Shown piece by piece: positions 1-64,000 of a DNA stretch of 64,000 nucleotides; position 1 is the stretch's first letter, and every line of letters starts with the position of its first letter. The notes beneath the pieces were generated by a model. It did not search any database. It saw only the letters and a program-made list of their open reading frames with translations, and had not been told where the DNA came from. Both the position numbers and the translations under genes were made by a program. The stretch comes from Epithemia pelagica (lineage: Eukaryota > Protista > Bacillariophyta): assembly GCA_946965045.2 (NCBI GenBank), contig OX337240.1, positions 496,001-560,000 of the forward strand, in the 5' to 3' direction.

Positions 1-296
1 ACTAGAGAAGTTGTTTCACAACTTTCTGTTTGTTGATACTATAAGCTCTAGGTTTAGGAACTACATTCGATTCCTCATTTGATTCCTCACGAGGAATCAA
101 TTCCTCATTTACTCATGGAGGTTAGTTTGGAACCATTGATGCCAATGGCTAGAGCTTGGTTACTATGCGACGGGCAATGCCTTCTCTGGTAGTAAGGCAT
201 TGCTCTTGGATACATAGTGGGGACACGATTCTATGTCTCACAGATTCGAATCGTGACTGCCATATCGCCTGTCCGTCACACTGATTAACCGCGACT
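1..296 (-). repeat. 3' LTR of element 1 (partial; would begin about 83 nt before the window)
   Basis: Matches 8692-8987 and diverges immediately after ...CGCGACT at 296, where the polypyrimidine tract starts. Confidence 0.9.
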
Positions 297-305
297 CTCC
301 CTCTT
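297..305 (-). promoter_or_regulatory. Polypurine tract of element 1 (AAGAGGGAG on minus strand)
   Basis: Purine run lies between the RNase H stop (338) and the 3' LTR edge. Confidence 0.7.
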
Positions 306-337
306 GACAAGGGCGATATCTTTTCAAACACAGTCAA

Positions 338-3300
338 TCACCAACCTTGATTCAGTTTCCGAATCTTCTCAAAAACATCACGGCAGAGTCCTTTGGTAAG
401 ATAGTCCGCTCGTTGCATCGTTGTTTCGATCTTGGAGATTCTAACTGTTGCATTCGTCCCTTTCACAGCTTCCCAGAACCAGTGGTATTTGTTGTTGTTG
501 TTATCTGGAACGGGACGAGAGGCGCTGGTTGTTGGCAAGAAGATACGCGCTGTTGTTGTCCTCATGGACTTCAGCAAAGATGGTTGGGGAGTCGGTGCCG
601 AGGTCAAGGTGATGGTTGATCTCAAACAAGATGTCTTGGAGCCACACAACAACACGCATGCTTTGCGAAAGCGCGACGTATTCGGCGTGGAAGGTACTGG
701 TGGCAATCTCACTTTGGAGCTGAGATTTCCAGACCAAAGGACAGCCGCCAAAATGGATGATGTATCCAGTGCGTGATTTGGCACTGATCGGTTCGTCCTC
801 GGATTCACGGCCATGGAGGCCCATGAAATCCGCATCCACATAGCAATCAACCTTGAAGGCGGTTGTTGGCCGAAAAATTGTCCCGCAATCTACAGTTCTC
901 CAGAGGTATCGGACAATCATTTTGATGGCTTGGGCATGGGATTGTTTCGGGTTGGTTGAAAAGCGAGCGACTTGAGAGACGGCAAAACTGATATCTGGCC
1001 GTGTGTTGGTGGAAAGGTAAAGGAGCATGCCGACGATGGAACGGTAGTTCCATTTTTCTTTCATCGGTGGTCCATCAGGGTCACTGCCAAGGCACACTTG
1101 GGAGGCTGGCACAAAGTTGCCATTGCAATTTGTCATGCCTGTGGCCTCAACGATCTTCTTAATGAGCCCTGGTTGGGTCATTGTAATTGTTCCATTTTTC
1201 CGAGTGAAATGGATGCCCAAGTACTCAGCAAAATCACTGTCCACGGAGAGCTCGAATCCTCGAGCCTTGAGTCGTTTCACAAATTCGTTGATTGCGTCCA
1301 TCGTCGGAGCGATAATACCACAATCATCCACCCAGAGAAACACCATCATGTTTTCCTTGAGGAAGACACATTCGTCGAATTTGCTCTGGGTGAAGCCGTC
1401 GTCGAGCAAGGCTTGTCGGAGACGTTGGTACCACAACCGAGGTGCGACCGAGAGTCCATAAAGGCTCTTGTGGAGTCGGAGACAGGTTTTGGTGGTCTTG
1501 GTGGAGGAGAAACCGCGCGGGATGTGGATCCAAACAGGATCTTTTAACTCGGCCTGGACGAAGGCATTGTTGAAATCGATGCAAACCATTGCCCATTTGC
1601 GAGCTAGGGCGAGTACCAGAGCAATACGGATCGAGGCCCAATTGACGACGGGTGAGTAGGTGTCGAAGTCGCCTTCTTGGAGATCCCCACGGACACAGTA
1701 TCTGGCCTTGTATTTCTTGATGGTTCCGTCTGGGTGGCGCTTGCGCTTGAAGACCCAGGTACCAGGGATGATTCTTGATGTTGCTTCTTCCTCTGGAACC
1801 TCACTCCATGTTCCCTTGCTAGTTAATTCTTCAATTTCTATTCTAGCCGCTTCTCTCCAATAGTCGATATCCTTGTCTTGTCTTGCTTGTTCGTAGGACA
1901 GAGTGTCTGGATCTGAAATGGCAACCTTGAATCCACTGATGTCATCGAATTCGGCTTGATTGGCGACATAGGATTGTTGGGCGGCGTCCATATTCTCGAT
2001 GAGACGACTTGGTGAACGACGGACACGGTTGGATCGTCGAGCAGATGGTGCGTCGGAAGGAGGATCGCTTGGTGGCTCCCTCTGAGAAGGCGGCTCCCTC
2101 TGAGAGGAGGGCTGTCTCGAGGAGAGAGACTCCCTCTGAGGAGAAGAGGGATTGGAGGCTGGTGCCACACGGAGAGGCGACAGTGGTGCTGGATTCTCCC
2201 TCTGTTCCGAGTGCACGGGGACAGGAGACGACGGGGAAGGCAAAACGAGCGGTTCCGAGAAGGAAACAGCAGGTTTTGGCGTTGGAGGTGTCGCCGCGCG
2301 CGGAGGGACATCGCGCACTGGCGTGTTCGGAGGTGGCACGGGAGGCGGAGAAGGGAGTGGGTCACTAGCTGACGGGGCAAGACGAGACGAAGCAGTCGTG
2401 GAGGGCTGGGTGGTGGGAGTGGCTGGGGGAGTTCTGGGGACAGAGACGGCTGGCGTGTCAACAGAAAGAGGGACAGACGGAACAGTTCGTTCCATAGACG
2501 TAAAAATATTGTCTTCAGAACGATGGTTGACAGCAGCAAGTGGTGCACTGGTGACAGCGTCGTCCACACAGTCATCGTTGTCGTACCCCGGTGAGTGCAG
2601 ATGATTGGTCATGTCGCCAAAGACACTGTCAAGTCTGGAGATGTCTTCTGTGTTGTTGTTGTCGGCTGGAGTCGGCACCGTTGCAAACCAATCGTCGAAG
2701 ACGACATGGTACTGCGGTGTGATGGCGCCCGTGGAAAGATTCAAGACGAGTGGTGCTGTGGTGGCATGGTTGGGAGAAAGTCCCATGTTCATCCCTCGTT
2801 GTGATCTTGGTTTCCATCTTGGCAGTTTCTTACCGTCTGCAATCCGTTTTTCCAGGACGTACACGGGTGCTCCCCAGACATGAAGATCGTGTAGCCGTTT
2901 TTGTGGCCATCTCGTTCTTGAAAAGATATCGTGGGGTGAGACGCCAGTGGACGGATTGGGAACGTGGTTGAAGACAAAGACGGCGTGGGAGACCGCCATG
3001 GGCCAGAGGGTGGGATCCGCTGTCTCAGGCCAGTGGATGCTGGCGTGGAGCATCATCGTCCGAGCCATCGACATGATGGTTTGGATGGCTCGTTCGGCGA
3101 CGCCATTCTGGTGATGGGCGCCTACTCCAGCGTAGGACCGAATCTGGGCAAAGGTTTCGAGTTGCCTGGTGTAGTCTTGTGCAGTGAAACAGCTGCCGTT
3201 GTCAGTGTGATATCGTTGGGGAACGACACCCACATCCTTGCAGCGTTGCTCGAAGGTAAGTTTGGCATGCAAAGTCTCGTGAGTGTTGAGATGCGCCTGA

Positions 3301-5963
3301 AAGACCACATCGATGTGGCCGCTGGCGTGATCAACAAAGATGCATCCTCCGCAAAGCATTTTCTCATCTTTAGTCTTTCCTTTCGACGTGAACAATCTGC
3401 CCTTCGTGGAGCAAATAAAGTGGTCCACCGACACACTTTGGCCCGGAAACAGGTCGTTGTTTTTGAGGGCACCGTCACGGTCGAGAACTTTGGTGACTGT
3501 TTGTCCTGGTGTTGACCGTTGTCGTTGCTTGCCGTATTGACAGGCGGCACACATGGGCGGACTCCGTAGTTTGCAGATGGCTGTGTGCAACTGACGGTTT
3601 GACGCAGAACGCGACAATACACCGGATTTAAAAAGGAATTGGATGGTCCGAAAGTTCATGTGGCAGAGTCGTTGGTGCCACCGAAGCCATTCCTTCTGTG
3701 GTTCGGTCAGGTTCAAGTTTCGTTCGTGGACGACGGTGATAGTGGTCACGAGTGCTCGGATGGATCGGTGGATTCCATCTTTTCCATAACCATAGCAGGT
3801 CGGAAGGTTGTTGGTTGGATTGATGGTTGCAAAGACCGGGGTCCGAGTGGTGTCGTCTTGTATCCCGCTGAGGGTCAATCCGCAGTCTTGAAGGGTGATG
3901 GTTTCTCCGGGGTATTGTTGGAGGAGATGTGTTGTGCTCAACAATCTACAATTGGCCGATGGGATGAACAAGGCCAAGAGTTTGAGGGTGCGGAGATTGC
4001 CTCTGGTGTCCATGACGGACCAGTGGACGGTGCCGAGTCCGTTGATTGGGACGCCTTGGGCAACACCTTTGAGTTGCAGGTCTGGTCGTACTTTTCGGAT
4101 CGATCCAACAAAATCGGACTTGGTGTTTGACACAGCAATACTCGCTCCAGAGTCCCAGATGATGGGGAAACTGGATGAGTTTTGGTTTTCCATTGCGGAT
4201 CTGAATTTGGCTGGAGCTTGGAGGGCCATTTTCAAGGCTTCACTTTCTCCAAGTTGGTTAATGAGGGCGCAAAGTTGAGGTTCGGAGATGGAGTCTTGAT
4301 GGGATGGTCCATGGGTGTGCTGCTGGTTGCCTCGTCGTTGGCGTCGTTGGTGTCGATTGGAACGGTTTGGATGGCGTGCCCTCTGTGGAGCACCATTGTT
4401 TGGTGGACTCTCTCCCTCTGGTGTGGAGCAGAGGTTGGGGAAGTGGTGGATCCACCATGTACGAAACGACGCAACAAACCATTCGGCCAGAGAAGAGCAT
4501 GCACGTGATGAAGCATGGTTCATCATTGGGTGTGCCCAAGGGTGCCGGCGAGGACGGAGATGGTGGTTGGAGCGGGGAAGGAGCCGATGTGTGAGGAGAA
4601 ATTCACCAATCCACGAGAGGGTCAAGGGGATACAGCAGCCATAGTACCACAGATGGTGGAGAAGGACGGTTGGTTGGAGCCATGAAAGGGAAGCCACGAT
4701 AAGAGCAGAAAACGAAACAATCAAACTGAATTGGGAGGCCAAGGGATCTTGGTGCCGATTCCGAGGATATCGTGGTCGGGAGACAGGGGGACGCCTCGAC
4801 GGTGCTGGTTTGTGTGGTTGGTGGGTTGGTTGAACACATGCTAAGTTGGCATGAGGTTCGAACTTAATTCGTTTGCTCGGGGGTGGATCTGGGATGCACG
4901 TGTTTTCGCACTGCATTTGGGTGGCCGTGTAGTGGGGATTGGTGGCCATTTCCCAAGCGAAGGTGTACTGGATGCTCAAAGGAGGATCGAGGGCTCCGAG
5001 CCTGGAGTTGGGGACGGATTCATCATGGCGGAGAGTCTCGAGATGGAAGCGGACACTTGTTCGGGCTTGCTCGAGTTGGTCTCGGAGAGGAGAGAGCTGG
5101 GAAAGGTCTTCTTCCTTGTTGATGGCCGTGTGCACGTGGATGAGTCGGGCGACGGCTCGTTCCATGCATTGGATGCGGACTGCTGGATCGTCGGTGTCGA
5201 AGGTACGACGGGGACGGGTCGTGTGAGACGGAGGTGAAGATGGCACAGCAGTTGGCTCGACCGGCGAGTAAAGACCAAGGGCATTCGTGCGAGGGGTGGT
5301 TGGCTCGGCTGGCGCTGCAACAGCTGTTCGCCACGCGTCAAGATGGCGGTTGAACGGAGTTGGAGGGCGGGCCAGTGGTGCACGTAGGGGGGTTTGGTCT
5401 TGGGGAGTACTGATGTTAGCAGAGTCGGTGGCCACACTAATACTACTTATAACAGATACAGTAGATGAATCCAAATTTTCGGCTGGTGTAGAACCAGTGG
5501 CTTCGTCGGTGTCAGAAGCCAAAAGATCGTAGGATGAGTCGTCGTCATTTGAAGGTGGATTCGAAGATTCGGTTGGTTCCCTACTGGTGTTGCTGGGAAC
5601 AGCAGCATCAGATGGGGCATCGGTGTTGTCCTGGGAGGTCGGTCCACCATTTGAGTCATCGTCTTGATCGGCATCGTGATTTGGATCGTGATCGTCGTCG
5701 GGAGGAGGATCCGGGGAGTCGTCATCGTCGACGGTGCCATCGTCCTCTTCATCGGCGGAAGTGTTGTCGTCGTCATCATCATCAGGATCATCAGCGGTAG
5801 TGGCATCGGCTGGGGCTTGAGGAAGGGAGATGATGAGGGCGGTTGGCGCTGGGACGGGAAGTGACGCTTCGGTGGTTGTGGTGGCAGCAGTTTCGTTGGC
5901 GGTGGTTGCCGTGGTGGTGCTGGCACCACTATTGACCGTGTACTCGTCGAAGAGGACGCGTCG
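338..5963 (-). pseudogene. pol: Copia Pol (protease, GAG-pre-integrase, integrase, RT, RNase H) with a frameshift in RNase H
   Basis: Frame is open from 5963 to the stop at 501-503. Motifs: IIWDSGAS (PR), WHQRLCH...CAAC, VSVDHF/HTDNG/QNGVAERAIQT (IN), KARYCVRGD, LYGLSVAPRLW, LWVDDC (RT), YVDAD and EDNNSA (RH). The RH tail KYHWFW...ADYLTKGL is in another frame (ORF 338-850) after a TAA-CAA-CAA run near 490-503. Confidence 0.9.
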
Positions 5964-8434
5964 TCATGGTGGTGATCATGATGGATGGCATCGTCGGGGT
6001 CGATCGGGGTGGTGTCCTCCCCAAGGAAAGGAAAGTTGATGTATTCCAAGGGGAGGCTACCATAGTCGAATTCAAGGGCCATGGCCGACGGATGGCCGAA
6101 AGGACGGCTGAAGGGGACGAAGGGACGGTTGGACGGCGCGGTGGGATGCGGCGTCGTTGGGATGTGGCGGAAGGCAGCTGCGAAGTTGGCTTCGCGTCGG
6201 TGGTCCGTTGAAGTGGGAGTGTTGTGCACTCGAGTGGGGACGGAAGTGATGGACGAGTAGTTGGTGGTGTTGGCTTGTCGGTCAAGACAAGGGGAACGGC
6301 CATGGGGAGCTGTGGACAAGGACAAGTTGGAGATGTCGATGTCCAGGGCGTCGATGTTGCCTGGAGTGGGAGGCAGAAGGATGCTGCGAGTGGAAGAGGC
6401 AACAGAGGTTTGGTCATGGTGTTCGTCGTCGTCGTTGTTGTTGTCGTCTTCCGCAAAGGGTTTGCCGTCTTCACTCGAATCATCAGCAAGGCCAAAATAA
6501 CAATCAACGGTGTCGGAGTGATCACCAAAACAATCAGCGACAGTGTCGGGTTCAATCCACAGGGGAGCATCGGCACTTGGAGAGGAGTTGGTGCTCGGTG
6601 GTTTGGAGGACGACGAAAGGGAGACGGCGTCATCGTCGTCTTCTTTGTCGGTGGGAGAAAACTCATCCCAGAAGGAGTCAGGGATGGAGTTGGAGGAGTT
6701 TTCGGCGTTTGCGGAAGGAGGAGATGTGTTCTCGTTTTCGGTTGCGTCTTGGTCGCTGCATTCGACGCAAACGAGCTCGTCCATGTCGATGACCGCAGCC
6801 CAGGCGGAGGGGTCAAAGTCGACGGCCAGGGTGTGGGCTTGGGCTTGGCGGTTGTTTCGATTGTTGTTGTTGTTGCGGCGCCTGTTGGGAACGGGGCCAT
6901 TGTGGGTGTCGGTGGTGTGGGTGGGCGTCCAACGTTCGCAGATACCACACCAGTTGTATCTTTTGCCATCGCTCTGTTTTTGGGTTGGTTGGTCACCGGT
7001 GGGTGCGATTTTCTTCCAGTTCGTGGATGAGGAGCTGTTGTTGCTGCGGTTGTTGTTGTTGCGAGCATTTCGTCCGCCTTGGTTGCCTCTTCCATCACGG
7101 CCACCACGGTTGGATCGTTGCTGGGAGTTGGATTGGGAGTTGGATCGACGGTTGGAGTTTTGCCCGGAGTTCTGCTTGGAGGAACGCTGGGGGCAATCTT
7201 TGGCCCAGTGATCTTGGGCGCCACAAATCAGACAGGCTCCTTTTGTGAAAGCACCACCCATGTGCTGCCGAAGGGCCATTGCTTGAACTTCAGTGAGTTT
7301 GCCGAAGACTTCGGGAGGAACCTTTGTATCTTTGTTGTTGCTCGACGGTGGCCAGGAGCCACGGTTGATTGCATCAGAGTACAAGGAGTCGGCCTTGTCG
7401 CAGATGTCTTTGAATGACAATTCGGCGGCTTCGAGATCGGCTTGTTGGTCCTGGTCCGATTTGTAACGGACTTCAAGAATCTTGGCTTGGATGAGCGGTT
7501 GGAGACTCAACAATCCAAGGTTGTAGAGGCTGTCTCCATTCGCAAGAGAGAACGCCTCTAAAATGCCAAGAGTCAAGGTTTGTTTGTAAAATCCGGAGGC
7601 AAACAAGTCTTCGCAATCTGCTTTCATGTCGGCCGCCATTTCCGTGATGTTTTGGCCGGCGTACATGAATGGGTTTCTGGAGGCGATCTTGGCGGCGAGT
7701 TTGTCATACTTGGTGACTGAATCAGACTGAAGAATGCTGATGAAAGTCATCCAGGTAAGGCAGAACGAGTCGTTGGAAGAGGTCTTGGTTTCAATTCGCT
7801 GGCGGAGCTTGAGGTCGACGGATTCCAGAAGGCACAGACGAGCGGCCGTGTCGTTTTCGGCGTCATATGTGTCAAACTGTTGGCAATGGGCCGCGGCGTT
7901 CTGTTGGACATGGCGCAGGGTGAAGCGAGTGTGCTCCTTCACAATATGGCGCATGCGGGTGTTGTCAGCGGGGTCAAGCATGTAGGCAATGGTGTCCATG
8001 CCGCGGAGAATGAGTGTCTCGTCGAGACGCTTCATGAACTTGTGGAGGTTGTCTCCTTGGCGGAAACGATTCGACAATCCACCACAGCGGGTTTCGAAAC
8101 CCGTGATGTCCTTGCCGAAACGACGTTGGTGAGGGGTGCGGGGAAAGGGGGTGGTTCCATTGAATGCGGCTGGATCCAGGCCTTTCCAATTCGCTAGGGG
8201 CTTGCCACCAGTCCAGGCAGCCCATTTATACTCATCGAGTTGGACTAAACCGCCCATTCGAGGGCTTGGAGGCTTGAACGGGACGCGTTCGGTTGGTGCA
8301 GGGGCTGGAGGAGCAGTGGGAGGCATGGTTCCTTGGGTGGAGGAGTCGTCGGCACTTGGCTCAGCGGATGGATCGCTGGTGGTTTCTTCTTCACTGTCCG
8401 AGAGGAATTGGATTTCCTCTTCGATGGGGAGCAA
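5447..8434 (-). CDS. gag: Copia Gag with CCHC zinc knuckle and long acidic/Pro-rich tail
   Basis: 995-aa ORF starting about 160 nt after the PBS. Contains CLICGAQDHWAKDC (CX2CX4HX4C) and a second WCGICERWTPTHTTDTH Cys/His motif. Confidence 0.85.
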   Translation of the reverse strand: MLPIEEEIQFLSDSEEETTSDPSAEPSADDSSTQGTMPPTAPPAPAPTERVPFKPPSPRMGGLVQLDEYKWAAWTGGKPLANWKGLDPAAFNGTTPFPRTPHQRRFGKDITGFETRCGGLSNRFRQGDNLHKFMKRLDETLILRGMDTIAYMLDPADNTRMRHIVKEHTRFTLRHVQQNAAAHCQQFDTYDAENDTAARLCLLESVDLKLRQRIETKTSSNDSFCLTWMTFISILQSDSVTKYDKLAAKIASRNPFMYAGQNITEMAADMKADCEDLFASGFYKQTLTLGILEAFSLANGDSLYNLGLLSLQPLIQAKILEVRYKSDQDQQADLEAAELSFKDICDKADSLYSDAINRGSWPPSSNNKDTKVPPEVFGKLTEVQAMALRQHMGGAFTKGACLICGAQDHWAKDCPQRSSKQNSGQNSNRRSNSQSNSQQRSNRGGRDGRGNQGGRNARNNNNRSNNSSSSTNWKKIAPTGDQPTQKQSDGKRYNWCGICERWTPTHTTDTHNGPVPNRRRNNNNNRNNRQAQAHTLAVDFDPSAWAAVIDMDELVCVECSDQDATENENTSPPSANAENSSNSIPDSFWDEFSPTDKEDDDDAVSLSSSSKPPSTNSSPSADAPLWIEPDTVADCFGDHSDTVDCYFGLADDSSEDGKPFAEDDNNNDDDEHHDQTSVASSTRSILLPPTPGNIDALDIDISNLSLSTAPHGRSPCLDRQANTTNYSSITSVPTRVHNTPTSTDHRREANFAAAFRHIPTTPHPTAPSNRPFVPFSRPFGHPSAMALEFDYGSLPLEYINFPFLGEDTTPIDPDDAIHHDHHHDDASSSTSTRSIVVPAPPRQPPPTKLLPPQPPKRHFPSQRQPPSSSPFLKPQPMPLPLMILMMMTTTTLPPMKRTMAPSTMTTPRILLPTTITIQITMPIKTMTQMVDRPPRTTPMPHLMLLFPATPVGNQPNLRIHLQMTTTHPTIFWLLTPTKPLVLHQPKIWIHLLYLL

Positions 8435-8595
8435 GGTGAAGCTTCCTAGGGAACGGGGAGAGTCGTCTTCACGTGGGGAGGACGACAGCTTGCAAGGGAG
8501 GGGGCGGCCGGAGGGGAGATTCAGGCGGCGAGAGGGTTCGAACGGATAAGCAAGAGCTTAGAGGCAGAAGATGCGTGAGCGGGTAAGGCAGTAAA

Positions 8596-8608
8596 GGGCG
8601 TTATAACC
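8596..8608 (-). promoter_or_regulatory. Primer-binding site of element 1 (GGTTATAACGCCC)
   Basis: Directly abuts the 5' LTR end and resembles the copia/Ty5-type GGTTATG(G/A)GCCC half-tRNA PBS. Cognate tRNA is not certain. Confidence 0.6.
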
Positions 8609-8987
8609 AGTCAAAGTACACAGGATACTCTGTAGTAGCTAGGGACAGTACCTATATTGGCGTGGAGGTGATCAAGTCTCCACGACAATACACTAGAGAA
8701 GTTGTTTCACAACTTTCTGTTTGTTGATACTATAAGCTCTAGGTTTAGGAACTACATTCGATTCCTCATTTGATTCCTCACGAGGAATCAATTCCTCATT
8801 TACTCATGGAGGTTAGTTTGGAACCATTGATGCCAATGGCTAGAGCTTGGTTACTATGCGACGGGCAATGCCTTCTCTGGTAGTAAGGCATTGCTCTTGG
8901 ATACATAGTGGGGACACGATTCTATGTCTCACAGATTCGAATCGTGACTGCCATATCGCCTGTCCGTCACGCTGATTAACCGCGACT
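8609..8987 (-). repeat. 5' LTR of element 1 (379 bp, termini AGTC...GACT)
   Basis: Outer end is fixed by divergence from the 1-296 copy. Inner end is inferred from the PBS and the 4-bp terminal inverted repeat. Confidence 0.75.
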
Positions 8988-9322
8988 GACCCTCCCAAGA
9001 AGAGCGACTCTTCCATCATCATCCAGGCGAGTGCGGACCACACCCTCTAATCACCATTCGTTCGGTCCACAACTATTGTCAGGGTTGGTCTTATCTTTCG
9101 TGAACATTCACAAAGTTCACAAAAGTTCACAATTTTGCACATGTGGCCTGACGTGGCCGTGAAAAATTCGTGAATTCACAAAATCGGATTTGAAACGCTT
9201 GTTCACTTGTCACAAAAAGTTCACACAGTGTCTATCATGTCTAGGTGTAGTCTTTTAGCCCCTACGCCTCTAGCCCCTCCGGAACCACCGGAACAACGAA
9301 TCCAACTGCGACATCATCCACC

Positions 9323-10651
9323 ATGGCGGAGCCTCCACAGCCAACCCCTACACCTCATGAAGATGGTCCATCCAAGAAAAAACCAAAGCGTGTGGAGAAG
9401 CCCATGCCTGACTTTTTGAATGCGTTGGATACATCAACTCTAAATGACTTCCAGTTGACCACAGAATTTAAGATGATTAAAAACCAGCTCGGAGAAGAGG
9501 AACTGGTCGAAGTTGCCTGTACTATCTCAAGAGACAACCAGACAGCCCACCTGGATAAGGACCTGTCAGTCCATCTATTGAGAAAGCTGGTGAGAAAGAT
9601 TGGTATAACAAGGGGAAATCTCAACAAGACAGAATTGCGATACCACTTACTACGAACGAAACAAGAAATTGGTACGATCAACCGTCGCCTTGAACAAGTG
9701 CCGTCAACTCACTGTCGCATTATCAATGTAATCTTTCATCGTGATCACATTGATGATTTCATGACAATTAATGATGCCAGGCCAAGGGCAGTACAAGAAA
9801 CAGGGAACGGATCACATTTCCAACGATTTTGGAAGACTGTTACGGATGAAGTGAATGGATCGGAGTGTACTCCTATCAAACACAAGGACATCCCAGAGAT
9901 AATGAAGGGCAAGGAACCCTCCCCACAGATGCTATTCCCGGCCGAGAAAGACCAAGAAGACGACGCCAGCGATGTAGAGGTCGAGGTTGCAGTTCAACAA
10001 GATCCGTACGGCAAACTTGAAAAACGAGAAGATGACGAAAAGAATGAAGTGTACAACGACCATGTGGAAGATGCCATTTCTTCCGGAGTCAATCCCTCCA
10101 TTAAAAATACGCTTTCTGTCACAGAAAAAGAAGTCGAATCGTTATTGAAAATATTGGTCAAAGTACGGAAGTTCATGGAAACCGCAATGAATGCAAGTGG
10201 CAGTCACGATAGTGACGCAATGCAGTACACAAAACAAGCGATCTCCAAGGCAGGCACTAGCCAAATTACAAAGTTCACGGCTTACTATTTTTATTCCAAA
10301 AGCGAAACAATCGCAAACTTTGGGGATACCTTCACTTCTGTCCTTCCATCTTTTTTGGCCGTGGACAGTATCCCAAGCTCTGCGAAATCAAACAAAAAGG
10401 GCCCATCACGAGCAACAACGCCAACATCCATTGGCACAACAAATTCAAACGACCATTTGGTTGAGGCTCTTGAAGGAGTGAAAGATGCCATGTTAGAAGA
10501 CAACAAGAAACGTGATGAACGAATGGAACGAGCGCACGCACTCAATGAGTTCCAGTCCTTGAGACAGATGGTCAAGGAAGAAGAGGACGAGGACATGAAG
10601 AATGGAATGAAAAAGAAGATTGCTGAACTTGCAAAGGTTCTAGGTTATTAG
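9323..10651 (+). CDS. Harbinger accessory ORF (putative DNA-binding partner of the transposase)
   Basis: Uninterrupted 442-aa ORF inside the TIRs, convergent with the transposase, with a basic NLS-like PSKKKPKR and a coiled-coil C-terminus. The two-ORF layout is typical of PIF/Harbinger. Confidence 0.75.
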   Translation: MAEPPQPTPTPHEDGPSKKKPKRVEKPMPDFLNALDTSTLNDFQLTTEFKMIKNQLGEEELVEVACTISRDNQTAHLDKDLSVHLLRKLVRKIGITRGNLNKTELRYHLLRTKQEIGTINRRLEQVPSTHCRIINVIFHRDHIDDFMTINDARPRAVQETGNGSHFQRFWKTVTDEVNGSECTPIKHKDIPEIMKGKEPSPQMLFPAEKDQEDDASDVEVEVAVQQDPYGKLEKREDDEKNEVYNDHVEDAISSGVNPSIKNTLSVTEKEVESLLKILVKVRKFMETAMNASGSHDSDAMQYTKQAISKAGTSQITKFTAYYFYSKSETIANFGDTFTSVLPSFLAVDSIPSSAKSNKKGPSRATTPTSIGTTNSNDHLVEALEGVKDAMLEDNKKRDERMERAHALNEFQSLRQMVKEEEDEDMKNGMKKKIAELAKVLGY

Positions 10652-10671
10652 ATTATGATTTGCTTATAGCT

Positions 10672-11985
10672 TCATGCATTATTATCCTCTTCGTTCCTTT
10701 TCTTGTTGGAAAGTGGTCGTACCAAGTTTCTGTCACGGATGCGTTCTGCCATTTGATGGCGAGTGGCAGAATGCCCTTTCGGTAGAGGCCTTCTTCTTGG
10801 AGTTCCATCCTCATTGTATAGCATGGGATTTCCACGTTCATCAGATGGCTGGGATGGTGCGTAGCTAATGTCACCTGCTTCTTGCACCTCCTGTACCATG
10901 TCCTCCACAGACGCACCCTGATCGAGTCGGAATTTTACCACGTAATTATGCAACCTTGCAATTGCCATCACAATGTTTGGAAGATTCCTCGTTACCTGTC
11001 TTGGCTGTTGTAAGAAACGCCACTTCATCTGCATAAGCCCAAATGCCATTTCGATGCGGATCCGGAGTTGCGATGCGAAGAAATTAAAATTATCGTATAG
11101 AGGCTCATCTCTATTAACACCATAAAATATCGGTGCTAGACGCTCTGTTGGGTGATAAGCCGCATCCCCAATAGCAACGTACCCATTGGGTAAATTGTCA
11201 ATAAGACTTCCAAGGGTGCACTGCTCGATCGCAACTTTGTCGTTCTGACTGCCAGGTCCAGCTAGCGCAAAATAAATGAACTGGGAGTTATGATCACAGG
11301 CCGCTTGGATATTTATTCCAAATTTCTTGTAGTGCCCAGAATAGAACACGCGTTGGTTGCCTACCAGTTTCTTGCGAGGTTGTTCCACATGGAGAAGGTA
11401 TCCATCTAGTACTGCAACGCAATTGACTATTGCGTCGTCGTACGATATGGATCTAAAGCCTAAGGCGGCTGTAGCACATTCACTTTCGGACTTGGGAAAT
11501 GCCATATCAAATTTGCTATTCTGACAAATTTCACGGCAAACTTCGTGGATAATGTGGTATGCTGTTGACTTCCCACAGCCAAAGTTCCTTCGGATGTCGT
11601 GCATACTCCCACCCCCTAGGTACCGGAGCGTGATGTAGAGACGAATCTCACTGGCTATCACTCCACCTCGCTTGGCACCCATTCTTCTATTCTTATGAAG
11701 ACCATCCTTGAGAATCTCGTGCAGTTTTTCAAAGGCCTTCAGGGGCATCCTCAAACACTTGATGAAGTCCTTCTCGTTATTTTTCATGTGGGCTTCCGAG
11801 AACGTCTTCCAGTCCACACGTTTGAGTGGAATCCTTGATCTGCGTCTCCTGGTTGATTTCTTGATTTTCTTGAGTAACATTATGATTTCAGTAAGTCTAG
11901 CAATCTTTTCTACATTTTGGTGTTGAGACTCCATTTCCGTGGTTTCCATCTCCTCCAATTTTTCGTAATTAGACTTTGACGTCAT
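10672..11985 (-). CDS. PIF/Harbinger DDE transposase (DDE_Tnp_4-like)
   Basis: HTH segment ITLRYLGGGSMHDIRRNFGCGKST; catalytic motifs VLDG, GPGSQND, IGDAAY and RIRIEMAFGLMQMKWRFL. First likely ATG is 11985 (MTSKS) within ORF 10672-12093. Confidence 0.92.
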   Translation of the reverse strand: MTSKSNYEKLEEMETTEMESQHQNVEKIARLTEIIMLLKKIKKSTRRRRSRIPLKRVDWKTFSEAHMKNNEKDFIKCLRMPLKAFEKLHEILKDGLHKNRRMGAKRGGVIASEIRLYITLRYLGGGSMHDIRRNFGCGKSTAYHIIHEVCREICQNSKFDMAFPKSESECATAALGFRSISYDDAIVNCVAVLDGYLLHVEQPRKKLVGNQRVFYSGHYKKFGINIQAACDHNSQFIYFALAGPGSQNDKVAIEQCTLGSLIDNLPNGYVAIGDAAYHPTERLAPIFYGVNRDEPLYDNFNFFASQLRIRIEMAFGLMQMKWRFLQQPRQVTRNLPNIVMAIARLHNYVVKFRLDQGASVEDMVQEVQEAGDISYAPSQPSDERGNPMLYNEDGTPRRRPLPKGHSATRHQMAERIRDRNLVRPLSNKKRNEEDNNA

Positions 11986-12793
11986 GGCGTTGACTTTTGC
12001 TGTTTGATTGTTGGTCTCTTGGTGCACATGGATGAGGCATGTTTGTAGACGGGGGATGAAGACAGACGGGCGGGGGATGTGAAAAAAGTTCACACGTGAA
12101 CTTCATGATTGGACCCTCAATTTTCACGCCTAAAAACTGTGACATGCCGAAGCTGTTTTTGTGTGAACTTTGTGAATGTTCACACAAGATAAGACCAACC
12201 CTCAGTCAGTCATGTCCAAAGCAAAACAAGAAACAAGAAGATTGCCACAAGGATGCGCGCGTCCCGAAACTACAACACACCCAACGGAACAGCGCCCCAT
12301 ATGGCATTCGTTCCACAATCCCATTCCGGACACGTGGCATTCACGACCCGTCGTCGCAAAAGACTCGCCAGGATCATCATCATCATCATCATTCGGTATC
12401 ATCATCATCATTTTATATCCTTGCATGGCATATGCTCCGTTGGCTTTGGAGCACACCATGCGACCACGGACAACTCTGAGCACTACTAGAAGGAGCAGAT
12501 ATCATCTGCCTCGTGGTCCACCTTCTTCAGTGGAACCGTACGAGTTCCACGCCGGCTATAGCTTAGTTTGTGTGTGTGTGTGTACGTGAATGGAGGAAAC
12601 AACCACCACCCAACAAGAAGGGACCAGGCAAGATTCCACCTCTCGAGAAAGTACGCGCTCTTCGTCGTCAAGTCCGTCGTGGTCTCCTGTATTTGTCTCG
12701 GGCGGAACCAGTCCGTTCGTCAGCGACAAACAAAATGGAGTGGCAACCACCACCAGAAGAAGAACAGAACCGATGGATGGAGACACACAGGTT

Positions 12794-12897
12794 GCTCTCG
12801 ATGAATGGGTCGAATGATCTTTCTGGACTTATTACCACCTGTAGAGCTCTCGATGAACAGGTCGAATGATCTTTATGGACCTATTACCTACTGTAGA
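12794..12897 (+). repeat. Degenerate tandem duplication, 2 x 52 bp
   Basis: GCTCTCGATGAATGGGTCGAATGATCTTTCTGGAC... (12794-12845) is repeated as GCTCTCGATGAACAGGTCGAATGATCTTTATGGAC... (12846-12897). Confidence 0.8.
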
Positions 12898-13374
12898 ATA
12901 TCGTGACGTGTACAGCACTCGATCTGCCGTTAGAGAGGGTATCGTTTGTTACAATAGCAGTACTGCTCACAGTGGCCCTTGATGAGACACTGCATTCCTT
13001 ACGAGTGATGAAGACGTGGCGCAAGATTCGGTTGATAGGCAGCCGCATCCGACTACTGTTGCCCGTTCCGAAACGGATTGGCAGTCACCTGTAGTCTTCT
13101 GGCAAAGGAGCCATGCCAAACGAATAGAGTCTTTCCAGAAAAAAGAGTGGTATGCTATTAAATCTCATAAAAATAATTACTATGAAGCTGATGTAGTACG
13201 TACGACGAGATATTTGCATCGAAAGCAACAATCATAAACGTGGCATATATATGTGTATACGCACGACCAATGGTCCCTCCATCCAATTTCACGGGGACAA
13301 CCTGTGCACCACGAGAGGGGTGTGTGTGTGTGTTTATCGTTTGCGTCAAACAAACGACCTGTTTTCGTGTGCGA

Positions 13375-16300
13375 CTAGGACTTGGCAAAGAGGGCGGGTT
13401 CAATGGCGGCGCTAATCAACAAACTGTTTTCGGCCGGACAAAAGACGCGCAAAAGTTCCATTCCAGCCACGCCCCAGACAAATTCCATGGGACCACCGGA
13501 ATAGGAATGCTTGATTCTATCGCAACAATTCTTGCGCTTCGCCATCCATTCCTTGTCTCGGTCCCAACCCACCTTGTATAAGAGAGCCGCTCGAAAGTCT
13601 CGCTTGACTTCCATCAAACCGCCCATGGTAGCGCCGGAGTCGACCCACCCACCATCCGAATCCATGAGTTCGAATCGCTTTTGTTTGAAGTAGTCAATTT
13701 TCCATTGGTCCATCTTGACAATATGTTCCTCCGTTTCCTCTTCTGTTGCAAAGGTTGAATCCTTGGCAGGGTGGCTTTCCATGTACTTGGCTTTGTCGGC
13801 AAGGAAGCTATCCACGGCACTTGCCATTTTTTCCCAGTATCTCTGGAAAGAGGGATGATGACGAAACCGTTTGACTATTTTCTCCACGCGAGGGTCCACT
13901 CCAGGACCCAACTCGGATTCTTCCATACCCGCAATTGCCCTGTTCATGGTCTCTCGGAGCGTCCGAAACAAACGACCCAACACCTTTTCGGACCGGTACG
14001 AATTCTGAACAACCACACATTTGACACACCAGTCGGGAGTCCTGATTCGTTTGGTAATATCTCGGTATTCCTTGTCACTCAGAAATGCTGTCATGAAACA
14101 GACCACAGTTATGAGTTTGTCCTATTGTTTGAAAGCACATGATAGAACACAGTAAAACTTACGTGTATCGGGGACGTCGACTTGAAGAAATGAAGCTCGG
14201 CCTAGCTGTCTAGCCTCTTCGGAATCAAACCCCTTGTAATCAATAGCCGCATCCAATTGTGTTGCCAGTTTTCCCAGTGTCACATGGTGTAAGAATGACT
14301 TGCGAGCGTAAGAAACTTCAGTCAGCCGGTTGTCCTTGCCCCAAGCAATTATTTGGCCCAATGGATGGGGTTGATCCACAATGTCATCAACCTCCATTGG
14401 CGGATTCTCCGGTTGGACATGCATCAGCAAATCCTTGTTCCACGAAACCCAAGCAAGATCTCCGTCGTAGTCCCCACCAGACATTTTGTCGGCCTCGCTC
14501 CGCTTACCCTTGTTACACAAAACAATGCAATTCGAAAGGTCTGCAAAAACAAAATTGAGCAGCGCTCAAACAATGCATCAACCACAATACACTTGCACTT
14601 ACGACTAAAGAAATCAAACGACTCTTCTCCACTCCTCATGAGCTCTGGAGCCAGGTATGGTGTCTCTCGTGTTTTGTCATTCGCTCGCATCTTAAGCTCC
14701 GTAAGCGATACGAGCTTCAGTCTGCGCAAATCTCCAGCAAAATACGACGGAGATCTCATGGCCAGGATTTCCTCGGCTGACTTGTTGAGACGACTCGTCG
14801 CAACAAAAGCCTCTCCTTCTTCCATCAGCATTGTATGGTCGGCATACATGCGCAGATACACACAACCTGGCAACGGATAGTTGGCCTTTTCCTGGAGTGA
14901 CCGAAACATTTTGGCCACCAGCTTTCTTTTAAAACGACGAAGTTCCGGGTCTGTAAGTCCAACCGTTGCACACTCCAACATGAGGCATTGACGACTGTCA
15001 GTCGTATCCCTCAGCACACCGTTGCGCTGTTTTTCCCTGAGGTGCTTTACCCAAGCCATTCTTGCCTCATCACCAGACCTGGAAAGACATTCCAGATCCG
15101 CAATGGCAGGTTTCAAGCAATGAGTTTCGAAAAACTCCCAAGGGACTCCCAAATGCTCCAATTGTTGAATAATTCGAGCATTGAGAGTGGCTGCACCGGG
15201 CTCTTTGTCCCAGGTGCTCACCTCAAAAATATTGTGCTCTTCGTTATGCTCGTCCATATTGCTTGGAGCGTATTGCACCAAACATGATTGCGGAACGCAA
15301 AACTTCAATTGACTTGTTCTACAATGAACCACAATCTCAGAGCCCAAGGACGTGTCAAGAACCCAAGTCCCCTTGAACCCACCGAGGCGACCTTGAAACC
15401 CTGTATAGGGACAAAGTTTTTCATCCGATCGTTTTAAAATCGGTAGTTGCTCCTGATATCGTTCCCATACCATGTTCAACGCGGGTAACGATATCAACCC
15501 GCATCCGTCAATCTCCGCAAAGTCATTACCAAGGTCGAAGTCAGGCACAATCACTACAGAGCCCTTCGGCAACGCTGCCGTTGGTGTAGTCTTTGAAAAC
15601 ATGAGCTTCATTCGTTTCATGCGCTTCGCAATGGTCATGGTCTTATTCATGTCCTGAGGCATTGCCCACTCTACGACTTGCTTGACCGTGATCGGCGTCA
15701 ATCCCGGTCCCTTTTCTGCGAAAAGGACAAACTGTTGTGGATCTTTGTCCTTCTTACACCAAAGGTATCGGTAGGTACGGTCAAAAAGACGTTTTGAGCA
15801 CCCCTCGGAGATACCTTTACCGGCAAAGAGTTCTTTTACATGTTCAGAGGGGACGTCTTTCTTCACCCGCAATGTCAAGAAACGATCCGCACCAAATCTT
15901 CGGAAAATTCTTCGGTCACGTGCAGGCTCGGGAGCGCAAAGTTCCAAGACTCCTTCCACACCTCGTACCGTCCCAGTCCAATATAGTCCGTGGCCAGTTC
16001 GTTCAGCGTCAAGAAGAAGATCCATGTTCAAATGTTTCAGTCCTTTACACTGAGACATATACTTGCATGCTTTTTCCAGCCTCCCGTCATGATTGTCGTC
16101 ATCATATGCGTACAGACCAACAATCGCGTTGAACTGACTGTGATTTTCCCGGTGTTTGGAAAGCTTCTGAAGTCCATATTGCACAAGGATTGGCATTTTC
16201 CCCCTTCTTTCCTTATCGATGGAATCTTCAAGGCTAATTTTTAGGTGGTTGCCGCTTGCAACCTGTATTAGATTCTCCGGGGGCAAGGATTTGAGAATTT

Positions 16301-19300
16301 GAAAACCTCCTACTTTGCCATTTTCTGTTCTCTGAATCAGGTTATCAATGAGCTTTGACCGTGTTTTCATGGACCGTTCATGTATGCCCAGCCCTTTCTC
16401 AAAAGTCTCATTCATGTATTGTACCAAGTCATGAAGTAGACTTTGATCCGAACAGCCAGAAAGTAGATTCTGGATGAAGTCCTTCTCTTGAATGTTCGAC
16501 AAGGACCTCATAACATTTCGCGAGATGTTATGCCATGCACCGTATTCCCTTTGGTTGTTTTGCTCAATGTCATTGAACCTTGGCACTCTGCTGAACTCCG
16601 CTTTCATCTTCTTGAGAAAACTGGTTAACCTGTGAGTCACGGACCTTTGGTTTGAAGGCTGTAGTTTCGCTGCACAGTTATCACAAAGTATTCTTCTTCC
16701 ATCGGCAACGGAGCATCTAACTTCGGTTGAATCACGCACCAGGGTGGAGCGAGCTAAGGCTTCTCTACGACAGATACTGCCATTCCAAGCATACGCAGTA
16801 ACAAGGCTAAGCTTGGACTCCATAGCCTCTTGCTGATTCCCCGGCTGACGTCCATATATCTCTCTCAAGGTTGTACGATCTTCCAACCGAAAGAACATGT
16901 AACAATACGTCAGCTTGCCGTCACGACCAGCTCTTCCTGTTTGCTGCAAATATTCATCTGGAAAGACATGAGAGTTCCAATGAAAAATTGGCAGTCCGAC
17001 AAGACAAGAAAAAAACTTACCGAGGGACTCTGGCATCTGAACATGGAAACAGAATCGGACATCTTTTGGGAGATCATCGACTCCTCTGCCCAGCGCGGAA
17101 TTCGCACATAGCACCTGCATCTCCGGACTCTTGAATTCCTTTAGCGTTTTGTTGTTGCTTTCCTTTTCGTCCGGCGTTTCAGCCCGGACAAAGGTTCCGG
17201 ATGATAAACCAATTGATTTCAGTTTATTTTGAAACTCATAGACCTTTTTCTTGCCAACAAAGTAGCAAACCGCCTTCGGCTTCGTCTCCTCGCATCCATC
17301 TAAGATTTCTTTGATTCGGGAAGCGACTTTGTCAGCGGTTGTTTTCCGTTCAACCATGTAGAAATGATGCTTGGGCAGCGGGTCACAATGTATAAAAAGC
17401 TTTGGTTTTCGGTGTGATCCATGTTTCCGCGTTACGATCTTCACTACGCTTTCTGAGGCGGTTGCAGAAAGAAACATTCTGTATCATTGATGAGAATGAC
17501 AAGGAAGAGAGATCACAGTTCTCATGCGGCGTACTTACATGGGCACAGTTGTAAGATACCTGCGAATCATTGGTACAATTGAAGCATACGCTTCTCGGGA
17601 AACACCGGCCTTCATGCCTTCTTCCACACTGACATCAAGCACTTTGGTGAGAGTCATCACCGAATGAAAAACCATATTCGTCTCAGACGTACCATAAATC
17701 GAATTCGTCAATGACAATTCTTGCAAGCTTGCCTTGCTTACTGAGATCGGACAATTGGTTTATGGGCGCGTCTCGGTAAATGAGTTCAGGGGTCGTGACT
17801 ATGACCAGAGGCTCCTTTCCACGTTTCCAGTTCTTCGCCAAATCTGCCAGCCGGTCTAAGGCCGGCAGCGTTTTACAGCTACCCTTTGCTTCATCAAGTT
17901 TGAGCAGCTTTTCGCATGGGATTTGGCGTTTCTTTAGTTCCTGTAAAAGGCTTTCAATCAGTGCCCTCAGAGGCTCCACCACGATAGTGATTCCACCGTA
18001 CAACACAGCAGGAACCAGAAAGCACATGGTCTGTTTTGGCCCAGCAACAAACACCGTGAGACAGAAAGGATATGGACTTGCAGGACTGCCACCACATACA
18101 ACCTACCTTTCCAAACCCACAAGGAGCGTTCACTATGATATCTTTTCCCGGATGCTCAATGGCCTCTGTACAAACTACTTGTTGCAGTGTTTTGAGGGAT
18201 TCCAACTGTAGCCTCGCCTTGGCCTTATCAAGCAACGACCGAGTAACTTGTCGTATATTCATTATCCCCGTATCTTCTGCATCCACGTATTGAATATCGA
18301 CGACGTCTTTCAGTTCCAAACAAACGTCATTAATTTCACTTGCAAGCTCCGGGAAAAGCTTCTTGAACGGCTGCATCAAAACAAGAGCCGTTTTTCGGGC
18401 AGCATTGAAGGAAGATGCCTCCATCTCCTCCCAGTCAGCATCCACAACCCAACGCTGTTTCCAGTGCGGTACTTGTTCCGACACCTTCGGACGAGTCTTC
18501 TCGCCCGCCTTCTTCCCAGTCTTCTCATTCTCGTCGTCTTCCTGCTCACTCATTTCTTCATCGTCACTCGCTTCCTGTACCTCCTGGACACTCATTTCTT
18601 CATCGTCACTCGCTTCTTGTGCCTCCATCCATGTACTGTAGCTCGTAGTAATACTTGCCGTCGTCGTCGTCGTCTTCTTCTTCCTGCGGCCCACCTGTTT
18701 CTCCTTCCCAGTCTTCCTCAGATGCCGTTCGGATTCGGAGTCAAACCCATCCGAGTCATCCGAAGACTCAACGGACGATCTAGGTAGTAATAAAAAAAGA
18801 AAATGCGCACAACTGTGAGACTCTGTGTTTGTACGCACACCGAACCGACTCATCCGACAAACACGCCAAAATCGAAAACACCGAACCGACTCATCCGACA
18901 AACACGCCAAAATCGACAACGCTCCACAACCAACCGTGACCTACTTGATGGGGAGTTTGGTTTTCGAGCCACGTCGCTTTTTGCTCACGAATCGTTGGTA
19001 TTGATCCTGAACAAATTGAACCTGTCGTGCCCGACAAAACTTGGGAAACCCGGGATCCCACAAACCTTTGGTTCGAATTTCCTCTTGCATCTTCTCGACT
19101 TCGGCACCCTCCAACTCGAAATGCGGCGGCGTGTGTTCAAATTTCCACTCCGGACAACCCAACCATTCCGTCAACCAGGCACCAGCGCCCGCCCGGGTCA
19201 TTTGATAACACGTCTGTTTCTTTTTCAGTTTCTTGTTTTGCGATCGTGTTTGGAGCTCTCGAAAAATCATGTAGGGATGACCACGCTTTTGCAACTCTGT

Positions 19301-21279
19301 GTCTTCCATGCTCATTTTGGCTTGAGTACCAGTTTTATTTTCGTTCTTGACATGATTCCATCCCGAAAAGGATTTGGTGGCCTGAAAAATGGCCGCCACA
19401 AAGACGCATTCGCGACTCTTTTGATTGGCAAAGCGCATATACAGAGTGGACCCGACTGCGAATTCCTTGGCGTGTCCATTCCGGTCGACAACTCGAAATT
19501 TTCCATAGTAGACACGACCTAGCTTTTCGGAATCTGGAAATGATAGTGAAAGAGGAGAGAGGGTCAGAAACAAAATCCAACAACACTCCAGACAGACATG
19601 CCGACAGTCGACTTACACTTGTCTAACGGCTCCAACAATTGAATTTGGGCCGCCTTTCCGGGACGCAAACTCCCCAGAGTATCGTAAAACGCGTCATGTC
19701 GATGAATGACCGACTTTTGATTTGCCTTGACTCGCCGTTCGGGAGGACGAATCAGAGTCAAACTACTTTTCTTGTCGTCGTCGTCTGTCTCCTCCTCGTT
19801 GGGTGCCCTCGTACGACCTTCTTCTTCTTCGTTCTGCATTTCGTCGTCCGAGTCGTCAAAAACGGTGGCAACCATTTTGGTCTTCTTCTGGACTTCCAGT
19901 TCCATTTCATCCTCCGTGTCGTCTACGTCCAGGATGGCCTTTTTGGGGCGGTGGTTCTTCTTCTTCTTCCTTGCGACCCGGTTGCGCTTTGTTCGGTTCG
20001 GGTCTTCGTCGTCCTCGGTATCGTCCACATCCAAAATGGCCTTTTTCGGGCGGTTCTTGGTGGGTGTCCGCTGGTCCTTGGCAGGTTCCAGTTCGTCATT
20101 GTCGTGGTCGATCTCCAGGACTGTCGTGTGGTTGGTTGGGTTCCGGCGCGAGCTCCGGCGCTGGGTCGTCTCCTGCTCTTCTTCTTCTTCTTCTTCCTCC
20201 ATGTCCTTGGTGTCGTCATTGTGGGCAACACTCGCTGGTTTGATCGACTCTTTGCTCCTGAATTCCTCCTTGTGTGGTTCTGGTTTGGTTCCCGCGATGG
20301 ATCGAGCGCGTTTGGGATAATGATGAATCGAGTCGGCAATGAGACCTGCCGTGTTTTCATTGTCGTCGTCCTTCTTGTCCCAGAGGATGCGTCGCTTGCG
20401 CACGGGTGGAATCCGAGCCTCCACCACCAGGGGTGTTTCCAACGTTGCGGCCACGGAGGATTCCTCCATTCGCTCGTCTTTGGTGGTGGTGACGCGCGGA
20501 GGGACTAGCACAAACGACGAAGCAGAACACGTCCGCCTGTGCTCTGGTTTCGTTGGAGCACTATTAGGGAGCGTTGAGCGACGGTAGGGATTGTTCAACA
20601 CGACCGGGGGAGACACGGGGAATGGCATCGACGGAATCTTTCGATCATCCTTGGTGGAGGGTGTCACCACCACAGCGGCTGTCAAAGGGACGGCGGCTGC
20701 GGCGGGTGGTGGTGGTTGTCGTCGTGGTGGCGCCGGCATGGTACCGGGAGGATCTTGTTGGCGGCGCCGTTCGGGTGTTTCCTTGTTGTCCTTGTCGCTG
20801 TTCTTCTTGTCCTTCTTCTTGTTGTTGTCGTCGTCGGGGAGTCGTCGCGGCGGTAAGCGCTGAAACGGACTCGTCACATGATTGTGATGCAAGGGGTCCG
20901 GTTGGTTGGGTTCGTCCAAGGCTTCTTCGGTCGACGATGGAGAACAGGCCGCGATCAGCAAGGGACGATGCGGTGCGTCCGGAGGAGCCGCATTTTGCAA
21001 GACTTCTTCTTGTTCTGCTTCTTGTTCGACTTGCGGTTCTGGCGCTGCTGCGGGTGGTTGAATCCACGCCGCAGATGGAGCGTCTTCGGGTGCGTTGGGT
21101 TCGTCTTCTGGTTCGGGTGGGTGCGGATCGTGATTGTTGTCGTTGTCGTTCTGCGCGGCGACGGTCGGGTTACTCCGAATGGCCCCCGCTTCCAAAAAGG
21201 CTCGTGCCACGACTTGGGCAATGTTTTCAATCATTTGCGCATGAAACGATGATGACGACTTGGACGACGACTTGGACAT
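13375..21279 (-). CDS. RDR: RecQ helicase - RNA-dependent RNA polymerase (QDE-1/RDR-type) fusion protein, 9 exons, 2418 aa
   Basis: Exons 21279-19617, 19533-18945, 18779-18107, 18030-17693, 17628-17539, 17478-17021, 16957-14603, 14540-14163, 14087-13375 total 7257 nt, with GT-AG introns and matching phases. Splicing rebuilds NAPCGFGK|TMCFLVPA, IVIDEFDLC, PI|MFLSATA, PESLDEYLQQTGRAGRDG and a 4-Cys RecQ Zn site (CRRE...C...CDNC). These are followed by RdRP motifs DGCGLIS, FQGRLGGFKG, RSPSYFAGD, HLSNCIVL...SGGDYDGD and SEKVLGRLFR. Confidence 0.9.
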
Positions 21280-21778
21280 GCTGCGGTGTGATCCCAACCA
21301 CACTTGGACGCGGATCGCGCAGCGTGTATCTTTTGGGGAGGAGACTTTACTCAAACCACAAACTGAACTGTGCTGCTTCTTGAAATGTCGTTTGGGGCGG
21401 CAACACCCTCCGCTCCGGAAATCGAATTGCGCCACACGTAACAAGGTGGGTGGTCGAGGTCCAGGTCCGGTCCTTTCTCGCTTCGTTTGAAGGAGCGAGG
21501 AATCGAAAGCGTTCTCTCGTTGTGGCGGCAGTTGTTCGGACTTTTGTGGGAAGGAGGCGACACCAAGTTCGTATAACGCCCAAGCGTTTACTCTAAGGAG
21601 TTTTGCGATCGCTTTTCTATACAAATACTGGAGTAGTCACTCCTTCTCTTTATCGTGTGTTGAACGCTAGTGTTTACTGGGTGGCGTCAAGATTTTTGGC
21701 GTATCTTTCGGTCGCTCGTGAACATTGCTGAGGCAGGTAGCATCGATAGTTGGAGTAAATCTACGCCTTAGTAGAATA

Positions 21779-22211
21779 CCGTAATTTGCGGATTCCTGTC
21801 CCCCCGGAATGTACAAAAATTAAGAGGAGGGGGACAGGACTACGCAATTTTGGATAATTTTTCTTAAGATTCCATTCACACAATACAATTGTCTTGTTAG
21901 TAAATTAATTTTCAACCTCGGGGTTGTAGAGAAGGTTTGGTCGCACAATTCCAGTCAGGGGAAAGACCGTGCTTCAATGCGTAGCCTTAACCCTAATCAT
22001 AATACCCATCATGCTTTATCTCTTGTTTCTCCTCTTTGATTCACTCCCATGTAATGTCAGGCAGTGTGATAGAAAGCTCGGAACGTGAGGAATGTGGGGG
22101 TAACCCATAAGCCCAGAAAGAACCTACAGATAAAAAGTTAGGGGGCCATGTACGTTTAAGGGGAGTGGGGGGGACAGGACTATAGGGGGGACAGGAATCC
22201 GCAAATTACGG
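21779..22211. mobile_element. MITE, Tc1/mariner superfamily-like (433 bp, non-autonomous)
   Basis: Perfect 27-bp TIRs CCGTAATTTGCGGATTCCTGTCCCCCC (21779-21805 / 22185-22211), TA on both flanks, AT-rich non-coding interior. Confidence 0.85.
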
Positions 22212-22427
22212 TAGGCGTTTCGCCAAGGTCTCTCTATTCTCTTGAATAGTCTATACACAGTCTCCCGTGATTGGCGAGATTGCGTGGCGTGGAGTGCATC
22301 AAAACCTCGTTTGGGATCGGTCCCCTCCCAATCACCATGAAACCGAACAGCAGCAGCAACAGTCACCAGAGTCCGTCCTACCGCGGAGAACAAGAAGAAG
22401 AGCAAGATATCCAGAAACCGCTTCATC

Positions 22428-23293
22428 ATGTCAACCGGTAGCATCCCCAAAAGTGAAAAGCAGGTGAAGTTTGTGGGGATTGATCTGGACGTGGAAGAGG
22501 AAAAGACCGACCGAGGAACGCAACTCCGGAAAACCCGTCGGGAACGAAAGAAGGTACGATGAACGGTGACAGTTTGGATGAACGGTGACAGTTTGGATGA
22601 ACGGTGACAGTTTGACAGACTCCACAATGGGTGGCGTTGTGTGCTCGGCTGTCTCAATACCACTGGTATCCATGTTTCTCGTATTAGGCAAAGAAGATGG
22701 CAAAAGCTCGAGAACGACGAAACAGCAAATTGTTCTTGAGGTTCCTAAGAGATGCTTGTACATTGGACGAACGTCGTAGTCGGCTTGGTGGGCTTGATAT
22801 CTTGTATCCAGAAATAGAAGATGCCGGTGAGCGGCTGGAATTGTTCGAGGACTTGTTGATATCTGGTCTACTCCACTTTGAACACGAAGATGAGAGGGAC
22901 TATTTCTATCATACTCTTCAAGCCATCGAGCGGTTTTTTCGACGCATGGGTTATTACACGGATCTCGACAAGTTCCTGCAAGAGCTCAGCTGGGAAGACC
23001 AGGAGGGTAGAGCTGTGAACTGGTTGGGAACCGTACCGCTGCCACATAATCTTTATGTACAATAAATTCTGGAACTTGACTGGCCACCTGTCGTCCAACT
23101 CCAATGGGCAGAGGAGTTCGTCAGGGCACTACGACGTTTCAGGGATGGTCTTGGTACCTTCCGCGCAAGCTCTCTAAGCATTGAAACTCAAAATTCGCTT
23201 AGCAGCATAATGGACTCCGCCACTACGGGGATTGTCGAAGTAAGTTCATCAGAAGACTCCTCAGATGATGAACTACAAGATGAAGAGTTTTGA
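22428..23293 (+). pseudogene. Orphan gene copy 1 (paralog of 28035-28904) with an in-frame TAA
   Basis: Exon 22428-22553, intron 22554-22687 (contains 3 x 19-bp GATGAACGGTGACAGTTTG), exon from 22688. TAA at 23063-23065, then the same frame continues (QLQWAEEFV...) with homology to the paralog C-terminus up to TGA 23291-23293. Confidence 0.7.
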
Positions 23294-24036
23294 TTCACAT
23301 CGATTTCTGATGCACGTCGCTGGTAGACGTTGGAAGATTCTAAGCTCCCAGCTTGGTGAGTTCTCACTTGTTTGATCAAGCATATAATATTATCTATGAG
23401 TTTGCCATTCCTTCACCAATTCTTTCCCAACATGTTCCTTGCCACAGCACCAACTGTTCCACTCAGCTTTCGAATGTGTTGGTCGATGTTTTCCCGGTTA
23501 CTGTTGGTACTAGTTAGAACATAGGTGGATCCAGCATGTTGGATATAGAAGAAAACTCCTCCTCCTCCTCCTCCTCTGGGGGCGATGGGATAGACGTCAC
23601 TCCCATTATAGTCAACGGCCCAGACGGAATCCTGGAGAAAGTGCCGACTCCCTCATCACATATGGGGATCGTGGTCTCGCGTTCCAGGCTGCTAATAATA
23701 GAGTCATTGGGAATCAGAATACTAGGTAGGGAATCACAATACTCCTCCTCCTCCTCTTGGGGAGATAGAATGAGAGGCGTCACTTCCACATTTGTCGCAC
23801 CAGTCCAGATGGAATCCTGGAGAAGAAGAAGGGCAGACGAAGACACACAGCTCTTTCCTGGACGACAACGAACGAACGACCGTGGTGTGCCAGAGTCTCT
23901 AGTTTCTAATAGAAGGATAGGAGTAGTTAGTACAATGGTGTGTGATTCAATCCGTGTGGCCCCCGTCACACAACAGTAGTATACTAGGTATAGTATAGTA
24001 TCGAGTAGACCCTCTCTCTCTCTTTGTGTAGTTCTC

Positions 24037-26973
24037 TTAATCATCAAAGACTTCTTCTTCAAAGTACGACAGAGATGCCAAACTGTGCAAATCACTGTCC
24101 ATGGCACCCAAGGTTGTGGTGGTTGCATGATAGTGGGCCGCCGACGACGTCGAAGAGGACCGCAGATTCAAGACGGAAGGTGGTGGGACTCCGGTAAATC
24201 GTGGCGGCAAATAGCCTCGACTCGCACTCGCGACACTGCCCCCACTACTACTGGGAATGGGTGCACTGTGCGAATGATGCAGCAATGCGGGCGCGGCCGG
24301 ATTCAATGCTGTCGTCGTCGTGAGGGTCGTGGTCCGGGCGGCATGCAATTGATTGGCCGATCCTTCACACAAGGCCGTCATGGCAAAACAGGCTTCACTC
24401 CGGACATCGGCATCGGAATTCCAATAATCTTGCAAGGCCTGAGCCATCACGCCAAACCCATTGGCCTTGGCAAAGGCTTGCAATCGCTTGGGATTGTTTT
24501 GACACAAATTGGCCAAGGCTCCACAGGCATTTTTTTGCACGGCCGGACTGGACCGGTGATGTTGCATGGCTTGGACAATGGCGGCCATGCCCCCGTCGGT
24601 ATCCAGCGTCATGTCCTTGGTGGCATTCGTACAGGTCAAATTCCACAGGGCCGCCCAGGCGGCTTCGTGGACGGCTGCATTGGCAAAGTGTCCCATCATG
24701 GCGGCCAAAATGGTTTCGACGCCACCCACTTGTTCAATGGCAATTTCATTGTCGGTATCCAAGGCCAATTTTTCCAAGGCTTGACAACCCGCCACTTGAA
24801 TGTCGGAGTGCGTCGCGTGACTTTCCATGGCCCGCACGACGGCCAACAAGCCACCCGTCCGGGCAATCAAACTCCGCGCCTTGTCCGAGGCCGCTTCCAT
24901 GGTAATGTGTTGGAGGGCGGCCAATACGGTAGCCTCGTTGGGACTCCACAAATCGGATCGAATAATGTCGGCCGTCGTCTTTTTGCGTACGACCAAGGCT
25001 TGTTGCGCCGAGGCCATGGCCATGGCCGCAGCGGCCGACGTGCTGTGGGCCGAAACGGAATCGCTCGAGGTCGTGGTTGTCACAGTCGCTGTGGGAGGAC
25101 TGGAGGACTTTTCCACGGCTTCCGACGACGACGTCAAAAAAGCAGCCGACGGAGAATGATTCTTCAAGGATTTTCGAGTCGTGTCGTCTTCGTCCTTGGG
25201 TGAGGCGACGGGAGATGGATGCAAGGCGGGTGCCGTAATGGTCGTCGGCGGTCCTTGTGGCTCATCGGACACTGGTGGTGGTATCGTCTCCTCTTTCGTT
25301 GTTGCTACAGGTTCCGTCGTCGTCGTCGGGGGCACTGCTGCCGACTGGGAAACGGGTTCTGGTAGTTGTGGCACGGCCGTGTCTCCTCCTTCGTGGGGCG
25401 CCAGGGTTCGCAATTCCGGACTCTTGTCGGTGGACAACAACTCGGACAATTCCAAAATGGTGGCCACGGGGGAGACTTGAGGCGTCACGACGGTATCCAA
25501 TTCTCGTTGCACATCTCGGGCCTTGGGCGACGAGGCTGCTGCAGTTGAACCATCCAGACTCCGTGTGGGAGACGCGGCCGGACTCTGTCGCAACGCTTCG
25601 GTGGGATCGAGTTCCACGGTATTCTTCAAAGGAGACGAGTGGGGTGGGTCGTCAGTCACTCGTTCCAAGGATGCCGCAGCGGCCACTGACGATTGTGTCA
25701 GAGAGGGTGGTGCCAAGGGTGGTTCAGCTTGCTGTTGCTGTTGTTGCAACAAGGTGGTGACGACTTCGGCGGCCGCCGCAGCCGCGGGGGACAGAGCCGC
25801 TTCCGCGGCGGCTGTGGAGGGAGACGGTGGTGCCCCTTGTTCCGTAGGCGTCGTGCTAGTAGGCACAGCGGGTACTTCTTCCACCAACAGGTTGGTGGAC
25901 GTGGCGTTCACGGGCACACTCACCAGTGGTACGGCCGAGGCGGGCGAAATGACATCGCCCAAACTGACAATGATTGGTGTCGGTGTCACGGCTCGATCCT
26001 TGTGGTCGTCGTCGTCTGCTGCTTGGGTCGAAGCAGTGGCCAAAAGTTTGGACACGACTTGGGAACTGGTACTTCGCACACTGTCGCCAGCGACACTGTC
26101 CGTTTGTTCGGGCGACAGTAGGGCCGGACGCACGGCCACGGGACGGGGATGCAACAAATCACGGGCCAATGGAGCACCGGCTGCGGCCACGGGAGACTTC
26201 TTGTCGTTCTCGTCGTCGGGCTCGGCCGACGATTGGGGACCGAGCAAATCGGGAAAGGCCATGTGAACCATGGCGGACGACGCCAGGGGCGTCCCTCCCA
26301 AACTGCCATGGTCCGTGGCACTGCCGTCCTCGTCCAAGGTGGTTTCCGTTCCTTCTTCTTCGGGAATACTTTCGGCACCATAACTGGTACAGGGCAAAAG
26401 GACTCCATCTTCCTTTTTTTCCTCCTCTTGGGACCGAGTGGTCGTCGATCCGAGCGGAGACGGTTGTGCGTGTGGCGGTTCGGTGGTGGTGGTATTCAAG
26501 ACCAAGTCGGGCTTTTTCTTGCGACGTCGAAAAAAGCCACGCTTTTCCTTCTTGCCATTGCCCAACGAGGCCTGCGACGAAGCGGTCGAAAGGGGAGAGG
26601 CGGGATCCGGCATGCTGGACGAGCGCAATATAGTACGAATCGGAGACGACGGAATCTTGGTGTGTTCGGAGGAGTTGTGTGGCACACTACTGCGTCGTCG
26701 AAAAACTTGCTTGTGGTGGTTGTGGTTGCTTTGGCGAGGGGGTGACGAGGTGCTGCTGCTGGTACTGCTGAGACTGGTGGGCAAGGTGTCCACCGTCGCA
26801 AGAGTGTCGGGAAGAGTGTGCTCGTTGGTGGTGTCTGGTTTGGTGGTAACGACTGGGATAGGGGCGGCCTGTTCTTGTTGGTGGGCCGAGTCGTTCCAAG
26901 TGTGGTTTTGATTGTTTCCTTCGGTTCCTTCTTGTTGTTGTTCTTGTGCACTACTACTCACTTCGTTGCCCAT
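24037..26973 (-). CDS. Armadillo-repeat protein with long disordered N-terminus and predicted N-myristoylation site
   Basis: 978-aa ORF beginning MGNEVSS (MGxxxS). About 4-5 ARM repeats, e.g. GGLLAVVRAM...IQVAGCQALEKLA, GGVETILAAM...VHEAAWAALWNLT, GGMAAIVQAM...VQKNACGALANLC. Confidence 0.85.
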   Translation of the reverse strand: MGNEVSSSAQEQQQEGTEGNNQNHTWNDSAHQQEQAAPIPVVTTKPDTTNEHTLPDTLATVDTLPTSLSSTSSSTSSPPRQSNHNHHKQVFRRRSSVPHNSSEHTKIPSSPIRTILRSSSMPDPASPLSTASSQASLGNGKKEKRGFFRRRKKKPDLVLNTTTTEPPHAQPSPLGSTTTRSQEEEKKEDGVLLPCTSYGAESIPEEEGTETTLDEDGSATDHGSLGGTPLASSAMVHMAFPDLLGPQSSAEPDDENDKKSPVAAAGAPLARDLLHPRPVAVRPALLSPEQTDSVAGDSVRSTSSQVVSKLLATASTQAADDDDHKDRAVTPTPIIVSLGDVISPASAVPLVSVPVNATSTNLLVEEVPAVPTSTTPTEQGAPPSPSTAAAEAALSPAAAAAAEVVTTLLQQQQQQAEPPLAPPSLTQSSVAAAASLERVTDDPPHSSPLKNTVELDPTEALRQSPAASPTRSLDGSTAAASSPKARDVQRELDTVVTPQVSPVATILELSELLSTDKSPELRTLAPHEGGDTAVPQLPEPVSQSAAVPPTTTTEPVATTKEETIPPPVSDEPQGPPTTITAPALHPSPVASPKDEDDTTRKSLKNHSPSAAFLTSSSEAVEKSSSPPTATVTTTTSSDSVSAHSTSAAAAMAMASAQQALVVRKKTTADIIRSDLWSPNEATVLAALQHITMEAASDKARSLIARTGGLLAVVRAMESHATHSDIQVAGCQALEKLALDTDNEIAIEQVGGVETILAAMMGHFANAAVHEAAWAALWNLTCTNATKDMTLDTDGGMAAIVQAMQHHRSSPAVQKNACGALANLCQNNPKRLQAFAKANGFGVMAQALQDYWNSDADVRSEACFAMTALCEGSANQLHAARTTTLTTTTALNPAAPALLHHSHSAPIPSSSGGSVASASRGYLPPRFTGVPPPSVLNLRSSSTSSAAHYHATTTTLGAMDSDLHSLASLSYFEEEVFDD

Positions 26974-28034
26974 GAGCCGTTTGCCGTGGTGATGGGGAGT
27001 GTTGTTGTGACTGTAGTGGTTGAAATTCCTGTGTCAACCACACAAGAGAGGATGGACGGAGAGGGTATTCGACACGGTTGGTGGTGGTGATGGTGATTCT
27101 CTCGTGAATTCTTCCAAGCTGCAGCAAGAAGAACACTGGCAATCCTGCAAAATTGCAAGTTCAAACGCACGATGGAGAAGGAGGTGGAAACACACAAGGC
27201 GTGTAGAGTGTGTTTGTCACTCGTCTCTCTCTCTCTCTCGGAACGAAGGAACCCCGTCTCCTCGGTCACAGAGTATGGTTTGTGTTTTTTTTTTCACTTT
27301 GTTGCTTTGTATTGGTAAATCTCCTTGGTGAACGCGCACAGCCAGCAAACGATGCTCGACAATCTCTCTCTCTTGTGTGTAGGAAAAGGAGGATGCCGCA
27401 ACGACTCTTTCCAAACACCAACGAGGGTCCGGAGTGCGCTCAATCAATCTTGTTGTTGTACTCTTCTGGTTTCTCTGTCGCCATGGGCTTTGGTCGTTCT
27501 CACAGAGCAACTGCTGCACGGTTGGTTCGAGAACGATGCTCAACGCATGCAGGCGTGCTCGAAAGGGAAACCCAAGCGTTTCAAATCAAGGCATGGTAAT
27601 AATCTTCCAATCAAACTGTAGAAGGACAAACGCTCCAGTAGTGTCCATCCCGATTTGAATCTTGTGCGACGCCGGGCCGATCCAGCCAGCAAAGCTACGT
27701 CGGGCCAACGGATCCCCACATTCACGAACTGTCGACGCGCGCCCGGCGGACAACCGGACGTGATGTCATTCTCACAATTTGTGGCGAACAAGCCACACAC
27801 ACACACAAGAAACAAGAACCATGTGTCATCGAGAGAGTCACTCCTCTCCCCACTGCTCGGTTGGGGGGATCCGCTCGTGTGAATATAAAGCTGGGAGTGG
27901 AACAGTTGGTGCGGTCGCAAGGAACCATGTTGGGAAACTTGGTGGAGAAATGGCAAATTTATAGAGTCTACATGCGTGATCCAACCAGTGAAAACTCAAG
28001 AGCTGGGAACTTGTAATCTTCCAACGTCTGTGCA

Positions 28035-28904
28035 TCAGAAATCAAACACTTCATCTTCTCGTTCGGAGGAGTCTTTGAATGAACTTGCTTCGACATTTCC
28101 CCCAGTGGCCGCGTTCATTACGTCATGAATCATAGTTTGATGTTCCTTGTTGAGAGAACGTGCCGGAACGGTACCAATCCCACGCCCCGTCTTTCGTAGT
28201 TCCGCGACAAACTGCTCGGCCCATTCGAGATTTGGTGGCTGGGAAGCAGCAGCAGCAAGTTCATTTCGTGGCATCGGAAGAATTCCTGGTGCACCACCAT
28301 GATGTTGTGGCACTGATGGGTTGGTAGCGGTTCCCAACCAGGCGACCGGGTCCCCGTACTGGTCTTCCCAACTGAGCTCTTGCAGGAACTTGTCCAGATC
28401 CGTGTAAAAACCCATGCGTCGAAAAGACAACTCAATGGCTTGAAGAGTATGATAGAAATAGTCCCTCTCATCTTGGTCTTCAAAGTGGAGTCGAGGAGAT
28501 GCCAATAACTCCTCGAACAACTGTAGCCGCTGATCGTCATCTTCGATTTCTGGATACAAGATCTCAAGCCCGGCACGAAGCCGATTGCGACGTTCATTCG
28601 GTGTACAAGCATCTCGTAGGAACCTCAAGAACAATCTGGTGTTTCGTCGTTCTCGAGCTTTTGCCATCTTCTTTGCCTAATACGAGAAACATGGATACCA
28701 GTGGTATTGAGACAGCAGAGCACACAAAGCAATCCACTGTGGAGTCATGCAAACTGTAGTGTGGCACCGTTCGTCTCGTACCTTCTTTCGTTCCCGGCGG
28801 GTTTTCCGGAGCTGAGTTCCCCGGTCGGTCTTTTCATCTTCCAAGTCTAGATCAATCCCCACAAACTCCACCTGCTTTTCTCTTGTTGGGATGCCGGTTG
28901 ACAT
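28035..28904 (-). CDS. Orphan gene copy 2, 254 aa, unknown function
   Basis: Exon 28904-28782, intron 28781-28677 (GTACG...TATTAG), exon 28676-28035. Same intron position as the 22428 copy, with strong amino-acid similarity to it. Confidence 0.7.
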
Positions 28905-29530
28905 TTGGAACCGGTTTCGTGATTTCGTCTTGTTCTCCGCGGTAGGACTGACTCTGCCTGCTGCTGCTGTTTGGTTTCATGGTGATTGTGAGTTGTGAGG
29001 GGACCGATCCAAAACGAGATTTTGTTGCAATCCAAGACTTAGACTCCTTGAGTAATCTTAACCCTAATGAATTGAAATTCCATCAACGCAATCACGCCAA
29101 TCACGGGACTCCATCAACCTCTCATGTTGTTTCTCTTGTGCAAGGCAGGATAAAGTCAGAACGATAATGACAATTCTACTACTACTAGGAGTATACATCA
29201 AGCATCGGCCTGTAGCAGAGGTCGAGAGAGGTGGGCAGTGGGGCGGATGAGTGTGCCTACTGCCTACTACCGGATCCAAACGACTTGTATTTGTTCTCGC
29301 AACGATTGGTTAAAACTAGAGGACGTGGGCCGTGACAAGCAAGACCTGATTTATACTGTAGTTGTTGGTTTATATAAGACTAGAACAAGATCTTGCGTTT
29401 TTTAAAACATGGCGTATATGTTCCCTGAAAAATGGAAGAACGAGCAGTTTGCAGTTTTGTTGTTGTTGATATCACAACAAGAAAGATGCTCCTTTTCTTC
29501 TTCTTCTTTGTTCAAAACGAAATGGTTGTT

Positions 29531-31256
29531 CTACGAAGAAGCACGACGGGCTTTTCGTGATCTTCGAGGTGCCACCGCATTTCCCTTGTTGTTCTTCTTG
29601 TTGGTGGTTTCGTCATTCTGATTGTTGTTGCTGAACATTGCCTCGGGCTGTTTTCGGGCTGTCGTGGGGCTCGTCGTAGGACTCAGTGGTGGCTTTCTTT
29701 GCGTAGATCGTGGTGAGAGAGAGGATACACGAGGAGGCATTTGTACCACCGCCATGGAGTCAAAGGTTTCTTCCGAGGGTGACGAACTCAAGCCCGCGGC
29801 TGTAGCAAAGGTTTCCGGTTCTTCGAGTGGTTTGCTTGATTCTCCTTGGAAGGACTTTCCTTGTTGTTGACGACGGGCTTGGACCTTGGACCTCAAATTG
29901 CCTTGTTCGGTGGTACTGGTACTGCAACCGAGACCATAGTCTTCGTCGAGGAAGCGATCATGGCGACTTTCACTCTGAGAGTCAGCGCTTCCATTGCTGC
30001 TTCCACTTCCATTGACGTAATCATATTCCTGTTCATCCTTGGAGAAATAGGGGCGAATCACTACATCAACGGCACCATGACGAGCCCGTTTTCTCCACTT
30101 TTCGTACTGAGCAAGTCCGAGCATGACAGTTCCCGCCAAGACCAACAAAATGGCGGGAAGGAAGCGGACCACATCGTGATACATGCCGGTACCTTGTGAC
30201 ATGCGTCGAGAATAGGTGACCAAACGACCGTAGGGGTCCGGACAGGCCGAGTCCACCAACACGTTGCAAGTGTCCGAGTACAAGAGCACATCGAGTGGAT
30301 AGGAGAGTTCGACTATTCCGTCCCCTTCCCCTTCTTTATTTTCTTCTCCGCCCCTATAGACGTCGTCACTGTAACTCTGCGAATACTGCTGATTGGAGCT
30401 GTCGTAAATGGCCATACAATCGAGCGATTGGAGTTGCTGATTGGCCATTTTCAACACCTCCGAGGTACCGGTGTAGGCCTTGCGGTTGCATGTGGCACTG
30501 TTGTAAGTTTCAACTTGAAACCCAAGACCATTGGTCGTACAACCAAGAGAATAAGAAGTCGCGTTGGGGTACCGAACAGCGCCCATGACGCCATAATTGC
30601 TGTAACCATCGTCGTTGTAATTGTCCCCTTCGTAGTCCATGACGCACTCGGAACTAAAGCCCATGCCTTCGCCACCCCTATTATTATTGTTGTTATGTTC
30701 ATTGTTGTTCTCGCCGCCGCCATAGGAAAAGTAATCATCGTCGTATCCAGAACCAAGATGACCCATCATTTGCATGGCTTGGACAAATATCTGGACACCA
30801 TATCGAGTGTAAAACGAGTTGATAAAGGTGGCTCTTCTACAACCTCGGTCTCTTCTTCCTGCCAAAATACCATAGAGAGAAAAGGCAACATTGGCACGAT
30901 AGGGTTGTGTGTTTTCCATGTACCAAAATTCTTCATCGTCCAGATTTTCGTCGTTGTTGTAGGGTTCTCCATAAGCCGACCATCTAGAATGAAAAACGAG
31001 GTTAGAGGAGGAGACACCAGAAACAAGATAACCCATTGGATTCCACTTACGCGCAGCCGTGATACTGGACATAAAGTTTGTCAAATTTTCCCAAGTCCGT
31101 CAATACATCCGCCGCCTCATGCCAATACATGCGGTCAAGAACGTTTGGATTGCTCAATCCGGCAGGGTAATAGGTAGAATCTTTTGCAGCATGGACCTCC
31201 TTCGACATGCCGTAGAGGCATGCTACAAGCACTGCCGACACGAGAGAAGACGCCAT
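29531..31256 (-). CDS. Family B Cys-rich type I membrane protein, copy B1 (552 aa)
   Basis: Exon 31256-31051, intron 31050-30984, exon 30983-29531. Signal peptide (...VHA-AKDSTYYP), MYW..A.DVL.DL.KF.KLYV.YHGC motif, TM FLPAILLVLAGTVMLGLA, low-complexity cytosolic tail. Confidence 0.8.
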
Positions 31257-31914
31257 GGTGTGCGCAACAAGTCAATCGGGACACACGAGTTTCCTTTCCC
31301 AAACTCTCCCAAGGTTTGCCACAAAGGTGCTCTGGTTTCTTCAAAATGTGCGCCCAGTCGCGTTTGTCGCTCATTTCAGCGATCCTCCGCATTTCCTACA
31401 ATAGCAAGAACAAAAACTGTAAGTAATTTTTTCGATGTCCAAGCGCGCCCGCTCGTTTACCACGATCAATGTTCGTCTACTTAGACATTTCACACGTGGT
31501 GATAGAATACTTAATGAGTCAGCGAAAACATATCACTGTACGGTTGTTAAATAGTTTTCTATAGTCCTGTACACATGGATGAAGATGCGGTTGGGAAGAT
31601 CCGCCGTTCCCCCAGATTCTTTTACCTTTTCAATTGCCCACGTCGTGCCATCTTGGGTCATGCACGCGACCTCTCAGCAAAGCGATCAAAACGTCGGGTG
31701 AGCACAAAACATCATCACAATCGCTACAAAATACTCGCACTGTCTTCTTGCACCAAGCAGCACGCAGAGCCACGTCCTATTCGTATTGAGTGGCCTATTC
31801 CTCTTAACAAACTTATATTATTTATCATTGACCAAAATCGAAACGGATCGCTAGGTATCGCGTTAGTAGTCTTTAGTAATCGTCAGACGTTGCCGGAATC
31901 AGTGGAGTGCCTCT

Positions 31915-32857
31915 CTAAAGTCGACCGGGGGCGACTTCCTTGGAACGTCTCCAGGCCTGAAACAGTACAAAGGCGCTCCAAAGGAAAAAGACAGAGGAAA
32001 AACCAACCATCAAAAACTCGTTGGTGATCCAAGGATTGACCGAAAATCGACCGGGGTAGACCGTGTTGAATTGTTTATCGTATTTTTGGGGATCTTTCAA
32101 TAATAGCTTTTTAAATTGCTCAGAGTCCAACAATTTGTCTTTATCGAAGGTAGCATACTTTACAGACAGATTCACATCTCTGTGATTGATGAAGCATGAT
32201 TTAGGTCAGAAAGAAAAGAGATTGACGACAGGGAAGTAGTGTCCCACAAAACACTTACTTGTATCCGGCATCGTCCTCGCACGTGTAATGTCCTTTGGAA
32301 TCACCATTACCATAGTCGTCTTCAGCGTCGTAGTAATCCCCGTAACAGTCTTCGTAGGACCAATCATATACTTATGGGTCATCGTATTGTTCGTAGTAAT
32401 ACCAGTAATGATCCTCAACATGCCAGAACATTTTGCTACAAATGTTTGGATTTCTTCATCCGAGAGAAAAATGGTAGTGTTATATAGCAAGAAAGAAGAG
32501 GGTGTCGATTCGGAAGGATTGGCCCACAGGCGAGTGTTGGTCCAACAATACCACTTACTTGTATCCTGCATCATCGCTTGACCAAAAATGTCCAATGGAC
32601 TCGTCGTCGTATTCATCATCTTCACACTCGCCGCAAATACTTTCGAATCTGGTATGGTTATAGTGGTCGCCTGATTCACCGTACTTTTCGTTGTAGTACC
32701 AGTACTGAGGATCCGATAAATGCCAGAACATATTGTTACAAATGAATGGATCTCTCAATTCGATGGTGTAATACGTAGACTCTTTTGCCGCATGGACCTC
32801 CTTCGCCATGCCGTAGATGCAGGCCATGAGGATTGTTAACACAAGAGAAGATGCCAT
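31915..32857 (-). pseudogene. Chimeric degenerate copy: family B N-terminus fused to family A C-terminal exons
   Basis: Starts MASSLVLTILMACIYGMAKEVHAAKESTYY (B1-like), then two successive copies of the family A exon-2 end (...DDAGYK|GTAAGT, the second with stops or frameshifts), then a copy of family A exon 3 (...WRRSKEVAPGRL). Confidence 0.7.
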
Positions 32858-33200
32858 GGTTGGTGGATACAGTCAAGTTCTACGTCGTTTCCTTTCCCAA
32901 AGTCCCAATGATTCTTCTCTCTCTCTTCCTACTGTGCGTCTCCAGTCGCGTTTGTCGCTTATTTCAGCGATCCTCCGCATTTCATGGGACCGGGACTTCA
33001 GCGCCGGCTCTTGTTTTCCACGACCTGATCATTCTATTGTATTCCGGGCCCTTCACCATGGACTTGACACTTTTAAAAAGGATCATGAAGTATTATTTTA
33101 ACAAAGACTGATATTCACGTTGGCCCAAACATAAACAGGGTGTTGCCATTCTAGAAGAGAAGAAAGACTGCGAAAAAGTACACAAGTCAGCAGTCCCTCC

Positions 33201-34954
33201 TCAGTAATCGCCAGAGGTGGCCGGAACCAAGGGTGCCTTGAGTCGTCCCGGTGCGACTTCCTTGGAACGTCTCCAAGATTGACAGAGGACGTAGGCACTT
33301 CCAATGAAAAAGACCGAGGCAAAGCCGACAGCCAAAAAGTCCCAGGCGCCCCACTGACCGTGCATGGACAAATGATGGGATCCTTCGCCGGGACTCAACG
33401 AAAACGGACCCACATAGACGGGATTGATGGTGTTTTGATTGGCACCAATCAAAATATCGTGAAAGGTGGCCGCCATCATCTGGGTATGGGTAGCAAACTT
33501 CATACACTGATTGACATTTCTATGGTACGTGAAAGATGTTTGTGTTAGAGAGGAGAGAAGAAGAGAATGTCAAAAGGACTGTGGTCGGACAACAACAACA
33601 CTTACTTGTATCCGGCATCGTCTTCGCACGTGAAATGTCCTTGGGAATCGTCGTTGCTATAGTCGTCTTCATAGTCTTCGCATTCCCCGTAAATGTTGTT
33701 GTATAAGGCTTGGTAATAGTCATCGTCGGGTTCCCCGTAGTGTTCGTAGTAGTACCAGTAATGCCCGTACATGGTTTTGTAGTAGTCGTCAGTCTTTTCC
33801 ACTTCCTGACACTGATTCACTTCTTCGTATTCGGCATACAGGTTGTAAGTTTTGCAGGGTTGACATTGCTTGTACATTTGCATGGCTTGATTCCAATAGT
33901 CAATGTAATAGACCAGATCGGCCAGTTCGAGGTCGCCCCCGTGGTTGTTCTCATTGCGATAGCCTTGATACATGGACAAAATGTCCGAGATATCTTCATT
34001 TCCAGTATAGTCGACCGAGCATCGGGCATCCGTGTACAAACCCACGGTAATATCGGCATTGGACAATGGCTTGACGTCAAAATACAAATAATTGCCGTGA
34101 TTGTCCGTCACACCCGTGTTGGTACACCCTTGAGGCCAGAGTTCTCGCATGGTTTGCATAAATTCGTAGGTATCGTCATCCCATACACAAATACCTTGAT
34201 GCTTAAAGAGTTGTTCGTAGAACTGGGCAAAGTTGGGCTCTTTGAAGAACCCGAGCAACCGAAAGTGATCGGATCCCTGGAGATGACAATCCATCCGGGC
34301 ACATCGGCGGCCGTTGTTGTTGCTGTTGCCGTTGTTGCCGTCGTTGTTGTAGTTCCCATCGTATTCGGCCATTTCTTCGCAGGCCGCGTCGTTCCAGCCA
34401 CCGTAGTCACTGTCATAGTACATGTACTCCCCAATGCCTCCTCCTTCATAATAGACATCAATGTACTGTCAAGTGGACAAAAAGATTGAGGGTGAGTGTG
34501 TTGCTGCCGCTTTTTCGAGTCGCGCTCCTCCTCCCCGATCGAACGGAATACGTACCGCAGCCCACAAGAGATAGCGCACACAGGCTCCACTTTCATAGTC
34601 TTGATTGTTTTCGTCTTCCCCCTGCAAGTTTCGTCGTTCATTGTATCCTTGTTCTTGAGCGTAACAATCAATGTAAAAGCCCAAGAGACGCCAGGCTTGC
34701 GCACCTTCGGGCCAAAAGGTTTCACTGCCATCGGCAAAGTAGTCTCGGTAATGATAAGAATTGGAGGACGAAGTAGCACGTCGTTGTTGTTGTTGTTGTT
34801 GATAGTTTCTCATGTATTCAATGGCTTCTGGATCGGCCGCCGCCATGAAACCCGTACCGTCATCGTCCACCGACCACGCATTGTTGGGCAAATCACTGTT
34901 GGTGTAAAAGGCCTTGTCGGCGGATCCCTCAAAATTCCACCAGTTATTGCTGTT

Positions 34955-35001
<47 letters not shown>

Positions 35002-35116
35002 GCGGTGGACGGTTGGTGTTGGACCAACTAAAAAAGGATGAGGATGATGATGATGCCTGTGTGGCAAACGGCAGGGAGAGGAGAGCCGCGGCAGTCGCGA
35101 CTGTTTTGGTGGCCAT
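33201..35116 (-). CDS. Family A Cys-rich type I membrane protein (579 aa)
   Basis: Exons 35116-34556, 34465-33606, 33519-33201 total 1740 nt. Signal peptide, polyQ, RRNL, YID..YEGGGIGEY, CARMDCH, EQLFKHQGICVW, DDAGYKNVNQCMKF and a C-terminal TM. Confidence 0.85.
34955..35002 (+). repeat. (TTG)n microsatellite of about 16 units encoding polyQ in the family A gene
   Basis: Read directly from the sequence. Confidence 0.9.
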
Positions 35117-35856
35117 GGTCAATGCAATGAAGGTTGTTGTTCTAGAGAGAAAGGGAACTTTCCAGGGACAGAGAGTCTTTGGCAAATGACTGGGACCGAC
35201 ACACTTGTGGTCTCTAGTTGCGTTGTTGTTCCAAGACAGCAAGTGTCGTTGCCCAAAATTTCGTGGTAATGACAAAAATTATAATGAGACTGGTCGTTCC
35301 CAACCTATTCCGTTGATCTTGTGGACCTCTCTCTTCCCGCGCGACCATCGACGCTCGACCCGATCCCCCACAAGCAAAAAACAAGAGGCAGCGCCAACAG
35401 GCGAGGGTCGGGGGTCGGGGCGCGTGACACTCGTAACTACGAATATCGCCGAATCCGCTTCGGCAATGGCCATTCCAAATAGCATGCTACACAAGATCCC
35501 CAACCACTACAGCAGAGTGTACACTAGTACGCATAAGAAAACTCTTGGGTACGAGATGCGCCAAAAATAGATAGAGAGGGCCATTCTCTGAATTGTGCCA
35601 TTCCTGAAATTTTGTTGGCTTAAACAACGGAAGGAATTCCCGCAAAGCTATTAAGTATCTGTATGGAGGGACCACACCCCACCCAACCAATGCATGCTTC
35701 CATTTTTTTCGACAACGACGTGGGCATCGGTCGGTGTGGTCTTGTCAACCACAATTCCAAAACCAATCACCAAACCATCAATAACAGCAAATCAATCCGC
35801 CAAACCCAAACAGAGAAACGGAACGTGAACGAATCTGCATCATCAATATCATCAGC

Positions 35857-38529
35857 ATGCCTTTCTTGTTCGCCTCCTCCACCACCACCATGACGTTTGG
35901 CACACGTCTTGTTTTCTTGTGGCTATTAGTGCTCTCATTGGTCGTTCAGGCCGAAAAAGATTCCACCTATTGGCCCCCCGGCAAATACAATCCCAATGTC
36001 AACAACAAAATGTATTGGAAGGATGCCGTCAATGTCTTGCAAGATCTCGATCAGTTTAGCAAGCTCTATGTCGTCTTTCACAATTGCGCGTAAGTTTCAC
36101 CAGCGGCAGCAGTCGCGCACTCTCGCGTCGTTGGATGGATGGAGTATCTGTATGGAAAGCTAATGTCTTCTTGTTTCTCTTTGTTATTTTGGATGTTTCC
36201 TTGTTATTTATTCAGTACATCGGCGTTTGGTGTACCAGCAAATGACGAAGAAAACCTGGCCTATGAAAGCTACTGGTACCTGGGCTACACCCAAACCTAT
36301 CGGGCCAACGCGGCCTTTTCCTTGTACGGCATTCTCAAGGGACATCGCGATCGCGGCTGTACCCGAGGGACCTTTATCAATAGCTTTTTTACACGCTTTG
36401 GGGCTCAATCCTTTATTGAAGCCATGCAACTCAAGGGACATTTGAGTTGGAGCAACAATTACAATGACGATTATTTTGCCAACAGTGGCTTTTCTTCCAT
36501 ATGTCAACGCGACTTGGGTAATGAAAATGGCAACAACTACCAGGCCTACAACGATGATGCCTATGTTCCAAGCATGGGAGAAACCATGTATCCGAACGCC
36601 ACCTCCATGACATTGGGATGCAGTAACTACCAAACCTTTCAGTTGCAAACCTTTGAAGGGGCAACCTGCGATTTGGGACGCGTTTCCGGTGTGGTGGATA
36701 CGTTGGATTCGCATAACAAAATGCTCAACAACATGGGATGCGTCAACTTGTACGATGCCGATTACGATTACGTCCAATCCGACGACTTGTATCAGTACAA
36801 TATTGATGACTTTTGGGACTTTGATCACAACAATGGAGGATACGATGTCGATGAAACCGAAGGCAACATTGTCCCCCAATTGAGCAGTGCCTTGGATTTG
36901 CTCAAGTACAGTCAAGCCTGTTCCGTCTTTTTCTCTCCCAAGGCTTGTCCCGATCCTCATGGACTTGTTCTTCGCTATCAAGAACTCATCAATCGGGCCA
37001 CGGATCTTCGGGTCGATGACAACTTTGTCTCCATGATTCGCCATCATTCGGCCGTCTCGTTGCTGGTGGTCCTGGGTCTCCTCATGTTGTGGGCCGCCAG
37101 TATCCTTAGTCGCCGTGGAAGCAAGGTCTTTAACATGCCTCGTGCGGAACCCAGCACACCGGGATGTATTCGCGAAGAAGGCTGGCCCCAATTCATGTTG
37201 CCCTTTGTCCGCCGTCTCATGATTGCCGAATCGCGCATTTGTGGGGTTTGCGATCATGTCGGTACCTTGATTTGGTCCGATTCCCAGGATGACGATGATT
37301 CCGTCGTGTCCGACCGCGTCGGTGGTAGTTCCCGGGGCATGAGTGAAATTTTGCGCGACGATTCCCTGAGTACGTCGCGAGGCATTGATTATGCAGCCTC
37401 ACAAGCCTCCTATGGAAGTGCTGCCGTGGCCGTGCCGCCTCCTCCTCCAGTGACTGCCAAGAAGCAATCGTGGTTTTTTTCCTTGTTTGGTGCCAGTAAC
37501 ACGGCCGTGGCCAAGCCAGCACAATCGTCCCAAACACCAATGGCCCCACAAGGGACAGACGATATTCGACAAGATGAAGAAAGTCAAACTGCCGGAGGAG
37601 GAGGGTCTGGCAAGAGTTTTGATGACACCTTTGGGACCAACTATTTCAAGGAAGAAGAAGAAGGAGGTCCCGTGGCGCTGGCCAAGGAACCTCGACCATC
37701 CAATTCCCCATTCCGAAGATTTGTCGCCTTGTTTAAGCAACCAACGGGCAAGGCTGGCACGTCCGCAGCAGAAGCAACCAGTGAACCTCCGTCGTCCAAC
37801 CGTGATGCTCTCTATGCTCCTCCGGTACAAGAACAACAACAACAAACGGCTGTCGCTGTGAAAGAGATTCAACCCGAGAAGGTTACACCCATTCCTCCCC
37901 AGTTGCCTCTTCCACCAGCGTCCAGTCCTGTGGACACGGATTCTTCCGTCGAGAGAAAATCCCAACAAGAACAACAACAACAAAACCAAGAGTCACTGAT
38001 ACCCATGGAAGAAACTACCAAACCAACAGATGCACAACAAAGACAAGAAGGAACCGAACAACCCAGAGAAGCACAAGACGAAGTCATCAAGCCTTCGAAC
38101 ACTGACTCTTCCAGTGTTGCCTCGGCTGCCGAAGTACTCAGTGGCCTTCGTGGTACTCTCCGAAATAGCAAGGACCGAGAAGACCAGCAACAGACGGTAG
38201 AAGTCCCTGCCGCCCCGGAAGTACAAGTCGCCGTCACCCCGGTAGTACAAGTTGCCGCCACCCCGGAAGTACAAGTCGCCGCCACCCCGAAAACGGATGG
38301 AGTGGAGGTATCCAACGAGCCGGACACAACCACCTCCTACGTGGCATCGACGGAACAAGAAGAAGAAGAAGAAGAAGAAGTGACGGATGGTATCATTAAG
38401 GATGACAGTCCACCAGCCAAAGCAGCAGCGACTACCAAAATGACGGAAGAGAAGGGATCCTCCCGTCGACCCTTTTTCAAGCGCATGATGGTACGAAAGG
38501 GTAAAGACAAGGCACATTCCCAACCCTAA
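35857..38529 (+). CDS. Family B Cys-rich type I membrane protein, copy B2 (848 aa)
   Basis: Exon 35857-36089, intron 36090-36215 (same position and phase as B1), exon 36216-38529. Signal peptide, TM AVSLLVVLGLLMLWAASIL, long disordered tail with 3 x 24-bp (P.VQVA.T) repeats. Confidence 0.82.
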
Positions 38530-39637
38530 GGGTGCTGGGCAGTCGTTCTTTGCCTTTTTCATATAAAGGAGCTTGTGCTCTGGATGTCGTGAATGTGTCG
38601 TCCCCGTATGATGCAGTAGTCAGAGGCAGAAAACAAATGTTTATAAGAGTGTTCGTAACAGAAAGTATAATTCTATATTTTTCTCATCCGTCGTGACACT
38701 CATCTTGCATAGATTGTTCCAGCACAGAATCTGAAGTGGTCTAGTCGTACTTATACCGTTTCGGGAATGCACCACTCCTGGACTGGTCTGTAAGCAAAGC
38801 AAAATACCTCTGGAACCAAACGTTTGAGTGCCGATTTCGGGTCGTGTCGATTGGAACGGACGCTTGGGCCACCGTCATGTACGCGTGTCCCGGGCCTACC
38901 CAAAGTGGGACCTCGGACTCACAACACTTGTGTGTGTCATTCACTTGTGTGTGTCATTCCAAACGTGACACTTTTATTTCACTGTTGTGACATGCTCGTG
39001 AGACCAAGTGTGGTTCATGCGAGCGTGTTGTTTTTGTGCTCTCTTTTGTGTTGTTGTCCACGGTCCATGATTCATCTTCCCCTTCTTTGGATTGCTCAGC
39101 ACTGGGTTGTCTCCATCGTTTCAAGAACAAGGGAACATTGATTCTTTGTTCAGAGACGTCGTGCTGTTGGTGATTTCTCTGTCTGCAACAACAACAACAA
39201 CAACTGTACTCCTATACCTTGTTCTCCATGGTATAGTCTGTTGTCGTTTTCTCTGCTCCGAGGTCTCAAGCAAGACGTGCTGCTGCTGCTGCTAGATTGC
39301 ATCATCCAGGTCCTTCCCGGAATGCAGAATAGGACAACAAGTATTCGACAATTGCTGCCCACAACGAATACATGGCAGCATCTTTCCAGGATTCTTCTTC
39401 TTTTTCTTCTGTGGAGGCATGTACCGCTCTCGAGGACAACCACCCACCACCAATCCTTAGTATTGCTCTCCAGGACAACCACCCACCACCAATCCTTAGT
39501 ATTGCTCGATCGAGCACCAAAACGACCAACGACCACACCACAGAACCGACGACTCGAAATATACCATATCCTGTGCCAGTTTTGTATCAGTTTCTCCCAG
39601 CATTTCTCTCGGGTTGTGTGTGTGTGTGTAAAAGAGT

Positions 39638-39669
<32 letters not shown>

Positions 39670-40684
39670 CCAGTCTCAACAAGGTTTGGTCGTCCCAAAG
39701 AGATGAAACACGGCGAGACCTTGACTTGCATTCCTCTTGTGTCTGTGTGTGTGTGTGTTTCCGAACCACACAAGCATTGGATCCACGTATCTCCTGTAGA
39801 GGCGTTGGAACCGGTCGTTCGTCGCCCCATCCAAACACCAAATCCCACGACACTCTACGGGAACCGGAGTCCATTGGAAACGGAGAGTATCCAGTCCGTT
39901 CTTCTCCCCCATATCAACCCTCCAGTCACTCGTTCGGCGCAGCGTAGTGTGTAGGAAATCGCAATCTTTTTCATCCTAGCAGGACCCGTTTGGTTGTCGA
40001 GAAACACAGGTCTGTCGCAGCCGTCTCATGGTCCAAGGTTGGCCCACAGCAGACGAGGCAACCACAACACCACCAACACTCGATCCATTTCAACAGAGCC
40101 TTGCCGTAACTCGGAATCCATTCGGTTCCTGGACCGCTCCACGAACAGAAGAAAAAGATTGCTTGGGTGAATTTGTCGTTGTTCGGAATCTGGTGGTGGT
40201 CGTCGTCGTTCGTCGTCGTTCGTCGTCATGGACATGGAGTCTTACCCAACGTTTGCCAACCACGAACGAATAACAACCTCACGATTCGCGTCATTCTCTC
40301 GCTCTCGCTCTTTCTTTCTTGGGCCGCAGTGTGTCGACCACCACCCGTAGGATAGACTCCATTGTCGTGATCTTTTGGGGTGTTGAACCTCCTCCTGTTC
40401 CTTCCACCCATCCGTCGTCTCATTCGGAAGGAGGACAAATCCAACAAAGACACGTGTCGACTCAAACGAACCCGGATGTAATGGATCGCAGTTGAAGATC
40501 GGCGTCGGATATGCGCGCATCGCGCCAATGGTGATGTGTTGTGTACGTCGATCGTGTGTTGCGACAACCACACCATTATTGCAATAGAGCAAACGTTGTT
40601 GTCGTTGTTGCGATTGCCCCGTCCAATCCATACCCTCCTCTACTACTACCACTACAAGTATTGAAATTGAATAGACAAAACACC

Positions 40685-41329
40685 ATGTCGATGAACGGTA
40701 CTCTTCTCGCTCAGCTCATGAAGGACATGCAGGTGTGTGTGTGTTTGCAATCGAACCCGTGTGTGGGACGTTTGGTTTGGTTGCGCCGTGTGTGGATGCT
40801 CTTGTGTGTGCGGTCGTGGAATGGGGATGGTTGACACGAACGAAAAAAGACATGGAACAACTCTCACAGAATGATTCTTTTTTGGTGTCCACGTTCTTTC
40901 GTTGGTGGTTCTCTTCTGTCTCCTTGGCTCGGTTGGATGCATGACTGTCCTGACCTCGACGACGACGACGACCTTCCACGGCATGCGCGGTAATAGGATC
41001 CGGAAATGATGAAGGAGGCTCAAAAAATGATGCAAGATCCGGAGTTTCAAGCGCAAATGAAGAAAATGATGCAGGCACCCCACTTTCAAAAGGCCATGTC
41101 GGAAACCAAACAAGCCTTGGCTGATCCGGAACAGGCCAAGAAATTGGAAGAACAAGCCCAAAAGGCCATTGAAGAGGGCAACAAGGAATTGGCCGAATTG
41201 GAAAAGAGGAAGAAGAAACAACAACAACAAAAGGATGGCAAAAAGGAGGACGAAGACGACTCGAAACCAAAGGCGGACGAGGCCGCAGCCGACGACATGC
41301 CGGACATTCCATCCCTCGATTTGAACTAG
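40685..41329 (+). CDS. Small Met/Gln-rich STI1/DP-repeat-like protein (possibly 5' incomplete)
   Basis: Exon 40685-40732, intron 40733-40996, exon 40997-41329 give LLAQLMKDMQ|DPEMMKEAQKMMQDPEFQAQMKKMM. Confidence 0.55.
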
Positions 41330-42196
41330 CGGACGCCGTCTGCTTGGCAGAAGACGCATGTGTGTTTCAATCGAGATCGTTGGTGGGTCCGACGAGGCAT
41401 TTTGCCGTCGGACGGACCGACAGGAGCACCACACTCCTATGCTCTTGACCATGGATGCTTGCACCCGACGGTTTGGCCAGCGTACCACGAGGTTCTGTGG
41501 TAAATTGTATACTAGTACAGCCACTCTCTCAAGTTTTTTCTCTTTTGATCTCTCTCTCTGGATTCATTCTCGTCCTGTTGTGTGTGTGTTGTGGAGGATT
41601 GTTTTGCGTGTGTGTGGCAGACACGCGAATGGCTCTCTCATGTAGTCCTGGCCTAAAGGACATGGGCCTTTTCTCGCTTTTGGTAGCACAATGGGGGACA
41701 ATGGATTGCTTCCAAGGCACACAACAGACAGAATCACACGGACAGTCCTACCATAGAGTTTTGTTGTCGCTTGGAGCTAGGAGCTACCAGGCATTGGGTT
41801 CCGTGAAAAGCCGAGAAAGCATCATGCGTTCCATGTATGCTTTGAACCATGGTTGGAAAAGAGTGTGATCGTTCCACAGTGTCTTGCGCATGGCGTTGTT
41901 GCCTGTTTGGGAGTCCTCTCTAAGACACATCATCCTGTGGAACCGGCGTGTGGCCTCGTCGTCCTTCCTAGGAGTAGTGTGAAAATGTGCTACCTCCTCT
42001 ACCCCAAGGATTTTCGTTCCACCTTGCGAAATAACAGCGACTGCTTTCACATCCGGGTACGTGCGACACACAGCTTCCGAATGTCCACATCAGCCTGTTC
42101 CACATCACGATGCCATCGTCCACCATCCACCACATCACTTGTCGTTTGGTCTCCAAAAGTTCTTTGGTGAGACACACAAGACAGCAAATAGACACC

Positions 42197-43306
42197 ATGA
42201 CACTTGTTGCTCCACTCGTGCCGCTCCTCCTCCTGGCGCTTTCCATGGGAGGAAAGGAGTGTGAAGCCTTTCACACCATGGGACAGCCATGGTCGTCGTC
42301 GTCGTCCTCTTCCTCCGTTGTCCCTCTAGCCATGGTGACCAACCAAGACACTACGGTCGTAACAACGACACCACCCTCCGCAACGACGACATCCATAGTA
42401 TCCTCCACCCAAATGGGCTCGGCCACTGTGGACATGAATCAATACAATCTCCCGGCCGAGGACATTCCGACGGAATGGACGGCCCATCTCAAGGCGGCGA
42501 CCGAAACCAATGAGGCGGGTGTCTTTTTGGGGACTCAAAACGACAAGGACCACTTTGCCGATACGGTCAAGGTTGTGGTTTCTGTTCCGCCACCGGGACA
42601 AGGCTTGGGCATTGAATTGCTCGAATTGGCCGGGGGACGAGCCGATGGAGTGGGCATTACCATGGTTTCCGGATTGGTACCCGGCAAGGTGGCCGAATCC
42701 AGTGGACTCTTGTATGGCGATTCCATTGTGCAATTGTCCCTGCGTCGTCGTACCAACAGCAATGGTGGTGGAATGCAAGAATTGGAATCCGTGGCCATGG
42801 AATGTCTCGCCTACGATGGTACCATTGACGCCATTGTCTCCATTTTGCAAAGCCCAGCGGCCCAAACCAACGATCCCAGCCAACTCTTTTTGGTCTTTAC
42901 CGTCAAACGGTTGCGCCGCAAACCCAAAGTAAACATGTTGTTGCAATATCCGCCCTCGCAAGGCGAACCGGATGTGAGTTTGGAGCTCTTTTCGGGCGAA
43001 AATCTGCGACGCGCCTTGTTGGCTCGAGGCGTTAAACTCAATGATCCCTTGGCGCGACGGTTTGACAATGGCGGAACGGGCGATTGTGGGGCCGAAGGCA
43101 CGTGTGCCACCTGTGCCGTTCACGTGGTTCAGGGCCGAGACTTGTTGAGTCCCGCCGGCGATTCTGAAGCGCAAATTGTCACACGACGAAATCCCCGATG
43201 GAGAATGGCCTGCAAGGCCGTCGTGGGACATGGCATGACAGAAGGCACTCTCGTGATTCGGGTCAACCCCAAACAATGGGTGGAAGAAGAAGAAGAAAAC
43301 GTCTAG
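42197..43306 (+). CDS. Plastid-targeted PDZ-like + 2Fe-2S ferredoxin domain protein
   Basis: Signal peptide ending CEA-F followed by a Ser/Thr-rich transit peptide. PDZ-like GLGIELLEL...VSGLVPG.VAE.SG.L..GDSI. 2Fe-2S ligands CGAEGTCATC...RMAC. Confidence 0.85.
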   Translation: MTLVAPLVPLLLLALSMGGKECEAFHTMGQPWSSSSSSSSVVPLAMVTNQDTTVVTTTPPSATTTSIVSSTQMGSATVDMNQYNLPAEDIPTEWTAHLKAATETNEAGVFLGTQNDKDHFADTVKVVVSVPPPGQGLGIELLELAGGRADGVGITMVSGLVPGKVAESSGLLYGDSIVQLSLRRRTNSNGGGMQELESVAMECLAYDGTIDAIVSILQSPAAQTNDPSQLFLVFTVKRLRRKPKVNMLLQYPPSQGEPDVSLELFSGENLRRALLARGVKLNDPLARRFDNGGTGDCGAEGTCATCAVHVVQGRDLLSPAGDSEAQIVTRRNPRWRMACKAVVGHGMTEGTLVIRVNPKQWVEEEEENV

Positions 43307-43789
43307 GTAGAGTCTATAGGAATAGAATATATAATGTCACAGTCGCAATGGTCATGCAAGAACATAAGACGCTCAGTCCTGTGTACGGCAGGAAGATAAC
43401 TGTTACCGCCGTTGTTTCGGAGTTCCGTTCTATCACTCTATCTTCCGGCTCTTGCAAAGTTCCAGTCGTTCATTTACTTCACGGTGGTGCTGCCCGACAA
43501 AGGATCAGGACGCACTATAGTGTAGTTTTGCAGCTCCCATTTAAAGACCTACTCCCAGCTACGCATGAAAGAAGCGTTTTCTTGGGGAGCCGCAGTCCCC
43601 CTTTGTGTGTGTCATGCAGACCTCCCATGTAGATTGGTGGGATCCATTGACAAAATGTAATTCTTGTATGTAACGCACATTGGAGAACATGTCGAAGCAT
43701 GCTTGTCCCGGAAATCACGAAATTAGCAACAAGACGAAGAGGCGAAACACACACAAGAGACAACCCAAAGAACTCTGGGCCCATGGTCG

Positions 43790-44360
43790 ACTCTGGTGAT
43801 GTTTCATCCAAGACACTGGCTGGAGCCTCGAGCTCGGATCCATGATCTGAACGACCATGACAAGACACAACGTTCTGCGGTGGACAGTACAACGAATGAT
43901 TGCATCACTGGCATTTCCACCCTACTGAAAATGGTGGCGGTCCACAACATGAAGAGACTCAGGACGACGACAAAATTGTCGGTGACGCCAAGATCGGTGG
44001 CCCGATGGAGAGTTTCTTGATGGCAGGCATGGCAGTGCTTGAGCAAATCCAAGGCGCTGGACAGTTGGGGAACGAGTTCATGGTTTCATCGACATTATAT
44101 CCTCCATTGGTATTGGCAAAGTCCCCAAAGTCATCCGTGTTGTGTCATGTAGACGGTTGCATCATCGGTAACGAAGTAATCCGAGCTGGCATCGTACACA
44201 GCCCCTGTTCCCCAACAGTGTGTTTCGCGCATCCACAGAGTATCCACCATACGGACACGCGTCCCAAATCGAAGGTTCAAAGGGTTGTAGCTGAAAGGTT
44301 TGGTCGGCACTTCCGTCCAATATCATGCCAGCGGCATTCCAATCCATGGTTGGTTTCTCC
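43790..44360 (-). pseudogene. Family B fragment (B4), frameshifted
   Basis: Nucleotide similarity to B2 at about 36570-37130 (e.g. SALDLLKH..AC, RATDLGV.DNFV, VLSLFMLW.A.I), broken by indels. Ends are approximate. Confidence 0.6.
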
Positions 44361-44367
44361 CAGCAAG

Positions 44368-45646
44368 TTATCGTACGTGGCCACCTTGGTCGATTGGCCG
44401 GTGCAATCGGTGGTCTTGGACCCTCCACCGGCGACCAAATCTACGTTCCAAAACGATCGCAAACACGACGAGGAAAAACGAGAAACCCAAGGCCAAGGGG
44501 AGGAAATCACCAACGAAATAACCAAGAAAAAAATCCACAAACCAGAGCAAGGCGACGAAATAACGACGAATCATGGCCACATAACCGTCATCAACGACGT
44601 GACGACGCCTGACCTGATTCAAAGCTTCTTGATAAGCTTCTTGATAAAGACCATGAGGATCAGGACAAGTCTCACGAAAAAAGAAAGCGGCACAGGCACG
44701 ACCATGCTCGAGCAAATCCAAGCCACTGGACAATCGGGGAACGATTTTGCCCATGGTTTTATCGTCCCAAAAGTCGGGAAAGTCCCAAACGTCAACATCA
44801 CTGTTGTATTGATCCGACGGGTAGTCGGCAGCATCATCGTACAAGTTGACACAGCCCATACTGTTCAGCATTATGTTTTGCGTATCCAACGTATCCACCA
44901 CACCTTCAGAGGTTTGCAGCAGAGAGGTTTGGTAGGCACTGCATCCCAATGCCATGGTCGTGGCGTTCCGATACATGGTTTCTCCCATGTTGGGGACATG
45001 GGCATCATCGTTATAGGCCTGGTTGTTGTGATCACTTCCCAAATCGCCTTGACAAATGGAGGAAAAATCACTGTTGGCAAAATAATAATCGTCATTGTAA
45101 TTGATGCTCCAACTCAAATGTCCCTTGAGTTTCATGGCTTCAATAAAGGATTCAGCACAAAACCATGCAACATAACTATTGATAAAGTTCTCTTTGGTGC
45201 ACCCGCTATCACCATGTCCTTTCAGGATTCCGTACAAGGAAAAAGCGTCGACCCGGTCCGGCTGTGTGGTCCAAGAACTCTCATAGTCCGTGCTTTCTTC
45301 GTCATTGGAAACATCAAAGGACGATGTACTGTGGACGATGAACGAGACGAGGGGCAGCAAAAGGGAAGAGAGAGAGAAAAAAGGCATGAGAGAGTTACTT
45401 CACAACAACCATCTAGGTTCTACCTTTGGACACTTACTCCCAATAGTGAAAAACCACATGAAACTTGCTGAGCTTATCGAGATCTTGCAAGACATCGTTC
45501 CCGTACAGTAAGTATTCGTGTTGGGGCCAATACGTCGATTCTTGTTCGGCATGAACAATCGTACTCATAATAGAGAGCACAAGAAACAAGGCAACAAAAC
45601 GTCTGCGAAACGTCCTGATGGTGGAGAAGGCGAGCAAGAAAGGCAT
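44368..45646 (-). CDS. Family B copy B3, inverted diverged duplicate of B2 (389 aa, possibly decaying)
   Basis: Exon 45646-45438, intron 45437-45329, exon 45328-44368. Upstream region also matches the B2 upstream region in inverted orientation. Several motifs shared by B1 and B2 are deleted. Confidence 0.6.
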
Positions 45647-45954
45647 GGTACTATTGAAGATGCAGAGTTTTGACGGCCCGTTTCTCTTTTTGGTTTTGGC
45701 TCATTGATTTGGAGTATGGAATTGTTGCTGTCAATGCATTGACAAGATCGCACCGCGACCCAGGCTCCTCCCGTTGTAAAAAAATGGCACCATACACTGA
45801 TTGGTTGGGGTGTGGAAAGAGAGGGGTCTGTCCATACAGATACAACTTACTGGCTTTCCGGGGACTCTTTCCTTGTTTAGGCTAACACAGCCATGGTCGC
45901 CATTCGCGGCAAGGCTGCATACAACGGCAATTATCTGCTCTACCTATCGCTGGC

Positions 45955-47211
45955 ATGGCTATAGCTATGTGGACTATGGACCGCGAAGATTTTTGGGTCG
46001 TCTTTCGATCGCTTTTATGCTCCACGCAGAACCAAGGAAAAATGAGCTATTTCGACACCACCATGGCGTCGTACGGAACGCTCTGTGGAGAAGATTTGGA
46101 AACATGGCTGTCCCAGCAATCACCACAAGTTGGAAATCTAGTGTGGGTTTGCAAAAGCAAGGGCCTCAAAAAGAAGAAGAAGAAGAAGGCGAAGCAGAAC
46201 CGAAACAAGAGTGACCCAAACCCTGGGCCGGCTGTCGACTCTGGCGATTCTTTGCTATTACATCAACAACAACGACTGGAACCTTTTTTACGTGCCCATA
46301 TACATGATCTCAACGGAAATGATGAAAATGATGGTGACAAAGATGAAGGGGCAAGACAAAGTTCTGGCGTTGACGGTGAAACTAATGGTCGCATCACTGT
46401 CATTTACCCCAAAGGCAGTACTTACCGTGTTCGAACATCGCATTTGTGGCCAATCCTCGACCCATCATCTTCTTTATGGACATTGTCTCTCCGAATGTTG
46501 AAGGAAGAATCCCAACAAGAATCATCCACTGAAACAAGTTGCAATACCATCATGACGAGGACCGTTGGCGATTTTACTGGTATGGTTGTGGTATGGCCCG
46601 AAACGAACGAATATCGTCGCTGTTGCGTTCAGCACACGGTCCTGCTTCCTGGGAAAGACATTTTTGTAGAAGTGGGTTGTGACTATGGCAAAACCGTGGC
46701 CAAAGTCGCCGATACCTGTGTCGACCAGGACATGGTATTGGGGATTGATAAATCCACAGAATCCATTTCCATCGCCAAACAACGATATCCTCATCTCTCG
46801 TTTCTACAGTGGGATTTGCTGTCACCGGATGAAAAGAACAAGAATCTCCTCGGTCCACTAGAACAACAACACTTGAAGCATGGCAATGATAAAGAGCATC
46901 GCACAGAGTCAACAAATCCAGTCGACGAGCAATACTCCACATCGATGTCAATCATGCCGAGTCCATCTGTTCTACGCTATCTTGCGCAAAGACAGAAGCA
47001 ACTGCAAACACAAGAACCTCAAACTGGTTGCTTTGGAACGGAGAAATTCCACTCATCGTCTCTTGTGGTGGCCATTGACATTAACGGAAATCGGGAGTTG
47101 GAGGCCGTACAAGACTGCATCTTGAGAGTTCAGTCCTTGTGGCAGCCGCGTCTGATAATTGTGAAATCTCGAGCCTTGCATCAACAACGGAAACGGAACC
47201 AGTGTGGATAA
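45955..47211 (+). CDS. Class I SAM-dependent methyltransferase domain protein
   Basis: 418-aa ORF with FVEVGCDYG (motif I), VLGIDKS...I..AK (motif II) and FLQWDL. The start codon is uncertain. Confidence 0.65.
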   Translation: MAIAMWTMDREDFWVVFRSLLCSTQNQGKMSYFDTTMASYGTLCGEDLETWLSQQSPQVGNLVWVCKSKGLKKKKKKKAKQNRNKSDPNPGPAVDSGDSLLLHQQQRLEPFLRAHIHDLNGNDENDGDKDEGARQSSGVDGETNGRITVIYPKGSTYRVRTSHLWPILDPSSSLWTLSLRMLKEESQQESSTETSCNTIMTRTVGDFTGMVVVWPETNEYRRCCVQHTVLLPGKDIFVEVGCDYGKTVAKVADTCVDQDMVLGIDKSTESISIAKQRYPHLSFLQWDLLSPDEKNKNLLGPLEQQHLKHGNDKEHRTESTNPVDEQYSTSMSIMPSPSVLRYLAQRQKQLQTQEPQTGCFGTEKFHSSSLVVAIDINGNRELEAVQDCILRVQSLWQPRLIIVKSRALHQQRKRNQCG

Positions 47212-47903
47212 TCTACCAGCTGCAATCGCACTTCACGTATGGTTTTGCCTCCTCTTGCGCTGTCCTGTGAACAAGACAAGTACCCTGATGGACAGCAGCT
47301 GGAAGGCACTGGAGGAAGCACAAGTTCAAGGCATCAATGCTGTTCCAATTCCGGTGCATCTGAGTATCTTGCCGTGCTCTTTTGATCACAGTGACAAACA
47401 TCCATCCAGCTCTGCTATGTCACAAGATTCTCGACCATTGACAAATCGTAGTAGACCTTCGACTTTCAGCCTCTGCGCCGTACCGCATGCGCCTGGGATA
47501 AAGACCCATGGATAGTTACCCGCTGCTTGGATGACATTTTCGATCATATCAGGGCGGAAAAGTTGTTTTCTGGATTCTTCGCCTGAAGCTATCTTTCAAC
47601 AAGACCGTCTATAAAACGCTTTACTTCTAGAGTTTAGAAGAATGTTAATGACAAATAGCTCGGCTTCGTTCTTTGACATAGCTCATGAAAACGCACCAAG
47701 AGACCATTCAGAGGTTGACGAGATACTTCTAGAACGTGAAAGTTCTCCTTAGAGGGGAAGGAGACACATAGACAGCATTGCCAGAGCGGCTGTACGTCTG
47801 CCTGTCAGTGCGTCAGACCACACCAGCAGATCTTCCACGAACACCACAAACCAAAACCAACAACGAACCGATACAACAGGAGAGAAACCAGATTGAAATC
47901 AAA

Positions 47904-48290
47904 ATGTCTTGGTTTGGCGGCGGTAGCAAGAAAGATGACGACTCGAGGATAGGCGAAAAGTCTTTTGGTGCAGATTCCTCTCCATCGTTTGCGGGAGATC
48001 TGGACGGAGGCGCCTTGGCGGGTGGTGGAGGTGGCTCGGCCGCGATGCAGGAATTTCAACAAGTTAGTGTGGCGTTGCAACAACAACTGTTGGTCCAAAC
48101 CGTAATCACCGAACTGACTGACCGAGCCTTCATGAAGTGTGTCACGTCATCGAAAGATTCTAAATTAAGTTCGAGAGAGGCTTCATGTATCCAAGCATGC
48201 ACCAACAAATGGCTTGATGCCAATGAGTTCTTGGCAAGAAGGTTGAACAAGAAGGGTGAACAGATGCAGCAGCAACAAGGATTTTCCTAG
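47904..48290 (+). CDS. Small Tim chaperone (Tim8/9/10/13 family)
   Basis: 128 aa with ...ITELTDRAFMKCV...LSSREASCIQACTNKWLD, the twin-CX3C spacing of small Tims with the first Cys replaced by Ala. Confidence 0.8.
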   Translation: MSWFGGGSKKDDDSRIGEKSFGADSSPSFAGDLDGGALAGGGGGSAAMQEFQQVSVALQQQLLVQTVITELTDRAFMKCVTSSKDSKLSSREASCIQACTNKWLDANEFLARRLNKKGEQMQQQQGFS

Positions 48291-48563
48291 TCATCATCGA
48301 GAAAACCAATTGGGTATCATTTGTGAGACAAAAGTTATGTTGTGTCAAATTTCAAGCAAAACTGAAACTGCCGAAACAGTCAGTTGTGATACGCTCCCTT
48401 AACACAAAGACGCATTACATTTTACATTGTCTCGCGGTCGGAAGTCTCTAATCTACAATATTGGAAGTATGAAGTATTGTTAAAATAACATGTGAGATGC
48501 AACGGAGAAAAATATTTTGCTTCCTGTTCCTTTCGGATCTTTTCAACGTAGGATTCGGAGCAA

Positions 48564-49412
48564 TCATGAATACACAACTTTATCGGACTGCAGTTGGTCT
48601 TCTGAAATCTGCCTCATCAGTCCGACCAGGAACAAAGGCTCCTCGGCTTCGTTTTCTTCAAGATAGAGCGGACCAACTCGGACCTCATTGAAAAATGATT
48701 GTCCCGTCGCAGTTTTGTTCAGGAAAACAGCCTCCACCAAGTCTTTATTACCCCTCTTCATTTGATCAAACAGAGAAAGGGGCGCTACAGACTGGGTGTT
48801 CCCCCCATTAAGCAATGGGCCGAGTGGTTGGTGCAAAACTGTCTTCTTGGGGAATCCACAGAAATCTTCCCATGCCTTGTTTACATAAACAATGGAATGT
48901 GGACGTGAAGAAGTCGTAATGACTAAAGCGGTGCCATCATACGCATGATCCATTGCTTCTCTCATGGTACGTGGCAGTGGCACTTGAGGTTGAAGGACAT
49001 TGTCTTGTGCAACAGAGAAGTCTGACTCGGGAGATGCAAACGATAATGTTTGCGACCAAGCCGTGTTCCAGTGACTCTTGCTGTTTTTACCCTCTGCGAC
49101 ATTAATGCCTGCTGTCCTTTCCTTCACTGTCTCTTGCTTGAACATGGTAGGACCTGCCGCACCGCTGAAATCTGATTCTGGGGATGCAAAAGACAACGTC
49201 TGGGACCAAGAATCATTGGAAAAAGAAGAGCGGCCTTGTTTGTTTGGGAAATCCTGGAACAGTGCACTTCCTGTGCGCATTGAAGGGAGATCTATACTTG
49301 AGGTGACGATGAAGCGAGAAGCGCTTGCATTTTTTATACAGCGGATGAGTTGAGGAGTTACAACCCGCATCTTGTTCAGGAGTTGTTCCCTTGGTAAAGC
49401 CGTTGAAGACAT
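48564..49412 (-). CDS. PAS (LOV-like) domain protein with two WSQTLSFASPESDFS repeats
   Basis: ALVIT....PHSIVYVNKAWEDFCGF and LN..ATGQSFFN.V.VGPL are LOV/PAS-like. The GRNCRFLQ motif is replaced by QPLGPLLNG. Arg/Ser-rich N-terminus. Confidence 0.75.
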   Translation of the reverse strand: MSSTALPREQLLNKMRVVTPQLIRCIKNASASRFIVTSSIDLPSMRTGSALFQDFPNKQGRSSFSNDSWSQTLSFASPESDFSGAAGPTMFKQETVKERTAGINVAEGKNSKSHWNTAWSQTLSFASPESDFSVAQDNVLQPQVPLPRTMREAMDHAYDGTALVITTSSRPHSIVYVNKAWEDFCGFPKKTVLHQPLGPLLNGGNTQSVAPLSLFDQMKRGNKDLVEAVFLNKTATGQSFFNEVRVGPLYLEENEAEEPLFLVGLMRQISEDQLQSDKVVYS

Positions 49413-50732
49413 GGTTGTTTCGTAAGATCTGAACACGTAAGTTTGAGGCCAAAAAAAAGCAAATGGGAGAGAACAAATGGCTTGCTTGATGAGAAGAGTT
49501 CCGAATCAATTTATGAGACTGGTTTTCGTCTCCCATCATCGACAATTGAGGTCCCATCATCGACAAGTGAGGTTGAGGACTGAAGAAAAAAATGATCATG
49601 ATTGATAGACCCGAACGGGTGCTTCCGATTTCCGCGTTCGATCAATCAAAAAGCAGATGACAAATGACACGCAAGGACACGTTTACAGTCAACGGATGAC
49701 GGAGAAGTGTTCGAATTGCTTCGAATCCTCTCTTTCCGATGTTGCTCCGAATCAGAACACTTCGTTGCTTGTATTCTGTGCAATCATCACGTCTGTCCTT
49801 CCATCCGGATCGTTCTCAAACCCGAACATTCCACAGACCCGAACTGAAAAAATGTGTGACGTGTCGGAAAGGCTTCCGTGGTTGTTCTCTTTGTTCCGCG
49901 AAGCACCAAAACAAGCTGTTCGAGATTCGAGATTCGAGATTCGAGACACCGATCACCGATCATCGACAAAAACAAGAGAGAAAGAGAAACGAAAGAGTCC
50001 TCTTTTCCTATCCGAAGTCTGAAGCTGGGCTCTACGCTACGAGCTACGAGAGTTCTTGCAAGAAGAGCGAGAAAGACACCACTTAGGCGTTTGTCTCCAA
50101 CTGAACGAAGATTCAGATCAATCGTATGCAAAAGTCAAGCAAGAGGAGGAGACATGGCGGGAGTGATAACACATTCAACCAAGAATGAAACAGAAAGAAC
50201 TACTCCTCTAACGTTACACAGTGGTCCAGTCGACGTAGACATTTGGTAAAGGACCGCCATTTGTGGCCCATCCATGAACGCAAGTAACATATGACATATG
50301 AAAGAGGTTGGACCCTCGTACCTCCCAATCTAAGTCCAACGTCCCATCTACTCTAGATTCTAGATTTGCTTTTTCGAAACATGTTACAGAATGCGTTATC
50401 TGACATGATTACATGACAAATGGCAGTGGAAGACTGCTTCAGTTCCATCCAAGGCACTCTGGAAAACTCTTCAGCAGACAAGGTGTACCACGGAGATCAT
50501 GGTAGAAACATTGAAGGTCCTCGTGGACAAGGAGGTGGCTTATCGTCTGATTCATAGTCCCGTCTGCGACCTACCCCCAAGCGCCGGGCGAGTATTGAGT
50601 CGCACTTAAAAAGGGCTTTCGTATACTCACCCCCACGACGCGTCCTGGAGCTCTCGATCTTGATACAAAATCCCAAAACACACATATTACCTCCACACAT
50701 TCATCACGGTGGTAGAGGTAAGGTGTCTGTTA

Positions 50733-51332
50733 ATGACCTTCTCAATGTCAACATCCTCCCTCCGAAAGCACCGTCTCTCTCAGAAGCAAGCCCGAGAGGC
50801 TTTCGCGGCGCAAGGTGAATCCGAAGCGTCCCGAGCGTCAACGCAAGATGGCAGAAACAACAGCATCCCCAAAACTCGGAACGTATCTTCACAAGAGCCG
50901 AATCCTCCCACCCCTTCTCCATCCAATCCGTTTCCTTTCCTTCATCGGTCCAAGTCACCACCTCGTCTCTTCCTATCTACGCAACCCCTTTGGCGAGGAA
51001 TAGGGAACTCCAACCCTTTGTTGTATGAATGCAAACAGTGTCATGGAGCACAGAGAATTCCACATCCCATGTACCAATACCAGCCTAAACCCGGTGAATT
51101 TGGAACCAAGACATGGTCCTGCGAGGGTCCCTGCAACTTTTTGACATGGTTCTGCGAGGGTCCCTGCAACTTTTTGACACACTGGCGTATTCGTCACGAC
51201 CAACTCTCTAGTATACCAGTCGGAGATGTTCCTTGGCCCGCTGCGGCTTGGAAAGCGCTGGCACAAAATCGTGTTCTGGAGGCTCGTCCAGAGCTTGGTG
51301 TTGTCCAGAAGTCCACCTGTTGCATTCTTTGA
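50733..51332 (+). CDS. Small Zn-ribbon-like protein with C-terminal CaaX (CCIL)
   Basis: LYECKQC...PHPMYQYQP...WSCEGPC; exact internal 33-bp (11-aa) duplication; ends STCCIL*. The start is uncertain. Confidence 0.5.
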   Translation: MTFSMSTSSLRKHRLSQKQAREAFAAQGESEASRASTQDGRNNSIPKTRNVSSQEPNPPTPSPSNPFPFLHRSKSPPRLFLSTQPLWRGIGNSNPLLYECKQCHGAQRIPHPMYQYQPKPGEFGTKTWSCEGPCNFLTWFCEGPCNFLTHWRIRHDQLSSIPVGDVPWPAAAWKALAQNRVLEARPELGVVQKSTCCIL

Positions 51333-51685
51333 ATGTAAGATATAGTCATCAGTTTGAGTCAAGCGTCAGTAATTTTCTAGATGATTGGTTGCCTCTACAT
51401 AGATATACCTCAAGATGTTGAATGAATGTTGTTTCGAGAAAGCATCAACAAATGCATAGGGGTGATAGAAAGCCCACACGACACATACACAACTAAACAG
51501 ATACTTGGACTCAATCAGGACAGACACATACAACAATGTAGGGCTTCCGGAAAAGGTATTTCCTTAATGTAGCACATGTAAGAGATACAAGACACTCTAT
51601 CTAAAACTTGATCTGCTTCAGTTGATGGTCAAAAAGAGCAAGGATTCAAAAGTTCCTGCAAATCCTTTCAAAGTACTCCAACTAA

Positions 51686-51939
51686 CTACCAACTGTTGGC
51701 AGCTTCACGCACCATTCTGAGGTATGCGACTTCGTGATCAAGAAGAGGACGGGTCTGATTTATCAAATCCAGTTCCCTCTTTACTGTGCTGAGACGTTGA
51801 CAAGCAACTGCTTGGACCAATACAAGGAAGCTAATCGAAACGGATGTTATCCTCGCTTGTCCAGAATAGAGAGTTGCTACATCATCAAGTCGCTTCATCT
51901 GGCTTTTGAGAACCTCAACCTCAAAGTTCACCAACTCGG
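51686..51939 (-). pseudogene. 3' remnant of a host ORF disrupted by elements 2 and 3 (continues at 60324-60416)
   Basis: Removing element 2 and one TSD joins 60416-60324 to 51934-51686 in one stop-free frame (DIFDGQERILM...WSPSE|LVNFEVEVLK...AANSW*). Confidence 0.45.
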
Positions 51940-52722
51940 TGTTACAATTCTTTCTGAATCGTAGGGACATTGATGCTCGGTAGAGCAGACAATCAGGTAG
52001 GTCACCAACCGATACAAGCTTCTCAGGGTCAGAGAAGCAAGCAAGTCGAAGTCTATCAGAAGGATAGTCGGGACACAAAAGAGGATGTGATAAATGGTGA
52101 TATTGTTAGATTGTGTGTTGATTACTACGATAGGTCTACGTGAAATGTTCGGTCCTGCCAAGGGTCATGTGTCATAGGTTCTTGGCGGCAACAGGTTTGG
52201 AATAGTTGGAGTCGATTCATGTGATGTATATGACATGTATATGTGGGCGGATAACATATACAGGGTCAACAGCTCTTGCTTTGGGTTGGCATAGTTGTTT
52301 TCATGGCGCGCAGCTTGTTGACAATTTGGAGATTGTGGGAATGGAAATATGGTCTCGCGTGATCGTGTGTCGTGCTTGGGATACTTAGACCGTTGGATCG
52401 GATAGATACCGATAGCGCTCGGATGTCGCTTGGGCGCGCTCGATGATTTCGGGCGCGTACGCTTAGGGCGTTAGTATAATGTCCGAGCAACGGCCAAATT
52501 TATGTCCGTTGTAATACCGCACGACCCAGTTTAGTCTTGAGAGTGAGTTCGTCAATCTATTCTCACTTTTCATGATTTGCGAAGAAATATAGGTCGATAT
52601 AGCGCGAAGCTAGGGAACATAGCTCGAAGCTAGATGGCATGATGCGATAGCACGAGGCTATGTGACATGGGGAATCGATGAGATGTAGAATCTAACCACC
52701 ATAGACGGTGAGAATTCTAACA
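51940..52722 (-). repeat. 3' LTR of element 2
   Basis: Matches 59541-60323 (one mismatch noticed, 52166 c / 59767 t). The pol stop codon TAG (52717-52719) lies inside it, and PPT GTGGGGAG is adjacent. Confidence 0.95.
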
Positions 52723-55700
52723 CTCCCCACAACTCGTCGTTTCAGCCTTGTCATCATTGGATTTGTTGAGGTCTTGAACTTCTCCTTTCCAAAACAACAA
52801 TGGCTTGAGCATGGGCCAAATAGATACGAAATCCCAATGTTTGCTAAGGATATCGGCAGGGTTGGTCTTTCCATCTTTCCAGTAGAATGCAACATACTTT
52901 GCTGCGATGGCTTCACGAACTCGGTGGTATGACAGAAGATGGTGTCTCTTGGATAGTATGGAATGAGGAACGGTTGCATTGAGCACAACAGATCTGTTAT
53001 CTCCGTACATGTAACTTCGCTCTCGGATAGGTACTCCAAGGTAGCGGAGAGAATGTCGTAATTCTGTAATCTGATCTATTGCTGTCCTTGCAGCCACAAA
53101 CTCGGATCCATAGGTAGCAGTTTCCACCGTGCTCTGTCTCTTGCTGTACCAGTCAATAGGTGTTCCGTTCAACAAATGTAGAACAGCAGTGACGGATTTA
53201 CCAGTGACTATGTCATGCATGAGATTGGCATCAACATAATGAATTGTGGTAACATAGCGGCCAAGAGGTGTTGGGCAGTCTTCAGGAATACGTTCACTTG
53301 CATTCGAATAGACGGTGCGAGTCCAATCAAATTCTTGGGTAGGAAGACTTGAATAATCAGGCTCTCCAATCCTAAATCTGATTGCGCCTTCTGGGAGATG
53401 TGCAAGGTATCCATAGATACGCTTGGCTCTATCAAGATGTCCTTTCCTCGGAGCAGCGCGAAAGCGTGATAGCGTCATTGTAGCGGTGAAGACGTCGAAA
53501 CGACCAATAGTGATCACCCATTGGAGTTGTCCAATCAGAGTTTGGAAATGGCTAGTACCTTCTTCATCAAGGAGCTCAGAATCATCCAATTCAGGATGGT
53601 CTCCACCAATAAGAGGTGTTTTGGCTTTCTTGGGTTTCTCCTTGAAGATTCGTTCGAAAGTGTCCATCATCTTACCAATGTAGCGTCTTGGATCTGCTAC
53701 TAATGTTCCATCAGAATCCTTGGTGTAAGAACATCCCAAGTGGAAATCAATAGGTCCATCTCCTTTGAGTTTGAAGTTGTATTTCTCCTTCAGGATCTTG
53801 CAGATATTCCCAGGATCAGTAGAAATAATGGCTAAGTCATCAACGTATACGGCAATGTATTCGTAACAGTCTTCTCCAGGTGCTTTCCTCATCCAGATAT
53901 CCGGATCTGCTTTGCTTGGTGAAAATCCCATGTCTGTCAAAACATCGAATAAGACATCATGCCAGCGTGCGCCTGATGACTTCAATCCATAAAGTGCCTT
54001 GTATATAATCAGGATGTGACCTTCTAATTCCTTGAATTCAGGTCCTGCGACAATGAAAATTTTCTCCCCTGTCAAGGCTTCCAGATATGCATTTCCAATA
54101 TCTGCTCCCCATATTTCCAAGTCATTCAAAGTACCCAGGAATAAGGCAATGCGGAGGTTGCGAATGGAAACAACACCTGAATAGATTGTCTCAACAGGTT
54201 CTTTCGTGAGATGTCCATCTGCGACAAGTCTTGCTTTATGTCGTCCATCATGTTTTACGTCAAAGACAAGATGTACACGTATCTTATGATATCCTTCAGG
54301 TGCATTGGATACTTTCCCTTTAATGAAGATGGCTTTCCCAAAATCCTTGAATGTCTTGTAGGACTGGATCTGTGACAATTCTAATTATGTTGCATCCTGC
54401 CACTTTGTGTTGCCATGTTGTTTATCAAGAGCGACAGCTTCCTCATAATTGCGTGGTACTTGGAATCCAAACTTATACTTGACGGAATGATGAACTTGTT
54501 TAATCCTTGACTGTTTGGCTGCTCGAATGAGACGTTTGCTTGTTTTGACATAACGTTTCAAATGCTTCCATCCAGGTTCGTTGAGTAAACCATGTTTCTT
54601 TCCATAAATTGCTACAGTGATCGGATCATCATTGGCGATGAGTGATAAAGGTTCATAGGTAGTCTCCCCAGTTTCCCAATCAACAAGCAAATTATATTTG
54701 CTCCCCTTGTAATCTGGATCAGTTGTGTTCAGTGGGCCTTGATGGGCAATGACATCCCTGAACCTGAAAAGATTATCTCCAGAGGTTTGAGCTTGGTTAT
54801 CTCGTTCGATATACTCCATGAGTTGATTATAGGATATCATCTCATCAACATCAGAATTTGTCTTTCGGTAGATGTATTTGACACGTTCTTCCTGTTTCGT
54901 TGCTTCTTCATTAAGATCAATGACTCGTTTGATGACACGTGCACGATGTCGCTCCCCATTTTCTTCTGTGTCGCATAGGAATGTGCGTCCTATCATGTCG
55001 TCAAAATCGATCGTGGGCATTGGTTTGGATGGATCTTCACTATCACTGCGAATGAAGACAGTGTCAGCTTGCTTATCATTGTCATCCTTCTCAGACGAAT
55101 CCTCCCCTGAAGGTCGATCCACACGGAGGTTAGGTGTAGTGGATTCAACACGGCGAACGGCAGAACGGTAGATTATCTGGTTATCTTGGGTGAGAATCTT
55201 CCAAGTAAAAGAATCACCAACGTTGTGAGCAAAACCAACCCAGTGGCCAAGTTTCTCATCAGAAGAAGATGGATATGAACCAGAATTGGGTTCAGCGGGG
55301 TCGACACGGTAATAAACCTCATCCCAGAAAGGAAAGAACAAGAGATGAGTAATGTCGGGTGGGCGTCCGGAGAGAGCCTCAAGAGGAGTGCGACCGGAGT
55401 GGGTGGGTGATGACGTATGGTTCAATAAGTCACAGACATACTCAAGGCAAAGAAGCCAGGTGTTGGCAGGGCAACCAGTGGCATTCATGAGAGCGTTGGT
55501 CATACGTTTAACGGTCTGGTAACGGTTTTCAGCCTTATTCTGGTGTTGATGATAAGGTTCGGATCGATACTCCCCAATAAGCAAAGTGCGAAGAATGTCT
55601 TTAACCTTTTGAGAGATGAGAGATGAACCACCATCACTGATAAGAGTCTCCATGGCACCACGAAACCGGATGTTGTCCTGAAGAGTATTGACAAACTGTT

Positions 55701-58404
55701 TGGTTGACTTGATCCCATAGATATCAGTAACCAGAGTATCTCGACCAACAAAGATTTGTGCGACTTTACCGCCATGGTCAACAGCAGGGGTGTCGGAGAA
55801 AACCGAGTCAGTAGCAACGGGTTCATGGCGTCGAGGTATATTAAGGACCGGATTGCGAGCCTTGAAATGTTTCTTGAGGGTGTCGTGGTCAAAAGTAATG
55901 CTACCATGACGTGTAGTGTGCTTGAACGTATCGGCAATAACATCTTCAGATTGCCAACCAAAGAATGAACGGAACTTCTTCCAGTCATACGCTTCCTGGT
56001 AACGACGGTGAACAGAGGCATGAAGTGTAGGATCATTACCTTCTGCGTCAGCATAGATAGAAAAGAAGGGTGCGTCGTCAGGTCCATGATCGTATGGGAG
56101 ATCCAAAAGGAGATTGAGGTTACAAACAACACGATCAGTGTACTCCCCATAGTTGTCATATGGATGGTTCGACATACTACCATCAGTCTTGACGTGTTTC
56201 CAATCAGGATCATTGTCAGAGGGTGTGGGAGAATACGAATGGTCCAGAACACCAGGATCCCATGTGTCGGGTGACGTGAAGATGATCTGAGGTAAGGTAT
56301 CCATGTCATCGTCGCTGGGGATACCCAAGGAGTGGATGTAGGCTAACCCATCCTTGATGTGAAGGGGTATAGCACGACCATCACGTGTAGTGATGCGTTG
56401 TTTACCATCAACTTTAACAGATCGTTCATCAACAGCAAGTCCGAAATGCTCGAATTGACCAGGAGCATGGATAGATAAGCCCTTTCCATATTAAGCATAT
56501 TCATTGAAGATGCCGACAATAGGTCCATCATTGGTCTCAAACTTTGCGGCACATGTGACGACAGGAAGTCCAGTAAGTTCATGGTTATCAATACCCACAA
56601 TAGTGATATGGCGACCAGTCTTAGAGAGGATGCGCATGTCAGAACCAGCAAGTCCTCCATTAGCACCACGGTCAATCAATTGATTTCCTGGTAAAGTAGA
56701 TTTCCTGGAAAACAAATAGCGTGGAACATGTCCTGCTTGTTTATGCATGTTGGCTTTGAAAGTAACCTTCTTGCTCGTCTTGGACTTGGCGTTAGAAAGA
56801 ACACTAGTCAGGTCAGTTGCCGGGTGATTGATATCAGTCGTCATGGCTTGGTTGATAAATTGTGTAACCGGATCTGAATCATCTGGATGCTCAGGGACTA
56901 CGCCAGGTGAGTCGTCATCAGATGCAACTTGGTTGGGGTCAGGATCAGGTTCCGGATCAATGTCGAGGGCATGTGTTTGCACTTTCCTCGGTGTTGTTGA
57001 TGAGGGTGCTTGAATCATCTTGTTATACTCAATGATCAACTTGCGATCTTCTTCAGAAAGTTTGAACCATAGGTCACGCGGTAGACTAACCTTGGACGAA
57101 GAGGATGGAGATTCAGATGTCGCTGTGGTGTTGTGGACATGATACTCCATATCATCTTGTGAGGTTATGTCAGCATCTGTATCTTGGCCATATAGTGATT
57201 CATGTTGTTTGACATGTCGACGGCGACTATGAACAGATGACTGGGTTGCTTGATCATGGTCATAAGCTGCGTCTAGAAGGAGACGGAAGTATGATTGATA
57301 GCAAAGGGATTTTGCACCGGATTTGGTGTTCACCACATTATCCAAGATCTTGACTCGGCGGAGATCAGGTACCTTTTCTACAGCTTGCATGAGGAAGGTC
57401 ATCCTGGTATGATCAGGGATGCGATCAGACAATGTCACTAGATTGTCTAGCAAACGTAGCTGCTCTTGAAAGTGTAGAAGAAATTGACGTGTTGTTCCGC
57501 GCCATGTGTCGTCAAGACGTAGATTGGAAATGTAGTTGGTTAAACGGAGGACTTCTCGCTTTGCTAGGTCGGATTCGGTATGCAAAGAGTGTAACTTCTG
57601 CAATACGGCACGCGCATCTTCATCATGTTCATGTTCACGTACATAGGCTTGACCTTGGTCAGTCTGAATGATACGGACAAGAACGGAGTAAAGAAATACT
57701 TGTTGCTCTTGAAAAAGTTCTTCGGCATACTCATCATCATGGGGTGGTGTGTATTTGAAATTCAGAACGTTGGATAGGCCTTGAGCCTTAGCTGTAGTCT
57801 TGAATACACGCCAGAATGAATCGTAGTATCGTTCATCCTTGAATACCTCATATGCAGTTGCGTCGCGTTTAGTTCCCTTTCTGAATGCTGTAAGGTCTTG
57901 TTGAGATTGGGATGCAGCAGTAACTGTGCTGACAGATTTCACAGATGACGGTGACTTCATTGGCGAGACTGGGACTTGACTAGGTGGTCCCTTAGAGAAA
58001 TCTGTGTTGATCCTCCAAGTGTTGAACTCTTTCCTCGTTAGGTTCATCCAGTCGCTATTGGATAGCTCGTCTTGAATTTCATTGGTCTTGTATATGGCCC
58101 AATAAGCCAAGAGCTTGATCTGCTGTCTTGTGGGGCCTTGTAGATCATGTGTCTGTTTGTTGACCTTGTATTGTGTCAGTTCCTTCATGGATTCCTCGGT
58201 ATTAGTTTGCATATACGAGATAACATGGGTAATGTTCTCAAAACCATGGTATTTCATCCACTTCATTAAGTAGTCGGCCCTTTCCTTGGTAAAGAATTGG
58301 CAGACAGTAAATATGATGTGGTCGAATAGGTCTGTGTTCGAGACATTGTCTTGGTTATCTTCTCCCTTAGGAGTCGTAGGTGTCTTGGGTGATTGAGGAT
58401 CCAT
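52717..58404 (-). pseudogene. pol: Gag-Pol of element 2, one frame interrupted by two in-frame TAA codons
   Basis: ORFs 56491-58404, 54385-56328 and 52717-54378 share a frame, with TAA at 56491-56493 and 54385-54387. Motifs: LIDRGANGG (PR), VATDSVF/LISDGG/QNKAENRYQ (IN), HKARLVADG, YGLKSSG, YVDDL (RT), YVDAN and NPADILSK (RH). Confidence 0.9.
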
Positions 58405-58724
58405 GGTGTTATTTGGTTGGTTCGATGTTTATTTAATGTGCGGTGTGATGTGGTTTATTTAATGTGTGATGTGATGTGAACCCGGATGTACCACGTGTGC
58501 CACGTATGTACCACGTATGTGATACCCGGATGTGTGTTGTGATGTGCGACTCCTGGAAATTTCCGTTGATTTCGACAAATTTTCGCCGAGTTTCAACAAA
58601 TTTTCGCCGAATTTTCGCGATTTGACGGGAATGTGTGGCGTGTTGTGCGACCAAGGGTACCCGGATGTGCGTTGAGTTTAAGTCTTGGAAAGGTTTTGAG
58701 AGGACGGGAGTTAACTATGAGTAA

Positions 58725-59504
58725 TTAAGCTTCGGTCTCCGAATCCTCACCCTCTTCCGAATGATCAGAGTCGCTTCCAGGCTCAGATGGGGCAGCACAA
58801 GCAACAGAAGAAGGGGTATCACCTTCAGCCAGGTGGTTCTCGACCTCGGTACGCAAAGGGTAGATAGTTGCACGATGGTCCTCGATGGTATGGACCTCGT
58901 GGATGTAGGCAACGTAGTTATCTAGGCGTACAACGTTAGGAGGCAGAGGGCAAGTCGTCGCGTTCACGACGTGGATGGTATTGTAGTATCCAGTTGGGCG
59001 CTCGAAGGTTAGGAAGCGGAGGTGGACAGTACGGATGGGGTTGCCCGAGAGGGCGGCAAAGATGAGGCGACGCCTCGGAGAACGATGAAGTTGGTCGTTC
59101 AGACGGTCAATGTCTTCTTGGTCGACGATGTGGGTCACCGATTGGAACTGGCGTTCGATCTGGGTTTCCCCACGGATGATCTCGGGATCGAAGGTCGAAC
59201 AAGTTGGTTGGCGGAAGTACTTGATATGATCAGCAATCAACCGGGTGGTACGACGGGATCGAGAAGGGACGAGCCGACGAGGCGGACTCGGGGGCCGAAG
59301 CAACGGCGCAGGGATTGGAGCGTGAGGCTGGGTTGGAGTCTCGAATGGGTTGCTGTTGGAACTGTCGACGGAGATGTTGACCGATGTGTTGGCTGCCTTC
59401 GGCGTCGGCACCAGTTCCTGCTGCACCAGGGTATCGGGCTGCCCGGGATGCAGGTTGGCTCGATAGATCTGTCGTACAGGAGTGATAATCTCGTTAGTAT
59501 CCAT
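58725..59504 (-). CDS. Extra ORF (ORF0, 259 aa) between PBS and gag of element 2, unknown function
   Basis: ATG lies 37 nt after the 5' LTR and the ORF is intact. A homologous N-terminus occupies the same position in element 3 (ATG 61214). Confidence 0.65.
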   Translation of the reverse strand: MDTNEIITPVRQIYRANLHPGQPDTLVQQELVPTPKAANTSVNISVDSSNSNPFETPTQPHAPIPAPLLRPPSPPRRLVPSRSRRTTRLIADHIKYFRQPTCSTFDPEIIRGETQIERQFQSVTHIVDQEDIDRLNDQLHRSPRRRLIFAALSGNPIRTVHLRFLTFERPTGYYNTIHVVNATTCPLPPNVVRLDNYVAYIHEVHTIEDHRATIYPLRTEVENHLAEGDTPSSVACAAPSEPGSDSDHSEEGEDSETEA

Positions 59505-59527
59505 GAAACCACAAGGAAATAAGCTTT

Positions 59528-59540
59528 GAGACTGTTAATC
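59528..59540 (-). promoter_or_regulatory. PBS of element 2 (GATTAACAGTCTC), complementary to a tRNA-Asn(GUU) anticodon arm
   Basis: Abuts the LTR. Its complement GAGAC-U-GUU-AAUC fits an anticodon loop. An identical 13-mer is in element 3. Confidence 0.7.
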
Positions 59541-60323
59541 TGTTACAATTCTTTCTGAATCGTAGGGACATTGATGCTCGGTAGAGCAGACAATCAGGTA
59601 GGTCACCAACCGATACAAGCTTCTCAGGGTCAGAGAAGCAAGCAAGTCGAAGTCTATCAGAAGGATAGTCGGGACACAAAAGAGGATGTGATAAATGGTG
59701 ATATTGTTAGATTGTGTGTTGATTACTACGATAGGTCTACGTGAAATGTTCGGTCCTGCCAAGGGTTATGTGTCATAGGTTCTTGGCGGCAACAGGTTTG
59801 GAATAGTTGGAGTCGATTCATGTGATGTATATGACATGTATATGTGGGCGGATAACATATACAGGGTCAACAGCTCTTGCTTTGGGTTGGCATAGTTGTT
59901 TTCATGGCGCGCAGCTTGTTGACAATTTGGAGATTGTGGGAATGGAAATATGGTCTCGCGTGATCGTGTGTCGTGCTTGGGATACTTAGACCGTTGGATC
60001 GGATAGATACCGATAGCGCTCGGATGTCGCTTGGGCGCGCTCGATGATTTCGGGCGCGTACGCTTAGGGCGTTAGTATAATGTCCGAGCAACGGCCAAAT
60101 TTATGTCCGTTGTAATACCGCACGACCCAGTTTAGTCTTGAGAGTGAGTTCGTCAATCTATTCTCACTTTTCATGATTTGCGAAGAAATATAGGTCGATA
60201 TAGCGCGAAGCTAGGGAACATAGCTCGAAGCTAGATGGCATGATGCGATAGCACGAGGCTATGTGACATGGGGAATCGATGAGATGTAGAATCTAACCAC
60301 CATAGACGGTGAGAATTCTAACA
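59541..60323 (-). repeat. 5' LTR of element 2
   Basis: Matches 51940-52722 at a constant offset of 7601. Confidence 0.95.
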
Positions 60324-60416
60324 CTCGGAAGGGGACCACTGGCCTTTTCCTGGACGAGGATTTGCTTCGAGTCGTACTGAAGACATGAGGATGCGTTCTT
60401 GTCCATCAAAGATATC

Positions 60417-61175
60417 TGTTAGGATTCTCACCGAAAACTAGGTGGCGAAACCTACAACTCATCGAATGATGCTAGTATTTTATGGCATCCGATGACATTT
60501 TCCTAAAAATGAGAAAAGAATGTCGGCATGCTCGCGAAACTATAAATTTGGCCACGGCATGCTCGCAGTGCACGCGTTATCGGCGACCGCTCGGATATTA
60601 ACTATGGCCCAACACGTGCGCGCCCAAAACTATCAAGTGCGCGCCTCTACTATCCGAGTACGCGCATCCACGATTCGACCTAACGGTCTATGTAATCAAA
60701 GCACGAATCACGATCACGCGAGACCATATCTCTGTTCCCACAAATCCAAGAATGCAAACAGCAACGCGCCCAGGACAAGACTTATACCACGACAAAGCAA
60801 GAGCTGTTGCATCCCATACATGTTATCCATCACCCTATACATTCAATATACACCAATGCCGGTCTACTCCAACCAGTGAGGACCTATCACACCAGATCCA
60901 TGGCCGTATGCAAGAGCCAGGACTTCGGCACCATCAACCACCTTAGTTAGTAATCGTCTCACAATCATTAATATCACCATTTTAACACTCATCTTAAGAC
61001 TTTTTCTCTTATCAGTGGACCGACTGCCCCCACCCACGGCGGACTTCGACTTGCAACTCTTCTCTGACCCGTGGAGGATTGTTGTATCGGTTGGTGATTC
61101 GATTGTCGGCTCAGCGAGCCTTTTACCTATCCTAACTATCTGTCTAACCCCTGTTGAATCGAGAGAAGTTTATCA
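60417..61175 (+). repeat. 5' LTR of element 3 (759 bp, TG...CA)
   Basis: Boundaries inferred from homology to the element 2 LTR start and from the PBS. The partner LTR is outside the window. Confidence 0.75.
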
Positions 61176-61188
61176 GATTAACAGTCTC
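61176..61188 (+). promoter_or_regulatory. PBS of element 3 (GATTAACAGTCTC)
   Basis: Identical to the element 2 PBS and abuts the LTR-terminal CA. Confidence 0.75.
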
Positions 61189-61443
61189 ATCGTTTATTTC
61201 CGAGAAGCTTTCGATGTCTCACGACGATTCCAACCTCTCTATTCGACACATCTTTCATTCCTTCCAACAAAGCGGGGAGGAACTCCATCCACCCGTGGCC
61301 CATCCGGGCGAGCCCTTGATTGAAACTCCGAAACCGACCCCGACTCAGGCCAGTGCTCCGAATCCCTTCCAGACCCCGGACCAAGTGGTCCAGCCTCCGT
61401 ATCATCCCGATCTCCCACTACATCCTCTACAACATCTCAATCC

Positions 61444-64000
61444 ATGTTAGATCTCTCTGCTTTCAAGAAAGGAACCAAAAGAGATGCAACAGCATTTGAA
61501 TCATTCAAAGACGAACGATACTTTGATTCGTTTTGGCGTGTATTCAAATCAACTGCGAAAGCACAAGGATTGTCGAATGTTCTTGATTTCAATTACAAGA
61601 TACCCAAGGATGACGAATGCGCAGAGTTACTTTTCCGAGAACAACAAGTCTTTGTCTATTCTGTACTTGTACGTATTATCCAAACCGACCAAGGAAGAGC
61701 ATACGTTCGAGAACATGAACATGATGAAGATGCAAGAGCCGTCTTGAAGAAACTCCATGTTCTACACACTGAATCTGATCTAGCTAAGCGAGAAGTGTTA
61801 CGCCTAACAAGCTACATTTCGAATCTTCGACTGGATGACTCTTGGCGTGGTACAACTCGTCAGTTTCTCCTACATTTCCAAGAACAGCTACGACTTCTGG
61901 ATAACCTTGTACCATTGTCGGATCGTATCCATGACCATACAAGGATGACCTTCCTTATGCAAGCTGTTGAAAAAGTACCTGATTTAAGACGAGTCAAGAT
62001 CTTGGATAACGTTGTCAACACAAAATCTGGAGCCAAGTCTCTCTGTTATCAATCATATTTCCGCCTGCTTCTTGATGCTGCTTTTGACCATGACCAAGCT
62101 ACCCGAACTTCTGCGTCTAACCGCCGTCGTCATGTAAAGCAACATGAATTTCAGTTGGATGAACCTTTTGAACCAGTGGAGTCCCCTGACTACCAGATCA
62201 ACAACACAAATATCCAATCCGAAAAGTCCCCAACTTCGTCGAAAATCAGCCTTCCAAGAGATGTATGGTTTAAACTCTCTGAAGAGGATCGGCAAATCAT
62301 TGTCGACTTCAATAAATCCGTCCAAGATTCCCCGACAACTCCACGCAAGGTCCAAACACATTCTCTTGACATTGATCCTGAACCAGATCCTGATCCTGAT
62401 GCCAACAACATTGGTGATACCCATCAAGATGCATCAGAACAAGATCCATTCGATACATCCTCTGATCCGGTTACCCAGTTCGTACACCAGGCTATTGCAT
62501 CGACAGATATCAATCATCCAGCATCTGACCTCAGCAACATCTTGTCAACTTCTACGACAAAATCAAGTCCTAAAGTCAAGTTCAAGTCTTCTGCTGATCA
62601 CAAGCAAAAGGTTCATATGTCACGATATCTATTCTCCCGCAAATCCACCTTTTCTGGTAATCAACTCATCGATCGAGGTGCCAATGGAGGCCTTGCAGGA
62701 TCTGACATGCGTATCCTTGCCAAAACCGGACGTCATATTACCATCGTAGGTATTGACAATCATGAATTGACTGGCCTTCCAGTTGTTACCTGTGCTGCCA
62801 AGTTTGATACAAGTGATGGACCCATTATTGGTATCTTCAATGAGTATGCCCACTATGGAAAGGGTTTATCTATCCATGCCCCAGCGCAATTTGAACATTT
62901 CGGCCTATCTGTCGACGAACGATCCGTCAAGGTTGATGGCAAACAACGCATTACTACCCTTGATGGACGCGCATTGCCCTTACGAATCAAGGATGGCCTT
63001 GCATACATTCAATCTCTGGGAATCCCTTCTGATGACGATATGGATAAATATCCGCATATTGTGTTCACTTCACCCCATATCTGGGATCCTTCTGTACTTG
63101 ACCATACCCATCCAGACCCCCATCAAGACCCTGCACCGAACTGGACATCTGTGGAGACTGATGGTAGTATGGAAACGTACCCCTATGACCAATATGGGGA
63201 GTATACCGATCGCGTTGTATGCACTTTGAATCTCCTCCTTGATCTCCCATATGATCATGGCCCCGATACACCCTCCTTCTTTTCCATCTATGCTGATCAA
63301 GATGGCAACGACCCCACACTTCATGCGTCTGTCCACAAACTCTACAAGGAACAATACGATTGGAAGAAATTTCGCCCTTTCTTTGGGTGGCAATCGGAAG
63401 ACGTAATCGCCGATACGTTCAAGCATACAACTCGTCATGGACACATTTCCTTTGACCAGGATACCTTGAAGAAACACTTTAAGGCCCGGAATCCTATCCT
63501 TAACCTCCCACGACGGCATGAACCCGTTGCCACTGACTCCATCTTCTCCGACACCCCGGCTGTTAACCATGGTGGCAAGATTGCTCAGATTTTTGTTGGT
63601 CGTGATACTTTGGTTACTGACATTTATGGTATCAAGTCTACCAAGCAATTCGTCAATACCCTCCAGGATAACATTCGTACACGTGGTGTCATGGAGACTT
63701 TGATCAGTGATGGTGGTTCGTCACTCATTTCCCACAAGGTCAAGGATATTCTTCGCACCCTTCTGATTGGTGAATACCGTTCCGAGCCCTATCACCAACA
63801 CCAGAACAAAGCTGAGAACCGCTATCAGACCGTTAAGCGTATGACCAATGCTATCATGAATGCATCTGGTTGCCCTGCTTCTGCATGGTTACTTTGTTTA
63901 GAATATGTGTGTGACCTCCTCAATCACACTTCCTCTCCCACCCACTCTGGCCGCACCCCTCTTGAGGCTCTTACCGGTACCCCACCCGACATTACCCATC
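61444..64000 (+). CDS. pol: Gag(N-truncated)-PR-IN polyprotein of element 3, open to the window end
   Basis: Manual translation from ATG 61444 (MLDLSAFKKGTKRD) has no stop through 64000 and contains LIDRGANGG, VATDSIF, LISDGG and QNKAENRYQ. It is absent from the ORF track, probably because it has no stop codon in the window. Confidence 0.85.
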   Translation, partial: MLDLSAFKKGTKRDATAFESFKDERYFDSFWRVFKSTAKAQGLSNVLDFNYKIPKDDECAELLFREQQVFVYSVLVRIIQTDQGRAYVREHEHDEDARAVLKKLHVLHTESDLAKREVLRLTSYISNLRLDDSWRGTTRQFLLHFQEQLRLLDNLVPLSDRIHDHTRMTFLMQAVEKVPDLRRVKILDNVVNTKSGAKSLCYQSYFRLLLDAAFDHDQATRTSASNRRRHVKQHEFQLDEPFEPVESPDYQINNTNIQSEKSPTSSKISLPRDVWFKLSEEDRQIIVDFNKSVQDSPTTPRKVQTHSLDIDPEPDPDPDANNIGDTHQDASEQDPFDTSSDPVTQFVHQAIASTDINHPASDLSNILSTSTTKSSPKVKFKSSADHKQKVHMSRYLFSRKSTFSGNQLIDRGANGGLAGSDMRILAKTGRHITIVGIDNHELTGLPVVTCAAKFDTSDGPIIGIFNEYAHYGKGLSIHAPAQFEHFGLSVDERSVKVDGKQRITTLDGRALPLRIKDGLAYIQSLGIPSDDDMDKYPHIVFTSPHIWDPSVLDHTHPDPHQDPAPNWTSVETDGSMETYPYDQYGEYTDRVVCTLNLLLDLPYDHGPDTPSFFSIYADQDGNDPTLHASVHKLYKEQYDWKKFRPFFGWQSEDVIADTFKHTTRHGHISFDQDTLKKHFKARNPILNLPRRHEPVATDSIFSDTPAVNHGGKIAQIFVGRDTLVTDIYGIKSTKQFVNTLQDNIRTRGVMETLISDGGSSLISHKVKDILRTLLIGEYRSEPYHQHQNKAENRYQTVKRMTNAIMNASGCPASAWLLCLEYVCDLLNHTSSPTHSGRTPLEALTGTPPDITH

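What the first reader, a model, noticed from the sequence alone, without database searches (positions are those of the whole stretch)
13375..21279. RecQ helicase and RNA-dependent RNA polymerase fused in one protein: a QDE-3 + QDE-1 'Rosetta stone'
Seen: seven separate ORF-track fragments join through eight GT-AG introns into one 2418-aa frame. Splicing reconstructs broken helicase motifs exactly (GFGK|T, DEFDL-C-VEEG, VPI|MFLSATA, PESLD|EYLQQTGRAGRDG) and the RdRP HLSNCIV...GGDYDGD. The RecQ Zn site and the RdRP N-terminal half lie in the same 2355-nt exon, so the fusion does not depend on the intron model. Established: in Neurospora quelling and qiRNA biogenesis, the RecQ helicase QDE-3 and RPA act with the DxDGD polymerase QDE-1, which can copy ssDNA into aberrant RNA and then make dsRNA. 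The helicase-bearing RdRPs of Dictyostelium carry a Dicer-like helicase, not RecQ. Inference: this may be a self-contained sensor that unwinds repeat or recombination DNA and converts it into silencing RNA. I do not know of a described RecQ-RdRP fusion but cannot exclude one in other stramenopiles.
Basis: partly seen in the sequence, partly recalled or inferred. Interest (0 to 1): 0.95.

Follow-up and report, generated by a model that had tools for sequence, protein, structure and literature searches.

The report
RecQ helicase fused to silencing RNA polymerase
A diatom gene that is really transcribed and spliced joins a RecQ-type DNA-helicase motor to a QDE-1-like RNA-silencing polymerase in one protein; in the fungus Neurospora these two activities work together as separate proteins, so the fusion is independent evidence that they form one machine.

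Summary
The gene lies on the minus strand. An eighth intron (19534-19616) is supported by splice consensus and by the Epithemia orthologue aligning across it. RecQ motif VI, the zinc site and the first two-thirds of the RdRP lie in one 2355-nt exon.

The helicase belongs to the RecQ family: a family profile scores BLM 4e-69, RECQ5 5e-63 and RECQ1 3e-60, against 6e-24 or weaker for DEAD-box proteins, with no Dicer/RIG-I-type chain in the best 60. It is an aberrant RecQ. Motif II is DEFD rather than DEAH, the aromatic-rich loop is lost, and no RQC or HRDC domain was found. The polymerase carries DYDGD and its family profile matches QDE-1 best (1e-54, against RDR2 4e-35).

The same fusion occurs in Epithemia, in Corethron transcripts and in about 20 environmental protein clusters. 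All fused helicases group together in a tree. Databases call them "hypothetical" or "DNA 3'-5' helicase", and I found no paper describing the architecture. Known helicase-RdRP fusions are described as DEAD-box or Dicer-like.

The proposed function, DNA- or hybrid-templated synthesis of siRNA precursors, is inference. This scan also noted, unchecked, a second RecQ-RdRP gene about 69 kb away in the same genome.

The parts
13375..21279 (-). Whole coding region of the RecQ-RdRP gene: 9 exons, 8 introns, 2418 aa if the ATG at 21279 is used. The stop codon is 13375-13377.
19617..21279 (-). Exon 1: low-complexity N-terminal region rich in P/E/D/A/K/R, with basic runs that look like nuclear-localisation signals and a direct repeat KKAILDVDDTED at 20046 and 19944. 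The start codon is unverified.
   Evidence: The frame is open from 21636. Epithemia aligns only to 19746-19612. The RNA contig should reach about 20066.
19534..19616 (-). Intron 1 (83 nt, GTAAGT..CCAG). Not read-verified.
   Evidence: Splice consensus. Contiguous orthologue residues 528|529 map to its two sides.
18945..19533 (-). Exon 2. It holds a conserved beta-rich N-terminal domain of unknown fold (about 19250-19531).
   Evidence: Conserved in Epithemia, P0016 and P0002. No Pfam hit. The AF2 model has pLDDT of only 46.
18780..18944 (-). Intron 2 (165 nt, GT..AG)
   Evidence: Joint in the X3 RNA contig
16629..18256 (-). RecQ-family helicase core plus zinc subdomain (protein residues 926-1380), spread over exons 3-7. 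Motif 0 is at 18179-18211, Walker A GFGKT at 18028-18127 (split by an intron), motif II DEFD at 17628-17715, motif III SAT at 17454-17474, motif VI QQTGRAGRDG at 16917-16946 and zinc cysteines CRR...C...CDNC at 16668-16775.
   Evidence: An HMM built from bacterial RecQ cores matches the spliced protein end to end (positions 5-408, E 3.6e-42). PDB searches are.
18031..18106 (-). Intron 3 (76 nt), splitting GFGK|T
17629..17692 (-). Intron 4 (64 nt), just after DEFDL
17479..17538 (-). Intron 5 (60 nt), splitting VPI|MFLSATA
16958..17020 (-). Intron 6 (63 nt). It is in frame and has no stop, so it is hidden inside the 1017-aa ORF. It splits PESL|DEYLQQ.
   Evidence: Homologue P0002 lacks these 21 residues.
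14603..16957 (-). Exon 7 (2355 nt). It carries RecQ motif VI and the zinc site, a helical linker of about 230 aa, and RdRP profile positions 8-411. This is the fusion junction, inside one exon.
   Evidence: The AF2 model of the linker has pLDDT 79.7 and its only PDB matches are QDE-1 and RDR2.
13948..15941 (-). RdRP domain (protein residues 1610-2228). The catalytic GGDYDGD is at 14458-14478.
   Evidence: Pfam PF05183. Domain limits. Family profile against the PDB: QDE-1 1.4e-54, RDR2 4e-35. Coordinates.
14541..14602 (-). Intron 7 (62 nt)
14088..14162 (-). Intron 8 (75 nt)
13378..14087 (-). Exon 9: end of the RdRP domain and a C-terminal tail, 43% identical to Epithemia across exons 8-9.

Best explanation
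This is one real, expressed, intron-bearing nuclear gene of a diatom. It encodes a protein of about 2000-2400 aa. From the N terminus it has a disordered region with basic runs, a conserved beta-rich domain of unknown fold, a RecQ-family SF2 ATPase/helicase core with its zinc subdomain, a helical linker, and a QDE-1-like two-barrel RNA polymerase with an intact DYDGD centre. Everything up to this point is shown by the data. What follows is inferred. The protein probably works in the nucleus as a single-chain version of the Neurospora QDE-3/QDE-1 partnership. The RecQ motor would load on aberrant or repeat-associated nucleic acid and expose or clear a single strand, either ssDNA or the RNA:DNA hybrid left by the polymerase. 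The tethered polymerase would copy that strand into RNA and then into dsRNA, which Dicer and Argonaute turn into silencing small RNAs. Tethering would restrict the polymerase to templates chosen by the helicase. My estimates: real fusion gene 0.95; RecQ-family helicase 0.9; role in making small-RNA precursors 0.7; a DNA or hybrid template rather than a purely RNA one about 0.5.
For: Gene and transcript: one spliced RNA contig spans helicase and polymerase with seven exact GT-AG joints, and the spliced ORF is continuous. Among the listed differences between strains, 13 are synonymous, 20 are non-synonymous and 7 are intronic. That gives pN/pS of about 0.43, with intron diversity close to synonymous diversity, which indicates purifying selection. 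Helicase family: the diatom-clade profile scores BLM 4e-69, RECQ5 5e-63, RECQ1 3e-60, bacterial RecQ 9e-54, WRN 3e-44 and RECQ4 3e-34, end to end including the zinc subdomain. DEAD-box proteins score 6e-24 or weaker, and no Dicer or RIG-I-like chain appears in the best 60. Walker A, the Walker B DE, SAT, GRAGRDG and the zinc cysteines are all kept. Polymerase: PF05183 matches at E 5e-53 and DYDGD is present. The profile's best solved relatives are QDE-1 (1.4e-54 and 5.5e-49), ahead of RDR2 (4e-35), and fold search of the junction model also ranks QDE-1 first. Conservation of the fusion: Epithemia clementina KAL7568845.1 (2429 aa, DEAD+Helicase_C+RdRP), Corethron hystrix MMETSP transcripts (2062 aa), P0016, P0088 (RecQ_Zn_bind above Pfam's cut-off, plus RdRP), P0172, P0226, P0228 and P0115. 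Twenty 50%-identity clusters carry the zinc-site-to-RdRP junction in one ORF. All 11 fused helicases form one side of a branch (97/95) against 20 unfused RecQs. Chromatin link: the more distant members P0226 and P0228 add a chromodomain. Precedent: QDE-1 copies ssDNA more robustly than RNA, makes dsRNA from ssDNA, and needs RPA and the RecQ helicase QDE-3 (PMC2950127).
Against: No biochemical or genetic data exist for any member. Motif II is DEFD, not DEAH, in all four diatom-clade sequences aligned. The aromatic-rich loop (SxWGHDFR in the bacterial RecQs) is replaced by acidic or unrelated residues. In E. coli RecQ that loop couples ssDNA binding to ATP hydrolysis (from my own knowledge, not checked here). 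No RQC winged helix, which carries the strand-separating hairpin, and no HRDC domain was detected by Pfam or by fold search of the post-zinc region. Pfam's RecQ_Zn_bind model scores below its cut-off on the window's own sequence (15.5 against 25 bits). The single clade of fused helicases could partly reflect long-branch attraction, and the RdRP tree does not resolve a single origin. The 5' end and start codon are unverified. Depth came from assembled contigs, so a minor internal transcript start cannot be excluded.
Confidence: 0.55

Rival explanations
1. The fusion is the same, but the motor works on RNA rather than DNA. The RecQ-derived ATPase would remodel or translocate on RNA templates, or strip the product, as helicases partnered with RdRPs do elsewhere (Hrr1 with Rdp1 in fission yeast, DRH-3 with nematode RdRPs, the Dicer/RLR-type helicase of Dictyostelium RrpA). 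The enzyme would then be an ordinary RNA-templated amplifier of silencing.
For: The features of RecQ most tied to DNA are the ones lost or changed: DEAH becomes DEFD (a DExD pattern as in RNA helicases), the aromatic-rich loop is gone, and no RQC or HRDC was found. A relative, P0172, adds an RRM RNA-binding domain. Helicase-RdRP fusions of the RNA-sensing type do exist: P0180 has an LGP2/MDA5/Dicer-like helicase fused to an RdRP (PMC4791657).
Against: Every solved relative above the DEAD-box level is a DNA helicase. The polymerase is nearest to QDE-1, whose ssDNA-templated activity exceeds its RNA-templated one (PMC2950127). More distant members of the fused-helicase clade carry chromodomains.
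Confidence: 0.3
2. The helicase module is a degenerate, non-catalytic scaffold, used for oligomerisation or partner binding such as RPA. Only the polymerase would be enzymatically active.
For: It has long branches and a divergent motif II. RecQ_Zn_bind scores below Pfam's cut-off on the window sequence.
Against: The Walker A lysine, the Walker B D-E, SAT, and both arginines of GRAGRDG are invariant across diatom-clade members that are only 34-48% identical. That pattern is expected of an active ATPase.
Confidence: 0.08
3. The fusion is an annotation or assembly artefact, or the product is two proteins: adjacent helicase and RdRP genes joined by read-through, or an internal promoter that yields a separate RdRP.
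For: RNA support comes from one assembled contig rather than single-molecule reads. Prokaryote-style gene callers split the locus into several ORFs.
Against: RecQ motif VI, the zinc site and the RdRP share one exon and one frame with no stop. The same junction occurs in 20 clusters and in Corethron mRNA assemblies. The linker is conserved and folds confidently.
Confidence: 0.04
4. The gene is cargo of a mobile element or is virus-derived, not a host silencing gene. The genome is rich in RecQ-bearing elements, and the locus sits among transposons.
For: A copia element and a Harbinger-type transposase ORF lie just downstream. Unchecked notes from this scan report many RecQ-encoding mobile elements and a second RecQ-RdRP copy nearby.
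Against: The gene has eight spliceosomal introns. Orthologues with the same architecture occur in distant diatoms such as Corethron and Epithemia. pN/pS is below 1. I did not search for terminal repeats around the gene, so that point is untested.
Confidence: 0.03

Closest known systems
Neurospora crassa QDE-3 (RecQ helicase), RPA and QDE-1 (DNA/RNA-dependent RNA polymerase) in the quelling and qiRNA pathway
   Same: The same two enzyme families act together. The window's polymerase family matches QDE-1 structures best (1.4e-54) and has the identical DYDGD motif. The helicase is RecQ-family with BLM-type proteins as its best match, and QDE-3 is a BLM/WRN homologue (PMC2950127).
   Different: Here the two are one polypeptide, whereas in Neurospora they are separate proteins bridged by RPA. 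The helicase is not shown to be an orthologue of QDE-3. It forms its own clade, no RQC or HRDC was found, and it has DEFD with no aromatic-rich loop. No function has been tested.
Helicase-RdRP fusions of Dictyostelium (RrpA/B), peronosporomycete oomycetes, Hydra and Nematostella (Martens 2002 as cited in, and Bollmann 2016 = PMC4791657)
   Same: The domain order is the same: DEAD/Helicase_C N-terminal to an RdRP. The presumed role in small-RNA biogenesis is also shared.
   Different: Those helicases are described as DEAD-box or Dicer-like, with motif II DE[C/A]H or DEVH, and no RecQ signature is reported (PMC4791657; the InterPro list in a supplement of PMC10080066). An environmental example of that kind, P0180, hits LGP2, MDA5 and Dicer. 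The window's helicase hits only RecQ proteins and carries the RecQ zinc site. I could not obtain an oomycete or Dictyostelium sequence to test directly whether their helicases are also RecQ-derived.
Canonical RecQ helicases (E. coli RecQ, BLM, RECQ1, RECQ5, WRN)
   Same: It has motifs 0, I, Ia and III-VI and the four-cysteine zinc subdomain, and it aligns end to end with the catalytic core.
   Different: Motif II is DEFD. The aromatic-rich loop is lost. There are insertions in the N-lobe. No RQC or HRDC was found. An RNA polymerase is attached at the C terminus.
Fission-yeast RDRC (Rdp1, Hrr1 helicase, Cid12)
   Same: It shows the same principle: an RdRP is physically coupled to an SF2 helicase to make dsRNA at chromatin.
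   Different: It is a complex of separate proteins, and I did not examine Hrr1's helicase type here.

Membership tests
RecQ helicase family | SF2 core with motifs I, Ia, III, IV, V and VI (GxGKS/T ... SAT ... QxxGRAGRDG) | tested here: met
   GFGKT, VVEPLRALI, LSATAS and YLQQTGRAGRDG align with bacterial RecQs. They are invariant in the diatom clade. A RecQ-core HMM matches positions 5-408, E 3.6e-42.
RecQ helicase family | Closer to RecQ proteins than to any other SF2 family | tested here: met
   Profile against the PDB: BLM 4e-69, RECQ5 5e-63, RECQ1 3e-60, EcRecQ 9e-53, WRN 3e-44, RECQ4 3e-34. The best non-RecQ hit is a DEAD-box protein at 6e-24. No true non-RecQ outgroup was included in the tree.
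RecQ helicase family | Motif II DEAH, followed by the aromatic-rich loop (SxWGHDFR) | tested here: not met
   The window has IDEFDLCVEEGMKAGVSR where bacterial RecQs have VDEAHCISEWGHDFR. DEFD is invariant in four diatom-clade members.
RecQ helicase family | Zinc-binding subdomain with four cysteines (CRR ... C ... CxxC) | tested here: met
   ICRR...RC...LCDNC is at 16668-16775. Exon 7 residues 2-117 align to BLM 334-449, E 2.5e-5. Pfam RecQ_Zn_bind covers profile positions 2-65 of 66 but scores only 15.5 bits against a cut-off of 25. The relative P0088 passes the cut-off at 27.8 bits.
RecQ helicase family | RQC winged-helix and HRDC domains (present in RecQ, BLM, WRN and, RQC only, RECQ1; absent from RECQ5 and RECQ4, so not universal) | tested here: not met
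   No PF09382 or PF00570 hit in the window pieces or in the full-length orthologues. The AF2 model of the 410 residues around and after the zinc site is helical (pLDDT 79.7) and matches only QDE-1 and RDR2 in the PDB.
RecQ helicase family | ATP-dependent 3'-5' DNA unwinding | not testable with these tools
   Needs purified protein.
Eukaryotic cellular RdRP (PF05183, QDE-1/RDR two-barrel polymerases) | RdRP domain above Pfam's curated cut-off | tested here: met
   181 bits and 55 bits on two exon pieces, against a cut-off of 23.8. The orthologues score 238-265 bits.
Eukaryotic cellular RdRP (PF05183, QDE-1/RDR two-barrel polymerases) | Catalytic DxDGD loop | tested here: met
   GGDYDGD at 14458-14478. 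G471, G472 and G476 are invariant in family alignment A2.
Eukaryotic cellular RdRP (PF05183, QDE-1/RDR two-barrel polymerases) | Sequence or fold relationship to a solved cellular RdRP | tested here: met
   QDE-1 (5fsw 1.4e-54, 2j7n 5.5e-49) and RDR2 (4e-35). Foldseek on the junction model ranks QDE-1 first, E about 1e-3, probability 1.00.
Eukaryotic cellular RdRP (PF05183, QDE-1/RDR two-barrel polymerases) | RNA synthesis on ssRNA and/or ssDNA templates | not testable with these tools
   Needs an enzyme assay.
Dictyostelium/oomycete-type helicase-RdRP fusions | N-terminal helicase of the Dicer/RIG-I-like (DExH, DECH/DEVH) kind | tested here: not met
   No Dicer or RLR chain is among the best 60 PDB matches of the diatom helicase profile. 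A true example of that kind, P0180, gives LGP2 3e-17, MDA5, RIG-I and Dicer.
QDE-3 / BLM / Sgs1 subfamily (orthology) | Groups with BLM-type RecQs in a tree and carries RQC plus HRDC | tested here: inconclusive
   BLM is the top PDB match but only marginally. In the tree the fused helicases are a separate clade with no resolved sister. No labelled BLM or QDE-3 sequences were available to include. RQC and HRDC were not found.

The most novel reading that the evidence does not exclude
RecQ-RdRP proteins are an old, single-origin family of one-chain 'DNA-to-dsRNA' enzymes found in diatoms and other planktonic eukaryotes. They would sense aberrant DNA (stalled forks, recombination intermediates at repeats, transposon copies), expose a single strand with the RecQ motor, and transcribe it directly into siRNA precursors without a canonical RNA polymerase. 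That would make the QDE-3/RPA/QDE-1 route of Neurospora a widespread eukaryotic genome-defence mechanism rather than a fungal peculiarity. The helicase-RdRPs of oomycetes, Dictyostelium and cnidarians might turn out to belong to the same RecQ-derived lineage; I could not test this.
Probability: 0.3. Interest if true: 0.85.

Novelty: new variant of a known kind. Interest (0 to 1): 0.62.

Why it matters
How cells single out 'aberrant' loci for small-RNA production is a long-standing question in RNA silencing. The best mechanistic answer comes from Neurospora, where the RecQ helicase QDE-3 and RPA recruit QDE-1 to ssDNA, and QDE-1 makes both the aberrant RNA and the dsRNA. That answer rests on one fungus. 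A conserved gene fusion of a RecQ core to a QDE-1-like polymerase in a distant lineage is classical 'Rosetta stone' evidence that the two activities are functionally coupled. It suggests the coupling is old and widespread. The fusion also gives a compact, single-gene target for genetics in diatoms, which have transformation and CRISPR tools, transposon-rich genomes and DNA methylation. It offers biochemists one polypeptide in which template hand-off from helicase to polymerase could be studied. It also shows that helicase-RdRP fusions arose with at least two different helicase families, RecQ-type and Dicer/RLR-type. That qualifies the 'domain swap from Dicer' story in the literature.

Tried and rejected
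(1) Identity of the conserved N-terminal domain (19250-19531). Pfam gave nothing. AlphaFold on a five-sequence alignment gave pLDDT 46, too poor for a fold search, so I ran none.

(2) Testing whether oomycete or Dictyostelium RDR helicases are RecQ-like. Two word-indexed searches, with the P0088 RdRP and the P0172 helicase-to-RdRP region, and one Atlas search returned no named oomycete or amoebozoan RDR. The InterPro table in a supplement of PMC10080066 lists only generic helicase domains for the Phytophthora cactorum RDRP. The question stays open.

(3) Literature. Three term sets combining RecQ with RdRP, RDR, diatom or fusion found no description of this architecture. The diatom RNAi survey PMC2724275 lists RdRP gene models without mentioning a helicase.

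(4) RdRP tree for a single origin. It is unresolved (support 62), with long branches meeting, so I do not use it as support.

(5) Reads over 19300-21279. The start codon and intron 1 therefore lack read support.

(6) Pseudogene. Rejected: the frame is intact, the RNA is spliced, and pN/pS is about 0.43.

(7) DEAD-box or Dicer-like helicase. Rejected.

(8) P0014 (1912 aa, from another assembly) has the RdRP but no detectable RecQ part in its long ORF. I did not pursue it.

Full report
WHAT IS THERE

The feature is a minus-strand, multi-exon eukaryotic gene. A mechanical ORF list shows eight fragments between 13375 and 21624. Pfam puts Helicase_C and the eukaryotic RdRP domain PF05183 (E 4.6e-53) inside the same uninterrupted 1017-aa ORF, 14424-17477. 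The rest of the RdRP is in ORF 14122-14520, and a DEAD domain is in ORF 17683-18054. The fusion is therefore visible before any intron is modelled.

TRANSCRIPT EVIDENCE

Four public runs of the same organism hold the locus. I laid them on 13300-19299. Three runs (X2, X4, X5) give colinear contigs, so they are DNA. Run X3 gives one 6238-nt record with seven joints, each CT..AC on the + strand, which is GT..AG on the gene strand. The skipped stretches are 14088-14162, 14541-14602, 16958-17020, 17479-17538, 17629-17692, 18031-18106 and 18780-18944. The donors read GTAAGT, GTAGGT or GTACGT, and the acceptors CAG or TAG. Joining the exons gives one ORF open from 19612 to the stop at 13375-13377.

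One intron (16958-17020) is in frame and free of stops. Besides the RNA joint, the homologue P0002 lacks exactly those 21 residues.

The record runs 684 nt beyond 19299. With the upstream intron it should end near 20066, which is next to the first copy of a direct repeat (KKAILDVDDTED at 20046 and 19944). A k-mer assembler would break there, so the contig end says nothing about the true 5' end.

THE UPSTREAM INTRON AND THE N TERMINUS

Frame 0 closes at a TAA that is part of a GTAAGT at 19616. The best candidate intron, 19534-19616 (83 nt, GTAAGT..CCAG), links it to a 690-codon open frame upstream. I had no read-laying run left for this stretch. However, the Epithemia orthologue aligns residues 482-528 to 19746-19612 and residues 529-712 to 19525-18950, so it runs straight across that intron.

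With this intron the nine exons total 7254 nt and give 2418 aa from the first ATG at 21279, with no internal stop. The first 554 residues are low-complexity (P, E, D, A, R and K make up 55%) and include basic runs. They show no alignable similarity to Epithemia except at the very end. The true start could be any in-frame ATG between 21279 and 19905.

After the intron comes a conserved, apparently all-beta domain (GRVYF..F...VG...IFQATKSF.G...ELQKRG.PY) shared with Epithemia, P0016 and P0002. Pfam does not recognise it, and the AlphaFold model was too weak to use (pLDDT 46).

THE HELICASE IS RECQ-FAMILY BUT ABERRANT

- The homologue P0002 contains the whole helicase in one ORF. It hits BLM (2e-30), E. 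coli RecQ (7e-30), RECQ1, RECQ5, WRN and RECQ4. DEAD-box proteins begin at 2e-8.
- A profile of four diatom-clade helicases widens the gap: BLM 4e-69, RECQ5 5e-63, RECQ1 3e-60, bacterial RecQ 9e-54 to 2e-48, WRN 3e-44 and RECQ4 3e-34, against 6e-24 for the best DEAD-box protein. No Dicer or RIG-I-like helicase is among the best 60. The alignments run from profile position 5 to 453 of 457, through the zinc subdomain.
- The window's own spliced protein matches an HMM built from bacterial RecQ cores end to end (positions 5-408, E 3.6e-42).
- The first 117 residues of its large exon align to BLM 334-449.

Motif by motif, these are kept:
- the motif-0 glutamine;
- GFGKT;
- motif Ia;
- SAT;
- motifs IV and V;
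- YLQQTGRAGRDG;
- the zinc cysteines, CRR...C...CDNC.

These are not kept:
- Motif II is DEFD instead of DEAH, invariant in all four aligned clade members.
- The aromatic-rich loop that follows it in canonical RecQs is replaced.

Pfam's RecQ_Zn_bind model covers its full length on the window sequence but scores only 15.5 bits against a cut-off of 25. It passes the cut-off in the relative P0088. No RQC or HRDC domain is detected in the window or in its full-length orthologues.

I modelled 410 residues around and after the zinc site with a 25-sequence alignment (pLDDT 79.7). The post-zinc region is helical, and the model's only significant PDB matches are QDE-1 and RDR2, through its C-terminal part. 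The RecQ module here is therefore the catalytic core plus zinc subdomain only.

THE POLYMERASE

It has the PF05183 domain, with GGDYDGD at 14458-14478. A single-sequence search of the PDB found no polymerase. A profile of eight family members finds QDE-1 from Thielavia (1.4e-54) and from Neurospora (5.5e-49) ahead of Arabidopsis and maize RDR2 (about 4e-35 to 5e-33).

CONSERVATION OF THE FUSION

An exhaustive HMMER scan of 1.84 billion cluster representatives with the 1017-aa ORF found full-length proteins that match across both parts:
- P0012 (2429 aa, 56% identical);
- P0016 (2248 aa);
- P0019 (2028 aa).

P0012 is a 'hypothetical protein' of Epithemia clementina. P0019 and P0164 are MMETSP transcript products of Corethron hystrix, which UniRef names 'DNA 3'-5' helicase'. 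All carry DEAD+Helicase_C+RdRP. A genomic Logan contig (L001) has the helicase and RdRP ORFs in the same frame, separated by a single stop inside a short intron-like stretch.

More distant fusions were also found:
- P0088: RecQ_Zn_bind above cut-off, plus RdRP;
- P0115;
- P0172: RecQ5-like helicase at 6e-35, plus RdRP and an RRM;
- P0226 and P0228: with a chromodomain; JGI's automatic name for them is 'RecQ family ATP-dependent DNA helicase'.

Among the sequences fetched, 48 proteins carry both the zinc-site segment and the RdRP N-terminus in one chain. Twenty of them are separate 50%-identity representatives.

In a maximum-likelihood tree of helicase cores, the 11 fused sequences form one side of a branch (97/95) against 20 unfused RecQs. 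The diatom group has 100/100 support. The caveats are that the fused sequences are long branches and that no non-RecQ outgroup was included. The RdRP tree recovers the diatom clade (100) and a second fused clade (96), but it does not resolve how they relate.

SELECTION AND CONTEXT

Of the strain differences listed, 13 are synonymous, 20 non-synonymous and 7 intronic. Per site that is about 0.011, 0.0046 and 0.012, so pN/pS is about 0.43 (11 further differences were not listed). This fits a functional gene.

The neighbourhood is transposon-rich:
- a copia polyprotein at 501-8434;
- a Harbinger-type DDE_Tnp_4 ORF at 10672-12093;
- an ARM-repeat gene upstream at 24037-26973.

COMPARISON WITH WHAT IS KNOWN

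Lee et al. 2010 (PMC2950127, read) establish four points. QDE-1 is a more robust ssDNA-dependent than RNA-dependent polymerase. It can make dsRNA from ssDNA. RPA promotes this. The QDE-1-RPA interaction requires the RecQ helicase QDE-3, a BLM/WRN homologue.

Bollmann et al. [quoted passage not shown] They note motif II DE[C/A]H or DEVH. They find that these helicases form a clade separate from Dicer helicases. RecQ is never mentioned, and their trees contained only Dicer and RDR helicases.

I could not retrieve one of those sequences to test its family. I did find an environmental protein, P0180, whose helicase is clearly of the RIG-I-like/Dicer family (LGP2 3e-17) and is fused to an RdRP and an MTPAP-like nucleotidyltransferase. 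Helicase-RdRP fusions with a non-RecQ helicase therefore exist, and the RecQ type is a different thing.

The diatom RNAi survey of De Riso et al. 2009 lists RdRP gene models with no helicase comment. Three literature searches found no description of a RecQ-RdRP fusion. This covers the open-access library only.

The scan's own notes, which are unchecked, record another 'RecQ-type helicase fused to a eukaryotic RdRP' about 69 kb before this window, and a transposon in an RdRP gene nearby. The organism probably has at least two copies.

MECHANISM

Shown:
- one transcript and one frame;
- the residues needed for ATP hydrolysis and for nucleotidyl transfer are kept;
- the fusion is conserved across distant diatoms and beyond.

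Inferred:
- nuclear location, from the basic runs;
- a role in making siRNA precursors;
- hand-off of a single-stranded template from motor to polymerase.

I favour a DNA or RNA:DNA-hybrid substrate, at roughly even odds. The reasons are that all recognisable relatives of the motor are DNA helicases, that the polymerase is nearest to the one RdRP known to prefer ssDNA, and that some relatives carry chromodomains. The loss of DEAH, the aromatic loop and the winged helix keeps an RNA-directed role open. I put that at about 0.3.

VERDICT

The novelty is real but bounded. This is a new, RecQ-based variant of the known helicase-RdRP theme. It is already present but unrecognised in sequence databases, and it is worth a focused phylogenetic and experimental follow-up.

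Noticed in passing
P0180 (Logan protein, 1851 aa; not in the window): One chain combines a RIG-I-like/Dicer-type helicase C-lobe (LGP2 3e-17), an RdRP (PF05183, 3e-147) and an MTPAP-like nucleotidyltransferase. It looks like a single-polypeptide version of the fission-yeast RDRC (Hrr1 + Rdp1 + Cid12).
   Followed up: partly
P0081, P0122, P0226, P0228, P0172 (database proteins): Environmental RdRPs are fused to chromatin or RNA readers: Chromo+RdRP (P0081), MBD+RdRP (P0122), RecQ+RdRP+Chromo (P0226, P0228) and RecQ+RdRP+RRM (P0172).
   Followed up: partly
window 19250-19531 (-): A conserved beta-rich domain lies N-terminal to the helicase and is shared with Epithemia, P0016 and P0002. It has no Pfam match and the AF2 model has pLDDT 46. 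It may be a reader domain, but its fold is unknown.
   Followed up: partly
window 19944-20049 (-): A direct repeat encoding KKAILDVDDTED occurs twice, 102 nt apart, in the disordered N-terminal region. It lies where the RNA contig of run X3 should end.
   Followed up: partly
window 10672-12093 (-): A 473-aa ORF with a DDE_Tnp_4 (Harbinger/PIF-type) transposase domain (E 7e-21) lies just downstream of the gene.
   Followed up: no
window 501-8434 (-): Copia-type polyprotein ORFs (gag_pre-integrs, rve, RVT_2) are followed by a 995-aa ORF with no Pfam hit.
   Followed up: no
same genome, about 69-72 kb before the window start (outside my sequence): Unchecked scan notes report a second RecQ-RdRP gene (s1-238814) and a transposon inserted in an RdRP gene (s1-239068). 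Other notes report RdRP-UPF1-like helicase fusions and many RecQ-bearing mobile elements in this genome.
   Followed up: no
L003 (ENA assembly ERZ25042306, contig ctg3156l) 6001-11739: P0014 is a 1912-aa single ORF whose C-terminal part is 55-57% identical to the window's RdRP. Its 1300-residue N-terminal part shows no RecQ or other Pfam domain. It may be a helicase-less paralogue or a differently built relative.
   Followed up: no
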